From Escherichia phage AV125, in the sequence record OR352955.1: a DNA stretch of 64,000 bases. One strand, given 5' to 3'. Positions within the stretch are counted from its first letter, which is position 1. Each line of letters opens with the position of its first letter. The position numbers were made by a program, and so were the translations under genes. Under the pieces are notes generated by a model that made no database searches, was not told the DNA's origin, and was given only the letters and a program-made list of their open reading frames with translations. Below are positions 1 to 64,000 of the stretch, piece by piece.

Positions 1-1
1 T

Positions 2-313
2 CATGAAGGTAATTTTATTGAAAACTTAGACGATTATGATTTTTCTCCTAGCGCGGACGAACGGATCGCCCAGGATGTAACAGCCTTTATTAATGCTAAT
101 CTTGCCGCTATCTCTGAGGCAATGAGCGACGGCGCAACAGCCAACCAGATCGGGAATGATTTACATTTTACCCGTAACGGTCACGGCGTAGGCTTTTGGG
201 ATCGCCCTGAAATATACACCACTAACACGGCGAACCGCCTAACCAATGCAGCTAAGTTTATGCCGAACGTGTCGGCTTACATTGGTGAAGATAATTTGAT
301 TTATATTGAATAA
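2..313 (+). CDS. hypothetical protein, 3' portion (gene begins upstream of window)
   Basis: Reading frame is open from position 2 with no stop until 313; track ORF 122..313 is the tail of it. Confidence 0.5.
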   Translation, partial: HEGNFIENLDDYDFSPSADERIAQDVTAFINANLAAISEAMSDGATANQIGNDLHFTRNGHGVGFWDRPEIYTTNTANRLTNAAKFMPNVSAYIGEDNLIYIE

Positions 314-319
314 AAAGTA

Positions 320-347
320 TTGACACAGATCGCCAGTGTGCTAATAT
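320..347 (+). promoter_or_regulatory. sigma70-like early promoter (TTGACA-N16-TAATAT)
   Basis: TTGACA at 320-325, TAATAT at 342-347; followed by CCACGTAGGGC element shared with promoter at 1629. Confidence 0.55.
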
Positions 348-394
348 TTACCACGTAGGGCGGCAATGGTGCCGCCGATAATGAGGAAAGTAAA

Positions 395-694
395 ATGGAA
401 ACTATCGCTATTGTTACCGTAGAAAAACTGGTTGTTGGTGATGTATTCGCGTTAATGGTGCCTAACAGCAGCAAGCTGGGCGCTTATGAAGTAATGGATC
501 ATAAAAATGAATCATTTGGCGACGGTTGCACAATGGCGGTAAAATCTTTAAAGGATGGAATCATCCGCCAGGCTAACTGGCACAAAGGGAATCAAGTCGG
601 TTTAATATCAGCTAATTTCTTGCCAGAAGAGCAAACGTTAGACCAACTATCAGGCGGTAAGACGTTAGCCGAACTACTGGAAACAGCGATCTAA
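395..694 (+). CDS. hypothetical protein
   Basis: 99-aa ORF with GAGGAAAG RBS upstream; no recognisable motif. Confidence 0.55.
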   Translation: METIAIVTVEKLVVGDVFALMVPNSSKLGAYEVMDHKNESFGDGCTMAVKSLKDGIIRQANWHKGNQVGLISANFLPEEQTLDQLSGGKTLAELLETAI

Positions 695-738
695 TCAACA
701 AAGGGGCGGCAACGCCCCACATCAGAAAGGAAAAGATT

Positions 739-975
739 ATGAGTATTGCAACAGTATTAAACGCCGTTAAAACCGCTGAATCATCCGGCTTGCATGTTGA
801 GCTTATAGATCAACCAGGTGGCGATCTCCTTGTCCAGGTTTACCCGCCGAAAGTAGGGGATGATTATTATTGGGCTTATTCTGATACGTTCGAACAAGTA
901 GACACGAAAGCGATCACGGCTTTTATTTTAAAAGCTATTGAAGAAAATAACTTTCATCATAACATCAATCAATAA
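739..975 (+). CDS. hypothetical protein
   Basis: 78-aa ORF, RBS AAGGAAAAG; preceded and followed by GC hairpins (GGGGCGGCAACGCCCC, GCGGGGCGGTAACGCCCC). Confidence 0.55.
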   Translation: MSIATVLNAVKTAESSGLHVELIDQPGGDLLVQVYPPKVGDDYYWAYSDTFEQVDTKAITAFILKAIEENNFHHNINQ

Positions 976-1029
976 ACCATAAGCGGGGCGGTAACGCCCC
1001 ATTAAACGCAATAGGAAGAGGATAGACGC

Positions 1030-1320
1030 ATGAAAAAGATGATCGCAGTAGTTGCCCTGGTTGTTGGTATTAACGCGCCTGTACTGGCTAATGAGTTGCC
1101 AGAATCCATCACGCTAACCGATATCAACGCAATAAACCGGATCGGCGTTAATTATCGCCTATGCCTTGCCGCTAAAACTTTCCAGGACGGCACGACAGAA
1201 TACCACGGATTCGAGGGTATCCGCTGCGGTGAGCTTGCACGCGACCTTAAGGAAGATCCAGACCTTGAGGCCATACCGATGACCGTAAACGGTAAAGCTT
1301 ACGTAAACCGCCAACAATGA
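1030..1320 (+). CDS. secreted or periplasmic protein (N-terminal signal peptide)
   Basis: 96 aa; N-terminus MKKMIAVVALVVGINAPVLA is signal-peptide-like; RBS GGAAGAGG. Confidence 0.55.
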   Translation: MKKMIAVVALVVGINAPVLANELPESITLTDINAINRIGVNYRLCLAAKTFQDGTTEYHGFEGIRCGELARDLKEDPDLEAIPMTVNGKAYVNRQQ

Positions 1321-1451
1321 GAAAGGTAATCATCACAATGGGGATCATAGTAGCGACACTGGCGCTTATCCCCTTCATGGTTGAATATGTGCTGATCAGT
1401 GTTGTCCTGGTAGTCAGTGACCTATTGGAAACGGTTGGCAACTGGTTTTAA
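1317..1451 (+). CDS. small hydrophobic membrane protein (44 aa)
   Basis: ATG overlaps upstream stop (ATGA); translation MRKVIITMGIIVATLALIPFMVEYVLISVVLVVSDLLETVGNWF is one predicted TM segment; below track size cut-off. Confidence 0.4.
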   Translation: MRKVIITMGIIVATLALIPFMVEYVLISVVLVVSDLLETVGNWF

Positions 1452-1628
1452 AAATAAGAAAAACAGGACTTGTTTTTGTTCTGTTTTTTGTTATACTTAT
1501 TGAACGGGCGGCACCTGGAAGCAGGGGAAGATAATCACCGGAAGACCCCGCTATATATTGATAACTAACGCCTATCAAACAACAAAACATCAAAGGAATA
1601 AACTATCAAATCTTTACAATTCTACCTA

Positions 1629-1657
1629 TTGACACCGGATCACGCTTACACTATTAT
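1629..1657 (+). promoter_or_regulatory. sigma70-like early promoter (TTGACA-N17-TATTAT)
   Basis: TTGACA 1629-1634, TATTAT 1652-1657, then ATCACGTAGGGC; near-identical to promoter at 320. Confidence 0.6.
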
Positions 1658-1703
1658 TTATCACGTAGGGCAAACAATTTTAAACGGTAAACGAGGAATC
1701 ACC

Positions 1704-2087
1704 ATGAGCAATATCATCAACCTGGCAGCGACTGTAAACGGTAAAGACTTTAACGGCGCTGTAGACCGTGATCCTATGTGGTGCTTGTCAGTGTTTAAAG
1801 GCGATCTGGTTGAAGTTAGAACAACCGAAGGTTATAGCGATGATTATAAATGCGAGATTCATTTACATAATTGGTACACGGGTAAAACTTATGCGCTGAA
1901 TCACGCGTTTATCGGGAAAATTGAATATCGCGAGATGATCGACGATGAAACGGGGCAAGATTTTAGCGAAAACGTTTATATTCGTTCCGAGACATTAGCC
2001 GAACGTTTGATCGAGAAAATGAAAGCAAAAAATAAAATTAATTTATCTCATTGGATTGATATAACAAATGATCCGGCTTATCAGTAA
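1704..2087 (+). CDS. hypothetical protein
   Basis: Track ORF 1629..2087 would overlap the promoter; internal ATG at 1704 has RBS GAGGAA (MSNIINLAATVNGK...), 127 aa. Confidence 0.55.
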   Translation: MSNIINLAATVNGKDFNGAVDRDPMWCLSVFKGDLVEVRTTEGYSDDYKCEIHLHNWYTGKTYALNHAFIGKIEYREMIDDETGQDFSENVYIRSETLAERLIEKMKAKNKINLSHWIDITNDPAYQ

Positions 2088-2103
2088 ATAACATTTCATA
2101 CCA

Positions 2104-2130
2104 GGGCGCATCAAGCGCCCTTTCTTTTTG
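2104..2130 (+). terminator. rho-independent terminator
   Basis: GGGCGC-atcaa-GCGCCC hairpin followed by TTTCTTTTT. Confidence 0.7.
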
Positions 2131-2134
2131 CCCG

Positions 2135-3648
2135 AATAATGTTGATAGCTTTCGCCTATGAAAAACCGACACAGAACAAAACTGAATAAATCACGGTATC
2201 GAGCTAATCGACCATTAAACGAATAACCATACATCCCAGGGCAACAGGCTGTTAGAGAGCTATTTAGAGCGGTTAAAATCGATCAACAACCAACAACAAA
2301 CCATCAAAAACACCCTTTTACCTCTTTTCTAGTGCAATGATAACCATTATCATCTATCATTGATTATCTATTCAATATAAGTGCATAACTATAATGTTGA
2401 TAATAGTTCGCAACAACTAACCAACAAACAACATAAAACAATAAGCAAACTAATCATAATCAAAGGAATAATAGCAAGATGACTGATAACGACAAACAAT
2501 CAAACCATGATGAATATTAAACAAGATAACGATAACACGACAAAACAACCAACTAACGAACAATAACAAACGAAACCATTAAAAGATCAACTATTAGCAA
2601 AATAGTGTATATTGCCATAATAGTGACTGAATGAAATCATTACAAAACGAATCATTCCAAGGATCATCATTAGCACGCTACGCCGGACACGTAGCGAGCT
2701 AATAATAAGCCAACTACACCCCAACAATCATAACCATCGGTGATGGTTATTTCTTGTTACTGCGTAGCTTGCAATAATTGCAAGCGTAATGACGCTTACA
2801 CTTATTGCGCTGGCTTATTATTAGCATTATATGTAATTACTAAGATCATAACATTAGCGCAATAACAATAATCATTGTAATAGTTACAAGATGAGATCAT
2901 TAGCAAGATGAATAATTGCACGTAGCAACATGAGCGAATAGCGACAGGTTGCATAGTGTGCACATAGTGTATAAACATACAAGAAAATAAAGGCTAATCT
3001 TTTGGGGGCGAATACTATCGCTACGCGATATGTTGAGCACCTTCTCTTAAACGTAAATAAAATCAGAATAATCTTGATTTATTTTAGTTTTTATGTTAAT
3101 AAACGTTTAAATAATAATCATTCTCATATAAATAATAGTCTGCTTGTCATGAGCGGGATCAGTTGACAATGTTCCGTCATATGATGAAGTTGCCAAACCA
3201 TTGATAAATAAGTGTTTGTGTGATTTATAATCAAGTGGCCCACCTTGTCGCTACGTTGGTATGAGCCTTGCATAAGTCATTGAATACGAATGATAATTAT
3301 TCTCATTCGTATGATATTTGGGAATTGTCGCTGCGTGGACCTGACGGCCCGAAAATTCGCGTTAAGCACTTCTTACGTATGCGCCATGATTTTTGCCATA
3401 TGATATTGATTCTATTAGATATTCTTGCCATGATTGCCATGAAACAGGGTGTCCCGAAATAATCTCTCCCCGTAGATATTTTGGGTTACTTTTTATACAA
3501 GAGTGGGGTGTCAAAAATAATCGGTATATATAGGATAATTGATAGGAATCCCCTATGATAATTCGATTGTAATTCCCTAAGATTGATCGTATGATGTTGG
3601 TGATTGATGATTGCCATGAAAGATGGCTAACGATGAGAGGAGATTGTC
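2135..3648. other. 1.5-kb ORF-free region with strand compositional skew and short direct and inverted repeats
   Basis: No plausible ORF; 2280-2620 is A/C-rich and G-poor on the plus strand; recurring ATTAGC, TATGAT(A/G)TTG, GATTGCCATGAAA and GGGTGTC-N3-AAATAATC motifs; palindromes at about 2675-2705 and 3285-3325. Confidence 0.6.
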
Positions 3649-3993
3649 ATGCAAGAGAGTAAAAATGTTCCGTTGAGTAGTTTACGTCTAATGAAGTTTT
3701 ACAAAGCTTGGCTTGCTGGTGAGGTAGAAGGTCACACAACGAGTGGTTTGTGCATATGTTTGATTAAGTATGTAGAGGGAACATACCCTGATGAACTGTT
3801 ACCTCGTCTACAACAAGAGATGAAATCACAGTTTATTGGTGCAGGATTGGATTACAATTTCCCGTTTAATGAAGGTGGTTATGAGGAATACACCTTTGAA
3901 CATAAAAAACATATTTGCCATAAAAACAAACATCGTATACAATGGGTGCTAGATAGAATTCAAGATTATGAAGGAGAGAAAGATGACAAATAG
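3649..3993 (+). CDS. family A small protein (paralog 1 of 7)
   Basis: 114 aa; motifs FYKAWLAG, TSGLCICL, DYNFPFN, RIQWVLDRI shared with six other ORFs. Confidence 0.7.
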   Translation: MQESKNVPLSSLRLMKFYKAWLAGEVEGHTTSGLCICLIKYVEGTYPDELLPRLQQEMKSQFIGAGLDYNFPFNEGGYEEYTFEHKKHICHKNKHRIQWVLDRIQDYEGEKDDK

Positions 3994-4351
3994 TATTCCG
4001 TTGAGCAGTGCAACATTGCTTCGCTTCTATAAAGCATGGATTGCCAACTATCCTGCAATGAATCGCACAACGAGTGGCTTATGTGGTTGTCTGGTAGACT
4101 ATGTAGATGATTTTGTTGGTGATACACCTAGAGAAGAAGATAGAAAATGGCGTGATCATTTGTTGGACCGTTTGAAATATGAAATGAGGAAACAATTTAC
4201 ATGTGCAGGACTGGACTACAATCTTCCGTTCAATGCAGATTGCATGGATTACCTTTCAGAGTGTATAAACTTGGCGTGTCATACCAACACGTTACGTCTT
4301 CAGTGGGTGAAAGATCGGATTGAAGATGCAAATAATGCTTGCATTGAATAA
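3983..4351 (+). CDS. family A small protein (paralog 2 of 7)
   Basis: Start moved to ATG 3983 (RBS GGAGAG); FYKAWIAN, TSGLCGCL, DYNLPFN, RLQWVKDRI. Confidence 0.7.
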   Translation: MTNSIPLSSATLLRFYKAWIANYPAMNRTTSGLCGCLVDYVDDFVGDTPREEDRKWRDHLLDRLKYEMRKQFTCAGLDYNLPFNADCMDYLSECINLACHTNTLRLQWVKDRIEDANNACIE

Positions 4352-4400
4352 AGATGTTTGTATAATGGATGACATAACAGATAGCCAATGAGGAGATGAA

Positions 4401-4610
4401 ATGAAGAATTTGAAAACTGTCACAATGTTCTTGACTGATCCTACACGTGTGCAAGCACTGGCTAAAGCCAGCCGTGTAGCTGTAGAATTCCAAAACTTTA
4501 AGCCGTCCGTTGTGACAGGCAGTGAAACGTGTGTTATCGATTTCATTAACGAATACTTCCGAGGGAATCCGGTTGGTCGTTACTTTATTAAGGGTCTGAA
4601 GGATGCATAA
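4401..4610 (+). CDS. hypothetical protein
   Basis: 69-aa ORF, RBS GAGGAG. Confidence 0.5.
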   Translation: MKNLKTVTMFLTDPTRVQALAKASRVAVEFQNFKPSVVTGSETCVIDFINEYFRGNPVGRYFIKGLKDA

Positions 4611-4833
4611 CATGAAACGCATGAAAATTCGTATTGAGAATGATGGTGGTTATAAAGGATTGGCACATGCAAAATTTCCACTTGTGTTGGAAGCTACTGT
4701 GGAATACAGTGGGCTTGCTCATGTGCGATTCTCGAAGATGATGGAAGTGCAGGAATGGTTTTGGGACGAGATAGATGCACGAGAAGGGGAAGATTATGTT
4801 TTCTTTCCTCACGAATATGAAATTGTCTATTAA
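4603..4833 (+). CDS. hypothetical protein (paralog of 8920..9141)
   Basis: 76 aa; C-terminal EWFWDE...EGEDYVFFPHE matches EWFEED...EGCDYVFFSDE in 8920..9141. Confidence 0.5.
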   Translation: MHNMKRMKIRIENDGGYKGLAHAKFPLVLEATVEYSGLAHVRFSKMMEVQEWFWDEIDAREGEDYVFFPHEYEIVY

Positions 4834-4836
4834 GGG

Positions 4837-5085
4837 TTGTGTGCAATGATCACACCACAACAGAATGAAGCAGCAATGGATCTTCTCGATAGTTTGTATT
4901 TCGATAACTGGTACTCTGAATGTGAATGGATGAATATGCAAACTCTGAAAGAGAAGACAGAAGCGTTGATTACAGTAGATCAATTTCTTGCAGAGACGGA
5001 AAGAATGAATTATGATATGGCATCTCGCGCACGACGCGTTTCCATTTTCAATAAAATGTTAGCATTATGGGGAGGTAGAAAATGA
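4837..5085 (+). CDS. hypothetical protein
   Basis: 82-aa ORF in compact array. Confidence 0.45.
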   Translation: MCAMITPQQNEAAMDLLDSLYFDNWYSECEWMNMQTLKEKTEALITVDQFLAETERMNYDMASRARRVSIFNKMLALWGGRK

Positions 5086-5543
5086 GACAACCATCTATAC
5101 TGGAAGCGCATGTGCAATGTGTTGTAGATTATGTCAAAGAACACTCAAGTTTATTAAATGTAACCTGTGCAGTGCAAAATGATGTAGGCATTGTCTGTGT
5201 GCAACATATCTTATCTGAAACTCGTTATGAAGTATTTCGTGCCACGTTGTTTGGATGTGATCGAGTGCATGTAAACTTCCTGGACTCCAATTATCGTTAT
5301 GCTTTAGAAAATATTGATGATTATCTTCCTTGCTCTCCGACAGGATATGTAATGGTAACAGCAAACGAAGTAACACCAAGCAACAGTGAACGGGAAGCTT
5401 TGTTACGGAAGAAAATACGCCAACTGAAAATGCTGATGGAAATGCAAGAAGAGATTGAAAAAGAACTGAAAGAAGATTTTGGTATGCTTCCAAAAGACGC
5501 TTTGAAATGGTATGATGAACTAGGAGGAGAGAGCAATGTTTAA
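5082..5543 (+). CDS. hypothetical protein
   Basis: 153-aa ORF, start overlaps upstream stop; C-terminal charged coiled-coil-like segment. Confidence 0.55.
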   Translation: MRQPSILEAHVQCVVDYVKEHSSLLNVTCAVQNDVGIVCVQHILSETRYEVFRATLFGCDRVHVNFLDSNYRYALENIDDYLPCSPTGYVMVTANEVTPSNSEREALLRKKIRQLKMLMEMQEEIEKELKEDFGMLPKDALKWYDELGGESNV

Positions 5544-5994
5544 AGAAGGTCATGTCTACCGTTTCCAGGATGAGGATTATATGCGACTATATTCTACCTT
5601 TGATAACAGTATTGCGGCTATCATTGGAGAGAATTTTTTCGAGGTGTTGAGCACTGATGCAAATGGTAATATCTTGTCAATGGTTGTAATAGGTATGAGA
5701 GATGGTATTATCACTGCTGGTGATGGGGATCGTTACATAATCAATTCTGCTCATATAGATTATTTTGTTGACGGTGGTGTTCGTGGTGGTCGTGGAAAAC
5801 CCCAAGAAGAACCTGTTGATACAACAAAAGAAGAGTGGTATGTTGTAATGACTGATGACACCTGTATTTCTGGATTTGAAAGTTATGAAGAAGCTTTGAA
5901 AGAAGCAGCAGAGCATAAAATGGCTAATCCTACAGAAGAGGTTGAAGTTTATAAACGTATGGTTGTTGCTACCATCGGTGTATCTTTTGTTTAA
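5536..5994 (+). CDS. family B protein (tandem paralog 1 of 3)
   Basis: N-terminus MFKEGHVYRFQDED shared with next two genes (MFKVGFVYNFKSED, MFKANAVYCFKSKA); internal I(I/T)(E/A)AG motif. Confidence 0.6.
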   Translation: MFKEGHVYRFQDEDYMRLYSTFDNSIAAIIGENFFEVLSTDANGNILSMVVIGMRDGIITAGDGDRYIINSAHIDYFVDGGVRGGRGKPQEEPVDTTKEEWYVVMTDDTCISGFESYEEALKEAAEHKMANPTEEVEVYKRMVVATIGVSFV

Positions 5995-6006
5995 AAGGGG
6001 AATGTT

Positions 6007-6792
6007 ATGTTTAAAGTAGGTTTTGTTTATAATTTCAAATCGGAAGATACCAAAAAGAATTTTGGTAAAGCTAGTATTGGTAACGCTTTCTTTGTAGGTT
6101 GCATTCAAGATAGCAAGTTTAAAGTTTTGGATGTTGATTTTCTTGGTTCTGTATCTAAGGTGAAGGTATTAGACACAAATAAAATCATCGAAGCTGGTTC
6201 TGGGCTTTTCCCTGAAGGTTATAAGCTTGTAAGTTGTATGGATTATACTCGTTTTGAAGAACATACTCCTGAAGATTATGAAGATTCTCCTACAGGAGGC
6301 TGTGTCTTTGTAGAAGGTGGTGTCTATAAGTTTGCAAGTGAACAAGATCGTAAGCTTTTCGCCAATTATATTGACGGCGGACAAACGACAAACAATGTAA
6401 ACCGAAAAATTTCCGATCTTATTGGCGATGATCCTTTCGTGATCACAAAGATGGTTGGACAAGATGTAACAGCAATCCGTAGGCTTGTATGTAATACAAA
6501 TCATGTAGCAGGTGAAGGCTGGTTCAAGGAAGCTTGTGCGCTGCTAATCAAAAGCGATAACCCTTATTTTAAAAATATTAAAGATGTTGTTGAGCCTAAA
6601 CAAGAGGAATCCGCAGCGAATTTTAAACACTATGCTATTGTTAAAGGTATGAATGTCCAACTGGTGTCACATTCTTACGAAGAGATCGCCACAGAAGCAA
6701 AAAAGATGAAAGAAGAATACCCAATTTCTACTGTTGAGATCTATGAGCGTATTGGTGTTGTTAGTATTGAGCCTACTGCGGTAATAAAATAA
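6007..6792 (+). CDS. family B protein (tandem paralog 2 of 3, longer)
   Basis: 261 aa; N-terminal domain paralogous to 5536 and 6802 genes. Confidence 0.6.
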   Translation: MFKVGFVYNFKSEDTKKNFGKASIGNAFFVGCIQDSKFKVLDVDFLGSVSKVKVLDTNKIIEAGSGLFPEGYKLVSCMDYTRFEEHTPEDYEDSPTGGCVFVEGGVYKFASEQDRKLFANYIDGGQTTNNVNRKISDLIGDDPFVITKMVGQDVTAIRRLVCNTNHVAGEGWFKEACALLIKSDNPYFKNIKDVVEPKQEESAANFKHYAIVKGMNVQLVSHSYEEIATEAKKMKEEYPISTVEIYERIGVVSIEPTAVIK

Positions 6793-6801
6793 GGAGCTAT
6801 T

Positions 6802-7239
6802 ATGTTCAAAGCTAATGCTGTTTACTGTTTCAAAAGCAAAGCTGCATGTGAAGCTTTCTCTACAATCTCTGATGAAAATTTCAAAATGGCAGCTTTGATT
6901 GAAGGGTCTTGTTTCCGCGTCGAAGATGTTAGTGAATCAGGATCTGTTTGCTCGTTGACTTTATTGGACAGCGGAGATATTATTGAAGCTGGACAGTATC
7001 CGTTCAGAAGTTGGGAGATATTGTTAGCTCGTGGAGAGCGTAACTTTTTTATGTGCGTGTCTGCGGGGGAAGTTGTGAAAGAAACTAAGGATGTTTCTGT
7101 TTACAATTCTGAATTTATAAGTTATAGTGAGTATCAACATCTGGAAGGCATTGTTGGTCACTTGTTATCTCTGATTGACATTGAATGTGACTTGCCTGAA
7201 TCATTGAAAGAAGAGTTGAAAGCATTAGATCTGCTGTAA
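6802..7239 (+). CDS. family B protein (tandem paralog 3 of 3)
   Basis: 145 aa; MFKANAVYCFKSKA...DIIEAG. Confidence 0.6.
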   Translation: MFKANAVYCFKSKAACEAFSTISDENFKMAALIEGSCFRVEDVSESGSVCSLTLLDSGDIIEAGQYPFRSWEILLARGERNFFMCVSAGEVVKETKDVSVYNSEFISYSEYQHLEGIVGHLLSLIDIECDLPESLKEELKALDLL

Positions 7240-7266
7240 TGTTCCGCACAACGAAAGGAGAATAAA

Positions 7267-7566
7267 ATGAATCTGACCGAACAGTTACGCCGTATTGCAA
7301 AAGAAGCTTCCTTCAACTTCCCTGTTGAAGAAGTGATCGAGACATGTTTTGCTGAAGCACGAGCGGGAAACTCTTCAAGAAATTTCACGCCATCTGATTT
7401 TGGTCTGGATAATTCCCCTACCCACCCAGGGGAGATCTACAATCAGGTGAAGTGGATGGATGAAGCAGTAGCAATTCTTCGTGAGCGTGGGCTTATTGTT
7501 TATAAAGAAATGGATCTGAACGGGGCATACGAGTGGATCACTATTGATTGGTCGGAGGTGAAATAA
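7267..7566 (+). CDS. hypothetical protein
   Basis: 99-aa ORF, RBS AAGGAG. Confidence 0.55.
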   Translation: MNLTEQLRRIAKEASFNFPVEEVIETCFAEARAGNSSRNFTPSDFGLDNSPTHPGEIYNQVKWMDEAVAILRERGLIVYKEMDLNGAYEWITIDWSEVK

Positions 7567-7775
7567 TGGTTACTATCACATTGACAGTTACACAAGAGCA
7601 AGCAGAAGAATTACGTGATGCAGTGGCATACATGGGACGCTCTTATTATATGCCTTATAAATCACAAGATGTTTTTGCTACAGCCATTGAGAAAGCTTTA
7701 AACAAATATCGAGAAACTCATGCCGTTCCTAAAGTATCGGCGGAAGAGTTTGGCACTTGGCACGAAGTTCACTGA
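7566..7775 (+). CDS. hypothetical protein
   Basis: Start taken at ATG 7566 (RBS GGAGGTG); 69 aa. Confidence 0.5.
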   Translation: MVTITLTVTQEQAEELRDAVAYMGRSYYMPYKSQDVFATAIEKALNKYRETHAVPKVSAEEFGTWHEVH

Positions 7776-7785
7776 GGAGGTTTCG

Positions 7786-8019
7786 ATGAAAGGTAACAAG
7801 ATGAAAGTTAATCAAGTGCCGAGCGCATACACTTTGTGGCTTGCGCGAGCGTTACACCAGACGATCAAAAACCCTAAGAAGCCAATGAAGAGCGGGAAGA
7901 AGTTTATGTCTAAGGGCAAAACAACCTTTGGCTTCACTCGTATGTCTGTTAAGATGAAAAGACTGGGGTACAAGCCAAACTACGCTCGTTACCCTTCTGA
8001 ATACAACTGGTTTGACTAA
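7786..8019 (+). CDS. basic small protein
   Basis: Start at ATG 7786 (RBS GGAGG); Lys/Arg-rich 77 aa. Confidence 0.5.
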   Translation: MKGNKMKVNQVPSAYTLWLARALHQTIKNPKKPMKSGKKFMSKGKTTFGFTRMSVKMKRLGYKPNYARYPSEYNWFD

Positions 8020-8032
8020 AAGGAGGAAGATT

Positions 8033-8209
8033 ATGGCTACTTTTCAACAATTGAAAGATGTTTCACGTTTAGTAAGAAAAATCCGAGAAGCAGACGCTGC
8101 TGTGCGGAATGCATTAACGCCAGCAGAGCGTGAAGATCTTGAAGAGGAGGTTAAAACAGCCGAGAATGCTTTTGCTGTGTATCTTTCAACACTGTACACA
8201 GGGGGTTAA
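8033..8209 (+). CDS. hypothetical protein
   Basis: Start at ATG 8033 (RBS AAGGAGGAAG); 58 aa. Confidence 0.5.
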   Translation: MATFQQLKDVSRLVRKIREADAAVRNALTPAEREDLEEEVKTAENAFAVYLSTLYTGG

Positions 8210-8524
8210 ATGTCAGAAGAACTTAAAGAATTTTATCAAGCCTATCATAATTGGCTGTTAGCTGGTGCTCCAGATAATAATCCTTTCTGGCACGATAAAG
8301 GTTTGTGCAGTTGCCTCTATCTTTGGTCTGGTGGTTATGATGACCTAAATTATGAAATGCAAATGCAATTTCGAGAAGCAGGATTGTCTGAAGAATACCC
8401 GTTTGATGACGGAGACTGGTTTAAATATGATTTTGCACAAAGAAACGGGCTATTGCATTTGAATGCTGCCCGTATAAGATGGGTAAAAGATCATGCTACA
8501 CAGGAGGATGTGCAATGCCAATAG
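8210..8524 (+). CDS. family A small protein (paralog 3 of 7)
   Basis: FYQAYHNWLLAGAP, KGLCSCL, EEYPFD, RIRWVKDH. Confidence 0.7.
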   Translation: MSEELKEFYQAYHNWLLAGAPDNNPFWHDKGLCSCLYLWSGGYDDLNYEMQMQFREAGLSEEYPFDDGDWFKYDFAQRNGLLHLNAARIRWVKDHATQEDVQCQ

Positions 8525-8715
8525 TGTTTAGTTTCTTGGTAATTGTTATGGTTGTTCTTTTCGCGGCATGGCTTTGGGATTTTGACCCAGGAGCAGCGCA
8601 GCAAAGAGCTACAGACTGGAAAGAACAATGTATTGTGCTCAAACATGAACGAAATGCAGAGAAATTTCTTGACCTGGAGTGTGATCGCCTTGTAAGATAC
8701 AAGCAAGACAAATAA
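8515..8715 (+). CDS. small membrane protein
   Basis: Start at ATG 8515; MPIVFSFLVIVMVVLFAAWLW is one predicted TM segment. Confidence 0.45.
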   Translation: MPIVFSFLVIVMVVLFAAWLWDFDPGAAQQRATDWKEQCIVLKHERNAEKFLDLECDRLVRYKQDK

Positions 8716-8729
8716 CCTTGAGGTGCAAA

Positions 8730-8918
8730 ATGGTAATTGAGATTAAACTTGAGTATGCTGGCGCTGTTGCTCTGATCGCACAAATGCTTGGAGCAAAGAT
8801 TGAAGAAGTGTATATCAACGCTTGGAGCGTAGAGATTGATGTTCCTATGGACAACATTGCTAATCGCTTGCTGGTGGCAGAGTGTGAACGCACCAACATA
8901 ATCTACAAAGGAGCATAA
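8730..8918 (+). CDS. hypothetical protein
   Basis: Start at ATG 8730 (RBS GAGGTG); 62 aa. Confidence 0.45.
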   Translation: MVIEIKLEYAGAVALIAQMLGAKIEEVYINAWSVEIDVPMDNIANRLLVAECERTNIIYKGA

Positions 8919-8919
8919 T

Positions 8920-9141
8920 ATGAAAATTAGAGTTTGTGATGTATTGGGTTATGTTGGTTTTGAGAATGTTCAGATTCCTTTTGTTGTTGAAGCACATCTT
9001 GTTAGTGAGGATATGACAACATTCTTTGTTACGATAGAAGAAATGTCCAAAGTTGAGGGATGGGAGTGGTTTGAAGAAGATGTTTGGGAAGGTTGTGATT
9101 ACGTATTCTTCTCTGATGAAGTGAATGTTCTTTCGGAGTAG
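8920..9141 (+). CDS. hypothetical protein (paralog of 4603..4833)
   Basis: Shares EWF...DYVFF C-terminal motif with 4603..4833. Confidence 0.5.
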   Translation: MKIRVCDVLGYVGFENVQIPFVVEAHLVSEDMTTFFVTIEEMSKVEGWEWFEEDVWEGCDYVFFSDEVNVLSE

Positions 9142-9143
9142 GT

Positions 9144-9350
9144 ATGTCTTGTTTTACAAAAGCAGTATCCATATGTAAGAAACAGTATGAAAGTGATTAC
9201 GGAATATTTAATATTCCAGCGGATCATACAGAGTATTGTTCATGTGGTGGCAGAATGAAGAAAACAGTGATTTATGCGGATAATGGAGATGAACTTGTTC
9301 CGGTTATTGTTTGCAAAGCTTGTCATTCTGTTAAAACATTAAAAGCGTAA
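9144..9350 (+). CDS. small Cys-rich protein
   Basis: 68 aa; CSCGG ... CKAC spaced cysteine pairs. Confidence 0.45.
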   Translation: MSCFTKAVSICKKQYESDYGIFNIPADHTEYCSCGGRMKKTVIYADNGDELVPVIVCKACHSVKTLKA

Positions 9351-9445
9351 GGAGTCGGGACACCCGACGATTGGAGCTAAAAATTTTGCGTACAACCCTT
9401 TTCGCCCAACAGGGGCGCGTCGGGTAAATAAAGAGGAGAGTTTAT

Positions 9446-9844
9446 ATGAAAAAGATCATCGTAGGTTTCTTGTTACTCATTGCATCACTTGGAACAGCAA
9501 ATGCGTCTCAAGTTTATGAGTGTGTGTCAGATGTGGTTGTTAAAAATCTGAAAGGTGAAGTGATTTCTGGTCCTAAGAAAATGGCTTCTGTTGTCATTAA
9601 TAAAGATAACTCCTTTATCCTTAAAAATTCAGGCGGTGCTTTGATGAGTGGCATTCTGCAATACACAGGAGAAAAAAGTAAAGATGGTAGTGCTATGTAC
9701 GGTTCACAACAATTTATTGGCACTACTGAAGTTGTGATGATGCGCACAGAGTATCGAGACACTTTGGCTTGGTTTGCATTTCTAAAAAATGATAAAACAA
9801 TAACGAATGTTCTTACTCTAGAAGCTGATTGTACGCAACGATAA
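9446..9844 (+). CDS. secreted protein (signal peptide)
   Basis: 132 aa; MKKIIVGFLLLIASLGTANAS signal-peptide-like; RBS AGAGGAGAG. Confidence 0.6.
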   Translation: MKKIIVGFLLLIASLGTANASQVYECVSDVVVKNLKGEVISGPKKMASVVINKDNSFILKNSGGALMSGILQYTGEKSKDGSAMYGSQQFIGTTEVVMMRTEYRDTLAWFAFLKNDKTITNVLTLEADCTQR

Positions 9845-9854
9845 GGGAGTATTT

Positions 9855-10301
9855 ATGACTAAAGTGCGACATTATGCTGTAAACTGCAATGATGTTTGGC
9901 GTTTGTGTCCTGATGATCCGACAGAAGGCACATTTGTAAGATATGAGGATTATAAAGAGTTATCGGATGCTGTGATCGCATTGTTAACTGATATCCGTTC
10001 ACGTTATCCAGGACAAGATTTCACTTGCCCTCACATCAAACTTCTTGCTTGTCTGGTAGAAGGTGAGAAAGAAGTGGAAGATGGCTTCAAGCGTGTAGAG
10101 TATCAAGGTGAAACTTTAGAGGTTCCTGAATTTGTTAATTATATTGCAACAGATTCGAGTGGCGAGCGTTATGGCTACAGCCATAAGCCAGAGATTCCTG
10201 ATTGGATTCCCGCTTGGAGATATTCCGTTAGTACCGGAGACTATATCTTCCTTGGTGTAGGTAGTAGTAAGGATTGGCGTTTCTCTTTGACAGAGGTTTA
10301 A
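9855..10301 (+). CDS. hypothetical protein
   Basis: 148-aa ORF. Confidence 0.55.
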   Translation: MTKVRHYAVNCNDVWRLCPDDPTEGTFVRYEDYKELSDAVIALLTDIRSRYPGQDFTCPHIKLLACLVEGEKEVEDGFKRVEYQGETLEVPEFVNYIATDSSGERYGYSHKPEIPDWIPAWRYSVSTGDYIFLGVGSSKDWRFSLTEV

Positions 10302-10305
10302 TAAT

Positions 10306-10569
10306 ATGGAAGAAACATTGCCAGCAGCATATCGTTTGAATGATGAGCGTATTTGGGAGTGGACCGACGTTTCTTGTTTTTACCCTGAAATAGTTCAATA
10401 TTGGCGAGCGAAAGGGTGTGTTGTAGTTATCAACCCTTGTGGACCAGTAGATGAAGATTGCTTGTATCTCGATGGGAAGTGGCACAGTTATTGTCGCTGG
10501 GCTTTTGAGTGGATGTGTAAAGAAGATCTCCCAGAGGGTTGGGAGTATCCAAAAGCAAATAGGAGATAA
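10306..10569 (+). CDS. hypothetical protein
   Basis: 87-aa ORF, Trp/Cys-rich. Confidence 0.5.
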   Translation: MEETLPAAYRLNDERIWEWTDVSCFYPEIVQYWRAKGCVVVINPCGPVDEDCLYLDGKWHSYCRWAFEWMCKEDLPEGWEYPKANRR

Positions 10570-10570
10570 T

Positions 10571-10933
10571 ATGTCTAAAGATTTTGTTGAAGTATTTGTC
10601 AAAGATGAAGAAACTGGTTTAGGCACGGGTTTCATTTGTGAAGAAACTTTTAAGCGTGAACAAGAAAAAGCTATTCTTATGCACCGCTATGATCATGCAT
10701 TAGAACAATGGAAAAATGCAGAACAAAAATGCAAAAACCTTTATGCAGAAAATAGAAAACTACAAGATCAAATGGAGTTGTTAGCTATCAGTTTACGATC
10801 TCTCATTTTGGCTGTAGAAGACGGTTTTAAAAATCCAGATGGTTTTCCTGTGAGCGATATTGAACATGATTTGTATCTTGCTCGTGGTGCTTACTTTTAT
10901 GTTAAACAGAAGTCTGTAGAAGGAGAGAAGTGA
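10571..10933 (+). CDS. hypothetical protein
   Basis: Start at ATG 10571 (RBS GGAG); the track ORF 10451..10933 would overlap the upstream gene in another frame. Confidence 0.5.
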   Translation: MSKDFVEVFVKDEETGLGTGFICEETFKREQEKAILMHRYDHALEQWKNAEQKCKNLYAENRKLQDQMELLAISLRSLILAVEDGFKNPDGFPVSDIEHDLYLARGAYFYVKQKSVEGEK

Positions 10934-11130
10934 TGGAAGAAAAACTGGAACGTATTATCGAGTTAGCCATGTCTATTGGCTACGACGATTGTTTTCTCCA
11001 AACTATTGGAGAAACACAGAACGATTACGACTCTTGGGTGAAAGAGTTGGAAGAACTCAAAACTTCCTTGATTGCTGACTTTGCTGAAGCAGAGGATAAA
11101 GCGGATCGTTACAACTATCTGTGTCGATAA
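10930..11130 (+). CDS. hypothetical protein
   Basis: 66-aa acidic ORF. Confidence 0.45.
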   Translation: MMEEKLERIIELAMSIGYDDCFLQTIGETQNDYDSWVKELEELKTSLIADFAEAEDKADRYNYLCR

Positions 11131-11134
11131 ACCT

Positions 11135-11163
11135 TGACATTTCTTTTATGTATGGTATACATA
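11135..11163 (+). promoter_or_regulatory. possible sigma70-like promoter
   Basis: TTGACA at 11135-11140 with TATACA-like -10 about 16-17 bp downstream. Confidence 0.35.
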
Positions 11164-11192
11164 CATTATCAACGTGAGCAAGGTGGTGTAAT

Positions 11193-11465
11193 ATGAATAA
11201 AGATCGGTTTCTTTCTTTAGTCGCGGAAGCGCCTTTTGATGTTCTTGGGGTGAGATTATGGAAAGACAGAAACTATGGGTTAGATGTTCAAACATATTCT
11301 CTTTGGTTGGTTGGGGAGCACAGCTTAGATGAAAGCTTGTGCATGGGTAGGGATTCTCGTTCCCTTTGTTTAAAGTTTAGAAGCTTAGAACGCGCAAACA
11401 AAGAGCAAGAAAAACTAACGAGGTGGCTAAATGAAAACAAGCGCAGGGTTGATGGAGTTTTATAA
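11193..11465 (+). CDS. hypothetical protein
   Basis: 90-aa ORF, RBS AAGGTGG. Confidence 0.5.
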   Translation: MNKDRFLSLVAEAPFDVLGVRLWKDRNYGLDVQTYSLWLVGEHSLDESLCMGRDSRSLCLKFRSLERANKEQEKLTRWLNENKRRVDGVL

Positions 11466-11757
11466 AATTTATCTAGCATGGATTGATGTTGGTGCTCCTG
11501 ATGGTAAACCTTTTCGGCGGGATTGTGGTTTGTGTGCCAACTTGTTCGATTATGTGCACAGAGGTAATTACAATCCCCTTATAACAACCTTGTCAGATGA
11601 AATGCACGCACAGTTTTACCACAAAGGGTTGAGTCAAGAATTACCCTTCAATGAGAACTACGATGCATATGTCTTAGAATCAGATGCAGGGGTATGTCAC
11701 CTGAACGTGGACAGGATTAATTGGGTAAGAGATCGTATTGCAGAGGAGGATGAATAA
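11431..11757 (+). CDS. family A small protein (paralog 4 of 7)
   Basis: FYKIYLAWIDVGAP, CGLCANL, ELPFN, RINWVRDRI. Confidence 0.7.
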   Translation: MKTSAGLMEFYKIYLAWIDVGAPDGKPFRRDCGLCANLFDYVHRGNYNPLITTLSDEMHAQFYHKGLSQELPFNENYDAYVLESDAGVCHLNVDRINWVRDRIAEEDE

Positions 11758-11984
11758 TGTCGGATTATAACTGGTATGAACTTGAAGCTGTTTGTCAGTT
11801 TTATGATTCAATAGTTCTGCGTGATCCAATCTGTCAAGAATTAAGTCGCCGTGCAAGTGCATTGGCAATCCGTGTTAAAATAAACGGTTGGAACGCAGAT
11901 TTGGAAAAAGAGTTGGCATTTCTCTTAGAAAACACGCGGGTCTTCCGCAAAGTGTTCCCTGAATGGTTTGAGATGGAGGAATAA
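11757..11984 (+). CDS. hypothetical protein
   Basis: 75-aa ORF, ATGA start-stop overlap. Confidence 0.5.
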   Translation: MSDYNWYELEAVCQFYDSIVLRDPICQELSRRASALAIRVKINGWNADLEKELAFLLENTRVFRKVFPEWFEMEE

Positions 11985-11986
11985 CC

Positions 11987-12202
11987 ATGTGGATTGTCCG
12001 TCTTAAATATGATGGTCCAGGTTCTTGGGTGCATAATGTTTGTGGTTGCGATTCCGAAGAAGCAGCACACAAAGCAGGAAGAGCAGTAAGTGCCTTCTAT
12101 AATGACAAACCTCTTTGTTTAGAGATGGCAGGTGTGGTGAGCATGAGTATGTTTGAATACTACTCCTATGATATTAAAAAACATGAAGGAGAGTGGAAAT
12201 GA
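11987..12202 (+). CDS. hypothetical protein
   Basis: 71-aa ORF. Confidence 0.5.
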   Translation: MWIVRLKYDGPGSWVHNVCGCDSEEAAHKAGRAVSAFYNDKPLCLEMAGVVSMSMFEYYSYDIKKHEGEWK

Positions 12203-12519
12203 GCGAAGAACTATTAACATTTTACCGCACGTATTTGGCATGGTTGGAAGCTGGTGCTCCTGAAGGTGAACCGTTCACCCGTTGCACAGGTTTGTGCTCT
12301 AACCTCTATGATTTTTACGATATGGGGGAAAGCGAACGATACGAACCTGTACTGGATGAAATGCATGAGCAGTTCTACCGCAAAGATTTGGTTATGGTAT
12401 TGCCTTTCAACAGTAATTTTGGAAAGTACACCTTAGAAGCGGAAAAAAGCCGCTGTCATTTGAATGTGGATCGTGTGAACTGGGTAAAAGAACGTGTAGC
12501 AGAAGAAATAATTGGTTGA
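12199..12519 (+). CDS. family A small protein (paralog 5 of 7)
   Basis: Start at ATG 12199; FYRTYLAWLEAGAP, TGLCSNL, VLPFN, RVNWVKERV. Confidence 0.7.
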   Translation: MSEELLTFYRTYLAWLEAGAPEGEPFTRCTGLCSNLYDFYDMGESERYEPVLDEMHEQFYRKDLVMVLPFNSNFGKYTLEAEKSRCHLNVDRVNWVKERVAEEIIG

Positions 12520-12573
12520 CAGAAGGATCTGTCTTTGTCATAATCATCTCATCGAAACAGAGAGGAGAAAATC

Positions 12574-12987
12574 ATGAAAAAATTTATTTGCACCCGTTCC
12601 ACTAACAGTGATATCCTTGTAGGTAAGGTTATCAAAGGAGAACTCTTCCATGCAAATGGTAAGAAATATATCCTGCTGAAAGATTCTTTCAACGGGGAAT
12701 ATCCGCGCTGCACTTTCTTTAATTACAACACTCCATTTGCTTTAGAAGGAGATGCTTGGGAATGGGCTGAACTCAATCCTTGTTGTGAAGAAGAAGAATC
12801 TATGTTCTTAGGTTTAAACGTTTACCGTGTAGATTACACCATGTGCGGAGCGGAACATTCTGTTCGCGTAGAAGCCGAATCCAAACTACAAGCACCTTTC
12901 AAGGCAGGATTGACTTTGGGTCATTGTTTGGCAAACATTGAAGATGTTGTGATCCAAAGAGTTGTTTTAGAGAAAGAGGCTATTTGA
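12574..12987 (+). CDS. hypothetical protein
   Basis: 137-aa ORF, RBS GAGAGGAGA. Confidence 0.55.
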   Translation: MKKFICTRSTNSDILVGKVIKGELFHANGKKYILLKDSFNGEYPRCTFFNYNTPFALEGDAWEWAELNPCCEEEESMFLGLNVYRVDYTMCGAEHSVRVEAESKLQAPFKAGLTLGHCLANIEDVVIQRVVLEKEAI

Positions 12988-13041
12988 CAGAAGACGGTAC
13001 AATATTTAAAATATAAAGATTAACCACAAAAGGAGAGAAAC

Positions 13042-13341
13042 ATGCAAGTTGAAGACCTGATCAAGATTCTGAATAAAGCCAAAGAGAAGGGTGCTATCAA
13101 AGACTGGAAACGTGAAACAAGTGAAGACCTATCTCACTGTTGCCGAGAATTTTACATCGAAGGTATTGCTGACGATCATTATATTATCGAATGGTATATC
13201 AACTTAATGACTCTTAAGCACGGTTCGTTTGAGGTTTGGTTTGATGATATTGATGTAAATGGTTTTCATCCTGGCTATAAAATCGCTATGCAGTTATCTT
13301 ATCGTAGAGAAGTTGTAGCACATTTGGGTTTACATAACTAA
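13042..13341 (+). CDS. hypothetical protein
   Basis: 99-aa ORF, RBS AAAGGAGAG. Confidence 0.55.
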   Translation: MQVEDLIKILNKAKEKGAIKDWKRETSEDLSHCCREFYIEGIADDHYIIEWYINLMTLKHGSFEVWFDDIDVNGFHPGYKIAMQLSYRREVVAHLGLHN

Positions 13342-13351
13342 GGAGAAAAGA

Positions 13352-13675
13352 ATGCAAGCAGTTGTTAACGAAGCTATTATGAACTTATCCTTTTTGTTAG
13401 CTGGTTTAGGAGGTGTTCTCATAGGTTTGGCTCTTATCTGGTGTATTCGTCGATTAATCGGGTACCGACAAAAAGGTGTTTCATGTTTTGTATCTTACAA
13501 TTTTACAACTGCTTACAGCAATGAGGTTGGATCTGGCAATGCTCAAGCATTTTTACCAACATATCCTCCTACGGTGGAAGATATTCGAAACTTGGAAGTA
13601 GAACTTATGGGACTAAGTGATAACTATACATCTCTAGTTATTCAAAATATTTTTCGACTAAAACAGGAGGCGTGA
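13352..13675 (+). CDS. membrane protein
   Basis: 107 aa; LSFLLAGLGGVLIGLALIWCI is one predicted TM segment. Confidence 0.5.
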   Translation: MQAVVNEAIMNLSFLLAGLGGVLIGLALIWCIRRLIGYRQKGVSCFVSYNFTTAYSNEVGSGNAQAFLPTYPPTVEDIRNLEVELMGLSDNYTSLVIQNIFRLKQEA

Positions 13676-13888
13676 ATGAAGGTACATTACCCTCATCCCT
13701 TTGATCCTAAAAACAAAGCCGTAATTCTTCGTCAGTGGCAACGGGTTTGTCGTACTAAATGTCCAATCAATAGCCCACACAATGTAGACAAGGACTATCT
13801 TGGGACATTTGTTGAATACACTTACATAGACAAAAACAAGCGTAAACAACATGTCGAGGAATACTGCTTAAGAGTAGAATGGCTGTAA
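13676..13888 (+). CDS. hypothetical protein
   Basis: 70-aa basic ORF. Confidence 0.45.
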   Translation: MKVHYPHPFDPKNKAVILRQWQRVCRTKCPINSPHNVDKDYLGTFVEYTYIDKNKRKQHVEEYCLRVEWL

Positions 13889-13890
13889 AT

Positions 13891-13919
13891 AATAAATACC
13901 TTGACAAGTGTTTATTCGT
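13891..13919 (+). promoter_or_regulatory. sigma70-like promoter upstream of recombinase gene
   Basis: TTGACA 13891-13896, 17-bp spacer, TAAAGT 13914-13919. Confidence 0.5.
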
Positions 13920-13958
13920 TTTGTAAAGTGAGGATACAGCAATGGTTTAGGAGTGGTT

Positions 13959-14630
13959 ATGAAAAAGTTTGTTGTTTACAGTCGTCTTTCTAAACAGAAA
14001 AAAGGTGAGGCACAATATGGTATGGAGAGCCAAGAGAACGATATCCGTTACTTCTTAGACTCTGTGCCTGATGCGGAAGTTATTGGTCAATTTTCTGAAT
14101 ACTATTCGGGTAAGGGCGATTGGAAGCAACGTAAGGAACTGGTTAAAGCGGTTGAAATGTGTAAAGCTACCGGAGCAACTTTATTGGTAGCTAAAGTTGA
14201 CCGCTTGGGTCGTAACAACGCCTCCGTAGCAACTCTTCTAGAAATGATCGATGTTAAGATAGCCATCATGCCAGACGCAGATAAAATGGTTATACAGCTT
14301 CTGTCTGTTCTGGCTGAACAAGAAGTTAGAGGTATTGCTGATCGTATTAAAAAGGGTCTTGCTGTAGCAAAAAGCAAAGGTGTTTTATTAGGCAGTGCTA
14401 ATCCTAAAACTGCCGCTGCACGTAGAAAAGGAAAAATGGAATACAACTCTGTTAAAGCAGACGCTTTTGCAGAGACATTCCGTGAACGTTTGGAGATCCT
14501 TAGAGATTTAAATACACCTTACAAAACTATTGCTGAAAAATTCAATAGTAAGAAAATAGCAACAGCACGTGGTGGTAAATGGGATGCTAAAACTGTTTCT
14601 CGTTTGTGTGCCAGACTGAACATTAAATAG
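13959..14630 (+). CDS. serine recombinase (resolvase/invertase family)
   Basis: YSRLSKQ near N-terminus (catalytic Ser region), VAKVDRLGRN (DRLxR motif), C-terminal HTH-like TIAEKFN...TVSRL; 223 aa. Confidence 0.6.
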   Translation: MKKFVVYSRLSKQKKGEAQYGMESQENDIRYFLDSVPDAEVIGQFSEYYSGKGDWKQRKELVKAVEMCKATGATLLVAKVDRLGRNNASVATLLEMIDVKIAIMPDADKMVIQLLSVLAEQEVRGIADRIKKGLAVAKSKGVLLGSANPKTAAARRKGKMEYNSVKADAFAETFRERLEILRDLNTPYKTIAEKFNSKKIATARGGKWDAKTVSRLCARLNIK

Positions 14631-14638
14631 GAGAGGAT

Positions 14639-15061
14639 ATGAAACAAGAAAATGAATCTGTAGATCACTTAATCATGCTGTCAGCCCTTTTTGCCGGATG
14701 GGACGTATTTTTTGAAAATTTGTTCAATTCTGCTACAGATGGTTCCGATTTTATGCGCCAGTTTAAACGACGAACTGTTGAGGACTATGCTTTCTATTCA
14801 GGTCGGATTGAAAAAGGTTACGAAGATACAAATACAACACTCACCATTAAAGTTTTAGATGTGATGTTTAGTGTTATAGATGCTATCGACGAAAGTCTTC
14901 CGATCCTAGACAATTGTAATACGAAAGCCTATGTTTACAAAATAGCTCGTGCTTATGTGTCTGCAAACAGTTGTCTTCTTTCCACCCAGATTGCCGTGAA
15001 CAATCTTGCCAACTTGTTTGACGAAGGAGAAACTTTTTATGACAATCGATTTGAAGTGTAA
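14639..15061 (+). CDS. hypothetical protein
   Basis: 140-aa ORF. Confidence 0.5.
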   Translation: MKQENESVDHLIMLSALFAGWDVFFENLFNSATDGSDFMRQFKRRTVEDYAFYSGRIEKGYEDTNTTLTIKVLDVMFSVIDAIDESLPILDNCNTKAYVYKIARAYVSANSCLLSTQIAVNNLANLFDEGETFYDNRFEV

Positions 15062-15404
15062 GAGGATTCTTTTAGATTTCTATAATAATTGGTTAGAACA
15101 CCTCCGTCTCTTTCCAAGAGAAAGTGGTTACGCTGATGTTGGCTTATGCCGAGGTCTGCGTATGTATATAAGTGATGAATTTCGGTCCGAGCATTCTTTA
15201 GCATATTCTGTTTATGGTATGCAATTAGCCAGTTTTGAAAACGCTGGCTTAGATACAACTTTCCCATTTAACACAGCAAAATCTTTTGAGCAAGAGTGTA
15301 AGGAAAAACGTTGCATGTTTAATGAAAAACGTGTACAGTGGGTTAAGGATCGAGTTAAACAATTGGAACAAGAGTTGGATTTCTTTTATGACGAGGCAGA
15401 ATAA
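15039..15404 (+). CDS. family A small protein (paralog 6 of 7)
   Basis: Start at ATG 15039 (RBS GAAGGAGA); FYNNWLEHL, VGLCRGL, TFPFN, RVQWVKDRV. Confidence 0.65.
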   Translation: MTIDLKCKRILLDFYNNWLEHLRLFPRESGYADVGLCRGLRMYISDEFRSEHSLAYSVYGMQLASFENAGLDTTFPFNTAKSFEQECKEKRCMFNEKRVQWVKDRVKQLEQELDFFYDEAE

Positions 15405-15676
15405 TGGATAGACAAACCTTAAAAACAATGGCAGATGCTACTAATTCCCCGTACTTTGAAAAAGTAAGTAAATTGGTAGTTCAAGCCGCAGAGGAAGGAT
15501 ATTATAACATAAACATCCACAACCCAAATCTTATACTAGAAATGCCAAGCGATAAGAAGATACAAGAGAGTATCTGTGAAGGTATTGTTAGTTACTGGCG
15601 CGAGCGTGGGTGTGGTGCAAACATGGCTTTAGACAGTGCAAACATTGTAAGATATATAAATATTTCTTGGGGGTGA
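15404..15676 (+). CDS. hypothetical protein
   Basis: 90-aa ORF. Confidence 0.5.
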   Translation: MDRQTLKTMADATNSPYFEKVSKLVVQAAEEGYYNINIHNPNLILEMPSDKKIQESICEGIVSYWRERGCGANMALDSANIVRYINISWG

Positions 15677-15680
15677 TTTT

Positions 15681-16292
15681 ATGATTCAATGCACTCATAT
15701 CCAAATTACTTGGAGAGATGAACTTTACCATTTGGGACAATTTACTGTAGGGGAAACATACCCTGTCATTAAACATAATCCTAACATCGCAAACTTTGAC
15801 AGGATGGTTCTTGTTGAGGACGATCTAGGTCAAACTTATTCTTTAGATCTAAAATATCCGTTTTCTTACGGCTACGATTGGATCGTTACTTTTGAAGACG
15901 TGGAGGAAAATAAAGCAATGAACGAAAAAAATTCTTGGTATTATCGTTGTGAACTGCCGCCAGTAGGTGAAAAGGTTATCTTTGTTCCTGATTTGGAAAG
16001 ATATTCTTGGGACAGTTCTTATTCTGTTCCTAAAGAAGGCACCGAAGTTGAAGTTATTGCACATCGCACAACTTCACATGGTAACGATGTAGCAGTTGTT
16101 TTCTGGGATGATGAAGGCGCTGCTTGTGCAGGTGGCTTTGTTGCAGGTAATTTTGAACCCCTGCCAGATCCTTTGAAGGAGGCAATTTTAGGCGTAGCTT
16201 CTTTTGGACTCTCTTACACATCTGCACAAGAGATCGTAGAAGGTATTTTAAACGGTACCGTTCCAAACGAAATTTTTAAACAGATTAAATAG
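15681..16292 (+). CDS. hypothetical protein
   Basis: 203-aa ORF; followed by hairpin at 16299. Confidence 0.55.
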   Translation: MIQCTHIQITWRDELYHLGQFTVGETYPVIKHNPNIANFDRMVLVEDDLGQTYSLDLKYPFSYGYDWIVTFEDVEENKAMNEKNSWYYRCELPPVGEKVIFVPDLERYSWDSSYSVPKEGTEVEVIAHRTTSHGNDVAVVFWDDEGAACAGGFVAGNFEPLPDPLKEAILGVASFGLSYTSAQEIVEGILNGTVPNEIFKQIK

Positions 16293-16298
16293 TAGTTG

Positions 16299-16322
16299 CA
16301 CCCCGTTCTGCGGGGTGTTATT
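16299..16322 (+). terminator. stem-loop, possible terminator
   Basis: CACCCCG-ttctg-CGGGGTG hairpin then T-rich run. Confidence 0.5.
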
Positions 16323-16343
16323 GTATACGTAAAGGAGGCGCTA

Positions 16344-16703
16344 ATGTATTACACTGAAGACTACATATTGTATAACTTTTTTAAAGGCTGGTTGGAATGG
16401 GCGGAAAAAGCTCCTGTTGGAGATTGTGTTTTTCCTTGGGACTCTCGTCAAGGTTTGTGTCGTTGTTTGGAAGACTGGCTTATAACCACAAGCTACAATT
16501 CAGAGACTAAGAAATCTACATCAAAGAGACTAAAAATGTTATTTGAAGAAGATGGTTTAGATCCGATTTATCCTTTCGGTGCTGAAAGCTTCCACAATGG
16601 TCTTTTTCTTGGCACTCAACATTATGACAAAGATCGCGTAGATTGGGTAAAAGAAAAGGTAGCACAGTATGAATGGGGGCTAAGACTTATCATCGTTGGT
16701 TAG
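16344..16703 (+). CDS. family A small protein (paralog 7 of 7, most divergent)
   Basis: Start at ATG 16344 (RBS AAAGGAGG); FFKGWLEWAEKAP, QGLCRCL, IYPFG, RVDWVKEKV. Confidence 0.65.
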   Translation: MYYTEDYILYNFFKGWLEWAEKAPVGDCVFPWDSRQGLCRCLEDWLITTSYNSETKKSTSKRLKMLFEEDGLDPIYPFGAESFHNGLFLGTQHYDKDRVDWVKEKVAQYEWGLRLIIVG

Positions 16704-16873
16704 AAAGTTATATTAAGAAATGTGAACTTGGTGTTCCAGGCTATACTTACGACACGGACGAGATCCTTGATGAAATGGAAGTTTGGTTTAAAGATCCTCG
16801 TGAACTATTGGAAAACATTCTAATGGCTTGGGATGGTACGGCACAAAGCATTGAAGGAGGTAGAAATGAGTAA
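16673..16873 (+). CDS. hypothetical protein
   Basis: 66-aa ORF overlapping 3' end of upstream gene by 31 nt. Confidence 0.35.
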   Translation: MGAKTYHRWLESYIKKCELGVPGYTYDTDEILDEMEVWFKDPRELLENILMAWDGTAQSIEGGRNE

Positions 16874-17000
16874 GAAATTGTTTAATATTCGTGAGAACCG
16901 TGATGGATCGTTCTCTGTAGTCAATGAGTTTAACGTTTCGGTTGGGACTTTTATTACTAAACGTCAAGCAGAACAAGTAAGAGATACTTTAAACAAGTAA
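16866..17000 (+). CDS. small hypothetical protein (44 aa)
   Basis: ATG 16866 with RBS GGAGGTAGAA; MSKKLFNIRENRDG...; below track cut-off. Confidence 0.35.
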   Translation: MSKKLFNIRENRDGSFSVVNEFNVSVGTFITKRQAEQVRDTLNK

Positions 17001-17017
17001 ATTTTTAAGGGGGACTT

Positions 17018-17437
17018 ATGTTAGGTAAGATCAAAGCCTTTTTCAAACGTATTATCGAAGGAAGTCCAACAGAAGGTGCATTAGGAAGATCTCTAACAGG
17101 AGAACCGCTTGCCATAATTTCTATCAGTCGGTATGGTGGATATTCAATTAAACAAACACCTTTAGGTATAGAAGGTAGTATGCTTTCTTGGACAATATCT
17201 CAAGTTGGTGATAATAGGCTTGCAGCTATAGCATTGCTTCGTGGGGAGTATGACTATTGTTTATCAGCACCTTGTAAAAAGCACCTCATAGAGCACATTA
17301 GAGACAGAGTAGAAAGAGAAGGCGGATACTTCTTCGAAACTAAGAGAAACAAACAAGGAACTCTTGACTTCACTAAGGTTTACTGGGACAATCATACTCG
17401 TCAAACTGTTGAACAACTTCTGGAGGAAAGATGTTAA
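17018..17437 (+). CDS. hypothetical protein
   Basis: 139-aa ORF, RBS AAGGGGGA. Confidence 0.55.
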   Translation: MLGKIKAFFKRIIEGSPTEGALGRSLTGEPLAIISISRYGGYSIKQTPLGIEGSMLSWTISQVGDNRLAAIALLRGEYDYCLSAPCKKHLIEHIRDRVEREGGYFFETKRNKQGTLDFTKVYWDNHTRQTVEQLLEERC

Positions 17438-17640
17438 AAGCTTTTGCTATATACTCTACTGTAGGATTCTTTTATTGGATTATAGTTATTGTTGGATGTT
17501 GGTTAGGTTCTTGTGTTGTGATGGGAGAATGGTTAACATACAATGTATTTGAATGGGATGTAGTTTGTAGATCATTACTTGTTATATGGACTGTTATTGT
17601 TTGTTGGATAACTGTTAGTCTAACATTGGATCTATACTGA
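17431..17640 (+). CDS. small membrane protein (two predicted TM helices)
   Basis: 69 aa, strongly hydrophobic (FFYWIIVIVGCWLGSCVV ... VIWTVIVCWITVSL). Confidence 0.5.
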   Translation: MLKAFAIYSTVGFFYWIIVIVGCWLGSCVVMGEWLTYNVFEWDVVCRSLLVIWTVIVCWITVSLTLDLY

Positions 17641-17933
17641 TTAATAGATGGTAGATAGATGATCATAGTTTATCTACCTTCACTTACGTTTCATACCTCA
17701 CTATCGTGAGTAACATGAAACATTATTATATAGAAATCTACTACTCGCTATCGCTCGTAAACATATGTTTAGGGTACCATATTTTTTTGAAAAAGTCAAT
17801 GCTGATTCACCTATCAATTATCTGTTTAAGATAAGTCTTACCTATCAATCTAACTCTTAACTAGTATTGCACCTATAGTAAGACTATTCCTATAGTTATT
17901 AACCCTCTTCTTCTGTAGAATGTAATTAGATCC

Positions 17934-17962
17934 TTGACAAACTCACAAAGCTTATGTTACAT
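17934..17962 (+). promoter_or_regulatory. possible sigma70-like promoter
   Basis: TTGACA 17934-17939, weak -10 TTACAT 17 bp downstream, upstream of 18001 gene. Confidence 0.35.
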
Positions 17963-18000
17963 TGTGTCTCACAAGTGAATAATACCAAACAGGAGGAAGA

Positions 18001-18216
18001 ATGAGTTCCAATTTTCTATACAAAGCAAAAGATTCACGAGATGGAGAGAACCATTGGTGGTTGATCACAGCAGATGGTGTTATCATCCTACCGTGGGACG
18101 GAGAGACGAAAGTTCAAATACTAGAGAAAGTAAAAGGTGTTAGTTTTAATGTTAGTCATGATATAACAACTTTCAAAGCTTTTGCTATGAATCCTAGTCT
18201 TGTTGCTGAATGGTAA
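18001..18216 (+). CDS. hypothetical protein
   Basis: 71 aa, RBS CAGGAGGAAG; ends ...VAEW. Confidence 0.55.
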   Translation: MSSNFLYKAKDSRDGENHWWLITADGVIILPWDGETKVQILEKVKGVSFNVSHDITTFKAFAMNPSLVAEW

Positions 18217-18229
18217 TCCAGGAGAAGAT

Positions 18230-18448
18230 ATGACTAAAATGTATGCAGCCGTTGATAAGCTGGATGGGTCTGATTCTGTTTTTATTTTGAATAAAATGGG
18301 TGTCTTAGTTTATGCCCGAACTTCTCAAAACATAGAGCACCAAGTGGAAGCAGCACAAATTTTAGAGCAAATAACCCCTCCATACCTATACTCAAATGTT
18401 GAGCGTTTTAACGATGCACTTGGTTTGACGTTAATAGCGGAATGGTAA
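18230..18448 (+). CDS. hypothetical protein
   Basis: Start at ATG 18230 (RBS AGGAGAAG); ends ...IAEW like upstream gene. Confidence 0.5.
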   Translation: MTKMYAAVDKLDGSDSVFILNKMGVLVYARTSQNIEHQVEAAQILEQITPPYLYSNVERFNDALGLTLIAEW

Positions 18449-18648
18449 TAATGGCGAAAATGTTGAAAATTGATAATGTCGTAACAATCACTACGTCCAT
18501 ACCTTGTCCTCCTATGCCTTGCCCCTATTGTGGTGGTGCAGGATATGTTATGGCGGATGTAGGTCAAATTTACGAGTGTAACCCGTGCAAAACCACAGGT
18601 TATATCCAAATAGAATCAGAGGAGAAACACTATGAGCCAAAACGCTAA
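18442..18648 (+). CDS. small zinc-ribbon-like protein
   Basis: CPPMPCPYCGG ... CNPCKTTG, four Cys in two pairs. Confidence 0.5.
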   Translation: MVIMAKMLKIDNVVTITTSIPCPPMPCPYCGGAGYVMADVGQIYECNPCKTTGYIQIESEEKHYEPKR

Positions 18649-19081
18649 AGAAAAAGAAGTAATCACAGTAATCCGTCAGATGGAAGGTGCCGAAAACAAT
18701 GCTTTTGTTACTAAGATTCTTCTTAATATCTTTGAAGATGTTATTTTAAACAATCCTGGTCATAAAGATTATCAGTATGATGTTATGATGGGTGCTTTGC
18801 TTGAGATTAACAAAAACACTTTTGCTGAATATGAGCAACACATGCTTTTACCAGAGGAAGATCAGGATTATTTGTTATCTGGTGCTTTAAGTGCACAAGA
18901 AAATTTCTACCACGTTCTTAATATGGCTTATGCAGATGAACTTGCTGTTTCCCTTGAAGAGCGTATTCAAATGGTTCGTGATGTGATGAATGAACAAATC
19001 CAAGAAGTTGAAGACTTGGTAGCAGAACCTTTAGCAGAAATTCGTGCAGCTATTGAAAAACAAAAAGGAACTCAATCATGA
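18632..19081 (+). CDS. hypothetical protein
   Basis: 149-aa ORF. Confidence 0.55.
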   Translation: MSQNAKEKEVITVIRQMEGAENNAFVTKILLNIFEDVILNNPGHKDYQYDVMMGALLEINKNTFAEYEQHMLLPEEDQDYLLSGALSAQENFYHVLNMAYADELAVSLEERIQMVRDVMNEQIQEVEDLVAEPLAEIRAAIEKQKGTQS

Positions 19082-19245
19082 TGCAAGTAGGTGATGTGGT
19101 TTGCCTTAAAGGTGCAAACAAACAAATGACAGTAATAGAAAGTTATGGTGAATCTTGTAAAGTAACTTGGTTCGATGAAAACGGGGAATTGCAACACGCC
19201 ATATTCGATCAAAAAGCTTTGAGGAAGGTTGAAGAAAAAGAATGA
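19078..19245 (+). CDS. small hypothetical protein (55 aa)
   Basis: ATG overlaps upstream stop; ATGA overlap with next gene; below track cut-off. Confidence 0.35.
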   Translation: MMQVGDVVCLKGANKQMTVIESYGESCKVTWFDENGELQHAIFDQKALRKVEEKE

Positions 19246-19505
19246 GCCATCCGTCAATATTTTTCTGTTTTGTAGATCTTGAAAACGAGTCTTTAATCGT
19301 TGATAGTGAGGGTTACTTCACTTATTGGGAATCCGAGCACGAAACTATAAGTGTAGTGAAAGAAATTATGCAAACCAATCCAAGCCTACCAGCGCATAAG
19401 TACGGTATTGCAAAAGTGTTTGTTACTAAAACAGAGTACACAAAAGAGCGAAGCACTTTGTACCATAATATTGAAGTGATTCACTATTTCAAAGATGTTA
19501 TTTAG
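19242..19505 (+). CDS. hypothetical protein
   Basis: 87-aa ORF. Confidence 0.5.
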   Translation: MSHPSIFFCFVDLENESLIVDSEGYFTYWESEHETISVVKEIMQTNPSLPAHKYGIAKVFVTKTEYTKERSTLYHNIEVIHYFKDVI

Positions 19506-19513
19506 GAGGTTAT

Positions 19514-20122
19514 ATGGAAGAGAAGATTTGGGATGGTAAAGATCCTTTAGAAGTTGGACACGTAGCGCGTGTCAAAAAATCTACTACAGGTCCTGGTTTT
19601 TCTGGTTTGTATCATATACCAGAAGAAGGTCAGCACGTTACAATTTTGGCTCGTGACAAACAAAACGGAGCAACGCCTGTGTGGATTGTTCGTTGGTATG
19701 ACAAAGATCTTAACATTTGCTTGTCACCTATTATGGCTCATTTGCTGGAAGCCCCTTGCTCTGAAGAAGCTCTAATTTTTGTTTCGGCTTTTCAGAAAGC
19801 CACAGGTTTAACATTAGATGCAAAAGATGTGCAAAAAGCATTTGACATTATTCAGGAAGACAACGATACTACATCTAACGACGAACTGGTTGAAGTTACA
19901 ATCTTATCTTCAGCAGATATCCGAGAGATTGATAATTGTGATTTTCCAATCACATTTAAAATGTCGCAGAAAGACATGCAGTCATCTGGAAGTTGTTTTG
20001 GTATACCTCGTTGGTTTTTTGATTCTATCAAAAATTCTACTACAGAGGGATCAGACTATGATCAAGATGACGTGCTTTGGTTCTTAAAAAACCGAGAGAT
20101 TGTTCTCTCACCACTTAAATAA
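19514..20122 (+). CDS. hypothetical protein
   Basis: 202-aa ORF, RBS TAGGAGG. Confidence 0.55.
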   Translation: MEEKIWDGKDPLEVGHVARVKKSTTGPGFSGLYHIPEEGQHVTILARDKQNGATPVWIVRWYDKDLNICLSPIMAHLLEAPCSEEALIFVSAFQKATGLTLDAKDVQKAFDIIQEDNDTTSNDELVEVTILSSADIREIDNCDFPITFKMSQKDMQSSGSCFGIPRWFFDSIKNSTTEGSDYDQDDVLWFLKNREIVLSPLK

Positions 20123-20131
20123 GGAGAAATA

Positions 20132-20233
20132 ATGGTTTCATTTATCGTAGGTGTAGTTGTAGGCTATCTTATTAACAAATATCAAGACGTTATCACGGCA
20201 AAAGTAAAAGACATTTTAGACTCATCTAAATAA
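20132..20233 (+). CDS. small hydrophobic protein (33 aa)
   Basis: RBS AAGGAGAAAT, MVSFIVGVVVGYLINKYQ...; followed by terminator. Confidence 0.35.
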   Translation: MVSFIVGVVVGYLINKYQDVITAKVKDILDSSK

Positions 20234-20242
20234 TCTATCAAA

Positions 20243-20270
20243 GCTGCATCTTCAATAGGTGCAGCCTTTT
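20243..20270 (+). terminator. rho-independent terminator
   Basis: GCTGCA-loop-TGCAGC hairpin then CTTTT. Confidence 0.55.
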
Positions 20271-20285
20271 AAAAGGAGATATGGC

Positions 20286-20459
20286 ATGACTAAACGCACT
20301 GATTTTAAATGTATGCATTGTGGGAAATCTTTTGGGGATCATCAAGCTCGCACATTCAACTGTCCACGTAAAGGTCGCGGAAATTTTAAAGGTTTTAATC
20401 CCGCACATGTTTATTCTCCAGATTACGATAAGCCAGAAGAAGAAAAATTTGTTATTTAA
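20286..20459 (+). CDS. small Cys/His-containing protein
   Basis: Start at ATG 20286 (RBS AAGGAG); CMHCGK...H...CPRKG. Confidence 0.5.
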   Translation: MTKRTDFKCMHCGKSFGDHQARTFNCPRKGRGNFKGFNPAHVYSPDYDKPEEEKFVI

Positions 20460-20471
20460 TAAGGAGGTCAT

Positions 20472-20753
20472 ATGGAACTCGTTCAAGAATTGTATAATGC
20501 TTTAGGAGCAAAAGGAAAAGATTGGCCCGAACATGCGCTTATTGCTATAAGAGACTCCGATGGTGAGATTAAGTTTTCAAGCGTAAGTAAAGAGCACATC
20601 GTAGAAACAAAACTGGGTATTTACATGCGTGGAACTTATTGCTTATTCAACACCAGAATGGTAGAAGCCCCTGTTATCGAGGATGGAACAAAAGATTGCC
20701 CCACAATCGTAACAAAATCTGAATATGAGAAGTTTTTCTACGCTAAGGCTTGA
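20472..20753 (+). CDS. hypothetical protein
   Basis: 93-aa ORF, RBS AAGGAGG. Confidence 0.55.
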   Translation: MELVQELYNALGAKGKDWPEHALIAIRDSDGEIKFSSVSKEHIVETKLGIYMRGTYCLFNTRMVEAPVIEDGTKDCPTIVTKSEYEKFFYAKA

Positions 20754-20797
20754 CACAGAAACAATACTATAGGATAGTGATCCTATCGTAGCAATAG

Positions 20798-20820
20798 AAC
20801 CCGCTTCGGCGGGTTTTTTC
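20798..20820 (+). terminator. rho-independent terminator
   Basis: AACCCGC-ttcg-GCGGGTT followed by TTTTT. Confidence 0.75.
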
Positions 20821-20844
20821 ATATCTGTAGCAATAGGAGGTCGT

Positions 20845-21075
20845 GTGTTAAATAAAATCGAAGAAGGTTGTATGGCATTTTTGGTAGATAACCCGTTTCC
20901 CTTTATGGTTAAGGTCCATGTAGGAGAGTATTTAGGTTATGACGAATGGGATTGTAGTATCAATAGTGAAATGCACCACTACCAACCAACAATACTTAAG
21001 ACGGATCAAATGGCGCGTATTACAGTAGAGGATGAATTGATCATTGAGTTATACGAGAGAGCACTACCCAAGTAA
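20845..21075 (+). CDS. hypothetical protein
   Basis: 76 aa, GTG start after RBS AGGAGG. Confidence 0.5.
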   Translation: MLNKIEEGCMAFLVDNPFPFMVKVHVGEYLGYDEWDCSINSEMHHYQPTILKTDQMARITVEDELIIELYERALPK

Positions 21076-21120
21076 GCTAGAACCCACCTAAATCGAACAG
21101 AGACGCTCTAAAATAGAAAA

Positions 21121-21149
21121 GGCACCCACTTGGGTGCCTTTGTTTTATT
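21121..21149. terminator. bidirectional terminator between convergent gene blocks
   Basis: GGCACCC-actt-GGGTGCC hairpin flanked by A-run upstream and T-run downstream; sits where the plus-strand block meets the minus-strand block. Confidence 0.7.
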
Positions 21150-21417
21150 CTTCGTTAGATTGCGTCTCAGACGCGTTAAATTCGGTTTCAGTACAACTTG
21201 CTAGGTAACTTATATTTTGCATCACTACAACTACAGGTGTTTGAAGTTTATCTTCTAGCCCCGCAGCCACTTGAGCCAAGGCATTATCAATATTTGATTT
21301 CCTAACGCCTGTTCCATGTCCTGTTGCCAAGTAAAGATTACCTTCCCCTTTTTGTGTAGCATTGGCAAAGTAGTAAACGTAATGTGCAAGGTAGTAATCA
21401 CGGATTTCTTCAGTCAT
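21145..21417 (-). CDS. hypothetical protein
   Basis: 90-aa ORF, last gene of minus-strand block. Confidence 0.5.
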   Translation of the reverse strand: MTEEIRDYYLAHYVYYFANATQKGEGNLYLATGHGTGVRKSNIDNALAQVAAGLEDKLQTPVVVVMQNISYLASCTETEFNASETQSNEE

Positions 21418-21437
21418 TTTATTCTCCTAATAAGAAA

Positions 21438-21451
21438 GGGGCCGAAGCCCC
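21438..21451 (-). repeat. intergenic UUCG-tetraloop hairpin (GGGGC-UUCG-GCCCC on transcript)
   Basis: GGGGCCGAAGCCCC; same element recurs at 33531 and 39698. Confidence 0.6.
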
Positions 21452-21460
21452 TTGAGTGGT

Positions 21461-22276
21461 TTATTTGTTTAAGTGGTCTTCGACCATTTTAATGAAACCT
21501 TCATTGCTGAAGGCTGTTGCAGCTTTTTCTCGGTAAACAAAAACTCCACGATCTTCATAGAGAAGTGTTTCTTCGTAATTAACTCCAGGGTTAACTACAA
21601 CCATTTTTGTACCCATACTAAGTGCAGGAAATAATTCCCAATTAAAATTGATAACTTGGTTTGAACATCCTACTACTACAACCAAATCTTGCATGGTCAA
21701 AGTATCGAACAAGTGAGCCATATCTGCATACAAAGGTGCAGCCTCACCAAAAAATACAACATTAGGCTTCACCCAGTTATAATCATCTATGTTTATACTA
21801 TTGTAACCAATATCTACCAGTGTTTTGTAATCTCCAGGATGCATACGGTAAACTACTTCAGGAAGATATCCGTGTACGTGAATAACAGAATCTCTGTCTA
21901 CACCTGCTCGCTCTAGCAGATCATCAACGTTTGTTGTCAAGTTTACTATTTGGTTAGGATATTCCTTAAACCACTTTGCTATTTGAATATGTGCAGCATT
22001 AGGTTGTACATCTTTAAGCTCAACACGTCTTTTGTTATAAAATTCGTGTGTTTTGGCATACAAATCCATACCGTTCTCGTCTACACCACCGACCACTGGA
22101 AGATCTGGAGATGTTCTAACACGATAACCTGCTTGGAAAGCTCCAATATCGCAGACCTCTTCTAAATCATATTCTTCCCATAAAGCACGACCACTATCTG
22201 TGTCTGTTCTAAATGTTCGAATCCCACTGTCTGCACTTAAACCTGCACCGCTTACAAAAATCACTCGTCTTGGCAT
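21461..22276 (-). CDS. Sir2-family (sirtuin-like) protein
   Basis: VIFVSGAGLSADSGIRTFR (sirtuin GAGIS-x-GIP-x-FR motif), HVHGYL, VVFFGE, VVVGCSNQV; lacks the Cys4 zinc module. Confidence 0.65.
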   Translation of the reverse strand: MPRRVIFVSGAGLSADSGIRTFRTDTDSGRALWEEYDLEEVCDIGAFQAGYRVRTSPDLPVVGGVDENGMDLYAKTHEFYNKRRVELKDVQPNAAHIQIAKWFKEYPNQIVNLTTNVDDLLERAGVDRDSVIHVHGYLPEVVYRMHPGDYKTLVDIGYNSINIDDYNWVKPNVVFFGEAAPLYADMAHLFDTLTMQDLVVVVGCSNQVINFNWELFPALSMGTKMVVVNPGVNYEETLLYEDRGVFVYREKAATAFSNEGFIKMVEDHLNK

Positions 22277-22746
22277 TCTTCCTCCTCAAATGGATCATAA
22301 GAATTGTACTCGTAAGTATCATCTTCTGAAAATTCTACTTCGAAATAAATATCAAACTCTGCAAACAGACGTAGGATGTTAGACATGCTGTAATAATTAT
22401 CGTAGGCAGATTCAGCTTCATAGTAAACATAAAGCCAATGGTTAGCCTTATCATCTTCCAAATATTTCCCGTCTGCATACGCATAGTCTGCATATGCTTT
22501 ACCTGCATCTTCCACAAGAGAACGATCAAGCAGAGTAGGAAATGGTTTCTCTTTTTCTTTTAGTTTGCTCACTAACCAATGTGCAATATCATTCCATTCT
22601 GCATCCATACCACTAAAGCAACTTGCTTCTTCTCCAAAAGAAGCTTCTCCTAAATCGCCACTAATACGAATAACATTAGATGAATTATAGCCACACGTTT
22701 CACAATCAGAGTAACTATTATGCACATTGACATTTACTTGAAACAT
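22261..22746 (-). CDS. acidic hypothetical protein
   Basis: 161-aa ORF, Asp/Glu/Tyr-rich. Confidence 0.5.
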   Translation of the reverse strand: MFQVNVNVHNSYSDCETCGYNSSNVIRISGDLGEASFGEEASCFSGMDAEWNDIAHWLVSKLKEKEKPFPTLLDRSLVEDAGKAYADYAYADGKYLEDDKANHWLYVYYEAESAYDNYYSMSNILRLFAEFDIYFEVEFSEDDTYEYNSYDPFEEEECQDE

Positions 22747-22766
22747 ATTCCCTCCTATAAAAGAAA

Positions 22767-22787
22767 AGCCCCCTGAAACAGGAGGCT
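22767..22787 (-). repeat. intergenic stem-loop
   Basis: AGCCCCCTG-aaa-CAGGAGGCT, one mismatch. Confidence 0.4.
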
Positions 22788-22804
22788 TTGTTCAGATGTT
22801 GGCA

Positions 22805-23458
22805 CTATACCAGACTTTGTAGGTATTTGTCAAGGGCTTCTTGATCGCCTTGACAAACATAGCAACGGAAGTCTTGAGCCGAAGGTTGTTTATTTTCATC
22901 CCAGTCCCAATAAACATTACCCTTATAACGTGAACCAGGAAACTCAAAAGAGGCTGTATGTGTAATGTATCCTGGGCCACCAGTGAAATCACAGAATGAG
23001 AATTGGGGGTATGCCGCCTTTACTGCCTCAATAAACCAAGCTTTACGATCTAAAGCTTCATTGATGCTATACGCATGTCTCTCCATTTCTTCCCACGTTT
23101 TCCAGACACTTCTCTCATCAGGAGAAAAGACAAGCCATTCTGGAAGGTATAGAGTGTCATAGTAATCATCATATTCGATCTCGGAGGCGCACGAAGCTGA
23201 CTCCTCCAGTTTTGAGTAATCAAAAGCAGAATATACCCACCAACCATCTTCCAGTAACGCTTTGATAGGGACGAAGCCTTTATCAGCATATTGATCGAAT
23301 TGTTTGACACGGTGGCTTGTGCAGTCTTCAAACTCACATTCTAAACGATATGCACCTTTTCGACGAGCCTCAAGACCGTGTGTACTGAAAATAACAACAC
23401 TTCCTTCACCATCATTACGATCTACTTGATAAGCAACCACTGGTTTTGAATTTGACAT
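22805..23458 (-). CDS. hypothetical protein
   Basis: 217-aa ORF. Confidence 0.55.
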   Translation of the reverse strand: MSNSKPVVAYQVDRNDGEGSVVIFSTHGLEARRKGAYRLECEFEDCTSHRVKQFDQYADKGFVPIKALLEDGWWVYSAFDYSKLEESASCASEIEYDDYYDTLYLPEWLVFSPDERSVWKTWEEMERHAYSINEALDRKAWFIEAVKAAYPQFSFCDFTGGPGYITHTASFEFPGSRYKGNVYWDWDENKQPSAQDFRCYVCQGDQEALDKYLQSLV

Positions 23459-24141
23459 TATTTCTCCTTATCTAGAAGATTGTTAGACAAAAACACTGCA
23501 CGAGCAAAACCACGTGCGGTTAGTGATCTAAGTTGTTTTGTTTTTGCACTAGCTCCACCTAAGCTTTTCCAACCCCAGAAGCAGCCTATATGATCTACTG
23601 GTTTCTTCACTGGTTGAACAAAACCATTGCCGTGCCAAATACAAGTTTTCTTTGTATACCCATCACGGGTAGGCATTTTAGGATGAAAGCTTCCTTCCTC
23701 TTCAAACAAATACCCACCATACTCATAAGGATCAAAGTAAAAATCGGGTTTACGCCATAAGGTTGAAAGTTTACCTACTGGGTTCTCAATCATCCAAGGA
23801 ACATTATATTTGTTACCCAAAGCTTCCACTACACGAATATTAGCTAAAGCTTCATCCAATTCCTCTGTGCTGCGTTCGTGTTTGCTACCACTACCTGCTA
23901 ACATAGTGCAAGGTGGAAATCCAAAAATAATATCGGGTTTAGGTATCCCATGATCTTCAGGGTTGAATGTAGAATCTATCCAGGTATTCACATAGGTTAT
24001 GTTTGGGTGCTCCATCCTAACCTCGTATTTACCGTGATCCCCTTCATCAGCGTTTACACAAAAACACTTGTGACCTGCTTCGGCATAACGTAACACCATG
24101 ATCCCAGATCCGTCAAACATAGACAAAACTGTTTTACTCAT
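23458..24141 (-). CDS. compact cytosine-C5 methyltransferase-like protein
   Basis: Start at ATG 24141 (RBS GGAGGGG); LSMFDGSGIM (motif I FxGxG), GFPPCTMLAGSG (motif IV Pro-Cys), MIENPVG (motif VI ENV-like); only about 227 aa so little room for a target-recognition domain. Confidence 0.5.
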   Translation of the reverse strand: MSKTVLSMFDGSGIMVLRYAEAGHKCFCVNADEGDHGKYEVRMEHPNITYVNTWIDSTFNPEDHGIPKPDIIFGFPPCTMLAGSGSKHERSTEELDEALANIRVVEALGNKYNVPWMIENPVGKLSTLWRKPDFYFDPYEYGGYLFEEEGSFHPKMPTRDGYTKKTCIWHGNGFVQPVKKPVDHIGCFWGWKSLGGASAKTKQLRSLTARGFARAVFLSNNLLDKEK

Positions 24142-24547
24142 TACCCCTCCATTCAAGACAAGCCATAACTTTACGCCAATCACTTTCTGTAAGAAAAATC
24201 TCGTTTGCTTTCTTCCACAAATCTAAATCGTGAAGGGTTGGAATACGATATGTTAGTTCACAGAATCTATGCTCTTCTTCTGTAATATAACCAAAATGCA
24301 GAGCCACATCGTGAAACCAACACCAACCATGCATCTCTCGAACAACATGGTCATGCTGAGACATTGTTTTATGCCGTAAACCTAACCAACAAGGAACAGA
24401 TATTTTAGTAGTCTTTAATCTGTGATCAACAGTATTAGAGTATTCAATAATAGCTGTCAGTTTCAATCGTGCTTTTTCTAAATCCTCATGGGTCACTTTG
24501 AAATAACTTTCTGAAAGATATCCACACATATTAATAACCTCCTTCAA
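24134..24547 (-). CDS. hypothetical protein
   Basis: 137-aa ORF, Cys/His/Trp-rich. Confidence 0.5.
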   Translation of the reverse strand: MKEVINMCGYLSESYFKVTHEDLEKARLKLTAIIEYSNTVDHRLKTTKISVPCWLGLRHKTMSQHDHVVREMHGWCWFHDVALHFGYITEEEHRFCELTYRIPTLHDLDLWKKANEIFLTESDWRKVMACLEWRGNE

Positions 24548-25472
24548 AAGGCTTAACTACATGTTGATTAGCTTTAAAACGTTCAACATAGTCATTTTCG
24601 CCCATGTTTTCATATAGCTTAGTAACAACATAAAAGTTTTCCCAAGCATATTCCCTAAACCAACCACTAGTGATGGATGTGCAGACTTTAGATAAAGCCA
24701 TTATAAAACTTTGCTTAGGGGTTGGACCTCCAATCTCTTCACCGAAAGGAATTTGTGAACGTTCCAAAGCCAAAACACACGCTTCTTCATAAACACCTAA
24801 CAGGCGCACATGTTTTGGTTGAGCAAAAAACTTTTCTTTGCTGGTCATAACTTCACTTCCATCTTTCATATAAGATTTATATGCTGGAGCATCCATTAAC
24901 GCGATTGCTTCATGGATAGAATCATGATCATAAACATACGGAACCTCGTCACCTTTAAAGAAGTCTTTACTTTTTACGTTTAAGTTCGGATGAGAGTAAG
25001 TGTATGTTTCTTTCTCACGCAACTCATAAATACTCTTAAGATTTTCTGGGATCTTTGCGCCCAGTGACCGCATGAAATGAATATCTTTCATAGTTTTAAA
25101 GAAATGAGGACTATCCTTTTTAAAACGATGACTCATTTTAAGAAGGTAGAGCACATCTAAAGGAGCAACAACATGTCCAGCGTAAGTTCGACGAACATCA
25201 TCAGAATCTTCACAATAACTAATCAAAGCTTCTGTGCTATCTCCTTGAGAAGCAATATCGTATTCCAAATGTGCACCAGTTATCATTTTGACATGGCCTT
25301 TGTTTCCTTTACGTTCTACAAGTTCAACAAACTCCTCTTGAGAGAACATTTTTGATAATTCTTCCCACTCTTGTTCTGTACACAGGTAATCTAAATCTAC
25401 ACAAGGGCGATACAAGTCTTTTCCCATGTCCATAGCATGAATTTGCAATGCACGGCTACCAATTAACACCAT
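24531..25472 (-). CDS. hypothetical protein, possible Pol-beta-superfamily nucleotidyltransferase
   Basis: 313 aa; N-terminal LIGSRALQIH...CVDLDYL resembles the GS...DxD nucleotidyltransferase signature but spacing is atypical. Confidence 0.5.
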   Translation of the reverse strand: MVLIGSRALQIHAMDMGKDLYRPCVDLDYLCTEQEWEELSKMFSQEEFVELVERKGNKGHVKMITGAHLEYDIASQGDSTEALISYCEDSDDVRRTYAGHVVAPLDVLYLLKMSHRFKKDSPHFFKTMKDIHFMRSLGAKIPENLKSIYELREKETYTYSHPNLNVKSKDFFKGDEVPYVYDHDSIHEAIALMDAPAYKSYMKDGSEVMTSKEKFFAQPKHVRLLGVYEEACVLALERSQIPFGEEIGGPTPKQSFIMALSKVCTSITSGWFREYAWENFYVVTKLYENMGENDYVERFKANQHVVKPFEGGY

Positions 25473-25537
25473 AATATTTCTCCTCTATTGGTTGATAGGT
25501 TAAGTTTATCAAGCTTCCAGATTCCTGTCAATAAAAA

Positions 25538-25553
25538 ACCCGCCGAAGCGGGT
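25538..25553 (-). repeat. intergenic UUCG-tetraloop hairpin
   Basis: ACCCGC-CGAA-GCGGGT. Confidence 0.55.
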
Positions 25554-25562
25554 TATTATTTA

Positions 25563-25835
25563 CTAACACATTGAGGAAGAAGAGATCCAAACACCTCTTG
25601 TGGTTAAACCATTTTCATCCAACTCTACACCATAATCTTCACAAATGAAATCAATATAGTGATCTGCGGCTGGCGTTCCTGTAGGGTAATAAGTTTCTCC
25701 GTTACCGTAGTCACCTATCCAAGCTTGTTCCTGAAACTGTTCACAAAGTTCTTCAATTTCCTTACGAAACTTTCTTTGTGCTTGTTCCATCTCTTTAACT
25801 TTCTTTTTTATCAGCAGTTCGCCTTCAGACTCCAC
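25563..25835 (-). CDS. family C small acidic protein (paralog 1 of 3)
   Basis: 90 aa ending ...RGVWISSSSMC. Confidence 0.55.
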   Translation of the reverse strand: MESEGELLIKKKVKEMEQAQRKFRKEIEELCEQFQEQAWIGDYGNGETYYPTGTPAADHYIDFICEDYGVELDENGLTTRGVWISSSSMC

Positions 25836-25844
25836 AATCTCTCC

Positions 25845-26063
25845 TTAACAGCTACTACTGTGCCAAACGCCTTGAGAATTAACGACGAAACCATCATCAC
25901 CTTCACCATAACAAGAAGAGGATTGCCAATCTTCAAAACAGATTGCGTCATCTTCTAAACTAAGACCAAAACCAGCATCTTCAGCTTCTTTTGTAAGTTC
26001 GTCCACTAAAGCCATAATAGCTTGGGCTTTTTCAGTTAATTCTTCAACATTACGATAACTCAT
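25845..26063 (-). CDS. family C small acidic protein (paralog 2 of 3)
   Basis: Start at ATG 26063 (TAATG overlap with upstream stop); ends ...QGVWHSSSC. Confidence 0.55.
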   Translation of the reverse strand: MSYRNVEELTEKAQAIMALVDELTKEAEDAGFGLSLEDDAICFEDWQSSSCYGEGDDGFVVNSQGVWHSSSC

Positions 26064-26371
26064 TAGTATTTCTCCTCTGGTTGGAAAACGGAACGACAGG
26101 CCCACATAGAAGCTTCTTTCAACTTAGTCTTTGCTATTGAAATTTGGTCAAGGCGGGTGGATATATTGGTAGACTCTTCCAAATCTTCACAATCGTCCAG
26201 TTCAGCCCACAATTCAGACATTAGAGCATCAAAGATTAATCCTAATCGAACTTCAGCATCTTTAATAGCATTCACTTTACCAATTTTGTCATCGGTATGC
26301 GGTTTATAACCTTTGATATCTTCGATTCCCACTTTACCTCCTATTAACAACTTAAAGAAGATGGATGCCAA
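26063..26371 (-). CDS. hypothetical protein
   Basis: 102-aa ORF. Confidence 0.5.
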   Translation of the reverse strand: MASIFFKLLIGGKVGIEDIKGYKPHTDDKIGKVNAIKDAEVRLGLIFDALMSELWAELDDCEDLEESTNISTRLDQISIAKTKLKEASMWACRSVFQPEEKY

Positions 26372-26541
26372 TTTGTTCCAGTGTTCTCATTTTCGTCTTC
26401 TGGATCATAATAACCACCCATCCCATATTCAGGGGAGAAACGGAAACCTTTACCAGTCTCATCTGCTAACTGCTCTGCTTCCGCTAAAGCCTCATAAGCT
26501 GCTTTTACGGCTTCTTCTACTGTTTTAAACTTGGTCGTCAT
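26344..26541 (-). CDS. family C small acidic protein (paralog 3 of 3)
   Basis: 65 aa ending ...TNWHPSSLSC. Confidence 0.5.
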   Translation of the reverse strand: MTTKFKTVEEAVKAAYEALAEAEQLADETGKGFRFSPEYGMGGYYDPEDENENTGTNWHPSSLSC

Positions 26542-26815
26542 AAAATTTCTCCTCTCCTAAAGACATGTTGACATGAAATGCGCGGTATGTAAATTCGTTG
26601 TCCGTTGTGTTAGAATAAAACTCAAATTGAACAACACCGTCTTGAGAAGACAAATACATGCCAATTTGAACTGTTCCTTCTGGTACCAGGTAAGCATACT
26701 CTGGACGTAGTGTTACATTGTAAAAATAAAGTTCCCCAACACCCATTTCATCCCAAGCTTCCCAAGCGGTAACGAAGTTACTTTCAAAACTTGTTACTGA
26801 TCCGAACTCTGCCAT
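26525..26815 (-). CDS. hypothetical protein
   Basis: 96-aa ORF. Confidence 0.5.
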   Translation of the reverse strand: MAEFGSVTSFESNFVTAWEAWDEMGVGELYFYNVTLRPEYAYLVPEGTVQIGMYLSSQDGVVQFEFYSNTTDNEFTYRAFHVNMSLGEEKFYDDQV

Positions 26816-27306
26816 AAAACCTCCTCAATCTTGTAGTTTGACTCCATCTCCAACACATTTCCACGAACGTCTCTCCGAAGAAAGGCATAAGCTTTATTAG
26901 GTATTGTAGACTCATATTTAACCATATCTGGCACAGCAAAAGATACTACTACTCCTGCTGGGCTTCTGTCAAGAGCCTTATTAATATTTCTAAGGATATC
27001 GTTAGCCAAGATTTCTGCCAATTCTCCAAGAACAGTTTCTGTTATATCTTTATATCCCATTAAGTATTTGTTGATATCTTTCATCTCCGTATTGTTCAGA
27101 GTATAGTCCAAAGGATAGAAATTCAAAGCGGAGTCACTTTTATGTGTCCACATGAAATGCACCCGATCCGAGCAGAATCGTAACCCTCTTTGAAGAATAT
27201 CTTCTACAACAGGCAGAATTTCTTTTGTCACATCATTAACCATGTTGTAATCTAAGATTTCTGCCAAGTTTGTTCTTTGTTCACCACGTTTACGTTTAGG
27301 AATCAC
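26794..27306 (-). CDS. hypothetical protein
   Basis: 170-aa ORF. Confidence 0.55.
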   Translation of the reverse strand: MIPKRKRGEQRTNLAEILDYNMVNDVTKEILPVVEDILQRGLRFCSDRVHFMWTHKSDSALNFYPLDYTLNNTEMKDINKYLMGYKDITETVLGELAEILANDILRNINKALDRSPAGVVVSFAVPDMVKYESTIPNKAYAFLRRDVRGNVLEMESNYKIEEVLWQSSDQ

Positions 27307-27901
27307 TTGTTATTGCCCTCATTACCAAAGGTCGTAGAAAATCGTAAATCTCTTGTTTTGTTTTCCCACGAATGTTTAAACAAGGAACATTATTGGCTTT
27401 AGCTATCTTCCAAGCCGTAGCTGTTCCACCTTTTGCATCTCCATGTTTATCAGTATTAGCACAAGCCAACAAGAAACATGATGGAGCAGGATTCTCCAAA
27501 TCTCTACCTAACACTTGATGCACATTACGTTGGTGCAATTTTCTAGCACCCTGCTTAAGCTTTTCATAGGCTGGGTGAACATCTTTGATCCATTGCACAG
27601 AGATAGCATAGTTCATTGTATCTGGTTTTGCAAGAACAATAACATCCCCTGGAATCTGATTACCTTTGAAATTTTCCCAAGGAACATAAATCTCCTTGTT
27701 AGTAGGATTTTCAGACTCTTGGACACCTGTTTCAAAAGCAGAATCACTACCCTCTGCCTTCCCAGACCTTAATTTAAACCCAAGGTTTGAAAGCCATTTC
27801 CCTATGCCTACCATCAAAGCCCACTCTTCTTCGGATATGTCTCTACTTCCAACTCCCGTATAGAACAGTTCTGCCATAATCACCTCAACAAGTAATTTCA
27901 A
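27296..27901 (-). CDS. hypothetical protein, possible Rossmann-like (SLOG/DprA-like) fold
   Basis: 201 aa; YTGVGSR...SGKAEGSDSA pattern is only weakly diagnostic. Confidence 0.5.
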   Translation of the reverse strand: MKLLVEVIMAELFYTGVGSRDISEEEWALMVGIGKWLSNLGFKLRSGKAEGSDSAFETGVQESENPTNKEIYVPWENFKGNQIPGDVIVLAKPDTMNYAISVQWIKDVHPAYEKLKQGARKLHQRNVHQVLGRDLENPAPSCFLLACANTDKHGDAKGGTATAWKIAKANNVPCLNIRGKTKQEIYDFLRPLVMRAITSDS

Positions 27902-28193
27902 AAGGTGTATAGGGTTCCGTATTTCTCATGATCCAAGGACTGCTAGGATTGCTCGGATCATAAGGGCCAAAAGGTTTTATGGTAGGTTGTGTTTCTTTCT
28001 TCTGAATCTCTTCAAAAATACGACGAAGTTCAGAATATTCTTGATCCACCATAAGATTCGGTGCATCTGATTCTACAGCTTGCAGGTTATCTTCCTTAAG
28101 AACAATCTCACGAACAAGATTAACATCTTCTGTTTCTAAGATAACTTCTTTACGGATATTACCTACACTTTGAATAATTGTAATCTTATACAT
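27885..28193 (-). CDS. hypothetical protein
   Basis: 102-aa ORF. Confidence 0.5.
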   Translation of the reverse strand: MYKITIIQSVGNIRKEVILETEDVNLVREIVLKEDNLQAVESDAPNLMVDQEYSELRRIFEEIQKKETQPTIKPFGPYDPSNPSSPWIMRNTEPYTPFEITC

Positions 28194-28936
28194 TAATCCT
28201 CCTCAAGAGTTGAATAAAATTGAAGACCACCGTCCATATCGAAATAAGCAAATGTTAAGTTATTATTGAACACAGATCCAGTATCCATATAAACACGATT
28301 CGCATTGATAATAGGTGTTTTTACATAAGAGTGTCCATGAAACACATAATCCACACCCATCACAACAGGAAGTTTCATTCCCTCTTTAGCACAGTCTACC
28401 ATATCTCTGTCCCACATAAGTGCTTCAGCAAAACGGTTTTCCTGTGTTTTTGTCATCTTCGAAATGTATTCTGGAATATCTGTTACAGGGAGATATTCCA
28501 AAGAAGATGGATACCCACCATGAATAAACGCAAGTTTCATGCCTCTGTAGTTAACAATGAGAACAACAGGTAAATCTTCTGTCATCATTGCTAAGGCTGT
28601 AGCTCCTTCTTCACCACATTCTTCAAAGACCGTATATCCTCCATTTTGATACCAACACTCATAGTAGCTACGATCTCCTTCCAGCATACCTTTAATCATC
28701 ATGTCTTCATGATTGCCACGAATAGCGTAGCGATTGTGTTTACGAGTAAATTCTAAAACACAACGAAAGTTTTGCTTTCCACGGTCAGTAAGATCTCCTA
28801 GAGATACAACCACATCTGTATCTCGGATACCTAACTTTGCCTTTCCTTTTTCATACAAATTATAACAACCGTGTAGATCTCCAATTATAAAAAGATCTTG
28901 ATCGCTTTTAACAGTAATTTCTCTGTGTATGATCAC
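28193..28936 (-). CDS. Ser/Thr protein phosphatase-like metallophosphatase (PPP family)
   Basis: GDLHGC, GDLTDRG, RGNHED motifs in canonical order. Confidence 0.75.
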   Translation of the reverse strand: MIIHREITVKSDQDLFIIGDLHGCYNLYEKGKAKLGIRDTDVVVSLGDLTDRGKQNFRCVLEFTRKHNRYAIRGNHEDMMIKGMLEGDRSYYECWYQNGGYTVFEECGEEGATALAMMTEDLPVVLIVNYRGMKLAFIHGGYPSSLEYLPVTDIPEYISKMTKTQENRFAEALMWDRDMVDCAKEGMKLPVVMGVDYVFHGHSYVKTPIINANRVYMDTGSVFNNNLTFAYFDMDGGLQFYSTLEED

Positions 28937-29262
28937 TTATCCTCCTCAAAATCTAAGAAAATAAAAATATTCACCTTTCCTTCAATCTCTTGTTCTAAAA
29001 CAAGATCGGCAAATTCTGCATAAGCTTTCTCTTCAACTTTTTCAATATGTTCTGCGGCATCTTTAAAAGGCGTATCCCCATCCACCTTTACTAATAAGAA
29101 AAGAGATCGCATTTCGACGTTTTTACTGTTACGAGGAAGGAAATCTACAGCTTCAACAATTCTCCAACCCAAATAGCCAGGGGTTTTATGAATCTCCCCT
29201 AAATACTTTTCTAAGATTTTACGACCCTCGTCGATAAGGGCTTGTTCTGTAGTAATTTCCAT
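28933..29262 (-). CDS. hypothetical protein
   Basis: 109-aa ORF. Confidence 0.5.
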   Translation of the reverse strand: MEITTEQALIDEGRKILEKYLGEIHKTPGYLGWRIVEAVDFLPRNSKNVEMRSLFLLVKVDGDTPFKDAAEHIEKVEEKAYAEFADLVLEQEIEGKVNIFIFLDFEEDK

Positions 29263-29272
29263 TCCTTCCTCC

Positions 29273-29863
29273 TCAAATTATTAACGAAACCGCATGACTA
29301 AATCTTGGTTCAGATATAACCTCTGCTACAGTCACATATGTATCGTGCAGCCAAAAAGATTCTACTCTACAAACACAAATACCGTTGATAATGAAATCTA
29401 CACAGGCTTTATTATTTTCGCACACTTGTTGACTATAAACAACCCCTAAAGAGTCATAAAGTGATCTCACTGTTGCTACCATTTCATCTGTTTCGTCTTC
29501 CTGTGAAACAAAGAAAACGAATACAGACAAGTTATTAGCGAAAGTATTGCTATTCTCTACTTCAACCGACTTACAAGGTAAAAAGGAGTAATATTTACCG
29601 TTAGGTATCAATTTCGCCTCAACCTGGTTAAGTATGCTTTGAGATGGTTTTGTTACATAAAAAAGATTTTCTGTTGGGTTTTCAACATTACTCCTTACTA
29701 TGCAACGAGTGGGGTTCGAAGGATCAAAAACATGATCGAAATCGACACACACAGGTAAGTTAACAACTTTAAACTTTTTGCTAAGAATGCTTACTGCTGT
29801 AAAAATCAAACCAGCATTTATTTTGCCAGTGAAAGTTGAACGCATAACTACTCCTCGGATCAT
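29273..29863 (-). CDS. hypothetical protein
   Basis: 196-aa ORF. Confidence 0.55.
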   Translation of the reverse strand: MIRGVVMRSTFTGKINAGLIFTAVSILSKKFKVVNLPVCVDFDHVFDPSNPTRCIVRSNVENPTENLFYVTKPSQSILNQVEAKLIPNGKYYSFLPCKSVEVENSNTFANNLSVFVFFVSQEDETDEMVATVRSLYDSLGVVYSQQVCENNKACVDFIINGICVCRVESFWLHDTYVTVAEVISEPRFSHAVSLII

Positions 29864-30054
29864 TCTACCAAAGAGAATTCCGCCTCTTCCAGGTAGATTA
29901 CAGACCTTGTTGCATGATATTTAACGCTCCAGAAATTACCTTCGCGCCGTAAAAGTATCTCATTCACATCAAGATTGCTTAGAAAAACCATATAACTTAA
30001 AGCTTGTTGACGCGTTGAGAATTGTTTCTCTAAAAGTTCTTCTCCGCTCTGCAT
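29860..30054 (-). CDS. hypothetical protein
   Basis: 64-aa ORF. Confidence 0.45.
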   Translation of the reverse strand: MQSGEELLEKQFSTRQQALSYMVFLSNLDVNEILLRREGNFWSVKYHATRSVIYLEEAEFSLVE

Positions 30055-30070
30055 AATCCCTCCTTAAAAT

Positions 30071-30090
30071 ACTCCCTCCGAAAAGGGAGT
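30071..30090 (-). repeat. intergenic stem-loop
   Basis: ACTCCCT-ccgaaa-AGGGAGT. Confidence 0.5.
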
Positions 30091-30099
30091 ATAAGTATA

Positions 30100-30303
30100 T
30101 CACGTAGTTGTTATGTTGTCTTCTTGGATACTAGAATCCACTTCTGCAAACATATCTTCTGCACTGTAATTATTTCCAGTCCAGCGTGATAAAAGGATAG
30201 CACCAATCTCTTTTGCATGAGATTCGGACTCCGCATAAACGTTAGTCCCAGTGTCACCTTTTTTCTTTTCATGTGCATAAATGCAGTAATAATTGTAAGC
30301 CAT
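30100..30303 (-). CDS. hypothetical protein
   Basis: 67-aa ORF. Confidence 0.45.
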   Translation of the reverse strand: MAYNYYCIYAHEKKKGDTGTNVYAESESHAKEIGAILLSRWTGNNYSAEDMFAEVDSSIQEDNITTT

Positions 30304-30539
30304 TAATCTTCCCAGTCATTGCCCTCGGTAGAGTGAACTAAAGCTCGCACGATACCACCGTAATCTACTGCCTGATTTGCAGCATGTTCGGCATAAACTT
30401 CAATGGCTTTTTTGAAGAAAAGAGCAGTAGCTGCTTCAATATTATCCATTTCGCCATCTACGTCAGTAGAAAGTGAAAGGTTGAGGCTTTCATCTACTTC
30501 ATCAAAATCAATAGCCACTGTCATAATTAGTTTACCCAT
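30303..30539 (-). CDS. hypothetical protein
   Basis: 78-aa acidic ORF. Confidence 0.5.
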   Translation of the reverse strand: MGKLIMTVAIDFDEVDESLNLSLSTDVDGEMDNIEAATALFFKKAIEVYAEHAANQAVDYGGIVRALVHSTEGNDWED

Positions 30540-30551
30540 AGTTCACACTCC

Positions 30552-31061
30552 TTAAACAAAATAAAATGGTTGAGAGAGGCCCAAACGATTCTTTGGGTCG
30601 TATACATACCAAGCGTATGCTGTCTTATCTGTTCCACCTGCAACAAACGAAGGCCGTTCTGAAAGGACTATAAGGTTTGTTGGTGGATTCTTTTGATGGA
30701 ACTCTCGTCGTTTCTTTGACTCCAAGAAGCCCAACCGAAGAAGATAAATACAAACATCTGCCTCTTTTAAGCTCTTTTCCAAGAACTCCATTGCTAACTT
30801 AAATGGAGGATTTGTGATTATAATGTCGGGACGATTTTCCCATTCATGACTAAAATAATCTTTACCTTCTTCAAGTTCGCAATATTCTGAACCTTCAGGA
30901 AAATGGCGATAAATCGCTTCAGCTTCACCTCTGCAAGGTTCTGCAAAAACCCAACCTTCTTCCTTTAGATTTTTGAAATCTATAACACTAAACAAACTAT
31001 TGATTGCTTTTTGCGGTGTCGGATAATAATCGCTCGTTGGGCGATCATAATCTAATGCCAT
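30552..31061 (-). CDS. small DNA N6-adenine methyltransferase-like protein (phage Dam-like)
   Basis: DYYPTP near N-terminus, IIITNPPF (NPPF catalytic motif), 169 aa. Confidence 0.55.
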   Translation of the reverse strand: MALDYDRPTSDYYPTPQKAINSLFSVIDFKNLKEEGWVFAEPCRGEAEAIYRHFPEGSEYCELEEGKDYFSHEWENRPDIIITNPPFKLAMEFLEKSLKEADVCIYLLRLGFLESKKRREFHQKNPPTNLIVLSERPSFVAGGTDKTAYAWYVYDPKNRLGLSQPFYFV

Positions 31062-31479
31062 CTAAAATCTCCTCTTTTGTAATATTATCCAACTCTTTAA
31101 AGGATGAAATCTCGTTTAATAATCCTATTTGATCAGCTTCTAGCGGATAAGTGTTTTTATCTGTTTTTCTAGACAGAATATCTTCAACAAACTTATCAAT
31201 AGCCAAAGAAGAATCATAAAATTTTAAAAGTTGGTAATCCATAGGAGATATTTTGTCATCTCTTAGAAATATTTCTAACATGTTTTCAGGAGTATCGTGG
31301 TTTAGTTTATGTTCACCAAAAATATTAACTTCGTAAACATCTTTGCCAAACCAACGTTTCTTCTTTTCAACAGTATAGGTTTTTGCCACCAGACCATCTA
31401 AACAGTTTCTTGCCCTCTTACATGTTTGACGGTAAGAGTGGATAGCGCCTTCAACAAACTTAGCAGGAACTTGTAACAT
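31045..31479 (-). CDS. hypothetical protein
   Basis: 144-aa ORF. Confidence 0.5.
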   Translation of the reverse strand: MLQVPAKFVEGAIHSYRQTCKRARNCLDGLVAKTYTVEKKKRWFGKDVYEVNIFGEHKLNHDTPENMLEIFLRDDKISPMDYQLLKFYDSSLAIDKFVEDILSRKTDKNTYPLEADQIGLLNEISSFKELDNITKEEILDGIRL

Positions 31480-31503
31480 TATTAATCTCCTATGTTTAAG
31501 AAA

Positions 31504-31519
31504 TGCCCCCGAAGGGGCA
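31504..31519 (-). repeat. intergenic UUCG-tetraloop hairpin
   Basis: GCCCC-CGAA-GGGGC. Confidence 0.5.
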
Positions 31520-31524
31520 GTTTG

Positions 31525-32217
31525 TTAAATAGCGGTTCCTTCGAAATCCGCCACATTTACGAGATTAATATTTTCAGATTTAGAAGTCAAGTTGTTTTCT
31601 GCAACAGATTTTTCTTCAGTATCCGCCTCGTTACCTGCCACGTTACGAGGTTCTTCTTCACCGTAGGGATTACCGAATTTCAAAAGATTGATCAATTCTT
31701 CTTTGGAGAAGTTTTCTAAATCATCGTCTGTTAATTCAATAATCTCGTCTTGTTCTTCAATAAATGTTTCACCACCAGAAAAAGCATCTCGCTTTTTAGC
31801 TACTTCCATAGCTTGTTCTGGTGTTGCCCCTGCGTCAAGAGCAGCTAAAGCAAAGTCTGACCCACTTCCTACTGCATAATATTCTTCATCAATCGGATAT
31901 GCACGTGTTGGGTTGTTACCTTCGTGCAAGAAAATACGTCCGTCTGGATGAACAACAAGTGCAATAAACTCTTCATCTTCTTTATCTGGATCAGAGTGAA
32001 TCATCAAACCAGGGACAGCATCACGTGCTGCTTCGCACTGTAGATTTTGTTCAAACCATTGAAAGAAAGAAAGCACGGAGGTCAGACGACCAGCACCACC
32101 TACAAGGTAATCTCCAATTTTTCGGACCTTTTTGAAATTAATAGAATCTACACGTCCACCAAAAGTTACCTTACCATCACTCAAAATCTTATTTTTGGTT
32201 GCAATAATTGTCGTCAC
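31525..32217 (-). CDS. HslV-like (ClpQ) N-terminal-Thr peptidase with acidic C-terminal extension
   Basis: MTTII... start (Thr2 nucleophile position), NFKKVRKI and [21 protein letters not shown] align with E. coli HslV NVKKVRRL and [33 protein letters not shown] matches the HslV GSGG segment. Confidence 0.7.
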   Translation of the reverse strand: [230 protein letters not shown]

Positions 32218-32720
32218 TATTCTTCCTCCTCTGTTAATGTTTTAAGAACCGCTTTCCCGCCATTCACATATTTGCAGATGTATTCTATCGCACGTAGTGT
32301 CTCTTTGTCAACAAAAATTTGATCAGACGTTGCGAGCGGGTTATTAAGAAGATCACTACAATCACGAACAAGCAGTGCTTTCTTATTAAACAAATTACTT
32401 AAGAACAGTAACTTCGCCTCTTCTTCTGTTATGTGCAGAAGACTGGGATCGGAGCCAGCTATTCCTATTATACAATCAAACAAGCTTTCTTTACTATCAG
32501 AAAGTTCTTGAAAATGGTTTAAAAGCCAATCTTCTCCTAGACACCAACATTTAAACATTTCCAGTTTATCTCGGAGGGTCATATTCTCTAAAGTAAGAGC
32601 AATCTCTTTTTCAATATGGTTTACACAAATTTGACGAAATTCGTTAGGTTTTACGAGTCCCGTTTGATAGCACTCATCTATACCGCTTCTTCCGATAGCT
32701 ATTGTTGCTACACCCATCAA
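32217..32720 (-). CDS. hypothetical protein
   Basis: 167-aa ORF. Confidence 0.5.
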   Translation of the reverse strand: MMGVATIAIGRSGIDECYQTGLVKPNEFRQICVNHIEKEIALTLENMTLRDKLEMFKCWCLGEDWLLNHFQELSDSKESLFDCIIGIAGSDPSLLHITEEEAKLLFLSNLFNKKALLVRDCSDLLNNPLATSDQIFVDKETLRAIEYICKYVNGGKAVLKTLTEEEE

Positions 32721-32752
32721 TCCTCCTTATAAATGGCTTCCCTGCCACATTA

Positions 32753-33511
32753 TTAAATAAACACTTCAGTAATCAGTTTAGACAAACGTCCACGTTTATT
32801 ATCGTCCGTTGTCAGTTCAACGTATCCAATAAAATCTACAATTGGTTCACGAACACCTTCTTCATTTTCTGGATATAAAAGTTCCAAAATTTGATGCAGA
32901 CCATTGCTACGTTTTTTAATTGCATATGTCTGGCGAACATCGCCTAATACAATAACATGCGTATTAATACCTGCACGTTCAATAAGAAGTTTAAGTGTTT
33001 CTGTTGACATAAGTTGTGCTTCGTCAATAATGACGATTGTATTATCCAGGGTAGCCCCCAACAAATAGTTAGGAATATTCAATTCGATCTTACCTGATCC
33101 AATATCGTTTTCCAATTTGTTGGCTGTCATGAATTGCTGGAAAATACGTTTTGTAGATTCATAGTGTGCTGCTAGTTTATCTGTTTTATCCCCAGACAAG
33201 AAACCAATCTGGTCATCTCCGACTTCAGTAGGGTTCTTGATAAAAAGTAGTTTACGGAAGTCTCCTGAACGAAGCATCTGCAAAGCTTTCCATAAAGCAA
33301 CAGAGGTTTTACCAGTCCCTGCCGGAGCATTTACAACAGTCAGATCATTCCAGATCATGCTTTGAACAATCTTATTTTGGTCCCCTTCAGGCATAAATTC
33401 ATCTAAACGGTAATCGTCATTACCTACCGCTTTTGCTGCATAACGGCTTTCAATCTTTGCTGAATTAGCCAGTTTCTGCCGTTGTGTTTTAGCTGCGGTT
33501 TTATTTCCCAT
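32753..33511 (-). CDS. phoH: PhoH-like ATPase
   Basis: Walker A NAPAGTGKTSVAL; start moved to second ATG (33511) preceded by RBS AAAGGAG and an intergenic hairpin. Confidence 0.8.
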   Translation of the reverse strand: MGNKTAAKTQRQKLANSAKIESRYAAKAVGNDDYRLDEFMPEGDQNKIVQSMIWNDLTVVNAPAGTGKTSVALWKALQMLRSGDFRKLLFIKNPTEVGDDQIGFLSGDKTDKLAAHYESTKRIFQQFMTANKLENDIGSGKIELNIPNYLLGATLDNTIVIIDEAQLMSTETLKLLIERAGINTHVIVLGDVRQTYAIKKRSNGLHQILELLYPENEEGVREPIVDFIGYVELTTDDNKRGRLSKLITEVFI

Positions 33512-33530
33512 AGTAGCACTCCTTTTAGAA

Positions 33531-33544
33531 GGGGCCGAAGCCCC
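33531..33544 (-). repeat. intergenic UUCG-tetraloop hairpin
   Basis: GGGGCCGAAGCCCC between lysozyme stop and PhoH start. Confidence 0.6.
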
Positions 33545-33548
33545 TTTA

Positions 33549-34049
33549 TTAGTTGTAAGCATCTAAAGTTCCAGAAGTCAGAACTTTAATTACTCGTTCA
33601 GCACGGTTTGGCGTCTGGCTATACCATCGGCTTTTACGCATGTTTTTACCTGCTTGAGTATAATATGCATTGCTGATTAAAGTCAAGCTATTTTGAAACC
33701 CTTCAGCACCTTTTAACCCCAACTGGAAAACCATGTTGATTATTCCCAATTTACGAGTATCACTCACCTTATCATAGATTGGTGATAAGATAGCACTGTT
33801 TTTTATGTCTCTCTTCACTTTTGCAACATCGTCAGCAAAGATTTGACGGGCTTCTTTTTCTGTGATAACTCCATTAGTCTTACGACCAAGAAGATTATCT
33901 AAGATTTGAATAGCCTTTGCTTTATCTTTTATTTTAGTCAGAAGGTGTCCTATGCCGACTGTCCAATAACCAAGATGGTCTTGATAAACAGTAAGCTTCA
34001 GTCCTTCATCGACTCGTAGCATATCAAACTCATCTACTACTTTAGCCAT
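33549..34049 (-). CDS. e: T4-type lysozyme (endolysin, gene e family)
   Basis: FDMLRVDEGLKLTVYQDHLGYWTVGIGHLL and KSRWYSQTPNRAERVI align closely with T4 lysozyme (catalytic Glu/Asp/Thr positions present). Confidence 0.9.
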   Translation of the reverse strand: MAKVVDEFDMLRVDEGLKLTVYQDHLGYWTVGIGHLLTKIKDKAKAIQILDNLLGRKTNGVITEKEARQIFADDVAKVKRDIKNSAILSPIYDKVSDTRKLGIINMVFQLGLKGAEGFQNSLTLISNAYYTQAGKNMRKSRWYSQTPNRAERVIKVLTSGTLDAYN

Positions 34050-34057
34050 TTACTTCC

Positions 34058-34207
34058 TATTCGTCGTCTCCTACTCCGTGATCCAACTCGTTAAACAACA
34101 GATGTTCTGGAGAAGTTTCACGTTTTGGTTTCGTTTTCTTTATGTTGGACTTCAGCTCATTTGCCAAAGCACGAGAAAAGATCTTACGTTTCTGTTTACT
34201 TTTCATA
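34058..34207 (-). CDS. small basic protein (49 aa)
   Basis: RBS GGAG; MKSKQKRKIFSRALANELK...; below track cut-off. Confidence 0.35.
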
Positions 34208-34211
34208 ATTG

Positions 34212-34472
34212 TTACTCCGCAATTTGAGCCATGAGATCACGCAGTTCGGTAAAACCGCCTACGTATGTTACCTCCCCGTTCACTTCAGACAAAATTTGTG
34301 GAAATGTGCGTGGAGGAACTCCGGTAAGATCAACAACTGTTTTAGTCATTGATTCTAAATCGTAGTCTTGGTCAAGACTTAAATATTCAAACTGTTTATT
34401 GCGCATGGTTAATAGTTGTTTTGACATTTCGCAAAATTGACAGTTAGGTTTACCAAAAATTACAAATTCCAT
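34212..34472 (-). CDS. glutaredoxin-like protein (NrdC/NrdH-like)
   Basis: 86 aa, CQFC redox motif near N-terminus, TFPQI...GG fold signature. Confidence 0.75.
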   Translation of the reverse strand: MEFVIFGKPNCQFCEMSKQLLTMRNKQFEYLSLDQDYDLESMTKTVVDLTGVPPRTFPQILSEVNGEVTYVGGFTELRDLMAQIAE

Positions 34473-35314
34473 TACCTCTCCTTATTAAGTAATACTGCTA
34501 AAGACCGTTCAATACCTTTATTTAAATCTGATTTTGTAAGATAGTGACTGGTTACTAGTTGTGACTTCACCGGACGTGCTGCTGGAGCATTATAGGTTGA
34601 AGCTGATACCGCCGATATCTTAACAGGTTCTGGCATCTGTGTCAAGATCTTTTCCGCAAACTCCGCCCAAGAAATAAGATGGCTTCCTGCAAAATGGTAA
34701 GTCTTTACAGATCTTGACCAACCTGTTTTTAATACTTCAAAAATAGCTTCTGCTAAATCTGGGGCATATGTTGGACAAGAGAACTGATCTGCAACGATAG
34801 TAAAATCACGTTGTCCATCATTATAGCGAGACAACATAGTTTTTAGAAAGTTATTTCCAAATTCACTATATACAGACGCTGTTCGAATAATATATGCGTT
34901 CGGGTTAACTCCTCGCACCATTTTTTCACCGAGTTCTTTCGTATACCCATAATTGTTTATCGGGTTAGGTGTAGTATCTTCAAAAATAGGATGAGAATAA
35001 TTAAAAATATAGTCTGTAGAAATATGCACAAAATCAATTTTAAGTTTGCTGCACACTGCCGCAATATTTGCAGGGCCATAGGCATTAACAGCCAAAGCAG
35101 TAGCAAAATCATGTTCTGCTTTATCTACAGCCGTATAAGCAGCGCAATTAATAACACCATCTACATAATCTTCAATAATAGCGTTTCGCACAGCTTCAAA
35201 ATTTGTAATATCTACACGTTCTTTAGGATAAATTAAAGACACATTTGAAGGAGCCACTTTACGTAAAGCTTGTCCCAGTTGTCCATTACCACCCAATACC
35301 AGATATGTTAGCAT
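34472..35314 (-). CDS. rmlD: dTDP-4-dehydrorhamnose reductase
   Basis: MLTYLVLGGNGQLGQAL Rossmann start, length 280 aa, position after rmlC. Confidence 0.8.
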   Translation of the reverse strand: MLTYLVLGGNGQLGQALRKVAPSNVSLIYPKERVDITNFEAVRNAIIEDYVDGVINCAAYTAVDKAEHDFATALAVNAYGPANIAAVCSKLKIDFVHISTDYIFNYSHPIFEDTTPNPINNYGYTKELGEKMVRGVNPNAYIIRTASVYSEFGNNFLKTMLSRYNDGQRDFTIVADQFSCPTYAPDLAEAIFEVLKTGWSRSVKTYHFAGSHLISWAEFAEKILTQMPEPVKISAVSASTYNAPAARPVKSQLVTSHYLTKSDLNKGIERSLAVLLNKER

Positions 35315-35874
35315 ACACCCTCGCTACGTAACTGTTGAAAAGACTTAGCCATTGCATCTTTTGTTGATAAGATAGGTTTAAAATCTTCGTCAAAAATCAT
35401 ATCGAAGCCCCAATCAATCCCTATATCAGGATCATCCCAACGTAAACTTTGTTCGCTGGAAGGGTCGTATGGAGTTGTGCATTTGTATTCGAAGATAGCA
35501 TCCATACTCAACACTATAAAACCATGTGCCAAACCAGGTGGAAGCCAGAACTGTGTATGGTGTCGTGCACGAAGAACAACACCGTCCCAAGCACCGTAAG
35601 TAGGACTATCTTTACGTAGGTCTACAGCGAAATCCAATACTTCCCCACTTACACAACGAACAAGCTTACCTTGCGGATTATTTGTTTGAAAGTGCATTCC
35701 TCGCAAAACACCGAAGTTTGATTTAGACATGTTATCTTGAACGAAAGTTTGTCTACCAATGATATCTTCATATTTTTGTTCATTATATGTTTCTAAAAAG
35801 AAACCACGGTCATCTTTATAAACGTCTGGTTTGATAATTACCGCACCTTCAATTTTTGTTTTTTCTACTTTCAT
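35308..35874 (-). CDS. rmlC: dTDP-4-dehydrorhamnose 3,5-epimerase
   Basis: Start at ATG 35874 (RBS GGAGGG); RGFFLETY, RGMHFQ cupin motifs; about 188 aa. Confidence 0.8.
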   Translation of the reverse strand: MKVEKTKIEGAVIIKPDVYKDDRGFFLETYNEQKYEDIIGRQTFVQDNMSKSNFGVLRGMHFQTNNPQGKLVRCVSGEVLDFAVDLRKDSPTYGAWDGVVLRARHHTQFWLPPGLAHGFIVLSMDAIFEYKCTTPYDPSSEQSLRWDDPDIGIDWGFDMIFDEDFKPILSTKDAMAKSFQQLRSEGVC

Positions 35875-35950
35875 TTTCCCTCCGCTAATTTGAGTAGGTA
35901 TTGCCCGTACTCTGTTTTCTTCAGTGAGTTTCCATGGTAGACCAAAGTCT

Positions 35951-36748
35951 CTAAAGAAATCCACCCTTTTTGAAAGCAATTTCTTCCAGGCACGCAATCT
36001 TCAATCCTTGACAGTTCTCAATAGTCTGCACGAATTGACCAGCTTCCATCAGACTGGCGTGTGTTCCTGTGTCAAGCCAAGTAAATCCTCGTCCGAGAAC
36101 TTCTACTTGTAACTTCCTGTCTTCGAGGTAGCTGCGATTGATATCGGTGATCTCCAGTTCTCCACGCGCGGAAGGGGTTACTTCTAATGCACGTTGAATA
36201 ACAGAGTTATCATAGAAATATAAACCTGTGACAGCATAATCTGATTTAGGATTTTCAGGTTTCTCTTCAATAGAAATAACTTGACGATTACTCCCAAATT
36301 CAACCACACCGAATCGTTCAGGATCTTTCACCAAACACCCGAAGATACAAGCTCCGCCCCAAACATCTACCATCTCACTAGCGTTAATCAGTAGTTTACC
36401 AAAGCTTTGTCCGAAGAATAGGTTGTCACCTAAAATAAGAGCAACAGAGTCTTCTCCGATAAAATCTTTACCGATGATGAAAGCGTCCGCAAGACCTCGT
36501 GGCTCGGATTGGATTGCGTAAGTGAGTTTTATCCCAAACATAGACCCATCTCCAAGAAGATGCTCAAAGTCTTCCTGATCGCCTGGTGTGGTGATGATTA
36601 AGATATCCTTAATGTCAGCCAACATCAATACCGATAAGGGGTAGTAGATCATGGGTTTGTCATACACAGGGAGCAATTGCTTGCTCACACTGCGTGTTAC
36701 CGGATGAAGGCGGGTTCCACTTCCTCCCGCCAAAATAATACCTTTCAT
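35951..36748 (-). CDS. rmlA: glucose-1-phosphate thymidylyltransferase
   Basis: [18 protein letters not shown]...[18 protein letters not shown] signature. Confidence 0.9.
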
Positions 36749-36756
36749 AACCCTCC

Positions 36757-37749
36757 TTAAATCTTCTTACTCCACCATTGAGGGTTGTTTAAGTACCATT
36801 CAATCGTTGAGTAGAGATCTTGTTCAAATGTAGAGTTTGCACTCCAACCCAGTTCAGACTCTATTTTAGAAGGATTGATTTCATAACGCAAGTCATGTCC
36901 TTTACGATCTTCAACAAAAGTTATCAAGTTGGAAGAAGGGTAGGTTCCTGCTTCTGGATGTACAGCATCCATGTAGTCACAAACCATATAGATGATCTCC
37001 ATATTGGTTTTGGGATTACGTGTTCCAACATTATACGTTTGACCTGGTTCTCCACCTGTTGCCACTTGAAGAATAGCTCGCGCATGATCCTCAACAAAAA
37101 GCCAGTCTCGCACCTGATCGCCTTTACCATACACCGGAATCTCTTTATTCGTCAAGATACTTGTGATGATTTTTGGGATCAGCTTTTCTGGATGTTGATA
37201 AGGTCCAAAGTTATTGGAGCAGTTGGTTATCACAACAGGTAAACCGTAGGTACGGTACCAAGCTTTCACAAGATGGTCAGATGCTGCCTTAGACGCACTG
37301 TACGGGCTTGAAGGGGCATAAGCTGTCTCTTCGGTAAAGGGAACGCCAGAGTCTGCCATATCGCCGTACACTTCGTCTGTGGAGACATGTACGAACATCT
37401 TAAGTTTATTTTTTGGGAGGAGCCTTGCAGCTTCCAATAAATTGTATGTACCAATAATATTGGAGTCGATGAAAACTCGTGGATTCTTGATAGAATTATC
37501 CACATGACTCTCTGCCGCTAAGTGAATGATGAAATCGGGATTGCACTCTACTACTAAACTTTTGACCTGGGTTTCGTTTGCCAAATCTGTTATGCTTAGT
37601 TTAACGTGAGTGATATCGCCTACATTCTCAATATCTGCTGCATAGCCCATCTTATCAACGACAAAAACTTCGTTATTGGGATCTTGACAAAGAGAGCGCA
37701 CCACGGCACTCCCAATAAAACCAAGACCACCTGTTACCAGATAGCGCAT
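36757..37749 (-). CDS. rmlB: dTDP-glucose 4,6-dehydratase
   Basis: [17 protein letters not shown] Rossmann, SDR catalytic YxxxK region, 330 aa. Confidence 0.9.
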
Positions 37750-37758
37750 CAGTTCTCC

Positions 37759-38085
37759 TTACCAGACATGTTGAGAAATAATAGTTTCCGTTTTAATGTT
37801 ATATTTTTCAAGTAGCTTTGCATAGGCTTCTTTTGCATTCTCATTCAATTGCTCAAGATCTACAGCTATGCTTCCTTCTCCGCCTTCTAAATCAAGGCCA
37901 TATATGCAATAAGACTCATCCGCATCGTAGAAAGGAGAGATGCGGCTTAAGTCAAGACCTTCTTGTAAGAACCAGTTAAAATCTCCGTCAAATTCTTCTT
38001 CAATTCTAGGATCTTCTCCTACAGCCTCTTCCCACTTATTTAAAGGTGCACCCTGTAACATACGCCATTCGATATCAATACCCAT
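37759..38085 (-). CDS. hypothetical protein
   Basis: 108-aa acidic ORF. Confidence 0.5.
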   Translation of the reverse strand: MGIDIEWRMLQGAPLNKWEEAVGEDPRIEEEFDGDFNWFLQEGLDLSRISPFYDADESYCIYGLDLEGGEGSIAVDLEQLNENAKEAYAKLLEKYNIKTETIISQHVW

Positions 38086-38239
38086 TTTTCATCTCCTCCT
38101 CTTCTTGAGCAGCTTTAATAATTGCTTCATAAATATCGTAAGCAATGCCTCCACAACATCTAGCTTCGAAAGCTATTGCTTCTGCAATGTGATCTGTTAA
38201 TTCTCGTGGAATGCGAACATACTCTTTTTCACTCTCCAT
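38081..38239 (-). CDS. small hypothetical protein (52 aa)
   Basis: MESEKEYVRIPRE...; overlaps neighbours by a few nt; below track cut-off. Confidence 0.3.
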
Positions 38240-38381
38240 CTTCTACCTCCAACCCTTCTTTTTCAAAGACTACTACTCGTCCCTCACCATGACAATTCAG
38301 GCAAGGAAATGTTACCATAATTTCCACTTCCATCTGTCCCGTCCCACCGCACACAGGACAAAAAATAAGTTTTTCAGCCAC
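38229..38381 (-). CDS. small zinc-ribbon protein (50 aa, GTG start)
   Basis: RBS AGGAGGAATA then GTG; CPVCGG ... CLNCHG. Confidence 0.35.
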   Translation of the reverse strand: MAEKLIFCPVCGGTGQMEVEIMVTFPCLNCHGEGRVVVFEKEGLEVEDGE

Positions 38382-38590
38382 TATTCCTCCTTAATTATTT
38401 CAAATTTGGCAACACCATTTACAATAATATGACCACAAGACATAACTCCTAGCCAAGGATCGCCGTTTTTCTTCAGGCGTTTACCGAATACATCACAAAA
38501 ACCATTCTTCATTTCAGAGGCTTCATAAGAAACCCCTTTATCAAAAACGTCTTTGAATGTGTCGATTATACCAACACATTTCAAAATCAT
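38381..38590 (-). CDS. hypothetical protein
   Basis: 69-aa ORF. Confidence 0.45.
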   Translation of the reverse strand: MILKCVGIIDTFKDVFDKGVSYEASEMKNGFCDVFGKRLKKNGDPWLGVMSCGHIIVNGVAKFEIIKEE

Positions 38591-39675
38591 TCGAAGTCAA
38601 GCTCCTCATCATCAGAGAGATCTTTGTTAGCTGAATTCAATTTGTAGTTAGTTAACTGAATCTCTTGGGCTGCTGACTGAATCAAATCAGGATTCAACCA
38701 TTTTTCCATCCAAGCTAAAGGGCTATGTTTAGGTGCTTTAAACTTGGCTTTCATTTTCAATCGACGATAAATAGGAGCAGCATTGAAATAAACCCACTGT
38801 TTAGACAATTCGGCGTTAAGACCTACAATAAAACGACCTTCACTAAACAGGTAGTCACACCACTGTTCCTCTTGTTCAACAACAGTGTCAAGAATCAAAG
38901 TCAACTCTTCAATGTTGTCTTCGTAAATTTTACGCCAAATTGGGTCATGCATCAATGCATCAATTACAGCATAATCCATCTTAACATGCAAGATTTCATC
39001 TAGCATAATTTTCTGGATCAGTTTACAAGCTCCAACAAACAGTTGTTGTTCTGCCATAGCAAAAGTAGCAGAGAAGGAGGATATAAACTGAATACCTTCT
39101 AACCCAATCAGGGCTACCATCCCTTTAAGAATCAGCAGTCGAAGTTCATCGTTAGCTTCAATCAATCCTAGAGCATACTTATGACCAGCTTCTTCCAACT
39201 GACCCATGATATCAGCAATGATACCCATACGATTGAAAATTTTATCATTAATCATAATCTGATTGATGACTTCGATGGGATCTGGAGTACATTGACGGAT
39301 TATTTCAGAATACGTTAACGCATGGAGAACTTCCATTTCACTCTGCTTCATCATCATAGCACAGGCTTCATTGTTACTCAAGAATGGAGAGAACAAAGTG
39401 ATGATTGATTTTGCAAGAGAATCATTTTCCCATTGGAACGATAAGTTTTTAATCATAACATCATAGTTGTTTTTAGAACAAGCTACGAAATCTTTACGTG
39501 TCTGATCCAAGTTAACTTCGTTTTCATCCCAATCTTGTGCTTTTTGAAGTTTGTAGAGTTTGTGCATTTCTGGATAAGTCACGTTAACAGAATCAAAGAT
39601 CCCTAATTGCTCCCCCAAAAATACTGGATATTTCCCTGTCTTGTAAACTTCGTTGTGTAAATTAATTGCTGCCAT
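38587..39675 (-). CDS. nrdB: ribonucleotide reductase class Ia small subunit
   Basis: 362 aa, ferritin-like helices with conserved Glu/His iron ligands, adjacent to nrdA. Confidence 0.85.
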   Translation of the reverse strand: MAAINLHNEVYKTGKYPVFLGEQLGIFDSVNVTYPEMHKLYKLQKAQDWDENEVNLDQTRKDFVACSKNNYDVMIKNLSFQWENDSLAKSIITLFSPFLSNNEACAMMMKQSEMEVLHALTYSEIIRQCTPDPIEVINQIMINDKIFNRMGIIADIMGQLEEAGHKYALGLIEANDELRLLILKGMVALIGLEGIQFISSFSATFAMAEQQLFVGACKLIQKIMLDEILHVKMDYAVIDALMHDPIWRKIYEDNIEELTLILDTVVEQEEQWCDYLFSEGRFIVGLNAELSKQWVYFNAAPIYRRLKMKAKFKAPKHSPLAWMEKWLNPDLIQSAAQEIQLTNYKLNSANKDLSDDEELDFE

Positions 39676-39697
39676 TTAAAATTCTCCTCAATAAAAG

Positions 39698-39711
39698 GGG
39701 GCCGAAGCCCC
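39698..39711 (-). repeat. intergenic UUCG-tetraloop hairpin
   Basis: GGGGCCGAAGCCCC upstream of nrdB start. Confidence 0.6.
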
Positions 39712-39718
39712 TTTATAT

Positions 39719-40375
39719 TTAGCCTCGAAATACTGTTTTTGTTTCCGCCAGGTGCCAATAGAAATCCGCCTTGTTTACAAGAGTGTTGTACACCTCTGGA
39801 TAAAAATGTTCTTCCTCTTTGTAACGATCCGCTGTTTCCCTGATTGACTTAGCTTTATCCTTTAGCCAAGCGAAGTGTGCCTCTTCCTCTGTAGCGAAGT
39901 AGCCTAAATGTTTACCTTTACTCCCAGAAGCTTTGGCATAAATCTTACCATCTTTCCTAACATGTGCTCCTAGTAAGTATTTTCTTTCATACCTCTTAGC
40001 ATAACTTAAGAGTGTATTTATGTAAGGAGGAACAAACCTACAATATTCAGGACAATAAACAGTATTTCCTTCAAGAACAAGATCTTTATCTAAAACAAAG
40101 CCTTCAACATTGTGTTCTTGATACCAGTTATCAAAGTTTGAAAAGGTGAACCAAGCATCACACACAGTAACATCTTTATAACCTGGTCTAATGTTTTCCA
40201 TACGATATGCACGATTAAACATGCCTTTCCAAGCTGCATAGGAAGGGTCTATGAATGTATTAACCCTTTTCCCATTGATAACACCACCTTCCCACAATCT
40301 ACGTTCAACATCCACAATCAAGGGGATTTCTCCCCTCTCTGTGAGAACGGTAACTTTACGTTTACCCTTCTTCAT
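39719..40375 (-). CDS. free-standing homing endonuclease-like protein with AP2 domain, inserted between nrdA and nrdB
   Basis: KGKHLGYFATEEEAHFAWL is an AP2-type DNA-binding signature typical of phage homing endonucleases; placement mirrors T4 mobE. Confidence 0.6.
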   Translation of the reverse strand: MKKGKRKVTVLTERGEIPLIVDVERRLWEGGVINGKRVNTFIDPSYAAWKGMFNRAYRMENIRPGYKDVTVCDAWFTFSNFDNWYQEHNVEGFVLDKDLVLEGNTVYCPEYCRFVPPYINTLLSYAKRYERKYLLGAHVRKDGKIYAKASGSKGKHLGYFATEEEAHFAWLKDKAKSIRETADRYKEEEHFYPEVYNTLVNKADFYWHLAETKTVFRG

Positions 40376-40386
40376 CTGTTCTCCTA

Positions 40387-42630
40387 CTACATTTTACAGG
40401 CACTACACCCTTCGTCTTCAGAATCTTCTTGTGCTAAAGAATCTGCTGATTTTGTTCTACTATTAAGGTAATACAATGATTTGCCACCCAGTCTAGCAAA
40501 ATTCAGAATAAACTGCATCTCAGCTTTCACGGATAAACGTCCACCTACCAATTTAGAATAATCTAGCCAAGAATCACAAGAAATTCCTTGGTCAGTAAAC
40601 TTGGTAAAGATACCATACATTTCTGCAAGGTCTTTAGCCGGAGTATCCCAGGCAGATTGGTAGAACATTTTCAGTTTTTCGTAGTCTGGAACAATAAATA
40701 ATACACTACCTTTCTGACTTTGTTTATACATAATGGTATCACGAACAGGATACAGAGAGTTAGTAGTATTGCTTACCAAACTGCTGGACTCATTAGGTGC
40801 AATAGCAGCCAATACACTGTTACGGATACCACCTTGTTCAATGATTTCAGCACGTAAGCCTTCCCAGTCCATTTTAAGATCAAAATTACCGATACTATCT
40901 ACTGTTTTAGCATAGGTGTCAATTGGTAGCCAACCTTGAGGCCATTTGGTCTTATCGATCCATTCTGCATTACCTTTTTCCTTAGCCAGACGCAGAGAGG
41001 CTTTTGCCAACCAAAAGTAATGACGTTCTGCAAGTTCATGCATTAATTTTTTAGCATAAGCATCTGAATAATTTACAAAATTACTTGCCAAATAATGCGC
41101 TAAGTTTGTAATACCTACACCAATAGATCTACGTGCTTTAGCAGTTATTTCGTTATGTTTAAATGGATAATCCATTGTTTCAATAACGTTGTCAATTGTC
41201 AATACAGTGTAGTATGCAACATCCTCATATTCTTCAGGTAAGACACGACCAGCGACAATAGAAGATAAGAAGCATAAAGCCAATTCTTGATCTTCTGTAT
41301 TCTCACCAGTAAAGAGATCCGGCATATTGTGGAAAGCTTTAGTTGGTAAGAAGATCTCTTGACACAGGTTTGATTGATACACCGTATCCAGGAAAGGTGT
41401 ATGGTTGTTAACGTTGTCAGCAAAGAACATGTAAATACGTCCTGTTTCTGCACGTTGAACAATAATCTCTGTCAGAAGATCACGAGCCTTAACAAATTTT
41501 TTCTTAATGCGACGACGACTTACTTTGTCATAAACTGCATCAAACTCTTCTTCACTTTTATATAAAGCTTCATAAAGTTCAGGAGCATCATCACAACTAA
41601 CTAACATCCAGTCTTCGTTTTTTGCTGCTCGACGCAAGAACGAACGGTTAACAACAATAGAATAATCTAGTTTATCCACTCGTTTATCTATAGGTGTTGT
41701 TGGATTCTTCAGTCGAATCAGATCGTCGAAGTCTGGTTCAAGTATGGTAAAGGTAACTGTAGCACTACCTCCACGGCTTGCTTGCTTTGAAGCTCCAACA
41801 CTATCTTCCATCCATTTCAGATACGGAAGAAGACCACCGTGAATAATACGATTATTCTTAACACCTTGACCTGTGGCACGAGTTTGAAGATTAACACCAA
41901 TACCTGCGTTATTCAACGTATACTCATGAGCTAAGTAATTAGCAATGGCTAAAGACTCTGCCGTATCGTCTGCACGGAATAAACAACAAGACGCACTTCC
42001 TTTGATTGGAGTTCGTAGAGTTGTCAGATACGGCGATGGCAGATTAATCTTAAGATCGCTAACATAAGTATAAAGTTTTTTAATATCTTCTATACGGCGT
42101 TCTTTTGGTTGGATCTCCATAACCTTCATTGCGATACCAATGAAAAGAAACTGTGGAGACTCATGCACCACATCGTTTACTGCATCTCGAATAAGATATT
42201 TATCTACCATCTGACGTAAAACAGAATAACCATAAGTTAGATTTTTATTATGCTTTACAATCTTACCGATTTCTTTGATCTCTTCATCGGTATAATCCAT
42301 TTTAGCCCAATGTCCACGTTCTACCATATCATGATAAAAGGTATTCAGTGAAGGGATACTGTGGTATCCCCCATGAGCCTGTTTGTAAATCATACCCAGA
42401 AGAAGTCTTCCTGCCATATCACTGTAAGCTTGTGTTTTCTTGTCAATACACGCTGCAATCATTGCTTTATGCAGATCACGTGTAGACACACCGTCATAAC
42501 ACCGCTTCACAGCTTCTAATTCAATTTCAGACCAGTTTAGTTTACCTGCTGCAAATTCAGACCACTTACGAAGTTTTTCTGGATTAAACTCCTCTGTCTT
42601 ACCATTAGATTTAGTTACAAAACGAATCAA
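40387..42630 (-). CDS. nrdA: ribonucleotide reductase class Ia large subunit
   Basis: 747 aa, N-terminal ATP-cone (VTKSNGKTEEFNPEKL), conserved catalytic Cys-containing core. Confidence 0.9.
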   Translation of the reverse strand: MIRFVTKSNGKTEEFNPEKLRKWSEFAAGKLNWSEIELEAVKRCYDGVSTRDLHKAMIAACIDKKTQAYSDMAGRLLLGMIYKQAHGGYHSIPSLNTFYHDMVERGHWAKMDYTDEEIKEIGKIVKHNKNLTYGYSVLRQMVDKYLIRDAVNDVVHESPQFLFIGIAMKVMEIQPKERRIEDIKKLYTYVSDLKINLPSPYLTTLRTPIKGSASCCLFRADDTAESLAIANYLAHEYTLNNAGIGVNLQTRATGQGVKNNRIIHGGLLPYLKWMEDSVGASKQASRGGSATVTFTILEPDFDDLIRLKNPTTPIDKRVDKLDYSIVVNRSFLRRAAKNEDWMLVSCDDAPELYEALYKSEEEFDAVYDKVSRRRIKKKFVKARDLLTEIIVQRAETGRIYMFFADNVNNHTPFLDTVYQSNLCQEIFLPTKAFHNMPDLFTGENTEDQELALCFLSSIVAGRVLPEEYEDVAYYTVLTIDNVIETMDYPFKHNEITAKARRSIGVGITNLAHYLASNFVNYSDAYAKKLMHELAERHYFWLAKASLRLAKEKGNAEWIDKTKWPQGWLPIDTYAKTVDSIGNFDLKMDWEGLRAEIIEQGGIRNSVLAAIAPNESSSLVSNTTNSLYPVRDTIMYKQSQKGSVLFIVPDYEKLKMFYQSAWDTPAKDLAEMYGIFTKFTDQGISCDSWLDYSKLVGGRLSVKAEMQFILNFARLGGKSLYYLNSRTKSADSLAQEDSEDEGCSACKM

Positions 42631-42646
42631 CTTCTCCTCCCTATTA

Positions 42647-42901
42647 TTAATGCATATTCAAAACATCTACATCATAACCGAACTTCATTTCATTAAAAAG
42701 TCCATTAGCATATAGAAAACCTTCAAAATGAGTTATGTCATCAAACCCTTTTGCTTTTGCTCGACGGTCTGCTTCTTGTCTTTTAGGAGATAAACGTTTT
42801 GAAGTGTCTAGAATTACAGTTACATTACAACCAACAGTTTCATCAAAATAGACTTCGATTTCACAGCCTTCATATTTATTATCAGTCATTGTCCCTCTCA
42901 T
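42647..42901 (-). CDS. hypothetical protein
   Basis: 84-aa ORF. Confidence 0.45.
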   Translation of the reverse strand: MRGTMTDNKYEGCEIEVYFDETVGCNVTVILDTSKRLSPKRQEADRRAKAKGFDDITHFEGFLYANGLFNEMKFGYDVDVLNMH

Positions 42902-43341
42902 TGATTAGTATCATCTGCTTTCGCAGGATCATAAGAGTTACCGAAATCATCCATCTTAATATGTGACGCACCCCAACCTGTAAATTCTTCATCACCAAAA
43001 TGAAAAATATCATTTTCTTGATAGATTCGTTTAAAACCACAATTAGGTGAAACAGGGAAAGTGAAAAGCGTTGTATTTGCAAACACTACTCGCTTATCGT
43101 TATTGCTTCGGATATTCACATTACGCTCAACAGAATAGTGTGAATCTTCAGCCATACCCAGCATTACAAGCGACGCTCTAATAACAGCATTTTGTTTCTC
43201 GTGTGGGATATTGCCATTGTGTTTATTTGATTCTAGTTTCCAGATAGGGGTAGACATTACAGTAGACATGCTTACGGTAGCCCAAGTTGTAGTATTTACT
43301 AATGACATATTTTCTCCTTCATTTTGAATGGGAGGACTCAC
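42898..43341 (-). CDS. hypothetical protein
   Basis: 147-aa ORF. Confidence 0.5.
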   Translation of the reverse strand: MSPPIQNEGENMSLVNTTTWATVSMSTVMSTPIWKLESNKHNGNIPHEKQNAVIRASLVMLGMAEDSHYSVERNVNIRSNNDKRVVFANTTLFTFPVSPNCGFKRIYQENDIFHFGDEEFTGWGASHIKMDDFGNSYDPAKADDTNQ

Positions 43342-43406
43342 CTCCTCCCAGTATTGTGCTATATTATACTAAAACTAATACTAAAGTCAATAACTATTTA
43401 AACAGA

Positions 43407-44405
43407 TCACCATTTAGTATGATTTGTTAAAAGTTGACGATGTTGAATCCAGCCTTTGAAATTGCCAGACCAAAACTTACCATTACGATCTACATGGGTA
43501 ATACCTGGTTCCCAAGAGTTAAAATCCCAAGGAGCATTGATAAACAAATCTTCAAAACAGTTCTCTCCATATTGTTCGCATGTTTCTTGCATTGGAGTGG
43601 CTTGATGTTCAAACGGAGAAGCATGAACCTTGCGCCCAGTCAGCAAACGACCATAGATATCTAAAGCTTTATCTTTAGTTGCATTCAAACGACGATAGCT
43701 AACCTGTGCACAACACGAAGCTGAAATAGCTTTGGCTTCTTCCAAAGTAAGCACAACAACTTCTCCAGATTCATCTTGAACATAGTATCCACCAAAAACA
43801 AAATGATCGTCACCTTCTGTGCCAATATTATCATAGAAATGGTCTACATAAGGTGTGTGCCATTGCCCTGATTTCAGCACTTCTGGTGTAGATTCTTCAT
43901 ACTCTTTGTGCATCTCTTTAGCCAAAGCTTCGATAGTAGGATCGGCTTCTTTGTCATCACGTAGCCACCAGAAATTTTCATATTCTGTTGCTGTCAGAAC
44001 TGTTTTAATTCGTTGGAAAGGTTCCAGAAGACGGTTTGCAACTTGTTTGTGGTACCCTGCCAAAGAGAATTCTTCTGCAAAACGTGCTGCACTAAGCGCG
44101 GCAAGATCCCACCACTCTTGAGCAGTATAACCTGCATCAATAAGAGCGTCATGATCAACACCTTTATCCTGCATACCAGGTTGGTTAGCCCCAAAACGAT
44201 AAGGACGAGCAGGTTGATTTCGCACCATTTCAATCAGTGTTTTAACAGGTATAGCACGGCTAGAAGCAGCATTACGACTGAACAGGCGGTGAGTCATCAA
44301 TTCTGAATGAATAATACGTGGATATTCTAGTTCAAAAGTTACAATCTCTTTTCCGTCTTCAGTGATGGAATGCGCAATAATACTAGCCGAAATCTGTTTT
44401 GTCAT
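43407..44405 (-). CDS. ThyX-like flavin-dependent thymidylate synthase
   Basis: ELMTHRLFSRNAASSRA resembles ThyX RHR-x7-S signature (first Arg replaced by Thr); 332 aa. Confidence 0.55.
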   Translation of the reverse strand: MTKQISASIIAHSITEDGKEIVTFELEYPRIIHSELMTHRLFSRNAASSRAIPVKTLIEMVRNQPARPYRFGANQPGMQDKGVDHDALIDAGYTAQEWWDLAALSAARFAEEFSLAGYHKQVANRLLEPFQRIKTVLTATEYENFWWLRDDKEADPTIEALAKEMHKEYEESTPEVLKSGQWHTPYVDHFYDNIGTEGDDHFVFGGYYVQDESGEVVVLTLEEAKAISASCCAQVSYRRLNATKDKALDIYGRLLTGRKVHASPFEHQATPMQETCEQYGENCFEDLFINAPWDFNSWEPGITHVDRNGKFWSGNFKGWIQHRQLLTNHTKW

Positions 44406-44414
44406 TTTTTCTCC

Positions 44415-45023
44415 TTAGTTTTTAAAATTGTTCAAAGTGTTAAAAACATCCAAACATGTTAGCCACTGATCTTCTAAACCTGTGATCACAACATTTGGTT
44501 TTTTCTTTAGTTCTTCTAGATGGTTATCTTTATAAGGCGTATTAAAATATATTTTAACCACTTCATCTGGAAAATATAGTAGGTTATCAGCCCTGTCATC
44601 TATTGCTATATCACAAGGCAATAAGTATTTTTCTTTCGTAGCAAAAAAGCCGTTACCAGATCCTTTGCTAAAATCAATCGTATCTAACGTTCTTAAAACA
44701 TGCTTATGTTTAGAACTTAAGTGACCACCTTTTGTCACACTTGCGATCAAAAGATTGCTACCTTTCCTTGAAACATACTTTAAGAAATCTGGCATACCTG
44801 GAACAAAACCCATTGTATCATAGAGATGAGGATTATCCAGAAATCCGTAAGGATCTATATTGAACTCCTCCCTGAAACCAGGAAAGTAGTTGGTAAGATC
44901 ATAGTCTGCATTTTTTGTGAATGTGTCTATCTTAACACCAAGTCCACTAATCTTATTCAACCATTCTAACCAAGCAACATCTAATGGAGCCACAACTAAA
45001 TCCCAATCACATACTATCTGCAT
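44415..45023 (-). CDS. HAD-superfamily 5'(3')-deoxyribonucleotidase-like phosphatase
   Basis: IVCDWDLVV (DxDxV motif I), SKHK, IAIDDRADN (DD motif IV). Confidence 0.55.
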   Translation of the reverse strand: MQIVCDWDLVVAPLDVAWLEWLNKISGLGVKIDTFTKNADYDLTNYFPGFREEFNIDPYGFLDNPHLYDTMGFVPGMPDFLKYVSRKGSNLLIASVTKGGHLSSKHKHVLRTLDTIDFSKGSGNGFFATKEKYLLPCDIAIDDRADNLLYFPDEVVKIYFNTPYKDNHLEELKKKPNVVITGLEDQWLTCLDVFNTLNNFKN

Positions 45024-45059
45024 AAAACCTCCTCTCTCTTTTAGTATAGTTATCTTATA

Positions 45060-45635
45060 CTAACTTTCAATTTCCTGCAATAGGATTTTGACTATTTGTT
45101 TGCGGCGTTTCGCTACTGTGCTTTCAGGTTCTATTTTACGCTTCTTCAACCAAGCTTTATCTTTCTTAGCTCTACACAAAGCTATTGCTTCTTTTTCAGC
45201 TTTCGCTTCTTCAAAAGATATGCCTTGCTTGTCTGCATAAGCAAGAATAGAGTTGCACAATTTACAAACCATTCGCAAATCTTCTTCTTTCACATAGATT
45301 AAACGGAAAACAAAAAGAGGAATATCATCAAAACATTGAAGTTGTTTTGCTGCGTGAATATGATCCACTTGGAAGTCTTTCATTCCTCCTCTATGTCCAC
45401 ATATTTCGCACTCACAATTCCAAACTTGTTTTGGTTTTCCAGTTTTCTTGTCTATCATCACATTGCCGTCTTTATCTACGCGATCAACTTTAAAACGCCT
45501 TGCATTGATAACCTTAATTTTATTAGGGTGTCTCATCCATGCTTTTCTAAAACATCCTCTAAGATAAGTATAAAATTCCGCTTGTGTTTTCCAGGGTGTT
45601 CCTTCACCCCACATTATTTTTGGTTCACCTGCCAA
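45060..45635 (-). CDS. HNH endonuclease
   Basis: CECEICGH...DHIHAAK...CKLCN, HNH with zinc-binding Cys pairs. Confidence 0.65.
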   Translation of the reverse strand: MAGEPKIMWGEGTPWKTQAEFYTYLRGCFRKAWMRHPNKIKVINARRFKVDRVDKDGNVMIDKKTGKPKQVWNCECEICGHRGGMKDFQVDHIHAAKQLQCFDDIPLFVFRLIYVKEEDLRMVCKLCNSILAYADKQGISFEEAKAEKEAIALCRAKKDKAWLKKRKIEPESTVAKRRKQIVKILLQEIES

Positions 45636-45802
45636 TATTGCTCACCTTTTTAGCTGTATATTCCCCTGGTGGGATATTGTGTTTAAAAAACAAAAGGCGG
45701 TCTAACCCCGCCTTGCACATTGTTTCTGGAATAGTCAAAGTTAGTAAAAGTTTATCACCTTTTCGGTTGAATATTTTATAAACTTCTCCTGCTCCATATT
45801 GT

Positions 45803-46204
45803 TTAGTATTGCTCGCCACTAATACGTTCCTTAAGTTGTTTAATAGCTTCAACTGCATCTACATAAGAAGAGTTATACATGTGTTTCAGTGCCACTCGGA
45901 TTAAAGGATCTTTTGTGAAGAAATCAATAAGAAGCATAGCTTGATCATGTTTAGCTGCATTTGTCATAGATGGATAATTTTCACGAACCATATACGTGTT
46001 ATTTTGCATAAGGGTTCTTTCTAGTTCGATACAATGAATAGCTTTATCTAGGTTAATCTGACGTTCACCTTTAATACGTGTTGCGTATTTTGCCAATTTG
46101 CAAAAACAAGGTGTGCCACCAACCAAATAAGTTAGTTCGATAGGTTGCATTGCCATTTTTGTGTAGTGATCACCGTCAACCTGATTATCAAAAGCATTAG
46201 ACAT
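45803..46204 (-). CDS. conserved phage protein, DUF3310-like
   Basis: VDGDHYTKMAMQPIELTY resembles the HY...QPIE hallmark I recall for that family. Confidence 0.5.
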   Translation of the reverse strand: MSNAFDNQVDGDHYTKMAMQPIELTYLVGGTPCFCKLAKYATRIKGERQINLDKAIHCIELERTLMQNNTYMVRENYPSMTNAAKHDQAMLLIDFFTKDPLIRVALKHMYNSSYVDAVEAIKQLKERISGEQY

Positions 46205-46466
46205 AATTTTCCTCCTGAATTCCTACTGCGCCTTCTTCTGGGTAATCTGTATAATAAGCTACCCTACCTTGATAGATAACATCACCATCATTGTAGATTG
46301 CTGTATCTTCTTGAATTGTTATTTTAACGTCAAGTAAATCTGGGTCTTTCTCGATGGTGTAGTTTAAACCTAACATTTCAAACAGTTCGAAAATTTCATT
46401 ACCTGTTAATGTAATGCTCATATTTCCTCCTTTTATTGTGGTTAGCAGAGTATACACTAATATCAA
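46197..46466 (-). CDS. hypothetical protein
   Basis: 89-aa ORF. Confidence 0.5.
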   Translation of the reverse strand: MILVYTLLTTIKGGNMSITLTGNEIFELFEMLGLNYTIEKDPDLLDVKITIQEDTAIYNDGDVIYQGRVAYYTDYPEEGAVGIQEENYV

Positions 46467-46507
46467 ATTTTTGTCAATAAAAAAGGGAGCAATAAGCTCC
46501 CTGATTA

Positions 46508-47467
46508 TTAGATTCCAATAATAGTTGCTGCTCGTTTATCTTTGGATCTGGTGTTTGCTCTACTACGTGACAAACCTCCACAAGATTCACAACGAATGAT
46601 ATCGAAAGAACTTACCGCAGTGTGGTATTGTTTACCAGTAACAACGTGAACGTGATCACTGCCACAACGAGAACAACGGACCTTCTCATCTGGGTAATAA
46701 GCGGATAAGTTAGGATGCTGTGGAATCCACGGAAGGATTTTCATATACAAATCACGGAGCGAAACAACATCACCATCATTGTAAATCTGCATACGTTCAA
46801 AAGCATCACGATCACCTTCACAACATGCTTTCCATAAAGGGAACCCCTCGTTATCCAGTTTTTCACTTTCTGTTTCGAAATATGCTCCCATTTCTTTAAG
46901 GGAGTTGGAAGGAAGTGCAAATTGTTTCTTAGCTGCCTTCAATGTATCAACAACTACATAATTAGAAGGAGGAGCCATATCGTGATATGCAAATCGTTGG
47001 TTAATGTATGCACGGTCAAACTTATATCCGTTGTGTGCCACAACTACATCTGCCTCATTCAGAAGGTTCCAAAGATCTTGGCAAAGCTCCCAATCATCTG
47101 TATGATCAATATCAAAAAGAGGATAAGAAGACAAGTTCTTACCTTCCACTTCACCAGTATACAGGTCGGCAGAAGAGTAAGATAACAAATAACCCCTACG
47201 AATTACTTGATCTGGAGAAATGAAGGCTTTGAATCGACGGAAAGTATATGCAATCTCTGGTGCAGTTTCAACATCAATAATTTTAATAACTGGTTGTTTC
47301 TTTTTAACGGGTTCTTGTTTACTTCCACTGAAACGTGCAAGGAAATCATTTACTGTGCTTTTTCTTGTTGGGCTACCTAAAACAATTGCTGCAATATTTC
47401 GAGAAGACATACCCTCTGCACTCATACTAAGGATATCTGCTTTCTGCTCTTCTGTTAATCTGCTCAC
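46508..47467 (-). CDS. DnaQ-like 3'-5' exonuclease (DexA-like) with N-terminal HTH and C-terminal zinc ribbon
   Basis: Exo I IIDVETAPE, Exo II VVVAHNGYKFDRAYI, Exo III YNDGDV; CSRCGS...CESCGG. Confidence 0.7.
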   Translation of the reverse strand: MSRLTEEQKADILSMSAEGMSSRNIAAIVLGSPTRKSTVNDFLARFSGSKQEPVKKKQPVIKIIDVETAPEIAYTFRRFKAFISPDQVIRRGYLLSYSSADLYTGEVEGKNLSSYPLFDIDHTDDWELCQDLWNLLNEADVVVAHNGYKFDRAYINQRFAYHDMAPPSNYVVVDTLKAAKKQFALPSNSLKEMGAYFETESEKLDNEGFPLWKACCEGDRDAFERMQIYNDGDVVSLRDLYMKILPWIPQHPNLSAYYPDEKVRCSRCGSDHVHVVTGKQYHTAVSSFDIIRCESCGGLSRSRANTRSKDKRAATIIGI

Positions 47468-48153
47468 TCTGCCTCCTGTTGCGAGATGTATGACTGAAGC
47501 ATACTCTCAAATGTTGTATCGTCATTATCCCAGCGTTTCATGTATACCAACTGGAAAATTGTTTCTATCCATTCATCTGTTGTCATATGGACTTCTTCTC
47601 CATCCCAAGAAGTAAAATTAACACCATCTGGGAACCATGAGTAGTAAGTATCTTTAACTGTTTGGAAAAGTTCTGCTTGAGTTTTACAAGCTGAAAGAAG
47701 ATTAAAACAAGTAATATCTCCGAACTTAATATCAAAATCTTGATAAGGTCGGATACTATCTGTTTTATCTCCCATTAGCATCTGATATGCTAACCAGTAA
47801 CTGCCCCAACCTTTAACTTCTTTCTTTTTACCTTTATCTACGATCCATATATCGCCAATAGACTCGTCAATAAGAATTATATCTGGATTTTTAAATACTC
47901 CATCCTCTTTGTAGAAATTAAAAAGGATACTAGGAGTATGTAAACTATCTTTATCTATAGACACTACGATATAAGAAAATTTACCCGTCCTTTTATAATC
48001 TTTATAACCTTGGAAACCATACTTCTCTAACTCATCATCAGCCTCTATTACAGTAACAACATCACCATTGTGGAACTCCACAAGATAATCTTTGGTTTCT
48101 GAAAGCTGAAGTGGTTTGATATCTAATCGTTCAGACTTATATTCTACAGGCAT
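47464..48153 (-). CDS. FEN/RNase H-like 5'-3' exonuclease (ATG-initiated portion; frame is open a further 441 nt upstream)
   Basis: WLAYQMLMGDKTDSIRP resembles the FEN/T4 RNase H helix-3-turn-helix GDKxDN motif; acidic clusters ILIDESIGDIWIVD. Confidence 0.6.
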   Translation of the reverse strand: MPVEYKSERLDIKPLQLSETKDYLVEFHNGDVVTVIEADDELEKYGFQGYKDYKRTGKFSYIVVSIDKDSLHTPSILFNFYKEDGVFKNPDIILIDESIGDIWIVDKGKKKEVKGWGSYWLAYQMLMGDKTDSIRPYQDFDIKFGDITCFNLLSACKTQAELFQTVKDTYYSWFPDGVNFTSWDGEEVHMTTDEWIETIFQLVYMKRWDNDDTTFESMLQSYISQQEAE

Positions 48154-48594
48154 TTTGAAGGCGTGTCTGAAAGTTTTTCCTACGCCAATAACTCCGCAAT
48201 ATTTTTCTAAACGTAGATGTTTTAGAATACCTAAGACTTTTGTTTTAGCTGCTTGGAAGGTGTGTCCGATATCTTCTGGCGGGTATTGCTTATCAATGAT
48301 TTCGAACTCTTCCTTTGTGAAGGGACGTTTGTTTTTGGAGGCTCTTTCTGCATTTGTATCTCCTAGCCAACCTCCAATTTTAGTCTTGCTTTTACCCCAA
48401 AACTCTGTCTTATTTTTAAATTCCTTTTGAGCACCTGAAGGGATGTGCTTCGCAATGATTGTTCTTTTCTCTAATGCAGACGCTGCTTGGAAAGCGATCT
48501 GATCATAATCAATTGCAGCTATTGTTTCTTCGTTGACATATAAATGAAGATCTTCAGGTTTAATTAAAATATAACCGCTAATATTTCCCCCTAA

Positions 48595-48804
48595 TTATTC
48601 ATCGTCATCCTCTGTTGAGAATGTTTTAGTATACGGACATTGACGACTTTTCGGGATTGCTATAACTTCATCTTGGTTAGCGTTAGAATAGTAGCAATAT
48701 TTTGTATTGCCATTAACTTCAGAATCAGACAAGATTAAAGTAATTTGACCTGCTGCTACTGTGAAACTAAAAGCTAAAAGAACGACTGTCAGAATCTTTT
48801 TCAT
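48595..48804 (-). CDS. small secreted protein
   Basis: MKKILTVVLLAFSFTVAAGQ signal-like N-terminus, acidic C-terminus; RBS AGGAGG. Confidence 0.55.
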   Translation of the reverse strand: MKKILTVVLLAFSFTVAAGQITLILSDSEVNGNTKYCYYSNANQDEVIAIPKSRQCPYTKTFSTEDDDE

Positions 48805-48813
48805 AACGCCTCC

Positions 48814-48843
48814 TAAAAAGCCTACCTCATTAAGTAGGTAGGC
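48814..48843 (-). terminator. rho-independent terminator (minus strand)
   Basis: GCCTACCT-loop-AGGTAGGC then U-run on the minus-strand transcript, immediately before RBS of 48804 gene. Confidence 0.55.
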
Positions 48844-48876
48844 ATAATATCATAACTAATCCCGCAAGTCAAGAAC

Positions 48877-49755
48877 TTATTTAAGGATTGTTGCTTTGGT
48901 TAAATCTTCCATCAGACCTCGAATCTCATTGAAGCACAGAAGGACTGAAGCTTCAATACTGCCTTCTTCGTCTGCAAAATATTTCGGAAAACGTAGTTTA
49001 GAAAGTTTAAACTCTTTATCCACTACAAAATCTACAACACCATCATATTCAAGACCGATTGCAACCACATCTTTACCATCTTCTTTTAGTTCGACAGCTT
49101 TAGACTCGTATAGAGATTCTTTACTCCAAACAACAACACCCTCGCTATCCTCCATTTTGATATAATTTCCGAGAGTAATACGATCTGCTTCGTGATTCTC
49201 CAGCAATTCACCAAAACCTTTTACAATAGCTTCTTCGTGCACACTAAAACCTACCGAAGGGAAAGTCCCCAGAACGGAACGGAGGAAAGAAGTAATCTCT
49301 TCTGCAACCTTTTTACTTCCATTAAGAACATAAAGAAGATTCGTAGTTTTATCCAAGACAACATAATTAAAGAAATCTTCAGGTTCTGTTTCAGGCAATA
49401 GTGCAAATTCAATATCTTCCTTCATTGCTTTGACTACTTCTTTATCGACATAAAACTCTTTACCTTCGCTCTCCATGTCCTGACGCATTTCTTCTAGACG
49501 TTCATTCAAAATACGTTTAACTTTCTTTTTATCTACCTTTTTCACAGATTGACCTACATTAAGCAGTTCAAGATCTGAAAACTCTTTTACAAATTTAGAG
49601 TCATCTTCGAAACGAACAAGACCGATAGTGTGTGACTGGGAGCCTTCTGCTGTTACAAATTCCAGAGGAATATCTGTAATGCTGTTAATGGATGCTACAG
49701 AAGCATTGTCACCAACAACCATAGGCAGAGCGGATTTAAAAGATTTTACAAACAT
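48877..49755 (-). CDS. hypothetical protein
   Basis: 292-aa acidic ORF. Confidence 0.55.
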   Translation of the reverse strand: MFVKSFKSALPMVVGDNASVASINSITDIPLEFVTAEGSQSHTIGLVRFEDDSKFVKEFSDLELLNVGQSVKKVDKKKVKRILNERLEEMRQDMESEGKEFYVDKEVVKAMKEDIEFALLPETEPEDFFNYVVLDKTTNLLYVLNGSKKVAEEITSFLRSVLGTFPSVGFSVHEEAIVKGFGELLENHEADRITLGNYIKMEDSEGVVVWSKESLYESKAVELKEDGKDVVAIGLEYDGVVDFVVDKEFKLSKLRFPKYFADEEGSIEASVLLCFNEIRGLMEDLTKATILK

Positions 49756-49767
49756 GTTTCCTCCTAT

Positions 49768-50406
49768 TTAAAAACGGGTATTTAAAAAATAGTTAGACAT
49801 ACCTAACTCTAATGCTTCGAGATTGTAAGCTTCAGCCGCTTCCAACTCTGTAGTATATCTTCCTAAATATTTTGTTTTCTTATCGAAACAAATAAAAGCC
49901 AGCCATTTATTTTTAGCTTTGTCATAGGAGACTCCCCTAAAATTTGAATACTTGCTTTTTGTTTTACCTCTGTTTCGAATCTGTTCACTTTGTGTTGTCC
50001 ATCTGCAATTCTCTTTACTGTAACCAAGATCAACATTTACACGATCTAAACTATGGTTTTTAGGTCGCTTACCCATGTCTTTCAAGAAAGTGTTAAATGA
50101 TTTCTTCCAATCATCACAAACAGTAATTCCTCGTCCACCGTATCTATCATAGTGCTCACAATTTTCATTATAACACCTTTGTAGCATATTACGATAACTT
50201 TCGTAAGTATATCGTTCCTTATTAGATAGGCCATCGCCCTTACTACAATACATGCATTTCGGACTCTTTGATCTTTTCAGACTGGACAATGTTCTTAAAC
50301 TTTCTTTTTGGCATACCAAGCATAAACATACAAAAGTAGTTTGATTGTCAATCTTGGTTTCAGAAAGACGGGAGATTCTAAAATCTCCCTTTGTTGAACC
50401 TATCAT
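49768..50406 (-). CDS. HNH homing endonuclease with AP2 domain
   Basis: SLDRVNVDLGYSKENCRWTTQSEQIRNR (HNH), FRGVSYDKAKNKWLAFI...KYLGRYTTELEAAEAYN (AP2). Confidence 0.75.
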   Translation of the reverse strand: MIGSTKGDFRISRLSETKIDNQTTFVCLCLVCQKESLRTLSSLKRSKSPKCMYCSKGDGLSNKERYTYESYRNMLQRCYNENCEHYDRYGGRGITVCDDWKKSFNTFLKDMGKRPKNHSLDRVNVDLGYSKENCRWTTQSEQIRNRGKTKSKYSNFRGVSYDKAKNKWLAFICFDKKTKYLGRYTTELEAAEAYNLEALELGMSNYFLNTRF

Positions 50407-51128
50407 TTTTTGATAATAGCTGCAATGTTGGGTTTAATGAAACCTGACCACTTCATGATCTTGCCTTTATCATCAAAGAACACATACACTTTCTGTTTTT
50501 CATTATAAACAGCATGAACACCAGTGTATGCTCCTTCTGGACGATTGGCATTTCGTTCTTCAATTGCAGTGCATTCTTGTGCAATGGCTGAATCGATATC
50601 TGAAGTTTTCCAAGTTTTCAGCAACTGTTGTTTAGTTGGATACTTGGAATCATTACTTTTCAATACCTCTTTAATAACTTTCTTTTCTGGATATTTTGAA
50701 CGGATTAGAGTGTCACGAGACATACGCATAATACCAGCAGCCATTAGTGCCATTTGAACTGGCTCTGTAAATGTTTGTTCCAAAGCATCAAAATCAGTAT
50801 ACACAGTTGGAGTAAAAACATCGCCTACAGCATAGTCCAAGAAATTCATCGTATGTTCTTCACCAAAGAACATGTAGGTCAGATAACTGGATACTACAAA
50901 AATATCCGCTGCTGCATCCAAGAGTTCTACATGATCGTTTACTTTCGCGGCTGTTTCATACTCTTTAAGCTCTTCACGAACGAATCCGATTTGGGACATA
51001 AATAGCTCTTGAGTGAATTCAGGTTGTTCACCACCTCGTGCTTTAGCATTCCAATCAATCACGTGCTTCGCTGCATTTTTGAAAAATTCAGTATCGAACT
51101 TAATATCTTTAAAAAAATTCTCGATCAT
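50403..51128 (-). CDS. MazG-like all-alpha nucleoside triphosphate pyrophosphohydrolase (dCTPase/dUTPase-like)
   Basis: REELKEYETAAKVNDHVELLDAAADIFVV acidic EExxE...D helix pair. Confidence 0.5.
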   Translation of the reverse strand: MIENFFKDIKFDTEFFKNAAKHVIDWNAKARGGEQPEFTQELFMSQIGFVREELKEYETAAKVNDHVELLDAAADIFVVSSYLTYMFFGEEHTMNFLDYAVGDVFTPTVYTDFDALEQTFTEPVQMALMAAGIMRMSRDTLIRSKYPEKKVIKEVLKSNDSKYPTKQQLLKTWKTSDIDSAIAQECTAIEERNANRPEGAYTGVHAVYNEKQKVYVFFDDKGKIMKWSGFIKPNIAAIIKK

Positions 51129-51137
51129 TATAACTCC

Positions 51138-51320
51138 TTATTTAAAATAGCTTTCTAGAAAGTTGCTAATATTTACTACAGTCTCACCCATGTAAATTCC
51201 TGCGAAACCGAAAACAAGCATACGTGGAATATTGAAATACCATTTATCCGCTGGAAAAGATGCCAGAATTACAATAGCAATTGCTATCAGCATCATAAGA
51301 ATTGTTGCTAAAATTATCAT
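51138..51320 (-). CDS. small membrane protein
   Basis: Start at ATG 51320; MIILATILMMLIAIAIVILASF is one predicted TM segment. Confidence 0.4.
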   Translation of the reverse strand: MIILATILMMLIAIAIVILASFPADKWYFNIPRMLVFGFAGIYMGETVVNISNFLESYFK

Positions 51321-51511
51321 AAAAATGCCTCCAGGTATTTTGAACAATGATAAGCTAAGAAACAAGAAACTACCGCATACCCAACTCCAGACATACATGA
51401 ATCAATCACAACACATACGGTTCTTTTCTTTGAATTCTTAGGAAAGTTTTCCGAAGCAGTCATACAATAAAAAGAAAGCACACTGAAAACGATTAAAATG
51501 GCTAAGAACAT
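51317..51511 (-). CDS. small membrane protein
   Basis: MFLAILIVFSVLSFYCM hydrophobic N-terminus; 64 aa. Confidence 0.4.
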   Translation of the reverse strand: MFLAILIVFSVLSFYCMTASENFPKNSKKRTVCVVIDSCMSGVGYAVVSCFLAYHCSKYLEAFL

Positions 51512-51520
51512 TTTTCCTCC

Positions 51521-52648
51521 TTACTCTGCTGGTTCCCAAGTGCCTGGGATCATTTCTCGAATACGAACACCAACAGGTTTTGTTGGAATACCTTCATCTG
51601 AAAATTCTTCATACTCTATTTCAACGAACTGATTAATCAAGGTAGAAGCATTCTCTGCTTTACGATAATTGATAGTCTCATGAGCATCTTTACGCATTAA
51701 GAATTCGACTACTTTACCATTTTCCATCTCACCTGTCAACACTCCATCGCCATTTTTATCGCTTTTTGAATTTGTTACTTTAACTTCAAGGGTATGGCGA
51801 GGCTTACGTTTAATAACATCGTAAGAACGTTTATCAAATTCGTAAACTCCGTGAGCATTACGATATACTACACCTTCAGCTTTCTCAAGTAAAGCTTTTT
51901 CATAGAAAGCATCAAACTGTTCTTGGTTTTCAATATACTCTGTATGAACTACACAAATAAGCTCGTCAAGACCATAATCTTCAACTACTGCCTTAAGAGC
52001 AGCAAGAGCATCAACACGTTTTTCAAACGGTAGACCTGGAACTGGAATATCGTATACGTAATAATTCAGCAAAGGTGTATTTGCATTATGCTTCTTCCAG
52101 GCACTGTTAATTTGTTGCAGACTAAGGACACCTAACCCAGCAAACACTTCACCATCAAGAGGATGACCAACAACTTCACTAATAAAGTTTGGAATACCTT
52201 TCCAATGAGGTGGCAGGTTATACACTTCCCCAGCTTTTGATAAACACTCCCCTTTCATGTTAATCATAGAACGTAACCCGTTCAGTTTGTATTGTGCATA
52301 ACCAGGGAACACAACCCTTTCAGGATAATCTTTATAATCCTGGCATTTCATTGGTGTGGAAGGAACATGGTTTTCAGCTTCTTCTTTTGTTTTATAATAG
52401 CCATTCTTTAACTGTTTTGTCCATTTGGCAAAAGCTTCAAGTTCAGCTTGTTCTTCCGGTGTTGTTTCATTGGAACGACCAATGTTTTTTGCTTCTGCTG
52501 TATAAGATTTTTCTGTGATCTTTCCACCTACTCTTCCATGAGCTACAGTAACAACTGCACCATCTGTATACACTGTCCACTGTTTAAGTTTTCCTTTTGA
52601 ATCTTTACCATACAGCGTTTGATTTGTTTGTTGCATTAGTCCTCCCAT
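51521..52648 (-). CDS. ATP-dependent DNA ligase-like nucleotidyltransferase
   Basis: Motif I YKLNGLR (KxDGxR with Asn for Asp), motif III LDGEVF, motif IV EGVVYR, motif V VIKRKP. Confidence 0.65.
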   Translation of the reverse strand: MGGLMQQTNQTLYGKDSKGKLKQWTVYTDGAVVTVAHGRVGGKITEKSYTAEAKNIGRSNETTPEEQAELEAFAKWTKQLKNGYYKTKEEAENHVPSTPMKCQDYKDYPERVVFPGYAQYKLNGLRSMINMKGECLSKAGEVYNLPPHWKGIPNFISEVVGHPLDGEVFAGLGVLSLQQINSAWKKHNANTPLLNYYVYDIPVPGLPFEKRVDALAALKAVVEDYGLDELICVVHTEYIENQEQFDAFYEKALLEKAEGVVYRNAHGVYEFDKRSYDVIKRKPRHTLEVKVTNSKSDKNGDGVLTGEMENGKVVEFLMRKDAHETINYRKAENASTLINQFVEIEYEEFSDEGIPTKPVGVRIREMIPGTWEPAE

Positions 52649-52857
52649 TTAAAAACTGAAATTTTCAATCTGTTACACACTTCATCCAAATCTGCGTCGA
52701 GTAACGTTGTAGATGTTGCCAACATGTAATCAATGCTTGTGAAACCTTGCCCTTTGGCATAGTCAAGCATATCTTCATACATATCTTCAAGATCACCGTC
52801 ATCAAAAGTAGCTAGAAAATCCTCGTCTCCGCTACGAACATAAAATGCAGTACTCAT
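52636..52857 (-). CDS. hypothetical protein
   Basis: 73-aa acidic ORF. Confidence 0.45.
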   Translation of the reverse strand: MSTAFYVRSGDEDFLATFDDGDLEDMYEDMLDYAKGQGFTSIDYMLATSTTLLDADLDEVCNRLKISVFKWED

Positions 52858-53045
52858 TCTTCTTCATCCCAAGATTCAAAAGCACAACAATCATCGGTTT
52901 CTATAATACCGACACGTCCGCAGGTATTGCAAGTGATTTTATCCCCGTAGAATAAATAATTTTTATCACCCTCTGTGTTTACAGTTATGTCATTACTACC
53001 ACAAGGGCAAGTCAGCCAACCAACAACAACGATATCTTTTTTCAT
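52854..53045 (-). CDS. small zinc-ribbon protein
   Basis: CPCG ... CNTCG. Confidence 0.45.
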   Translation of the reverse strand: MKKDIVVVGWLTCPCGSNDITVNTEGDKNYLFYGDKITCNTCGRVGIIETDDCCAFESWDEEE

Positions 53046-53054
53046 AATCCCTCC

Positions 53055-53381
53055 TTAAGCGTTAAGTTCGTTGTTGAGTTCGTAAATCTCTTCTTGAAGA
53101 GCATCAATCTCTTCCTCCAAACGGGAGATCTCTTCTTTTAGATATACCATTTCAGATTCTTTCTCTTCTAATTCATTTTCAAATTTTACTTTATTTGCCT
53201 CATTTTCATAATGCAGTTCAGCGTAATCATCACGCATTTGTTCAATAAGATGAATCAGAGACAAGATATAATTGTCTCCCGTTTCATCACGCCACTCTTC
53301 ACCGTGACGGAGAACGGTAATTCGTCCAGTATCTTCATCTAAAATTGTCTCATATTTACGATCATCTGTATAAATCTGCAT
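53055..53381 (-). CDS. coiled-coil protein
   Basis: C-terminal heptad-rich EEISRLEEEIDALQEEIYEL. Confidence 0.5.
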   Translation of the reverse strand: MQIYTDDRKYETILDEDTGRITVLRHGEEWRDETGDNYILSLIHLIEQMRDDYAELHYENEANKVKFENELEEKESEMVYLKEEISRLEEEIDALQEEIYELNNELNA

Positions 53382-53390
53382 TATTTCTCC

Positions 53391-53795
53391 TTATTGAAGT
53401 TTAAGTGAACCACGAAGACGTTTCTCTTGCTGATCACGGATATATTGTGGAACCTCGTGAATTGAATCATTACCGTGCCTATTTTCAACAATTAAAGAGA
53501 TAACTTGATAACCAAACTCTTCAGCAAGAGCTAGATAAGGTTTAAGTTCTTTCTCTGTGGTTGAAGTATTAGAAACAATAATCTTGTTAAGATTAGATGC
53601 CATAGCATCACGAACAATATCCTGACACCATGCGTGTGCTTTACCTACATTTTCTGGCTTCCAATCGTAAACACCACTCTCTGTGTAATGATATTGATCT
53701 GCCTCACAGATAGGCCAATAACCTTCAGAAATAATTTCTGCTACTGTAGATTTACCAGCACCTGAAACGCCACGTAAAATGATAAGTTGTTTCAT
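53391..53795 (-). CDS. polynucleotide kinase-like P-loop kinase (kinase domain only)
   Basis: MKQLIILRGVSGAGKSTVAEII and IIVSNTSTTEKELKPYLALAEEFGY parallel T4 Pnk [22 protein letters not shown] and VIISDTNLNPERR. Confidence 0.65.
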   Translation of the reverse strand: MKQLIILRGVSGAGKSTVAEIISEGYWPICEADQYHYTESGVYDWKPENVGKAHAWCQDIVRDAMASNLNKIIVSNTSTTEKELKPYLALAEEFGYQVISLIVENRHGNDSIHEVPQYIRDQQEKRLRGSLKLQ

Positions 53796-54728
53796 TTATC
53801 CTCCAAAAAAGTTTTCGATTTTTTCACGTCGCTCTTGCTGATTTAAAGCAGCCCATTGAGTCTTCGTAAAATTATTTCGAATCCATTCTAACAAAGCGTA
53901 ATATTCTTCGTCAACCATTTGTTTGGCATTTTTTGGATTATCCCAAATCAGATCCCACTTTTTATCTCCACCGCGCATAAGAAACTTCTTAGTAAGGTAG
54001 TGTGGTGATTTAATTTTTAAAAGTAAGTTGAACGGATAGTTTGTTTCACGAACTACAAACCCTTCGTGTTTACAATGTTTAGACATTTCAACAACATCTG
54101 AAAACTTAACCATTGGATGAACTTCAGGACGCTTAAATTTGGTGACAGAAGCAATTCCATCAAGAGCACCTTCAGGTAACATAAAACTTGTCCCATCAGG
54201 ATTTTGAATTCTGGCACCAATTAAGTATGCACCTGGTTCTTCTTCGACAATATGCGGATCAGAAGGATCACAGATTTCAAAAAGGAAAGTTGCTTTTGCA
54301 CTCTCTGTCCATTTGATGAAATGTTCTATGTCATCACACTCTGAAACAATATGATTCTTTGCAATACTTGCAAAATCTGATTCAAGGCTTCCTGTTGTCG
54401 ATACAATAAGTTGACCTTTATATACACCTACAGAGGCCATAAAACCATTTACTTTACGAACCACATCTACAAGTTCATCCAATGGTAGATCTGTGCCATT
54501 CTCAAAACGATTAAAAATCTTAGTGAAAGGCCAAATAACAACATTGTCATCAGCATCAACAACGATTCCGCGACATTCTAGAAGACGAGAATCAATGCTC
54601 CATAAGTTATCCCAGAAAACTTTGTTCTTATACTTAAGAACAGATAGACCAGAATACTCTCCTTCTTTATATGTTTTCTTATGAACTAAACCTTTTTCAA
54701 CCAAATCGTCGCAATTAAATTTAGTCAC
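53796..54728 (-). CDS. RNA ligase-like nucleotidyltransferase
   Basis: VRKVNGFMASV (KxNG motif I as in tRNA-ligase type adenylyltransferases), HEGFVVRE (motif IV), LLLKIKSP (motif V). Confidence 0.5.
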   Translation of the reverse strand: MTKFNCDDLVEKGLVHKKTYKEGEYSGLSVLKYKNKVFWDNLWSIDSRLLECRGIVVDADDNVVIWPFTKIFNRFENGTDLPLDELVDVVRKVNGFMASVGVYKGQLIVSTTGSLESDFASIAKNHIVSECDDIEHFIKWTESAKATFLFEICDPSDPHIVEEEPGAYLIGARIQNPDGTSFMLPEGALDGIASVTKFKRPEVHPMVKFSDVVEMSKHCKHEGFVVRETNYPFNLLLKIKSPHYLTKKFLMRGGDKKWDLIWDNPKNAKQMVDEEYYALLEWIRNNFTKTQWAALNQQERREKIENFFGG

Positions 54729-54729
54729 A

Positions 54730-55281
54730 TTACTCTCCTTTGATTATTTTGTGATGGTCTACAGTCACGATATCTCGTTTACTCATCATAGAAATTATCT
54801 CATCAAAATGCAAGATTTTTCCGTGTGCATCCCAACCCACATCTAACATTTTACCATAAGCTTCATCAGGGAAAGATCCGTGGGAATGCCCGTGTAGCAT
54901 GATTGATCCACGACCTTGTTTATTCCAGGAGGCCATAGGGTAATGACTTAAGACGAAGAACAGCTTCTGATATTTCACTTCGTCATAATACACCACTTCA
55001 CCATACTCTGCAAGCACTTCTCGGTGTTTGCTGTAGTCATGGTTCCCAACACAGTAGGTGATATCTCCTTGGAGACGAGAAGCAATTTTACGGGTATCTT
55101 CTTCAGTTCCGAAACAGAAGTCGCCCAAATGCCACATCTTAACACCAGGAGTAGTAGCACATTTGTTCCATGCTTCGATCAAGGCTTCTGTCATGTGGTC
55201 CATATCTTCCCACGGACGATATTCAGGAGCAAACTCTCGAATACGTTTATGCATAAAATGCAAATCGCTTGTAATAAACAT
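54730..55281 (-). CDS. calcineurin-like metallophosphoesterase
   Basis: SDLHF, GDFCFG, GNHD, HGHSH metal-binding motifs. Confidence 0.75.
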   Translation of the reverse strand: MFITSDLHFMHKRIREFAPEYRPWEDMDHMTEALIEAWNKCATTPGVKMWHLGDFCFGTEEDTRKIASRLQGDITYCVGNHDYSKHREVLAEYGEVVYYDEVKYQKLFFVLSHYPMASWNKQGRGSIMLHGHSHGSFPDEAYGKMLDVGWDAHGKILHFDEIISMMSKRDIVTVDHHKIIKGE

Positions 55282-55637
55282 TAGTATAATCCCTCGCTAA
55301 ATAATTCATGGTCGTGACCATTACGCTCATGGTCGATCTGGTCAGCATTTTCCGCGATGATGTAAGCATCCGCACGACTCCACCAATTGTAATACTGATC
55401 GATAAAGCCTTGATTATCTGGTGTGCACAAAGTTTTGTTGATTACACCTGCTTCTTTCAACACGTTTAACTGTGCATATAGTACGGGATTTGCATGTCGA
55501 ACACAAGGAATAATTAACTCTTCACCATTATTCAAAATATACTTATTTGCAGCACAGACGATAACACGTTGCGCATAATGACCCTCACCCATCCAGGTAA
55601 GAGGTTGGTAACAAATATTGTTTTCAATACCACTCAT
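55281..55637 (-). CDS. hypothetical protein
   Basis: 118-aa ORF, ATGA overlap. Confidence 0.5.
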   Translation of the reverse strand: MSGIENNICYQPLTWMGEGHYAQRVIVCAANKYILNNGEELIIPCVRHANPVLYAQLNVLKEAGVINKTLCTPDNQGFIDQYYNWWSRADAYIIAENADQIDHERNGHDHELFSEGLY

Positions 55638-55796
55638 TGTTTCCTAATCCTCCTCTCTTAAGTTATCCTCGAAAAAACTAGTGTCTGGAAGTAAAAGATC
55701 ATTACTTGTGTCGGGCCAATCCTCTTCTTCTCGGTAGATAAAGTAACCTTCGTCCTCTTCTTGTTCCGACCAAACCGAATGATGCATGTTCTCTCC

Positions 55797-56141
55797 TTAG
55801 TAGTGCACACGAATCATTTTAATACCATAACGCAGCATAGATTCTTTTGCAAGCATGAATTTATCCCCAGCGGCGGGATTAGAAGTATGCACGAAAATGG
55901 TGGGTGAACCAAAGCAAGGTTTACCAAACGCCAGAAGTTCTTCCAGGTACAGGAAAACATCATACCCATCTTGGTCTGACTCCATACCTAAATCATTGTC
56001 AAAAGACCACTCGGTTACTCTTCGATACAGTTTAGCAGGATCGTTGAGAAAGGCCATAGCTTCTTGTGACGTTTTAAACCAAATTGCATCCTCCTGTCCA
56101 TAGTCGGCTGGGTTCCGCATATCATCTATCCAAACTTTCAT
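55797..56141 (-). CDS. hypothetical protein
   Basis: 114-aa ORF. Confidence 0.5.
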   Translation of the reverse strand: MKVWIDDMRNPADYGQEDAIWFKTSQEAMAFLNDPAKLYRRVTEWSFDNDLGMESDQDGYDVFLYLEELLAFGKPCFGSPTIFVHTSNPAAGDKFMLAKESMLRYGIKMIRVHY

Positions 56142-56151
56142 ATAACCTCCT

Positions 56152-56622
56152 TTAAGCTGGCATGATTAAAAAAGAACTTTCCACTTCAAAATGCCAATCA
56201 TCAACAAGCCCTGATTCCCAATCCTTCTCTTCATGGAAAGAGCAAATCCAACGGTACATACCTGGCGGTGTATTCTCAACATCTTCTGGCAACCCATAAT
56301 CCAAAGCTGTCTTACCGTTCTCTGTAAAACTAGGATGGAGATTAGGAGCCTTCAGTACAGAAACCATACCTCCAACATCCACAGCTACGATCCACTCTGT
56401 CATGTATGGGCTGTCATATTGAGGCTCATCAGAACCTACCTCAACAGCCTCTGTGCGTAAGATGATAATAGCCTGCTCTGTGATTGGGGCTTTGACAATA
56501 TAACCGTGGTCCTCAAAAAGATCGATAACCTCGAACTCATCGCCGTTTTCGACACCATAACTCTTATTCAAAGAGATAAACTTCGGGTTATCATCGTAAG
56601 CTTTAGTTACTTTAATTCTCAT
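56152..56622 (-). CDS. hypothetical protein
   Basis: 156-aa ORF. Confidence 0.5.
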   Translation of the reverse strand: MRIKVTKAYDDNPKFISLNKSYGVENGDEFEVIDLFEDHGYIVKAPITEQAIIILRTEAVEVGSDEPQYDSPYMTEWIVAVDVGGMVSVLKAPNLHPSFTENGKTALDYGLPEDVENTPPGMYRWICSFHEEKDWESGLVDDWHFEVESSFLIMPA

Positions 56623-56843
56623 TTTTCCTCCTTCACTTTAACCTCAAATTCTACAGGATTACCCTCAATGTAAAAACACTGATACTCTGTCTTATCATCA
56701 TCATCACGAGGCCAAGTTACCAAGGAGTTATAGCAATCTTCTGGTGCTTTGAAGATGGTTTTAGTCTCCACAGTAACATTCCCATTAAGTGTTGCCAATA
56801 CCACCCACCCAGCTACAGGGATCATAGTGCCTCCACTTTCCAC
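56619..56843 (-). CDS. hypothetical protein
   Basis: 74-aa ORF. Confidence 0.45.
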   Translation of the reverse strand: MESGGTMIPVAGWVVLATLNGNVTVETKTIFKAPEDCYNSLVTWPRDDDDKTEYQCFYIEGNPVEFEVKVKEEK

Positions 56844-57004
56844 GTTTTACCATTATCAACCAAGGTTTTTGCTACAGCATACTCCTTCCCATTAATAATG
56901 AAATAATAAACTATAAAAGATTTTCCGATTGTTACTGTCTTAGTAACCTCTACACGTTTAACACCTTGCATGTATTTCGCCTTACCGGAATAAAGTAAAA
57001 TCAT
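56822..57004 (-). CDS. hypothetical protein
   Basis: 60-aa ORF. Confidence 0.4.
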   Translation of the reverse strand: MILLYSGKAKYMQGVKRVEVTKTVTIGKSFIVYYFIINGKEYAVAKTLVDNGKTWKVEAL

Positions 57005-57282
57005 TTTGCATTCCTCTTATTGTTGATAACATCCATAGTAGTATATGGTTTATTAGTGCCATGATATTCCAGAATCATTGGAGAGCCTTCTTGCACTACT
57101 TCAAAAATACCATAAACAGAACTTTCAGCAAATACCATTTGCTTCGTGCCTTCATCGTTTACAACGAGAGAAAACTTCTTGCCTGTCCCGTTGAGGATCT
57201 CGTATTTCTTGCCAGCAGTGAATAATCCAGAGTACCACTCGTTATCTGTTGCTTTTACACACTTCAGGAAAGTCTTGATCAT
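57001..57282 (-). CDS. hypothetical protein
   Basis: 93-aa ORF. Confidence 0.5.
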   Translation of the reverse strand: MIKTFLKCVKATDNEWYSGLFTAGKKYEILNGTGKKFSLVVNDEGTKQMVFAESSVYGIFEVVQEGSPMILEYHGTNKPYTTMDVINNKRNAK

Positions 57283-57632
57283 TTCTTTTTGCTCCTCTTT
57301 TTAGATTTCTCATACAAACCTAACACAGCCGCTTCTTTTGCACAAGTAGGAACCGAAGTCATTCCCCTTCTTTTTGCTTCTGGTAGTTGCAAAGTCCATA
57401 TTCCCCACCAATAAATTTGGTCTGCCGTGAGTGGTTCAGCCATTGGATCTGCCTCCTGCTCCTCAAGACGTTGCAACGCTTCTTCAATCTTCTCGATTGG
57501 TGTGTCAAAGACGAATGCCTCCGTATCAAATTTATCTTTCTTAGGAACTGATTTGGCTACTTTGAGAACCTCGTTTTTCGGTTTCTTAGTAACGTTCTTT
57601 GGCTTTGATAACTTCTTCGGTGTTTTCGCCAC
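57279..57632 (-). CDS. Lys-rich basic protein (possible nucleic-acid binding)
   Basis: N-terminal MAKTPKKLSKPKNVTKKPK and C-terminal KSKKRSKKK basic tails. Confidence 0.5.
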   Translation of the reverse strand: MAKTPKKLSKPKNVTKKPKNEVLKVAKSVPKKDKFDTEAFVFDTPIEKIEEALQRLEEQEADPMAEPLTADQIYWWGIWTLQLPEAKRRGMTSVPTCAKEAAVLGLYEKSKKRSKKK

Positions 57633-57825
57633 TTACTACCTCCATACGATCTAAAAAGTCATTCACAAATCTCCAGTAACGTTGACCTGTTCTAAGATCT
57701 TCATAGATAACCACAGGATCAAACACTTTAGATATTCCGGCAGGTTTTGGAAATTCCACTACCGTATATAAACCACCTTTTGCTACACAAGAATAGGTTA
57801 CGCCTGTAATTGGATAGTTGCTCAT
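57586..57825 (-). CDS. hypothetical protein
   Basis: 79-aa ORF. Confidence 0.45.
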   Translation of the reverse strand: MSNYPITGVTYSCVAKGGLYTVVEFPKPAGISKVFDPVVIYEDLRTGQRYWRFVNDFLDRMEVVSGENTEEVIKAKERY

Positions 57826-58016
57826 TTCTTTACGTACTCCATGATTGGGGTATGGTCGCCAGTAAGCGTAACACGGCTGTAGGACACATCTTGTGTCTTC
57901 AGTGTATCAATCCACGCTAAGAAGTGTTCTTTCGCTTCTGTGTAGTTCTGTGTGCCTTTAACAACGTGTATACCATCTAGAGTTACACGGAATACCATTT
58001 GAATAACGTCTTTCAT
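57822..58016 (-). CDS. hypothetical protein
   Basis: 64-aa ORF. Confidence 0.45.
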   Translation of the reverse strand: MKDVIQMVFRVTLDGIHVVKGTQNYTEAKEHFLAWIDTLKTQDVSYSRVTLTGDHTPIMEYVKK

Positions 58017-58112
58017 TTCTTACCTCCTTTGTTGTCAAAATAACTTACCAGAACATCGTGAACCACACACATGGCAAAAATCAGAACAATTGTTGTCAGG
58101 ACTGGATTCTCA

Positions 58113-58436
58113 CTAATTAGTGCTATCATCTTTAACCACCTCCAATTGCCTTTCGAGTTTGACTTTGTTTGAGAACTGATAATGACACAACTTACATTGC
58201 ATGTCAACAATCTGATCGTGATTTAACCCTACAATTTTAACTTCCTTTGCACCATCCCACTCCAAATACTCAAAGCCATCCAAATGATTACTCTTGTCCA
58301 ACAGGAATGCTATCTGCTGCCATTCAATCTGAATGTCATTTAAATGATATGCTGCACAGAAGATATCCTCATAGTAAAAGACGATCATTGTCATTGCTTC
58401 GTCCAGCACAACTACCTCTTGTCTTGTAAATCTCAT
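58113..58436 (-). CDS. hypothetical protein
   Basis: 107-aa ORF, first gene of minus-strand block. Confidence 0.5.
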   Translation of the reverse strand: MRFTRQEVVVLDEAMTMIVFYYEDIFCAAYHLNDIQIEWQQIAFLLDKSNHLDGFEYLEWDGAKEVKIVGLNHDQIVDMQCKLCHYQFSNKVKLERQLEVVKDDSTN

Positions 58437-58479
58437 TCTAGCCTCCTAAACGCGTCTCTGACGCACTTTTATATATAAG

Positions 58480-58910
58480 ATGATAAATCACCTTACCTAG
58501 TAAGTGAACTTGCTCTACGAGCCTCTTATGAAGCTTATGTTATAGGCTATACTATTGCTACCTGTTTAAGCAAGGTTTTTGCACACAGAAAATAATTTTT
58601 AATAAAACTCTTGACTTTTCTGTTCGAAGTATGCTACCCTAGAAATCTATTAACGAGCGCAGCGAGTTAAGGTTTTAGGTTGTTGATGTAGTACTCTGTA
58701 CTCAAGTACTGTACTCCGTACTAGATTAATAATTATTAAATATTAATAATAAATAATTATTAGATCTAACAAACAGGTACAGTGTATCAGAACTGGTACG
58801 TACAGATCAACTTCTATCAATTAAAAATAAAATAATAAATTATTATAAATAATACTTGATCTATAGATCAGTATGAAGTACAGTACGGAACATCTTAACA
58901 AGAATGGAGG
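58480..58910. other. AT-rich intergenic control region with GTACT repeats and palindromes
   Basis: Five GTACT copies in about 40 bp near 58690-58730, AT-only palindromic tract, perfect palindrome TGATCTATAGATCA near 58858-58871, TATAAATA (T4 late-promoter-like) near 58843. Confidence 0.5.
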
Positions 58911-58916
58911 TGTGCA

Positions 58917-59102
58917 ATGATTAGCGAGAATCCGTGCAAATGGCATCATGTACCTATTAAAGATTGTATGTCTTGTAATCCACGTTCTATTTATAACATT
59001 GCATCTTATGACGATGACAATGTGTTAGACGATGATGAAGGCTGGGAGGATTTAGATTGGACTGGTTATGAAACCAAAAAGGATAAAATTATTCCTAGTT
59101 GA
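58917..59102 (+). CDS. hypothetical protein
   Basis: 61 aa, RBS GGAGGTG. Confidence 0.5.
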   Translation: MISENPCKWHHVPIKDCMSCNPRSIYNIASYDDDNVLDDDEGWEDLDWTGYETKKDKIIPS

Positions 59103-59139
59103 CTTAAGATATCCTTCGTGCTAAACTAGAAGTGAGGAG

Positions 59140-59391
59140 ATGCCGATCACTCCCCATTTGGGGTTCGAAGGATATATGCAAAATAGTTTTTATTTTAGGT
59201 GCCGTGCTTGTAATAGGCATTTGACAAACCACTCCAGACGTGATAAAAATGGAGTCATCAAGGAATCAGACCTCTGTTCTATTTGCACAGGTTTGGCTTT
59301 TGATGATAGTCCCGAAAGGGTTTATCAGCATCAATGTATAACAGACGTTCTCGTGTCAAACTTGGTAGAGGACGAACAACTAACAGATTAG
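59140..59391 (+). CDS. Cys-rich hypothetical protein
   Basis: 83 aa, RBS GAGGAG; CRACNRH ... CSICTG. Confidence 0.45.
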   Translation: MPITPHLGFEGYMQNSFYFRCRACNRHLTNHSRRDKNGVIKESDLCSICTGLAFDDSPERVYQHQCITDVLVSNLVEDEQLTD

Positions 59392-59399
59392 GAGGAACA

Positions 59400-59648
59400 A
59401 TGTCTCTATTAGAAAAACACGTGTTTGAAGATGGTAACGGCAATGCAGTTTTTCTTTTCCATCCAGAAAAATACACATCTGAAAACAATGGTACAACTTC
59501 TATTGTAATCACTAAAGATGTTAAAGTTATTGATTTCTTGGCTCTGATGCGAGAGATGGATCTTGAAATTAACACTTTTAACGCAGAAGCTTTGGTTGTT
59601 GCTCTTCTGGAAAAGAAAGATAGTGAAGAAGTAGCAGAATATGCTTAA
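59400..59648 (+). CDS. hypothetical protein
   Basis: Start at ATG 59400 (RBS TAGGAGGAA); 82 aa. Confidence 0.5.
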   Translation: MSLLEKHVFEDGNGNAVFLFHPEKYTSENNGTTSIVITKDVKVIDFLALMREMDLEINTFNAEALVVALLEKKDSEEVAEYA

Positions 59649-59655
59649 ATAACTA

Positions 59656-59684
59656 TTGACAAACGTATCCTTCATATGTTAGGA
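59656..59684 (+). promoter_or_regulatory. sigma70-like promoter overlapping a 9-bp inverted repeat
   Basis: TTGACA 59656-59661; AACGTATCC ... GGATACGTT inverted repeat; TAGGAT -10-like. Confidence 0.45.
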
Positions 59685-59689
59685 TACGT

Positions 59690-59890
59690 TCATCAAGTGT
59701 GGTAACAGGGTCGTTGACTTTTGTTAAGAGGGGCTTGCACTGCGGTAGTGTTAGAGACTACTTCTTCAGAGGTTAGCTACCAAAGAGGAAAAGGAATAGT
59801 CTCGGCTCAAGAACTTTTACGCTGAAAGTTGGGCTTGGTCTTAGAGAATGTAGCGGTTCTCTACAATCGTCAGCGTCTCTGTTACCACAT
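59690..59890 (+). ncRNA. candidate structured small RNA at head of tRNA cluster
   Basis: GTGGTAACAG near 5' end pairs with CTGTTACCAC near 59881-59890, enclosing about 180 nt with internal helices; no ORF. Confidence 0.35.
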
Positions 59891-59894
59891 TTAT

Positions 59895-59966
59895 GGCCCT
59901 GTAGCTCAATGGGAGAGCTGTCGGCTCATAACCGATAGGTAGCTGGATCGAAACCAGCCAGGGCCA
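59895..59966 (+). tRNA. tRNA-Met (anticodon CAT; could also be Ile2 or initiator)
   Basis: Cloverleaf folded by hand: acceptor GGCCCTG/CAGGGCC, anticodon loop CTCATAA, T-loop ATCGAAA; CCA encoded. Confidence 0.8.
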
Positions 59967-59971
59967 CCAAA

Positions 59972-60043
59972 GTCTTTATGGTGTAATGGATAGCACAGGA
60001 GTCTTCTAAACTCTTAGTCAAGGTTCGATTCCTTGTAAAGACA
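59972..60043 (+). tRNA. tRNA-Arg (anticodon TCT)
   Basis: Acceptor GTCTTTA/TAAAGAC, anticodon loop CTTCTAA, T-arm CAAGG-TTCGATT-CCTTG; CCA encoded. Confidence 0.8.
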
Positions 60044-60242
60044 CCAGAACATTTTAACATGAATTAGCTCAAGTGATTTGAACCCACTACTGATCATGGT
60101 GGCAGAGAATGAGGCAAGTATGTCAGACATTATAAACAAAGGCCACGGTTATATTAGAAGACATAAATGCTCGAAGAGCACCGTTCGTGGAGAACGGGGG
60201 TTGGTGGAGTCACCATTCATGGTAAAATGTTTTAAAAAACTA

Positions 60243-60271
60243 TTGACAACAAACATTATTTTATGTTAGAT
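60243..60271 (+). promoter_or_regulatory. sigma70-like promoter within tRNA cluster
   Basis: TTGACA 60243-60248, 17-bp spacer, TTAGAT; 10 nt before tRNA-Ser. Confidence 0.55.
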
Positions 60272-60280
60272 TATAAGTAT

Positions 60281-60368
60281 GGAAGGGCAAATCGATGTGG
60301 CGACGAAAACGGTCTTGAAAACCGCCGAGCTTGAAAGAGCCTTGGGAGTTCGACTCTCCCTCCTTCCG
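60281..60368 (+). tRNA. tRNA-Ser (anticodon TGA), class II
   Basis: Acceptor GGAAGGG/TCCTTCC, anticodon loop CTTGAAA, long variable arm, T-arm GGGAG-TTCGACT-CTCCC; CCA encoded. Confidence 0.8.
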
Positions 60369-60376
60369 CCAGATTA

Positions 60377-60459
60377 GGTAGATTGGTGAAATGGTAGCCA
60401 CGACAGTTTGCTAAACTGTAGTCGGAAACGGCGTGTAGGTTCGAGTCCTACATCTACCG
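60377..60459 (+). tRNA. tRNA-Ser (anticodon GCT), class II
   Basis: Acceptor GGTAGAT/ATCTACC, anticodon stem ACAGT/ACTGT, loop TTGCTAA, variable arm with GAAA loop; CCA encoded. Confidence 0.8.
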
Positions 60460-60461
60460 CC

Positions 60462-60592
60462 AAGTTCTTTTTAATGTAGCTTACTTTAGCAGAGTAAATC
60501 TTCGGCAAGTGGCGGTAACCACTTTACCGATACCTCATAGTTAGTGGTGTGAACACTGGCTATTTTAAAAAGAATTTAAATATTAGTATTTA
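60462..60592 (+). ncRNA. candidate small RNA between tRNAs
   Basis: 131-nt spacer with no tRNA fold and no ORF; internal GTGG...CCAC complementarity; T4 carries small stable RNAs at the equivalent place. Confidence 0.3.
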
Positions 60593-60677
60593 GGTGAGTT
60601 AATTCCGTAGGGGTAGCGGGGCAGACTGTAAATCTGTTATCATTGCGATTCGGGTGGTTCGACTCCATCACTCACCA
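60593..60677 (+). tRNA. tRNA-Tyr (anticodon GTA), class II
   Basis: Closely parallels E. coli tRNA-Tyr: GCAGACTGTAAATCTG anticodon arm, long variable arm, acceptor GGTGAGT/ACTCACC; CCA encoded. Confidence 0.8.
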
Positions 60678-60686
60678 CCAAATTAA

Positions 60687-60769
60687 GATGAGTTGGCTGA
60701 ATGGTTTAAGCGGCGGACTGTTAATCCGTGTTCGAAAGAACAATATAGGTTCGAATCCTATACTCATCG
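60687..60769 (+). tRNA. class II-type tRNA with GTT (Asn) anticodon by loop geometry
   Basis: Perfect 7-bp acceptor GATGAGT/ACTCATC, T-arm ATAGG-TTCGAAT-CCTAT, 3-bp D-stem, 15-nt variable arm (GTTC-GAAA-GAAC), anticodon loop CTGTTAA closed by GCGGA/TCCGT. Confidence 0.5.
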
Positions 60770-60779
60770 CCAGAATTAT

Positions 60780-60856
60780 GGACTTGTAGAGTTAAGGTAA
60801 ACCCCCAGTCGCCAATAGGCTTCTGGAATTGCAGGTATCGAATCCTGCCGAGTCCC
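60780..60856 (+). pseudogene. tRNA-like element with aberrant anticodon arm
   Basis: 7-bp acceptor GGACTTG/CGAGTCC and T-arm GCAGG...TCGAAT...CCTGC present, but no canonical 5-bp/7-nt anticodon stem-loop and no CCA. Confidence 0.3.
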
Positions 60857-60862
60857 AGCATT

Positions 60863-60934
60863 GCTCCTATAGTATAATGGCTATTACAACGGTTTTGTAA
60901 TCCGTGGATCTCTGTTCGATTCAGTGTGGGAGCA
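60863..60934 (+). tRNA. tRNA-Thr (anticodon TGT)
   Basis: Acceptor GCTCCTA/TGGGAGC, anticodon loop TTTGTAA with a 4-bp stem, T-loop TTCGATT; CCA encoded. Confidence 0.65.
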
Positions 60935-60937
60935 CCA

Positions 60938-61200
60938 ACACAACATTAAGAGCACTGTGATTGATCGTCGTATCCTGTGCACAAGGTCTGCTCGAAAGAC
61001 AGTGTTCTTAGTATTGTGTTGATCACAAAAAGAGTCACCCGAAACTTGACCGGAGTAGGGTTGGATGGGGCAAAATGAGAAGCGGCTCTCCCATCGACAG
61101 CAACGAAGAATAATATTTGACTTTGGTTTTGTATTATTTTAAGTTAGCTTACCGAACGTAGGGCTAGTCACCCAACGGGATACTCGTCACTGTCCCAATC
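60938..61200 (+). ncRNA. candidate structured RNA or spacer within tRNA cluster
   Basis: About 260 nt without ORF or tRNA fold; CACTGTG ... ACAGTG and other inverted repeats. Confidence 0.25.
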
Positions 61201-61210
61201 AATAAAAGTC

Positions 61211-61240
61211 TTGACAACAAATAGTAAAATGTAGTATAGT
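61211..61240 (+). promoter_or_regulatory. sigma70-like promoter within tRNA cluster
   Basis: TTGACA 61211-61216, 18-bp spacer, TATAGT; 11 nt before tRNA-Gly. Confidence 0.55.
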
Positions 61241-61251
61241 AAATATATATG

Positions 61252-61322
61252 GCGTTCTTGGTGTAGCGGTAGCATTCCGTCCTTCCAAGTCGGCGGCACG
61301 AGTTCGATCCTCGTAGAACGCT
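61252..61322 (+). tRNA. tRNA-Gly (anticodon TCC)
   Basis: Acceptor GCGTTCT/AGAACGC, anticodon loop CTTCCAA, T-arm ACGAG-TTCGATC-CTCGT; CCA encoded; D-arm not cleanly resolved by hand. Confidence 0.65.
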
Positions 61323-61423
61323 CCAAATTATTTAATAAAGGGTTGCCAGAAAACTTTCTCTTTTACTCATGGTTTTCTCCTTCTCTCACACTTCTTCTGG
61401 TTGCCCTTCATTAAATGATTTAT

Positions 61424-61496
61424 TGGTTTGTAGTGTAGTCCGGTAGCACACGACACTTTGACTGTCGTAGGTTTGGTTCAAATCCAGACAGACCAG
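61424..61496 (+). tRNA. tRNA-Gln (anticodon TTG)
   Basis: U1-A72 acceptor TGGTTTG/CAGACCA, anticodon stem CGACA/TGTCG, loop CTTTGAC, T-loop TTCAAAT; CCA encoded. Confidence 0.8.
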
Positions 61497-61592
61497 CCAT
61501 ATAACAAAGGTGAGTCACTACCTTAAGTGTGAAGTTAAAAACGAGGAGCCGCCGAACACTTTCTTTTGCGGTGTACCTTTAGAATGTTATCA

Positions 61593-61666
61593 CGGGACGT
61601 AGCACAGCTTGGTAGTGCGCTCGCTTTGGGAGCGAGAGGTCGAGTGTTCGAATCACTCCGTCCCGA
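61593..61666 (+). tRNA. tRNA-Pro (anticodon TGG)
   Basis: C1-G72 acceptor CGGGACG/CGTCCCG as in E. coli tRNA-Pro, D-stem GCAC/GTGC, anticodon stem CTCGC/GCGAG, loop TTTGGGA; CCA encoded. Confidence 0.85.
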
Positions 61667-61675
61667 CCAATTAAA

Positions 61676-61746
61676 TGTTTCGTAGTTCAATGGTAGAACC
61701 CACGACTGATAATCGTGAGACACAAGTTCGATTCTTGTCGAAACAA
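61676..61746 (+). tRNA. tRNA-Ile (anticodon GAT)
   Basis: Acceptor TGTTTCG/CGAAACA, D-stem GTTC/GAAC, anticodon stem CACGA/TCGTG, loop CTGATAA; CCA encoded. Confidence 0.8.
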
Positions 61747-61751
61747 CCAGT

Positions 61752-61821
61752 TTCCCGTTAGACTTACAGGATAAGAGTTCCACAGCTTATTGTGATGCTG
61801 GTTCGAATCCAGCACGGGATA
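61752..61821 (+). pseudogene. tRNA-like element with non-canonical anticodon region
   Basis: Acceptor TTCCCGT/ACGGGAT (6 of 7 pairs) and perfect T-arm GCTGG-TTCGAAT-CCAGC, but the central region only forms ATAAG/CTTAT with a 10-nt loop; no CCA. Confidence 0.3.
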
Positions 61822-61827
61822 CATAAT

Positions 61828-61903
61828 AGCGGGATAGAGGAGTCTGGTCGTCCTCGCCAGTTTCATATGCTGGAGATCATCGGTTCAAATCCGATTCCCG
61901 CCT
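61828..61903 (+). tRNA. tRNA with CAT anticodon (Met or Ile2), A1-C72 acceptor mismatch
   Basis: Anticodon stem CCAGT/GCTGG, loop TTCATAT, T-arm ATCGG-TTCAAAT-CCGAT, acceptor AGCGGGA/TCCCGCC; CCA encoded. Confidence 0.65.
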
Positions 61904-62021
61904 CCAAATATCGCTTGCCAGCGGTATCTTTGAAGACCTTGCCTGGTTCCTTCTAAGATGGAGGGGTGCGACTCCTTAACGCACAATTATAATAAAGCAT
62001 TTCAACTTAACAGTATTTACT

Positions 62022-62044
62022 AGCCTCCTTATTGGAGGCTTTTT
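62022..62044 (+). terminator. rho-independent terminator ending tRNA cluster
   Basis: AGCCTCC-ttatt-GGAGGCT followed by TTTT. Confidence 0.75.
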
Positions 62045-62063
62045 GCTATCTATTGAATAAAAC

Positions 62064-62092
62064 TTGACTTATTATTTTTTATATGTTAAGAT
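62064..62092 (+). promoter_or_regulatory. sigma70-like promoter
   Basis: TTGACT 62064-62069, about 17-bp spacer, TAAGAT; upstream of 62114 gene. Confidence 0.5.
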
Positions 62093-62113
62093 AAAGTTTA
62101 GGAGGATTTTATT

Positions 62114-62410
62114 ATGCCTAAACTAAAACGTGGTCGTGGAAGACCAACAGCCGAAATGCAACAGATCTACGCAATGGATGCGGCGCAAGCAAGTGTAAAA
62201 GAATTATTTGCAGAGCATTATTTAGAAGCTATGCGATATATTGTTGAACTTGTTAATGATAAGGATGCAGCAAAACCTCTCCGCTTCCAAGCAGCTAAAG
62301 CTATTAAAGAGCAAGTAGAAGAATGGTTAGAAGAACATTATGAAGCTATGGAAGAAGAAACTCCTGCCGTGCAGAATACAGATGACGTTCCTAAAAAGAT
62401 CGTAATCTAA
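62114..62410 (+). CDS. small DNA-binding-like protein with AT-hook-like N-terminus
   Basis: MPKLKRGRGRPT (RGRP AT-hook-like), acidic helical remainder; RBS TAGGAGG. Confidence 0.55.
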   Translation: MPKLKRGRGRPTAEMQQIYAMDAAQASVKELFAEHYLEAMRYIVELVNDKDAAKPLRFQAAKAIKEQVEEWLEEHYEAMEEETPAVQNTDDVPKKIVI

Positions 62411-62460
62411 TCCCTCTCCTCTCTTGGGGCTTTGCCCCCTCCTCCTTGTTATTTTTAACA

Positions 62461-62492
62461 CCCCTCTCCGAAAGGTTAGGGGCTTTTTTATT
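62461..62492 (+). terminator. rho-independent terminator
   Basis: CCCCT...AGGGG stem followed by CTTTTTTATTTTT. Confidence 0.6.
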
Positions 62493-62500
62493 TTTAATGC

Positions 62501-62530
62501 TTGCAATTGTATATACTTTTGTGATAAGAT
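62501..62530 (+). promoter_or_regulatory. sigma70-like promoter
   Basis: TTGCAA 62501-62506, 18-bp spacer, TAAGAT 62525-62530. Confidence 0.5.
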
Positions 62531-62551
62531 CAGATATGAGGAGGATAAAAT

Positions 62552-62728
62552 ATGCGCAATTTTGTAGTTAAAAATGATTTTAACCGTTCTTCTTATCATA
62601 AAGATAAAAAGAATGATTACACACGGGCTTGGAACTTGGAGGAAGAACTTTATGATGACAGAGAAGACGTGGGAAGAGATCCTAGCGGAGGCTCAACCGA
62701 TGGAAGTGAAGAAGATAGTTAACAACGC
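62552..62728 (+). CDS. small hypothetical protein (58 aa)
   Basis: Strong RBS GAGGAGG 7 nt before ATG 62552; alternative overlapping ORF 62652..62789 considered less likely. Confidence 0.4.
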
Positions 62729-62772
62729 CCCTTCTCTTCCTAAAATAAAATTTTATGAGGAAGTAGAAGATA

Positions 62773-63165
62773 ATGAATCTAAAGACTAAAACTGTATTAG
62801 GTTTTGTTTTAATTGTTGTTCTTATTCTTGCCGGAATGTTTGCTTATAACAAGATACATGAGTCTGGCTACAAAGATGGTGTTGCCTATCAAGCGCAATT
62901 ATATCAAGCAGCCCAAGCAAAAGCAAAACAGGATTTTGATGTTCTTCAAAAAAGAGCAGATGAAGAAAGAGCATTATTAAATACCCAAATAAACAACTTG
63001 TCTAAAAACAATGCACAATTAAAAGCAGATTTAGAGAAGAAGAAACAAACGATCAATGAGGATACAACGAATTATGCAAAAACTAATTCTGGCAGTATGT
63101 CTTGCTTTGCCCCTAATGATGACGGGTTGTTCATCATCAACAAAAGTTTCCCCAGTTCTTATTGA
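62773..63165 (+). CDS. i-spanin (Rz-like inner-membrane spanin)
   Basis: N-terminal TM helix VLGFVLIVVLILAGMFAY then coiled-coil periplasmic domain; contains embedded o-spanin gene in another frame. Confidence 0.65.
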   Translation: MNLKTKTVLGFVLIVVLILAGMFAYNKIHESGYKDGVAYQAQLYQAAQAKAKQDFDVLQKRADEERALLNTQINNLSKNNAQLKADLEKKKQTINEDTTNYAKTNSGSMSCFAPNDDGLFIINKSFPSSY

Positions 63166-63400
63166 TGAGTGTAAGGCTGTAGCCATAGAAAAGGTTAAAG
63201 GTCCAGATTCGGATTTGATGGATAAAGTATCGACACCTGTGCCATACACTAAAAATCAAATTGCAAAAGGGGTTAGTAGATCTGAAGTTGTTAACAACCA
63301 AACTCAAAACAACGCTCTTTGGGAGCAAGATAGACGAAAGGTTTTAGGTTTACAAACATATATTAAAACACTGCAAGAAAAAGGTATTATTGCTGAATAA
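63074..63400 (+). CDS. o-spanin (Rz1-like outer-membrane lipoprotein)
   Basis: MQKLILAVCLALPLMMTGCSSS lipoprotein signal with lipobox Cys; starts inside i-spanin gene in a different frame. Confidence 0.6.
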   Translation: MQKLILAVCLALPLMMTGCSSSTKVSPVLIDECKAVAIEKVKGPDSDLMDKVSTPVPYTKNQIAKGVSRSEVVNNQTQNNALWEQDRRKVLGLQTYIKTLQEKGIIAE

Positions 63401-63409
63401 GGAGGGAAT

Positions 63410-64000
63410 GTGGCAAAGAAAAAGGCAGCAGGTAGTTTAGCTGGAGTAGATATTGAAGTAAAGGCTCAACCAGGTAAACAGACTCTTGCAATGGATTTAA
63501 TGCCAGAAGTTATGATTTATGGTGGTGCCGCTGGATGTGTTTCTGCTGAAACGGAATATCTTACAAAAGATGGTTGGAAACAGATTAGTGAATATTCGGG
63601 AGAGGATATTTACCAATACAACCCTAAGAATAAGCGTTTAGAATTGGTAACACCTTACTTTGTAGAATACGATTTAAATGGAGATAATCTATACAGAATA
63701 ACAAATGGTGTAGGATTGTTCCAAGAACTTAGTATGGAACACCGTTTTGTATTCTATAAGAAAAAGAAATCAAAGAAACATTTCGAGATTCTTGTAGGAG
63801 ATCTTATTGCATTACAGCAAATAGGAAAACCCCTGCAAGGTTATGTAGAAAATCCATTCGGTAAACGTGTTCCTTTTAACATACCTGGTAAAAAGAGCAC
63901 TTACTTAAAAATACACGAGGTTATTTCAACAGATGATAAGAAATATTGTTTTGAGACTCCAAGCAGCTATATTGTCTTTAGACGTGGCGATCACTGCTTC
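63410..64000 (+). CDS. P-loop NTPase (possibly terminase large subunit) interrupted by an intein; 5' portion, continues past window
   Basis: N-extein ...EVMIYGGAAG then CVSAETEYLTKDGWKQI (compare intein block A of DnaE intein CLSYETEILT) and EHRFVF (block B-like TxxH); GTG start after RBS AAGGAGGG; no stop before window end. Confidence 0.55.
   Translation, partial: MAKKKAAGSLAGVDIEVKAQPGKQTLAMDLMPEVMIYGGAAGCVSAETEYLTKDGWKQISEYSGEDIYQYNPKNKRLELVTPYFVEYDLNGDNLYRITNGVGLFQELSMEHRFVFYKKKKSKKHFEILVGDLIALQQIGKPLQGYVENPFGKRVPFNIPGKKSTYLKIHEVISTDDKKYCFETPSSYIVFRRGDHCF

Follow-up and report, generated by a model that had tools for sequence, protein, structure and literature searches.

The Sir2, methyltransferase, and nucleotidyltransferase genes of Escherichia phage AV125 are probably three accessory genes, independent of one another and not parts of a single system, within the block of early/middle genes of a phAPEC8-like phage; we place the probability of this explanation as a whole, including the roles proposed below, at about 0.7. 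The transferase and the small tail proteins encoded upstream of it form the point of interest, and the Sir2 and Dcm-like proteins appear ordinary. The window (the whole stretch of 64,000 nucleotides analysed, from record OR352955.1) represents a Phapecoctavirus (phAPEC8-like) E. coli myovirus with 99.4–99.5% identity to known isolates, in which the counterparts of all three minus-strand ORFs are annotated genes. An earlier sequence-only reading had placed these ORFs at the end of a minus-strand run, and plus-strand genes indeed stop at 21075. Its three fold assignments, the missing zinc module of Sir2, and the short target-recognition region of the methyltransferase also held, while a conserved cluster, a non-DNA substrate for the methyltransferase, and a defence-type Sir2 were not supported.

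Table 1. Genes and predicted transcription signals around the Sir2, methyltransferase, and transferase genes (window coordinates).
Feature	Coordinates	Strand	Remarks
Terminator-like hairpin, bidirectional	21118–21141		Between plus-strand genes and Sir2 block
Terminator-like hairpin	21436–21453	-	Just past Sir2 stop codon
Sir2, CobB/SIRT5-like class III sirtuin, 271 aa	21461–22276	-	Phage clade without zinc cysteines; Pfam, PHROG, CobB similarity, motifs
161-aa protein (phrog_9509), p161	22261–22746	-	End overlaps Sir2 start by 16 nt
Promoter-like site (22833–22804) and terminator-like hairpin (22789–22765)	22765–22833	-	Promoter 11/12 matches, TG motif just upstream of -10 hexamer; consensus matches only
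217-aa protein (phrog_8514), p217	22805–23458	-	
Compact Dcm-like DNA cytosine-C5 methyltransferase, 227 aa from ATG	23458–24141	-	Putative; motifs, fold, homologue
131-aa protein (phrog_16551)	24134–24529	-	Overlaps both neighbours
MenT1-like nucleotidyltransferase with extra conserved C-terminal domain (DUF7277+DUF7275), 313 aa	24531–25472	-	Motifs, structural match
Terminator-like hairpin (25554–25537), directly followed by sigma-70-like promoter (25531–25503)	25503–25554	-	Upstream of transferase gene; consensus matches only
Tail protein 1 (phrog_899), 90 aa	25563–25835	-	C-terminus GVWISSSSMC
Tail protein 2 (phrog_899), 72 aa	25845–26063	-	C-terminus GVWHSSSC; internal motif copy DWQSSSC
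Acb2/Tad1-hairpin family protein (cyclic-nucleotide sponge family), 89 aa	26063–26332	-	Pfam PF24729; inserted within tail-gene array
Tail protein 3 (phrog_899), 65 aa	26344–26541	-	C-terminus NWHPSSLSC

Comparison of loci disclosed that the three genes occur together in a single lineage of ~150-kb myoviruses. Of 80 loci anchored on the transferase, 8–9 have Sir2 and the methyltransferase at a distance of no more than 10 kb; the transferase is found nearby in 8 of 69 loci anchored on Sir2 and in 4 of 80 anchored on the methyltransferase. All of these co-localisations fell on a phAPEC8/rV5-like contig of ~140–153 kb or a fragment of one, and a Sir2 of 97% identity also occurs with neither of the other genes nearby, in relatives L084 and L085. 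Since co-localisation is limited to phAPEC8/rV5-like phages, the genes do not constitute a conserved system. In phages of this lineage, successive frames overlap across the transferase, p137, methyltransferase, and p217 genes, which are apparently co-transcribed, and a lineage-specific functional link among them may exist, because their order is retained at transferase identities as low as 54%. The predicted promoter-like and terminator-like pair at 22833–22765 would split this transferase-to-p217 unit from a p161–Sir2 unit. Placement of p217 between the methyltransferase and Sir2 is likewise confined to the phAPEC8/rV5-like lineage (11/69 Sir2-anchored loci), and the 161-aa protein adjoins Sir2 in only 5/69.

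The functional partners of the transferase are, we infer from gene neighbourhoods, the upstream tandem tail proteins and not Sir2 or the methyltransferase. This family (phrog_899) comprises 1–5 tandem small proteins with the C-terminus G-x-W-x-S-S-S-x-x-Cys, of which the last eight residues are invariant while the remainder diverges. In 70/80 transferase loci, the 3 kb preceding the enzyme gene contain one to five tail genes in the same orientation, compared with 2/137 loci that lack the enzyme (Fisher p = 3e-43), and a C-terminal Cys occurs in 25% of upstream same-strand ORFs versus 2.2% elsewhere (p = 2e-108). A query stripped of the tail found only small tail-bearing proteins (8/8). In several lineages, tail genes and the transferase gene share start/stop overlaps of 4–8 nt, and within the 64-kb window the tail motif is restricted to three ORFs, all directly upstream of the transferase. 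Against this link, the stretch between the tail genes and the transferase in the window contains both a terminator-like hairpin and a site resembling a promoter. The enzyme would bind and chemically modify the Trp-Ser-Ser-Ser-Cys tail, or be regulated by it, the association being a genetic one. We found no description of this pairing. The protein encoded within the tail-gene array matched Pfam PF24729 with E = 1.2e-19 (70.7 bits; cut-off 27). The tail genes lie just beyond the coordinates covered by the sequence-only reading, which missed them.

The transferase itself is a MenT1-like nucleotidyltransferase joined to a second, equally conserved domain. The residues G5-S6...D26-x-D28...E70 are invariant in 40 homologues, and MenT1 was the top structural match by two methods, with nearly all of MenT1 covered and its hG[GS]...DxD...E catalytic motif shared, in agreement with the nucleotidyltransferase first suspected from a weak signature. 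The extra domain of ~140 residues is highly conserved, has invariant His, Asp, Glu, and Cys residues, and lacks a MenT counterpart. The module is found only in phages (lytic), across hundreds of them, and includes RB69 ORF134c-139c. Distant homologues have an RNA ligase gene as neighbour in Streptomyces phage Blueeyedbeauty and an array of tRNA genes in Gordonia phage Bachita.

Judged by its motifs, Sir2 is intact as an NAD+-dependent class III sirtuin, and it falls in a phage-specific clade that has lost the cysteines of the zinc module. The fold is supported by matches to Pfam SIR2 (E = 1.9e-22, 80.5 bits; cut-off 24) and phrog_2162 (E = 2.8e-104) and by the closest solved structure, E. coli CobB (1s5p; E = 7.6e-19, ~35% identity). 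All catalytic motifs are present: GAGLS-x3-GIRTFR, TTNVD, HVHG, and NVVFFGE are invariant across 21 relatives, and the invariant residues include G10, A11, G12, S14, F22, R23, Y80, R83 (YxxR), N116, D118, H135, G136, F176, and E178. None of these 21 clade members has a Cys in the columns aligned with the zinc cysteines of E. coli CobB. Thus, like E. coli CobB and human SIRT5, the phage protein has the Rossmann NAD+ site (GAGxS), the FR loop, Asn/Asp ribose contacts, the catalytic His, FGE, and Y-x-x-R; unlike them, it lacks all four zinc-binding Cys, as does the entire clade, and contains a phage-specific 'TDT-SG-ALW' insertion and, in AV125, a further insertion of ~30 residues at 47–77. A Sir2 of the defence-system NADase type was not supported, as PADLOC Sir2 profiles gave no match to the phage protein and its nearest relative is CobB.

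Sir2 would most likely ADP-ribosylate an anionic group, with NAD+ as donor. The best-supported candidate for this group is the 2'-phosphate on cleaved tRNA or other RNA, a reaction that would leave the RNA ready for the RNA ligase that the phage itself encodes; we regard this assignment as tentative. Removal of RNA 2'-phosphates was predicted for this phage sirtuin clade by Iyer, Burroughs, Anantharaman, and Aravind (Iyer et al. 2022; PMC9503650), and the neighbourhoods found here agree with theirs: clade members lie beside a MazG, DNA ligase, P-loop ATPase, RNA ligase, and phosphoesterase block in 11–13 of 69 loci and beside a HAD phosphatase in 28 T5-like loci. AV125 Sir2 belongs to one family with their RNA-repair sirtuins (rV5, Mydo, SP15, and Serratia BF types), sharing 52–61% identity with Mydovirus and T5-like members. 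It differs in genomic setting: the window also encodes an RNA-repair block of this type at 50406–55281, but the Sir2 gene lies ~29–33 kb away among unrelated genes. The RNA-repair reading of AV125 Sir2 therefore rests on other lineages, and the activity of the clade is itself a prediction.

The 227-aa protein is probably a DNA cytosine-C5 methyltransferase of Dcm-like type, its target-recognition region being minimal and DNMT3-like. Its FDGSG, PPC, and ENPVG motifs, including the catalytic Pro-Cys and ENP, are invariant in 36 homologues of 215–245 aa, and structural comparison revealed a C5-methyltransferase fold with DNMT3 as best match. The protein shares 51% identity with the 'Dcm-like C5 cytosine methyltransferase' of BASEL phage Bas10, in which the distances from Cys to Glu and from Glu to Lys match those in K42 Dcm; K42 residues C82/E128/K175/K176 correspond to C78/E119/K164/K165 in AV125. 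K42 Dcm produces 5mC in DNA, as detected by LC-MS, and triggers retron Ec86; the effect disappears when the catalytic Cys and its partner residues are lost (bioRxiv 10.1101/2023.08.16.553469). The AV125 copy shares the compact architecture, catalytic residues, and DNMT3-like fold of these proteins but lacks the 5-residue and 2–3-residue insertions of the Drexlerviridae branch. By extension from the homologue, it would modify phage DNA, probably at CCWGG, to evade restriction, and triggering of retron Ec86 could be a side effect.

Alternative substrates were weighed for both enzymes. A nucleotide, RNA, or protein target in place of DNA would accord with the very short target-recognition region, the unusual conservation of the C-terminal half (~60% identity across distant phages), and the absence of a Pfam DNA_methylase match to the 227-aa protein. 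We consider it highly improbable, because a related phage enzyme (~50% identity, equal motif spacing) methylates DNA in vivo; moreover, DNMT3 too reads DNA with a minimal target-recognition region, and high conservation is consistent with one fixed DNA site common to the family. For Sir2, the main alternative target is succinyl-type acyl groups on lysine. In class III sirtuins, the Y-x-x-R pair holds the carboxylate of a succinyl or malonyl group. Sir2 retains this pair and the FGE peptide-binding motif, is closest to CobB, and does not adjoin RNA-repair genes, so that a CobB/SIRT5-like desuccinylase or deacetylase reprogramming host or phage proteins, or a plain NAD+ consumer, is a plausible though less favoured alternative to an RNA 2'-phosphotransferase. 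RNA-end-healing enzymes, however, are conserved neighbours of the clade in two other lineages (PMC9503650), the NCBIfam score of Sir2, 106 bits, is far under the CobB equivalog cut-off of 243, and loss of the zinc cysteines, which shape the peptide cleft in canonical sirtuins, suggests an altered substrate.

Adjacency on one strand, overlapping frames from the transferase gene to p217, an order conserved in 8–9 related contigs, the anti-defence neighbourhood suggested by the Acb2/Tad1-family sponge gene and an anti-restriction methyltransferase, and a transferase homologue near Sir2 in phi-Grn1 would all fit one NAD- or nucleotide-linked counter-defence system. This is very unlikely given that most loci carry one gene without the other two (transferase 71/80, Sir2 61/69, methyltransferase 76/80), that Sir2 has its own predicted promoter-like and terminator-like signals, and that a mosaic relative has Sir2 alone. 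It is also unlikely, if less so, that the transferase is a MenT-type enzyme adding nucleotides to tRNA 3' ends (for host translation shut-off, or blocking or repair of particular tRNAs), with the small upstream proteins as MenA1-like inhibitors or regulators instead of substrates. The structural match, the small adjoining partners (MenA1, antitoxin of MenT1, has 68 aa; PMC10435456), and the RNA ligase and tRNA neighbours of distant homologues point that way. Yet the transferase differs from the MenT1/MenA1 and AbiEii (DUF1814) families in its extra domain, its restriction to lytic phages, and the lack of any Pfam AbiEii/DUF1814 or sequence-level MenT1/AbiEii match, and 1–5 paralogous 'antitoxins' with an invariant C-terminal W-x-S-S-S-x-x-C resemble a recognition or modification site more than a binding interface.

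Two further Pol-beta-fold systems offer partial parallels to the proposed transferase–tail pairing. In HEPN-MNT type VII toxin–antitoxin systems, a minimal nucleotidyltransferase AMPylates its partner protein. The phage module similarly pairs an enzyme genetically with a small, possibly nucleotidylated protein, but it has no HEPN, belongs to another nucleotidyltransferase branch, and has a candidate Ser/Cys acceptor tail as opposed to Tyr. The MNT-like, cyclic-dinucleotide-synthesising enzymes of phages Av05 and BCP1 (Ho et al. 2022) are also phage nucleotidyltransferases in anti-defence neighbourhoods that include DNA methyltransferases; their short-spaced signature GS-x-AY[GAN]T-x4-SDxD is absent from the AV125 transferase, which has 19 residues from GS to DxD and the large extra domain.

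In Vibrio phage phi-Grn1, a distance of 1.5 kb separates a distant transferase homologue from a Sir2 belonging to the clade of the AV125 protein, a second, independent adjacency that counts against independence of the two genes.

The 5-kb stretch around the genes for a Sir2-family protein, a 227-aa Dcm-like methyltransferase and a 313-aa MenT1-like transferase shares 99.4-99.5% identity with many Phapecoctavirus isolates (vB_EcoM_DE16, ESCO13, anhysbys and phAPEC8 derivatives), and the window therefore comes from a phAPEC8-like E. coli myovirus of ~150 kb. The three genes lie where a minus-strand block terminates, the last plus-strand gene having its stop at 21075. Across 25472-22805, four genes of the block run into one another, with overlaps of 1-17 nt.

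Features of the minus-strand block in order of transcription, followed by other genes discussed in the text
Feature	Coordinates	Strand	Position or basis
Three small (tail) genes and an unrelated inserted gene	26541-25563	-	First in transcription order
313-aa transferase gene	25472-24531	-	After the three tail genes
131-aa gene		-	Between the 313-aa and 227-aa genes
227-aa methyltransferase gene	24141-23458	-	After the 131-aa gene
217-aa gene		-	After the 227-aa gene
Strong promoter-like site	22833-22804	-	Splits the four-gene unit from the 161-aa/Sir2 pair; consensus match only
Terminator-like hairpin	22789-22765	-	Divides the same units, with the promoter-like site; consensus match only
161-aa gene		-	Between the 217-aa gene and Sir2
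Sir2 gene	22276-21461	-	After the 161-aa gene
Hairpin closing the 161-aa/Sir2 pair	21453-21436	-	Consensus match only
90-aa gene		-	Last in transcription order, past Sir2
Bidirectional terminator-like hairpin	21118-21141		Between plus- and minus-strand blocks; consensus match
Acb2/Tad1 hairpin family gene (89 aa)	26063-26332	-	Within the tail-gene array
DprA-like gene (201 aa)	27296-27901	-	
Putative second, very small methyltransferase gene and adjoining gene (by correspondence with relatives)	~30500-31500	-	
RNA-repair block	50406-55281	-	Contiguous genes

The sequence-only reading had suggested these three folds, and profile and motif evidence agreed with it: the SIR2 profile for the first protein, phrog_757 and the catalytic motifs for the second, and a conserved GS...DxD signature for the third. 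Its grouping of the genes into a cluster did not hold. Transferase-anchored loci (n = 80) contained the methyltransferase within 10 kb in 9/80 cases and Sir2 in 8/80; Sir2-anchored loci (n = 69) contained the transferase in 8/69 and the methyltransferase in 9/69, while those anchored on the methyltransferase (n = 80, mostly 45-51-kb siphoviruses) contained the transferase in 4/80 and Sir2 in 5/80. All of these positive loci belonged to the phAPEC8/rV5-like group, and two contigs (L084/L085) carried a 97%-identical Sir2 with divergent flanks and neither of the other genes. The trio is not a system, and its proximity is lineage-specific synteny. One caveat is Vibrio phage phi-Grn1 (L244, locus 4866-7888), in which a distant tail-less transferase homologue, phiGrn1_0152, lies 1.5 kb upstream of phiGrn1_0157, a Sir2 of the same clade as that of the window and likewise devoid of zinc cysteines; this was the sole transferase-Sir2 adjacency found outside the phAPEC8/rV5-like group.

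The 313-aa transferase matched Pfam DUF7277 (residues 1-87, 52.1 bits) and DUF7275 (residues 107-297, 254 bits), each with a cut-off of 27. An alignment of 84 sequences, three distant ones included, revealed that the Pol-beta motif I/II residues G5, S6, D26 and D28 are conserved in 83/84, the remaining sequence having an alignment gap, and that position 70, the third carboxylate, is Glu or Asp in 84/84; the GS...DxD signature, earlier regarded as weak, was thereby borne out. The protein displayed fold similarity to the MenT/AbiEii nucleotidyltransferases. Pfam AbiEii/DUF1814 gave no match to it, and neither its own sequence nor a profile of the family retrieved a sequence relative among solved structures. 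K112-x2-H115-R116 and D130, candidates for the C-terminal motifs III and IV, sit in helices covered by the structural alignment, which pairs helices rather than single residues. Further along, H183, D184, H187, E229, E230, E237 and R238 are invariant in the 84 sequences, and K262 varies once (Arg). The invariance of the H183 to R238 set suggests that the part holding H183-K262 is probably catalytic or substrate-binding too.

The transferase family comprises 734 phage records, among them RB69 ORF134c and members from other T4-like, Pseudomonas Otagovirus, Acinetobacter, Aeromonas and jumbo phages, and its bacterial or archaeal occurrence among 185,579 species genomes was confined to 8 metagenome-assembled contigs. 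A literature search (DUF7275, DUF7277, PF23940, PF23942, RB69ORF134c) found no paper on the family. Two other kinds of nucleotidyltransferase were considered and rejected. RlaP, the RNA-ligase-associated Pol-beta transferase, gave no Pfam match, and the neighbours were not RNA ligases in 78-79/80 loci; for the phage transferases that synthesize cyclic dinucleotides (Ho et al.), the motif spacing differs and the signature expression had no match in the window. Two actinophage homologues, Gordonia phage Bachita gp17 (L242) and Streptomyces phage Blueeyedbeauty gp205 (L243), keep GS...DxD and the His/Asp/Glu set, have Ile for Cys264 and lack tail genes. An array of tRNA genes is 1.2 kb away from one of them, and an RNA ligase gene precedes the other by 1.3 kb. 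The small genes adjoining them show weak mutual likeness (E ~0.03-0.06), and a second small-neighbour family common to the three distant tail-less homologues is unproven at these values.

Clustering of neighbouring genes disclosed that the most conserved neighbours of the transferase are small proteins encoded immediately 5' on the same strand. They share an N-terminal helix, an 'ADE-G-x-x-F' stretch, often 'YG-x-G-x-TYYP', and an invariant C-terminal tail, G-x-W-x-S-S-S-x-x-C or W-x-S-S-S-C. One to five such tail genes lie within 3 kb upstream of the transferase in 70/80 loci, compared with 2/137 loci without the transferase (Fisher p = 3e-43), and 77/80 have at least one within 8 kb. A motif-free test agreed: Cys is the last residue in 25% of the same-strand ORFs up to 2.5 kb upstream, versus 2.2% elsewhere (p = 2e-108). 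In the 64-kb window, the motif occurs in 3/1086 ORFs (25563-25835, 25845-26063 and 26344-26541), all of which match phrog_899. The tail-protein alignment had no stretch of sufficient conservation for a pattern search. When tail protein 1 minus its last 8 residues was searched against 1.84 billion representative proteins, it recovered eight small homologues, and 8/8 end in the tail. Tail proteins are also encoded in RB69, as ORF136c, ORF137c and the apparently split pair ORF139c+138c. Cys264 of the transferase never varies within the tail-associated branch, and the three distant tail-less homologues have Ile there, a correlation that amounts to a single evolutionary event and offers a lead only.

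Some members depart from the simple architecture. In RB69 (L083, locus 3872-4178), ORF139c and ORF138c resemble one split tail gene ('...YGSGRTYYPKGE...' and a stop, then '...GAWVSSPALC') whose tail carries a Ser-to-Pro change. Tail protein 2 (25845-26063, minus strand) has the tail motif twice, the additional copy (FEDWQSSSCYGEG) being internal and fused directly to the YG-x-G motif. This two-copy form was seen again in T4-like phages, e.g., DWLNSSCYGEE...IWQPSSC, a hint at an origin of the family through unit duplication. The product of the gene inserted in the array belongs to the Acb2/Tad1 hairpin family (Pfam PF24729, E = 1.2e-19), whose members sequester cyclic nucleotides as sponges against CBASS and Thoeris; 25 T4-like loci have a homologue no more than 10 kb from the transferase, and the closest relatives (L003-L006) have none there.

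The antitoxin of MenT1, MenA1, is a small protein of 68 aa (PMC10435456), and because the tail proteins are likewise small, the transferase and its neighbours resemble a MenAT pair. A tail that stays invariant while several paralogues diverge around it is more suggestive of a site for recognition or modification. A bolder reading, to which we give a probability of about 0.3, is one in which the DUF7277/DUF7275 enzyme and the tandem tail proteins would constitute an unrecognized, phage-exclusive protein-modification module. The enzyme, through its second domain and Cys264, would recognize and covalently alter the G-x-W-x-S-S-S-x-x-Cys tail, and the product would be modified small effectors in early infection by T4-like, rV5-like, jumbo, Pseudomonas and Acinetobacter phages. 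The chemistry might be nucleotidylation of Ser, an elimination with subsequent addition of Cys, or a thiol exchange. This transferase-plus-tail module, the mechanism of which we infer, is the novel element here and reaches past the region singled out by the sequence-only reading. Over 700 sequenced phages, the model phage RB69 among them, have this MenT-like enzyme, and it is essentially absent from sequenced bacteria. Its genetic tie to arrays of tiny proteins with one invariant tail provides a testable enzyme-partner pair in well-studied phages, and might bring to light an unfamiliar protein modification or another phage control of a tRNA-directed enzyme.

Sir2 and the methyltransferase belong to known phage families, the role of the former being predicted and the activity of the latter family demonstrated in a homologue; here the gain is correct classification, and the transferase matters more. 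Sir2 matched Pfam SIR2 (PF02146; 80.5 bits versus a cut-off of 24, E = 1.9e-22) and phrog_2162 (E = 2.8e-104), with E. coli CobB as the closest solved protein. When CobB was aligned with 21 phage homologues (22 sequences), the invariant positions included G10, A11, G12 and S14 of the NAD+ site, F22, R23, N116 and D118, along with the FGE motif and H135, the catalytic residue. Y80-x-x-R83, the pair that typifies class III sirtuins and binds an anionic acyl group, is also invariant and aligns with the FYNARR stretch of CobB. None of the 21 phage members has Cys in the zinc-cysteine columns of CobB, in line with the missing Cys4 module noticed earlier. The NCBIfam CobB equivalog cut-off was not reached (best 106.3 bits versus 243), and PADLOC models for defence-type SIR2 NADases (ThsA, DSR, SIR2-HerA) were unmatched, with just a weak PDC-S65 match (E = 0.017).

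Mydo-, rV5- and T5-type phage sirtuins are 52-61% identical to Sir2 over the full length, and sequence comparison places it in a clade of phage sirtuins for which a link to RNA repair, with KptA-like removal of RNA 2'-phosphates, was predicted by Iyer et al. (2022; PMC9503650). The gene contexts of that study were reproduced among the 69 Sir2-anchored loci: a MazG / DNA ligase / P-loop ATPase / RNA ligase / phosphoesterase block lies within 10 kb in 11-13/69, and a HAD phosphatase lies 3' of Sir2 in 28 T5-like loci. Sir2 of the window does not adjoin RNA-end-healing or RNA ligase genes, the block being ~29-33 kb distant. Sir2 is well suited as a test case for the published prediction of a sirtuin replacing KptA/Tpt1 in RNA repair; a literature search on experiments with phage sirtuins yielded the 2022 comparative paper and a paper on a Vibrio phage genome, and nothing more.

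The distant block of the window encodes a MazG-like pyrophosphatase, an ATP-dependent DNA ligase, a P-loop ATPase, an RNA ligase and a calcineurin-like phosphoesterase, the set that adjoins Sir2 in Mydo/PVP-SE1-like phages. Atd1, as published, is a MazG-like protein of Pectobacterium phage PcCB7V, and its presence in Phapecoctavirus is listed in a second paper. In the two contigs L084/L085 named above (IMG/VR, 97 and 150 kb), Sir2 is 97% identical to that of the window in protein and 92% in DNA, whereas identity falls to 23-67% in the flanking genes, and both the transferase and the methyltransferase are missing; this is a recombination mosaic in which Sir2 was transferred as a single-gene cassette. 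The 201-aa protein matched phrog_768 'DprA-like', with a sub-threshold Pfam DNA_processg_A match (E = 0.068), and its GVGSRD...GKAEGSD motif can be read as a SLOG-type, Rossmann-like nucleotide-binding domain; phrog_768 proteins occur near phage Sir2 in 14/69 loci.

The 227-aa methyltransferase had no Pfam match at E <= 0.1, DNA_methylase (PF00145) included, and among the matches listed, 1 of 120 homologues carried a precomputed PF00145 match. It matched phrog_757 'DNA methyltransferase' (E = 9.7e-85); D10-G-S-G13 (motif I), P76-x-C78 (motif IV) and E119-N-P121 (motif VI, ENV-like) are invariant, and the protein has the C5-methyltransferase fold, in accord with the initial assignment. The family, labelled 'Dcm-like C5 cytosine methyltransferase' in the BASEL collection, comprises 1487 phage records. 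Homologues are 215-245 aa long and ~60% identical even in distant phages, with a highly conserved C-terminal half. The region between motifs VIII and IX is merely ~35 residues, so the protein is indeed too short for a normal target-recognition domain.

From this shortness, a nucleotide or protein substrate had been proposed. That is unlikely, since the homologous 236-aa Dcm of Drexlerviridae phage K42 produces 5mC in msDNA, the DNA component of retron Ec86, as measured by LC-MS, at a site its authors assigned to CCWGG (bioRxiv 10.1101/2023.08.16.553469). The same preprint reports that this methylation triggers retron Ec86 and needs C82, E128, K175 and K176, which correspond to C78, E119, K164 and K165 in the window. 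The Bas10 homologue is 51% identical to the window protein and matches K42 Dcm exactly in the distances from Cys to Glu (46) and from Glu to Lys (47). This homology and the shared catalytic residues indicate that the 227-aa protein is a DNA methyltransferase of an already known kind. The family both shields phage DNA and betrays the phage to retron Ec86, an exposure relevant to picking phAPEC8-like phages for therapy. By correspondence with anhysbys gp183/gp184, as annotated in relatives, the window would also encode a putative second, very small 'DNA methyltransferase' (~170 aa) with an adjoining gene of ~144 aa.

Follow-up and report, generated by a model that had tools for sequence, protein, structure and literature searches.

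Small acidic phage proteins ending in a conserved Trp-Ser-Ser-Cys tail are genetically linked to a MenT/AbiEii-like nucleotidyltransferase

Three small genes of Escherichia phage AV125, a phAPEC8-like Phapecoctavirus, encode acidic proteins that end in a Trp, a run of Ser and a terminal Cys, which raises the question of what such a tail is for. The original prediction had regarded it as a shared modification or targeting signal, such as lipidation of the terminal Cys or a degron, or as the binding site of a common host partner. The locus was analyzed within a stretch of 64,000 nucleotides (OR352955.1), referred to here as the window. All three ORFs lie on the minus strand. ORF A (25563..25835, 90 aa, equivalent to gp78 of phAPEC8) starts with GTG preceded by AAGGAG and encodes a type A protein ('DYGNGETYYP … GVWISSSSMC'), whose tail W-I-S-S-S-S-M-C (25566..25589) is followed by the stop codon. 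ORF B (25845..26063, 72 aa, gp79 equivalent), with an ATG start preceded by GAGGAG, encodes a type B protein with a duplicated tail motif and the end GVWHSSSC (tail W-H-S-S-S-C, 25848..25865). ORF C (26344..26541, 65 aa, gp81 equivalent), with an ATG start preceded by GGAGAGGAG, represents the canonical type ('EYGMGGYYDP … NWHPSSLSC'; tail W-H-P-S-S-L-S-C, 26347..26370). It was confirmed that these were three acidic proteins of 65-90 aa with pI values between 4.05 and 4.40 (A, 4.40; B, 4.05; C, 4.31) and net charges of -10, -13 and -8, respectively. When all stop-to-stop ORFs of at least 40 aa in the six frames of the window were compared, an ending of the form W-x(0-3)-SS-x(0-3)-C was found in A, B and C only (3 of 667).

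The alignment of the three proteins gave pairwise identities of 27-37%, and all of them matched phrog_899 (E-values of 5e-14, 7e-6 and 1e-12 for A, B and C, respectively), indicating that they are homologous rather than convergent. Comparison with diverged orthologs gave dN/dS values of 0.05-0.19 where dS could be estimated (0.05-0.19 for ORF C and 0.13 for ORF B; for ORF A, dN was 0.18 with dS saturated), which indicated purifying selection on these genes. Their earlier description as otherwise diverged was only partly right, as a helix, a beta-hairpin bearing YG-x-G (DYGNG in A, CYGEG in B and EYGMGG in C) and a Trp-containing strand were common to all three. In Pfam, NCBIfam and PADLOC, the three proteins gave sub-threshold noise only (Snapin, TPR, the SflA lanthipeptide model and ZorB). 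A 170-aa ORF at 26794-27306 ending in LWQSSDQ was considered as a degenerate fourth member and rejected, since it had no similarity to the family and in a related phage its ortholog forms a gene of its own.

A profile built from the A/B/C family retrieved 283 clusters and 496 representatives at 50% identity. The original prediction had proposed searching related phages for the motif, and it was found there: among 260 homologs drawn from two database searches, 257 ended in Cys, and the other three merely carried 1-4 residues beyond it. The Trp was conserved in 99%, Ser(+3) in 99% and Ser(+4) in 98%, and YG-x-[GA] was present in 249 of the 260. The tail is by far the best-conserved portion of a very large family. 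The spacing between Ser-Ser and Cys varied by 0-3 residues while Cys stayed last, as expected if the free C-terminus itself is recognized. The AF2 model of ORF C (pLDDT 91) consisted of a helix (residues 8-29) and three strands (33-38, 41-45 and 58-60) with the Trp in strand 3, and neither sequence nor fold similarity to solved proteins, MenA1 included, was found. The amphipathic N-terminal helix was conserved in every family member. The tail was carried on bodies of 52 to 170 aa; inspection by eye of the long members for a fused enzymatic domain revealed only N-terminal extensions of helical or coiled-coil appearance. The family is phage-specific and made up of acidic alpha/beta proteins of 60-100 aa; A, B and C represent three paralogous types of ancient origin within it, and the types were kept from Phapecoctavirus to Dhakavirus JS98, with up to 5-6 diverged paralogs in one genome.

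The gene neighborhoods identified the candidate partner of these proteins. In 42 of 43 viral loci found via the tail family, a gene for a DUF7277/DUF7275 protein was located 0-1.5 kb downstream on the same strand, and in the exceptional locus the same contig carried it at a distance of approximately 30 kb. When loci were found via DUF7275 instead, 70 of 79 contained 1-6 matches to the tail-family HMM, and the tail gene was upstream on the same strand in 69 of these 70, with a median gap of 531 bp. Among the nine loci without an HMM match, six had an ORF ending in the tail motif that was detected by the regular expression only, and two identical loci (L118 and L119) had a degenerate tail member. 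Tail ORFs were also present in all five contigs with an enzyme match from genome contigs, and no contig with tail genes and without the enzyme was found. Only the tail and enzyme families were shared across the 43 loci, the next real family occurring in at most 14, so that common inheritance of a larger syntenic block was excluded. Functional coupling of the tail proteins with the enzyme is very probable. A literature search on PHROG 899 or the DUF7275/DUF7277 enzyme found no report; the near-obligatory linkage is new and points to an undescribed two-part phage system. The general idea of a conserved C-terminal element serving a shared modification or a common partner was therefore retained, with the evidence suggesting an adjacent phage enzyme in place of a host partner.

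In the window, the enzyme gene (24531..25472, minus strand, gp77 equivalent) starts at 25472, close to the end of ORF A at 25563. A terminator-like hairpin (AACCCGCTTCGGCGGGTT followed by a T run; 25537..25554, minus strand) lies 9 nt past the ORF A stop and is annotated as a terminator in phAPEC8. It is followed by a putative Sigma-70-like promoter with a TG extension (TTGACA-17-TAAACT, a consensus match only; 25503..25531, minus strand) before the nucleotidyltransferase gene. In 29 of 97 loci, the final tail gene was trailed by a terminator-like hairpin, whereas such hairpins followed 6.4% of other ORF ends. Between C and B, an Acb2/Tad1-hairpin-domain protein is encoded on the minus strand (gp80 equivalent; 26063..26332 within the ORF 26063-26371; PF24729, 70 bits), and its stop codon overlaps the start of ORF B (TAATG). 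A, B and C gave no match to PF24729 (Acb2_Tad1_hairpin), and the Acb2-like gene was missing from most other loci; it apparently shares the transcription unit as a neighbor and does not belong to the conserved module.

The product of the enzyme gene is a 313-aa MenT/AbiEii-like nucleotidyltransferase with the motifs G5-S6, D26-x-D28 and E70 intact and a C-terminal helical domain; it has the DUF1814/MenT fold and catalytic motifs that characterize the MenAT/AbiE-type systems. Single-sequence and profile searches against the PDB gave no match, and the relatives were recovered by fold search only; Pfam matches at E <= 0.1 were DUF7275 and DUF7277 only, besides a sub-threshold CLCA match. Its nearest relatives of solved structure do not act on proteins; their substrates are tRNA 3' ends or small molecules (PMC10435456). 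Because the enzyme is itself acidic (pI 5.6, net charge -11), simple charge complementarity does not explain binding of the tail proteins. H123, R152 and H161 were invariant in the tail-linked clade only, and H123 was lost in the one tail-less locus (L103) and in the degenerate-tail locus L118; C264 and R273 were invariant in the tail-linked clade and also kept in the tail-less homolog J2-1. Besides L103, the actinophage and KVP40-like homologs lacked tail genes. Distant homologs adjoin RNA ligase/Pnk genes or tRNA arrays; tRNA genes were near the module in some loci, not consistently, and this proximity was therefore treated as no more than a hint about the enzyme.

The enzyme was detected in 734 of 50,697 phage records, covering Phapecoctavirus, many T4-like genera including RB69 and JS98, Otagovirus-like Pseudomonas phages and jumbo phages. 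In cellular genomes (one genome each of 185,579 species), there were five matches, each of them on a MAG contig (2-167 kb). Cellular genomes essentially lack the module, and the residence as a two-gene cassette on bacterial chromosomes or plasmids that marks the MenAT/AbiE systems was not seen with these five matches.

The tail is most likely a docking or modification handle for the enzyme. We tentatively propose, with a confidence somewhat short of even, that the small proteins are clients or substrates of the downstream nucleotidyltransferase. For the physical contact, the roles of the single tail residues, the modification chemistry and the downstream role, we infer the following scheme. 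In the invariant end G-W-x-[S/P/A]-S-S-x(0-3)-Cys-COOH, the Trp would be structural, sitting in the third beta-strand packed on the helix, and Ser-Ser together with the terminal Cys would form a short exposed handle recognized by the product of the next gene downstream, the nucleotidyltransferase (24531-25472). Through its thiolate and free carboxylate, the terminal Cys may anchor at H123, R152 and H161 plus C264 and R273 of the enzyme, a residue-level proposal that draws on a handful of homologs lacking the tail. This would bring the hydroxyls of both Ser to the two-metal site (GS…DxD…E), where a nucleotide would be transferred to them (O-NMP), and this modification may switch several diverged early effectors, acting in host take-over or anti-defence, on or off. 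A handle that is recognized and accepts a nucleotide would make the small proteins clients of the enzyme. The substrates of the solved relatives, tRNA 3' ends or small molecules and not proteins, count against this scheme, and so does the acidity of the enzyme. The Ser-Ser pair also directly follows the Trp strand and was modeled as a helical turn in the AF2 model of C, so that its conservation could be structural.

The main rival to the client model is a MenA1-like role, in which the tail proteins would be antitoxin-like inhibitors of the nucleotidyltransferase, forming a phage MenAT-like pair whose N-terminal helix and/or tail blocks the active site and times a tRNA-modifying activity during infection. 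MenT1 is neutralized in this way: the gene directly upstream of it encodes MenA1 (68 aa), a long helix of which occludes the active sites (PMC10435456). This precedent counts against the client model, and the gene order, with the enzyme gene preceded by tail genes in 69 of 70 loci, fits the inhibitor equally. The helix that starts every family member and the RNA ligase/Pnk genes or tRNA arrays beside distant enzyme homologs, which fit a tRNA substrate, also agree with inhibition. Nevertheless, we judge it unlikely. One inhibitor would be enough, yet up to 5-6 diverged paralogs occur per genome, their types are kept across distant phages from Phapecoctavirus to JS98, and the tail is carried on bodies of widely differing length, all of which favors clients over a plug. 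The most conserved part is the terminal tail, not the helix, and similarity to MenA1 or any other solved protein is lacking in both sequence and fold. Some phages have the enzyme without tail genes, whereas tail genes without the enzyme were never found in a contig. The terminator and separate promoter between A and the enzyme gene in the window are unlike typical toxin-antitoxin operons; they and the hairpins after the last tail genes elsewhere argue in the same direction, as does the limitation of H123/R152/H161 invariance to the tail-linked clade with loss of H123 in L103 and L118. The enzyme has a canonical D-x-D instead of the S/T-x-D of MenT1 and MenT3, and the near absence of the module from cellular genomes also speaks against an inhibitor.

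It is improbable that the tail proteins act alone on host targets, for example by plugging the metal center of a host defence or housekeeping enzyme with the Cys thiolate and carboxylate, the enzyme gene being a mere pathway neighbor such as a co-regulated counter-defence gene. Small, very acidic proteins of the early region with several fast-diverging paralogs are typical of anti-defence genes, an anti-CBASS-type gene with the Acb2/Tad1 hairpin shares the operon in the window, and a terminator separates the tail genes from the enzyme gene. However, the near-universal linkage to one gene across unrelated neighborhoods and phage groups is much tighter than anti-defence island clustering, the Acb2-like gene is not kept at other loci, and the tail proteins matched no PADLOC or known anti-defence family. 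Far less probable still is that the terminal Cys is lipidated or that the tail is a proteolysis or targeting signal. Such a role would agree with the strict conservation of the terminal Cys and with nothing else. The proteins have charged, hydrophilic N-termini (GRAVY -0.35 to -0.87) and neither signal peptide nor lipobox, and bacterial lipoprotein acylation uses an N-terminal Cys; as Cys is the final residue, a CaaX box is also missing. The tail is polar, in contrast to the known E. coli C-terminal degrons, which are non-polar (ssrA-type). Neither of these specific suggestions of the original prediction was supported, and both would leave the linkage to the nucleotidyltransferase gene unexplained.

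Among known systems, MenA1-MenT1 of Mycobacterium tuberculosis is the closest to this module, together with the DUF1814/AbiEii nucleotidyltransferase toxins in the wider sense. MenA1 is a two-helix V with a disordered and dispensable C-terminus, and the MenT1 site is T39-x-D41, with S78 as the phosphorylated residue of MenT3 (PMC10435456). The tail proteins differ in combining a helix with three strands and in the invariant W-x-x-S-S-…-Cys end, the phage enzyme differs in its extra C-terminal domain of approximately 170 aa (DUF7275), and the module, confined to phages, has 1-6 paralogs per genome. Homology of the tail proteins to known antitoxins (MenA1; the COG5340 type, MenA3, MenA4 and AbiEi) was searched for and not found.

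In HEPN-MNT systems, the minimal nucleotidyltransferase MntA poly-AMPylates its partner HepT. The likeness lies in a small Pol-beta-fold nucleotidyltransferase whose substrate is the protein of the adjacent gene and whose modification switches the partner activity. HepT is a HEPN RNase and takes the modification on Tyr, unlike the tiny acidic phage proteins with their Ser-Ser-…-Cys end; the phage enzyme is MenT-like, not MNT-like, and modification of the tail Ser is a proposal. Small acidic carriers provide another parallel: LysW has the C-terminal EDWGE tail, and the ACP-type subunits CitD and MdcC are loaded on Ser by the nucleotidyltransferase-fold CitX and MdcG. In these very acidic proteins, a conserved Ser or C-terminal residue takes a group via a phosphodiester or amide bond from a dedicated enzyme. 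Unlike them, the phage module lacks metabolic pathway genes, has several paralogs and a terminal Cys, and shows no homology. The tail proteins also resemble the sponges Acb2 and Tad1 as small acidic early phage proteins, one of which is encoded between C and B, but A, B and C differ from these in predicted fold.

In RiPP precursor arrays, for example those of lanthipeptides, one enzyme gene is likewise preceded by a number of short genes that have diverged except for one conserved segment, and a terminator frequently stands between them and the enzyme gene; a further likeness is the i+3/i+4 spacing of Ser and Cys in the canonical tails. The tail proteins are, however, predicted folded domains and not leader-core peptides, and in B-type tails Ser-Ser is followed directly by Cys. 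The only lanthipeptide match in NCBIfam was the SflA model with ORF B (13.5 bits against a cut-off of 25 bits), and the Pfam scan of ten genes around the trio contained no known RiPP maturase (LanB/LanM/LanC, YcaO or radical-SAM). A related route, in which the enzyme would O-nucleotidylylate the tail Ser, beta-elimination would yield dehydroalanine, and either Cys would add to form a lanthionine-like C-terminal ring or dehydroalanine would stay as an electrophilic warhead, is a long shot; if true, it would be a new phage-encoded maturation chemistry on folded proteins, arming up to six effectors per genome.

If the coupling is real, large virulent phages that infect Gram-negative bacteria would share a widespread two-component system, in which a protein family with an almost invariant terminal Cys is joined to a toxin-type nucleotidyltransferase fold. 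This fold has so far been known from bacterial systems of the abortive-infection and toxin-antitoxin kinds, whose target is the tRNA end. Phage biology would gain something new in both cases, be it a C-terminal handle on which proteins are nucleotidylylated or a MenAT-like switch carried by phages. PHROG 899, DUF7275 and DUF7277 gain a context-based annotation, and the coupling is directly testable in model phages that infect K-12.

ORF B showed a further feature that was absent from the original prediction. An internal second copy of the motif, W46-Q-S-S-S-C51 (25911..25928, minus strand), is directly followed by YGEG. This internal WQSSSC was kept in B-type homologs, and orf126 of JS98 was of the B type with the same internal copy.

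The ORFs A (25563-25835), B (25845-26063) and C (26344-26541), located on the minus strand inside a long series of small early-type genes, ended in GVWISSSSMC, GVWHSSSC and NWHPSSLSC, respectively, as the original prediction had described, and the products were indeed acidic (pI 4.05-4.40, net charge -8 to -13). The region was 99% identical to phAPEC8-like coliphages (Phapecoctavirus, Stephanstirmvirinae), and A, B and C correspond to phAPEC8 gp78, gp79 and gp81, all annotated as 'hypothetical protein'. Each ORF was preceded by a correctly spaced Shine-Dalgarno sequence. The six frames hold 667 ORFs of 40 aa or longer, and the tail motif was found at the end of A, B and C only; ORF B contained a second, internal copy (WQSSSC). 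The alignment proposed along with the prediction gave 27-37% identity among the three proteins, which all matched phrog_899, indicating that they are homologous. The dN/dS values against orthologs with 70-82% protein identity were 0.05-0.19 wherever dS was unsaturated, which marks the ORFs as real genes under purifying selection. Another ORF of 170 aa (26794-27306, minus strand) had a tail-like end without Cys (…EEVLWQSSDQ); as it shows no similarity to the tail family and its ortholog is a separate gene in a related phage (L050, 3448-3996), the resemblance looks coincidental.

A profile of A, B, C and their relatives retrieved 283 clusters from the 90%-clustered database and 496 representatives at 50% identity, none with a Pfam domain or name. 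The tail persisted in these relatives, where the original prediction had suggested looking for it: Cys was the last residue in 257 of 260 fetched homologs, and the remaining three had 1-4 residues beyond it. Counted from the last Trp in the 260 sequences, Ser occupied +3 (99%) and +4 (98%) and Cys +7 (97%); in other subtypes the spacing from Ser-Ser to Cys was 0-3 residues and Cys remained terminal. The consensus order was an amphipathic helix (…EAE-x-lADE-x-G), a strand (sFsFs), Y-G-M-G-G, a variable acidic linker, occasionally with additional [DE]-W-x-S-S repeats, and G-W-x-[SPA]-S-S-x-x-C. The tail was borne on bodies of 52-170 aa, the median net charge was -10, and no second Cys was present in 82 of the first 126 sequences. 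In the AlphaFold2 model of ORF C (101-sequence alignment, mean pLDDT 91), residues 8-29 were helical and three strands followed (33-38, 41-45 and 58-60), the last of which contained the invariant Trp58; P-S-S (61-63) formed a turn and the final residue block had a pLDDT of 74. From this model, the Trp looks structural, and Ser-Ser-…-Cys a short terminal appendage.

The first gene downstream of ORF A (24531-25472, minus strand) encodes a 313-aa protein with Pfam DUF7277 and DUF7275. The tail family and DUF7277/DUF7275 were also found together in Pseudomonas phage phiPsa315, the T4-like Edwardsiella phage PEi20 and one metagenomic contig. Linkage was then counted in IMG/VR contigs collected through two short peptide patterns, a sample biased toward the canonical YGMGG subtype, and a same-strand DUF7275 gene was located downstream, within about 0-1.5 kb, in 42 of the 43 tail-family loci recovered with the YGMGG pattern; the exception had it on the same contig, about 30 kb distant. 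Starting from DUF7275, at least one HMM-detectable tail-family ORF was present in 70 of 79 loci, upstream on the same strand in 69 (median gap 531 bp, maximum 2580), and many loci had extra tail ORFs visible to the end-motif search only. Six of the nine HMM-negative loci had motif-ending ORFs detected by pattern search alone, and two identical ones had a degenerate tail member (…EEWYSSSEAWTPSGCSY). L103, whose DUF7275 gene abuts a tRNA array, was the sole locus among the 79 with no tail ORF. When all ORFs were clustered, only the tail family and DUF7275 were common to the 43 loci, the next real family reaching at most 14, and the linkage is therefore specific and no by-product of a conserved block. 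The enzyme was present in 734 of 50,697 phage records, including Dhakavirus JS98, JS10 and Bp7. In a set of 185,579 bacterial and archaeal species, with a single genome per species, it occurred five times, always on MAG contigs with tail ORFs immediately upstream.

A fold search with the enzyme matched (scores in brackets) the MenT1 toxin 8an4 (11.7), TglT/MenT3 6j7n (10.2), ANT(2'') 4xje (9.5), MenT4 6y56 (9.0) and LnuA 4wh5 (8.9), so that a DUF1814/AbiEii-like Pol-beta-type nucleotidyltransferase fold is predicted, a relationship not seen by sequence-only methods. The catalytic site is intact, as G5-S6, D26-x-D28, E70, K112 and D130 were invariant in 56 homologs. Residues from about 140 to 313 constitute an additional helical domain, in which many His, Asp, Arg and Cys residues are invariant. 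H123, R152, Y157/Y159 and H161 were invariant solely in the tail-linked clade when compared with tail-less homologs; C264 and R273, also invariant in this clade, were retained by tail-less J2-1. H123 was replaced in L103 and in L118, a locus with a degenerate tail. This comparison of few sequences, a lead and not a result, suggests an anchoring site for the thiolate and carboxylate of the tail, possibly via a metal. The more distant homologs, from actinophages and KVP40-like phages, lacked profile columns 33-96 and had no tail ORFs nearby. Two of these are the tail-less homolog of Streptomyces phage BillNye (4854-5600), flanked by genes for RNA ligase, polynucleotide kinase and a further RNA ligase, and that of Gordonia phage Culver (3663-4454), which adjoins a tRNA gene array. 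Their surroundings fit the action of the MenT family on tRNA ends (PMC10435456) and give only a hint that the enzyme family acts there or in RNA repair.

T4-like genomes carried arrays of five or six tail ORFs. JS98 has five in succession upstream of orf122 (nucleotidyltransferase), with orf129, orf128 and orf126 as counterparts of A, C and B, respectively, and orf126 shares the internal duplication of B (W-x-x-S-S-C-Y-G-E). This match indicates that the three types are old and separately maintained. According to the JS98 annotation notes, RB69 ORF134c-139c are the equivalents of this module, ORF134c being the enzyme and ORF135c-139c lying upstream. A 69-aa tail ORF of JS98 (NC_010105, 3486-3695, plus strand; end GFWFSSSMSC), located between orf127 and orf126, is missing from the RefSeq annotation.

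In AV125, a strong terminator-like hairpin (25554-25537, minus strand), annotated as a terminator in phAPEC8, was found 9 nt past ORF A, and a promoter-like site, TTGACA-17-TAAACT (25531-25503, minus strand), ahead of the enzyme gene. The last tail gene was followed by such a hairpin in 29 of 97 distinct loci, compared with 6.4% at other ORF ends, a background that includes some non-genes. The tail genes, a 96-aa ORF and, between C and B, an Acb2/Tad1-hairpin gene (26063-26332, minus strand; PF24729, 70 bits, E 2e-19) appear to form one unit. The stop codon of the Acb2-like gene overlaps the ATG of ORF B (TAATG). Its product is likely an anti-CBASS/Thoeris 'sponge'; in the 43-locus clustering it was not a conserved member of the module.

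The enzyme gene and its tail gene or array thus constitute a phage-only, near-obligatorily linked pair, the enzyme has a modelled toxin-type nucleotidyltransferase fold with an intact active site, and only the structural Trp, two Ser and the terminal Cys are near-invariant in the tail proteins. Taken together, these features make it highly probable that the small proteins and the enzyme act together, with the tail as the interface. We tentatively favor the small proteins being clients or substrates, a reading that falls somewhat short of probable: the enzyme would transfer NMP onto a tail Ser, and the thiolate and carboxylate of the terminal Cys would anchor at the enzyme site, possibly through a metal. 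Hydroxyls are the groups onto which nucleotidyltransferases transfer NMP, and, Cys aside, the two Ser are the invariant residues of the tail that are not structural. The always-terminal Cys despite varying spacing, the widely differing body lengths and the terminator commonly separating the 'substrate' genes from the enzyme gene also argue for substrates.

The main rival, that the tail proteins block the enzyme as MenA1 does, draws on the closest solved relative, MenT1: the gene upstream of it encodes a 68-aa protein that blocks the toxin (PMC10435456). It appears rather unlikely, as the tail and not the helix is conserved, no similarity of any kind to MenA1 was found and the enzyme gene has its own putative promoter. 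Several diverged paralogs per genome, of types conserved across distant phages, and an enzyme that occurs without tail genes, never the reverse, also favor substrates over inhibitors. An independent action on host targets would leave the linkage to the enzyme gene unexplained, and we consider it improbable. Lipidation of the terminal Cys or a degron, as the original prediction had offered, would agree with the conserved Cys and with nothing more; no lipobox or CaaX box was present in A, B or C, and the chance of either is very slight.

The modelled fold places the enzyme among the MenT/AbiEii nucleotidyltransferases. The gene order of the pair is like that of MenAT1, and the modification of a neighbor-encoded protein, a proposal here, recalls HEPN-MNT; the tail proteins resemble RiPP and carrier-protein systems in their conserved reactive end. 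No antitoxin homology of the tail proteins was found, the 10 genes scanned around A, B and C included no RiPP maturase, and residence in cellular genomes was limited to the five MAG contigs. On these grounds, the module may be filed as a nucleotidyltransferase with a dedicated small protein partner, outside each known system tested. The partner family itself is new; the literature search yielded no paper describing it, DUF7275/DUF7277 or the ORFs of RB69 and JS98.

The largest arrays, with six HMM-detectable tail ORFs, were found in T4-like contigs of about 168 kb (L104, L108, L110 and L116), five ORFs being upstream of the nucleotidyltransferase gene and one downstream, the latter with the variant tail GWQPSAQSC or GWQPSAGIC. 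Upstream of the AV125 tail genes, within their early gene series, are genes for a DprA-like protein (27296-27901, minus strand; phrog_768, E 2e-62) and a calcineurin-like metallophosphatase (28193-28936, minus strand; PF00149, E 3e-13), and 10 tRNA genes (Met, Arg, Ser, Asn, Thr, Gly, Gln, Pro, Ile, Met) are located at 59895-61906 on the plus strand. In the Pseudomonas-phage-like loci L002, L043, L057, L060, L063, L067, L070 and L071, the terminator-like hairpins after the last tail gene hold TTGACA (-35-like) in the loop or stem, and these may be combined terminator/promoter elements recurrent in that phage group.

Follow-up and report, generated by a model that had tools for sequence, protein, structure and literature searches.

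Viral proteasome homologues and the AV125 gene

Among described systems, the phage-encoded proteasome homologues (PPH) lie closest to the protein discussed here; Fuchs et al. (2021) called PPH the first truly viral proteasome-like protein. The PPH and RPC homologues correspond to the KEGG clusters OC.1434257 and OC.1493145, respectively, both lack helix H2, and no co-occurring AAA+ partner was found for PPH (Fuchs et al. 2021). In the bacterial HslUV protease, HslV is a dodecamer built from two hexameric rings, and HslU activates it. The C-termini of HslU enter pockets between the HslV subunits that are formed by Phe54, Phe57 and Gln114, together with Ala79 and Lys80 of H2 (PMC6429459). HslV genes without HslU have also been noted in a phage, in the genome paper of pSal-SNUABM-04. 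Literature searches on phage proteasome homologues, phAPEC8 HslV and Phapecoctavirus expression returned annotation-level mentions only, and the literature searched contained no demonstrated activity, oligomeric state, substrate or infection phenotype for phage-encoded proteasome homologues.

To judge by its sequence, the phage from which the window derives (the whole 64-kb stretch of AV125 DNA that was analysed) is a Phapecoctavirus (Stephanstirmvirinae), a phAPEC8-like E. coli myophage. The 8 kb around the protease gene are 99.7% identical to phage Schickermooser, and the protease shares 99.6% identity with phAPEC8_0094 and Schickermooser gp078; more than 60 deposited genomes contain orthologues. 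The records variously label the protein 'peptidase HslV family' (the RefSeq name for phAPEC8_0094), 'ATP-dependent protease subunit', 'putative 20S proteasome' and 'hypothetical protein'. The earlier note on this DNA had proposed that the distribution across related phages be checked; the protein matches 270 phage genome records, 106 of them from Escherichia phages, and approximately 132-133 records at a level of at least 60% identity, and its gene looks like a core gene of the subfamily. The gene, the family and the pattern of HslV without HslU are already on record and are not new.

A profile search recovered 10,930 cluster representatives at E ≤1e-3 and 5,235 at E ≤1e-10. The top scores belong to approximately 60 'long' forms of 180-350 aa (clusters counted at 50% identity), followed by many short forms of 137-155 aa, and the family profile detects homologues some 140 aa in length with E values of 1e-25 to 1e-32. 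Because the search yields this set of long forms and then a mass of short ones, the AV125 protease is placed by sequence in a known phage-specific branch, among its long forms.

The coding sequence (31525..32217, minus strand), assigned from its ORF and homology, encodes a 230-aa proteasome-like protein of the PPH type ('peptidase HslV family') and includes a TAA stop (31525-31527, minus strand). It opens with the codons GTG-ACG-ACA-ATT, so that the product begins MTTIIATK and the codon for Thr1 is the ACG at 32212-32214 (minus strand). A Shine-Dalgarno sequence, GGAGG (32225..32229, minus strand), can be read 7 nt 5' of the GTG. Almost every one of the 233 collected family members has an MTT[IV] N-terminus with no propeptide, which supports the GTG as the true start. 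The earlier note had pointed to this MTTI start as the position of a threonine nucleophile, and the residue concerned, T2, is invariant in the family alignment described below. The next in-frame ATG of the ORF corresponds to Met72, and it is from there that the GenBank record of P0023 starts its annotation, a truncated protein of 159 aa.

One base of the GTG also belongs to the TAG stop codon of the 167-codon ORF before it, and translation of the two ORFs is therefore probably coupled. The upstream ORF (32217..32720, minus strand) matches PHROG 14834, to which no function is assigned, and is co-inherited with the protease gene within the Stephanstirmvirinae-like clade only; its 167-aa product has a confidently predicted helical domain, and a search with the model found no structural relatives. 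Downstream, a terminator-like GC hairpin and T-run (31504..31519, minus strand; called by consensus scan only) begins 5 nt past the protease stop and likely marks the end of the transcription unit. In the Schickermooser annotation, the gene lies in a minus-strand early/middle cluster with PhoH, lysozyme, glutaredoxin, rmlABCD and ribonucleotide reductase genes, and the structural genes are found elsewhere, on the opposite strand.

The nearest ATPase gene encodes a PhoH-like P-loop ATPase (32753..33562, minus strand; PF02562, E 1.2e-36) and not an AAA+ unfoldase. A PhoH-like gene is also found one to six genes upstream of the protease homologue in Justusliebigvirus and in Vibrio and Aeromonas phage relatives, an adjacency that is treated as inherited synteny. 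PhoH was considered as a partner for the protease and set aside: it is a P-loop protein of the PhoH/helicase type rather than an unfoldase, and it is missing beside the Caulobacter homologue.

A probable natural deletion of the gene is found in one record of the Justusliebigvirus phage VEcB (MT932211), in which PhoH residues 1 to about 113 are fused in frame to the protease homologue from residue 63 onward. Compared with a second VEcB assembly (OZ035773), this record is about 1.12 kb shorter, and the two alignments overlap by 8 bp at the boundary. The deletion takes the C-terminal half of PhoH, a 164-aa ORF and residues 1-62 of the protease, including Thr1, Asp17 and Lys33. If the deletion is not an artefact of assembly, a viable phage isolate manages without any of the three genes, and because the catalytic N-terminus is removed, the protease probably is dispensable and has an accessory role.

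Fold, active site and the HslU-docking surface

The AV125 protein scores 25.6 bits against the Pfam Proteasome family (PF00227; gathering score 22.4) and has the Ntn alpha-beta-beta-alpha fold, as expected for a member of the proteasome superfamily. PHROG 1040 ('peptidase HslV family') is matched at E 1.6e-63, with residues 1-229, tail included, aligned to profile positions 14-247 of 277. Among solved structures, the best sequence matches are to HslV chains (T. maritima HslV, 1m4y, at E 4.9e-9), and an hhalign comparison of the family profile with E. coli HslV gives a probability of 96.7% and 26% identity over residues 1-149. The AF2 monomer model has a pLDDT of 81.7 overall and above 90 through the core. 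In a Foldseek search with this model, HslV structures come first (E 1e-10, TM 0.70, probability 1.00), closely followed by BPH and by archaeal and eukaryotic 20S beta subunits, also with a probability of 1.00; the top matches are all proteasome-family proteases. The catalytic Ntn core was delimited as residues 1-155 (31753..32217, minus strand) on the basis of conserved columns, AF2 pLDDT above 90, Foldseek and hhalign.

Three motifs stand out in this core: GGAG at residues 40-43, GSG at 117-119 and RDAFSGG at 143-149. In an alignment of 32 sequences, reaching down to 25% identity, the invariant columns are T2 (Thr1), D14 (Asp17), K30 (Lys33) and G117-S118-G119, and at least 90% of the sequences share G41-A42-G43 and D144; S147 of RDAFSGG is on neither list. 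The active set of a proteasome beta-type subunit (T2, D14, K30, GGAG 40-43, S118, D144 and S147) is present, residue roles being taken from Fuchs et al. (2021) and the established proteasome literature. The profile alignment pairs T1, D17, K33 and the GSG with their counterparts in E. coli HslV, and the combination of N-terminal Thr1, Lys33 and Ser124 (GSG) that is characteristic of HslV is thus retained. Alignment with HslV was the check that the earlier note had proposed for the catalytic residues, with their loss, or a better match to a non-protease Ntn family, as grounds for giving up the idea; neither appeared in the alignment or in the Foldseek search. A catalytic set that is invariant or nearly so argues for retained catalysis.

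The same tests do not make the protein an HslV. Against the NCBIfam HslV equivalogs TIGR03692 and NF003964 it scores 31.4 bits (cut-off 157.75) and 32.2 bits (cut-off 137), about a fifth of what each demands. The RDAFSGG segment after helix H4 resembles the 20S-beta form (Asp166/Ser169/Gly170) and not the HslV form. Because of these low scores, the 20S-beta-like RDAFSGG and a missing helix H2, the protein is a proteasome/HslV-family N-terminal-nucleophile hydrolase and not an HslV orthologue, and the name 'HslV family' that databases give it suggests too close a kinship. The description in the earlier note, an HslV-like protease, holds for the family and fails for HslV proper, from which the equivalog scores (31-32 bits against 137-158) separate it.

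Helix H1 is present in the model. In place of H2 there is an acidic loop containing Pro and Gly (residues 66-83; 31969..32022, minus strand), delimited by DSSP and by the gapped alignment; these 18 residues are coil by DSSP, with a pLDDT of 71-80 in the AF2 model, and both the 1m4y match and the hhalign alignment are gapped across the H2 region of HslV. The PPH-type placement was made on the traits described by Fuchs et al. (2021): the protein is phage-encoded (270 phage records), has coil where H2 would be, and starts MTT without a propeptide. The compactness of PPH, about 140 residues with no C-terminal extension, is lacking, the protein being 230 aa long with a 75-aa extension.

We therefore favour, with a probability of roughly two in three, a catalytically competent threonine peptidase of the proteasome family, of the phage-specific PPH type and not an HslV orthologue, that would operate by the mechanism set out in the last section.

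The alternative closest to the database label is a hybrid HslUV, in which HslV-like phage rings would dock the HslU hexamers of the host and so redirect or sequester the unfoldase for the ATP-dependent degradation of selected host or phage proteins. The host E. coli has hslVU, HslV provides the closest solved sequences and folds, and the hydrophobic residues of H1 are partly kept in the 26%-identical alignment to E. coli HslV, Phe57 being conserved and Phe54 replaced by Leu. However, Ala79 and Lys80 have no equivalent, since H2 itself is missing, and Lys28 of HslV, which presumably forms a salt bridge with the terminal carboxylate of HslU, aligns to Ser, with S, Q, D or T at this position across the phage family. 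The H1/H2 surface by which HslV is recognised as an HslU-binding protein (F54, F57, A79, K80 and Q114, with Lys28) is accordingly not reproduced. The equivalog scores and the RDxxSGG segment, which looks more like 20S beta than HslV, also count against a hybrid, and many phages have family members that consist of the bare core alone (about 140 aa), for which no connection to HslU has been reported. The earlier note had named host HslU as a possible partner; with H2 missing and the presumed anchor Lys28 aligned to Ser, docking of host HslU on the phage protein is disfavoured, and the hybrid is best regarded as doubtful.

The genomic distribution of HslU gives a similar picture. The linkage to hslU that is characteristic of HslV genes is absent, and no hslU was found in the annotated genome of the 99.7%-identical phage outside bases 1-5314. 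E. coli HslU as a query matches 153 phage records, mostly jumbo phages of Erwinia, Salmonella and Pseudomonas together with Prevotella Lak phages. Four of the 153 are from Escherichia phages, of which one, the 240-kb phage Lh1B, is among the matches listed; no Phapecoctavirus is among the matches listed.

The C-terminal extension

The earlier note described a 60-aa acidic tail that is not present in HslV. Its acidic character and its absence from HslV stand; the extension is nevertheless about 75 aa long and consists of a conserved helical motif followed by an acidic stretch. Residues 156-230 contain 20 D/E against 5 K/R, for a net charge of -15. The proximal tail (residues 156-183; 31669..31752, minus strand) was delimited by its pLDDT of about 87 and by recurrence of the motif, and the AF2 model has helices at 164-169 and 172-181 with that confidence. 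The motif itself (approximately residues 160-183) reads [FLM][ST][KR]E[EQ]L[LIV]xx[LM] and is found 20-27 residues past the SGG in most long forms, including Vibrio and Aeromonas phage proteins that are merely 34-37% identical to the AV125 protease. The distal tail (residues 184-230; 31528..31668, minus strand) is, by pLDDT and identity, a disordered and acidic stretch of low conservation and variable length, with a pLDDT below 50 for residues 190-229 and a net charge of -8 for residues 186-230.

The three parts of the protein are conserved to different degrees. Identity to the AV125 protein in the core (residues 1-155) is 79% among close relatives and 43% among distant long forms; the corresponding values are 49% and 34% for the proximal motif (156-183), and 22% (with 34% gaps) and 15% (with 50% gaps) for the distal tail (184-230). 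Tails of the long forms are acidic in every examined case, with net charges from -2 to -36, whereas most of the short C-terminal stubs found in 140-aa forms are neutral or basic; the motif and the negative charge are kept in long forms only. Many marine long forms are extended at the C-terminus by another region, with a conserved 'AHNIGxEKL' motif at its end, and a few have CxxC pairs. The Phapecoctavirus protein has the acidic linker only, without this further region.

A Pfam search with six tails returned nothing below E 0.03. The 'AHNIGxEKL' motif is, to our eye, reminiscent of HeH/SAP motifs. The resemblance found no support when a profile of the motif was compared with the PDB, the single match being an artefactual one to a designed repeat protein.

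Other proteasome subunits bear a helix, H5, at the position of the proximal motif, and their C-termini generally point off the ring (Fuchs et al. 2021). Given this position and this direction, the proximal tail helix is probably, by analogy, an assembly or docking element, and the acidic distal stretch may be a flexible arm.

A stronger version of this proposal would make the long forms a distinct viral proteasome: a ring protease that works without an unfoldase and in which the conserved C-terminal helix, together with the acidic tail, serves as a built-in gate or as an arm for substrate recruitment. If so, the marine 'AHNIGxEKL' module would belong to the same arm, and the enzyme might draw host proteins that are basic and associated with DNA, or a defence protein, into its chamber early in infection. 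We regard this version as unlikely.

It is also conceivable that the protein is not a general protease at all, but a specific amidase or ligase resembling connectase, or a non-catalytic scaffold or decoy in which the acidic tail is what matters; by mimicry, such a tail could, for example, bind basic or DNA-binding proteins of the host. The Ntn fold carries varied chemistry, connectase itself being a ligase, and the strongly acidic tail and the extra C-terminal modules of relatives would suit such a role. These considerations are outweighed by the complete set of proteasome-type catalytic residues, invariant or nearly so, and by the top fold matches, all of them to proteasome-family proteases; moreover, the connectase-like S3/S4 insertion is missing and helix H1 is present. 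For a scaffold or decoy in particular, it is awkward that no part of the protein is less conserved than the distal tail. A role other than proteolysis is therefore thought improbable.

Candidate partner ATPases, proposed mechanism and comparison with known systems

The window contains only three ORFs with a Walker-A motif, none of them AAA+; the Walker-A scan recovered PhoH, a PHROG 107 exonuclease (47464-48594) and a PNK-like kinase (53391-53795). The statement in the earlier note that no AAA+ partner is encoded nearby is thus correct within the 64-kb stretch, in which no AAA+ gene was found, but it does not extend to the genome as a whole, since near-identical phages encode an AAA ATPase beyond the left end of the window. 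This 379-aa protein of the classical clade (Schickermooser gp174, PHROG 2376) matches PF00004 at 29.9 bits, and its best solved relatives are Rix7 and AFG2. Its gene lies approximately 12 kb past the left end of the window and approximately 44 kb from the protease gene.

If gp174 were the partner, the two proteins would constitute a phage-encoded ATP-dependent protease. Both genes are found in approximately 132-133 records at a level of at least 60% identity, and both look like core genes of the subfamily. They belong, however, to separate transcription units and are on opposite strands in the Schickermooser record. The ATPase is abundant in phages of Enterococcus, Bacillus, Staphylococcus, Lactobacillus and Lactococcus, genera that are absent among the protease matches listed, and it is rare or absent in protease-carrying phages of Vibrio, Caulobacter and Rhizobium. 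Its C-terminus (...GSVF) is not an HbYX motif. Because its distribution does not track that of the protease gene, gp174 is an unlikely partner, and the chance of a phage-encoded ATP-dependent pair appears slim.

A function in capsid (prohead) maturation or other virion assembly has next to no probability, given that a separate Peptidase_S78_2 gene lies between the portal and scaffold/capsid genes, that the HslV-like gene lies on the opposite strand, among the early/middle genes for nucleotide metabolism, and that a record lacking the catalytic N-terminus has been deposited as a complete genome.

In the preferred reading, that of a PPH-type threonine peptidase, the initiator Met would be cut off by the host methionine aminopeptidase, for which Thr in the second position is permissive, and the amino group of Thr1 would be freed. 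(E. coli HslV also starts M-T-T-I, from a GTG codon.) Thr1 would then act as the nucleophile, together with Asp17, Lys33, the oxyanion loop in the Gly47 region, Ser129 of the GSG, and Asp166 and Ser169 of the RDxxSGG. By homology, the subunits probably form a ring-shaped, self-compartmentalised oligomer, although Fuchs et al. (2021) cautioned that some proteasome homologues may not form rings. Since an acidic loop replaces the HslU-docking H2 and no HslU/ClpX-type gene accompanies the family, there is most likely no dedicated AAA+ unfoldase, and the substrates would be peptides or unfolded or disordered proteins, as has been proposed for BPH and orphan homologues. The proximal tail helix, at the H5 position of other subunits, would probably contribute to assembly or docking, and the distal acidic stretch would be a fast-evolving, disordered linker that leads to an extra C-terminal domain in marine relatives. 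The gene for the protease would be an accessory one, of the early/middle class, that growth in the laboratory probably does not require.

Proteasome homologues occur widely in phages, with more than 5,000 clusters at E ≤1e-10, and the member from an E. coli phage is the most tractable entry point to them, with clean genetics through a delta-hslU host and phage knock-outs, and with a probable natural deletion variant.

Among known systems, the jumbo-phage HslV-like and HslU-like proteins (for example those of Erwinia phage vB_EamM_Special G, and gp116 of Erwinia phage RAY, called an HslU-superfamily homologue) have the proteasome fold in common with the AV125 system. These phages, however, also encode HslU/ClpX-like ATPases, and their HslV-fold proteins are 18-19% identical to the AV125 protease. 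BPH (PDB 5ovs/5ovt; Foldseek E 2e-10) resembles it as an orphan without a known unfoldase and in having an acidic loop, following H1/H2, that lines the cavity, but the TM score is 0.55, compared with 0.70 for HslV, and BPH keeps both helices and has no C-terminal acidic tail. Bacterial HslV (ClpQ) shares the M-T-T-I start, Thr1, Asp17, Lys33, the GSG and the fold, and is the best solved sequence match; the phage protein differs from it in being 26% identical, in lacking H2, in not conserving Lys28, in its RDxxSGG and acidic tail, and in having no hslU neighbour. The proteins of PHROG 1040, phAPEC8_0094 and Schickermooser gp078, are effectively the same protein, under a name that implies an HslV function not backed by the membership tests. 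RPC has a C-terminal extension but has been reported only from proteobacteria and not from phages (Fuchs et al. 2021). PPH is likewise phage-encoded, with a proteasome-like group I fold, no propeptide, no H2, a retained triad and no co-occurring AAA+ protein (Fuchs et al. 2021). It was described, however, as a protein of about 140 residues, whereas the AV125 protein combines a core of about 155 residues with a 75-residue extension that carries a helical motif.

Gene neighbourhood of the protease gene

In the E. coli, Vibrio and Aeromonas phages, a PhoH-like ATPase gene (window 32753-33562, minus strand) lies one to six genes upstream of the protease gene, an arrangement observed in the window, at loci L002 and L003 of other phage relatives and at L004 of Aeromonas phage 2L372D. 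The Caulobacter homologue of the protease has no adjoining PhoH-like ATPase gene. The proximity of the two genes is probably inherited synteny. A near-consensus sigma-70-like site (TTGACA, 18 nt, TAGAAT; window 32282-32311, minus strand), identified solely as a consensus match of 11/12 positions, falls within the 3' part of the 167-aa upstream ORF, approximately 65 nt ahead of the protease start codon, and this predicted site could provide the protease gene with its own promoter.

Comparison of the two records of phage VEcB, MT932211.1 and OZ035773.1, reveals a deletion of approximately 1.12 kb in the former, with an 8-bp alignment overlap at its bounds. The deletion joins PhoH in frame to the protease homologue from residue 63 on, and the 164-aa ORF that lies between them is lost. 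Two readings present themselves: an artefact of assembly, or a natural event that knocked out three genes.

A 379-aa AAA ATPase of the classical clade (PHROG 2376) is encoded by Phapecoctaviruses outside the window, approximately 12 kb before window position 1 (NC_048196.1 132886-134025, corresponding to L007:31287-32426). Its homologues occur widely, both in jumbo phages and in large phages whose hosts are Gram-positive, and one record names it an 'FtsH-like protease'.

The AV125 window also contains a complete dTDP-rhamnose pathway, with rmlD, rmlC, rmlA and rmlB homologues (window 34472-37749, minus strand) that adjoin glutaredoxin and T4-type lysozyme genes. In the near-identical phage Schickermooser, other parts of the genome carry annotations for several glycosyltransferases.

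Reliability of database labels

The PHROG-derived RefSeq names in the Schickermooser genome are unreliable: the S78 prohead protease is named 'DNA methyltransferase', and 190-aa proteins of the phage genome are named 'histidyl tRNA synthetase'. Host labels look doubtful on a set of records that share 99% identity with Phapecoctavirus or Justusliebigvirus genomes of E. coli phages: Campylobacter phages B15, A150 and A145, Klebsiella phage ZCKP1, Acinetobacter phage vB_AbaM_ABPW7 and 'Dompiswa phage'.

C-terminal modules, paralogues and the shared start codon

The C-terminus of the protease family is modular. Many long forms from metagenomes and marine phages (P0090-P0138; L003:4001-4867) close, after an acidic linker, with a conserved motif roughly 35 aa long, 'L..A..L.I.YAHNIG.EKL..RI', which we take to be HeH/SAP-like in appearance and for which Pfam and PDB offer no support; P0061-P0063 have CxxC pairs instead.

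Genes 210 and 211 of Aeromonas phage 2L372D (L004:3432-3983 and L004:4001-4885) are PHROG 1040 paralogues arranged in tandem: a core-only protein of 183 aa, with Thr1 present and GCG replacing GSG, and a long form of 294 aa that carries the tail motif. More than one copy is seen in other phages too, with two to three matches in each genome for Vibrio phage 501E54-1 and a Bertelyvirus, and two HslV genes in Salmonella phage pSal-SNUABM-04. Given the tandem pairing of a core-only and a long form, hetero-oligomeric rings are conceivable, comparable to those of alpha and beta subunits.

Finally, E. coli K-12 hslV (L010:2758-3288) has a GTG start followed by ACC ACA ATA, giving (M)TTI, and thus shares its unusual start codon and N-terminal arrangement with the phage protease gene.
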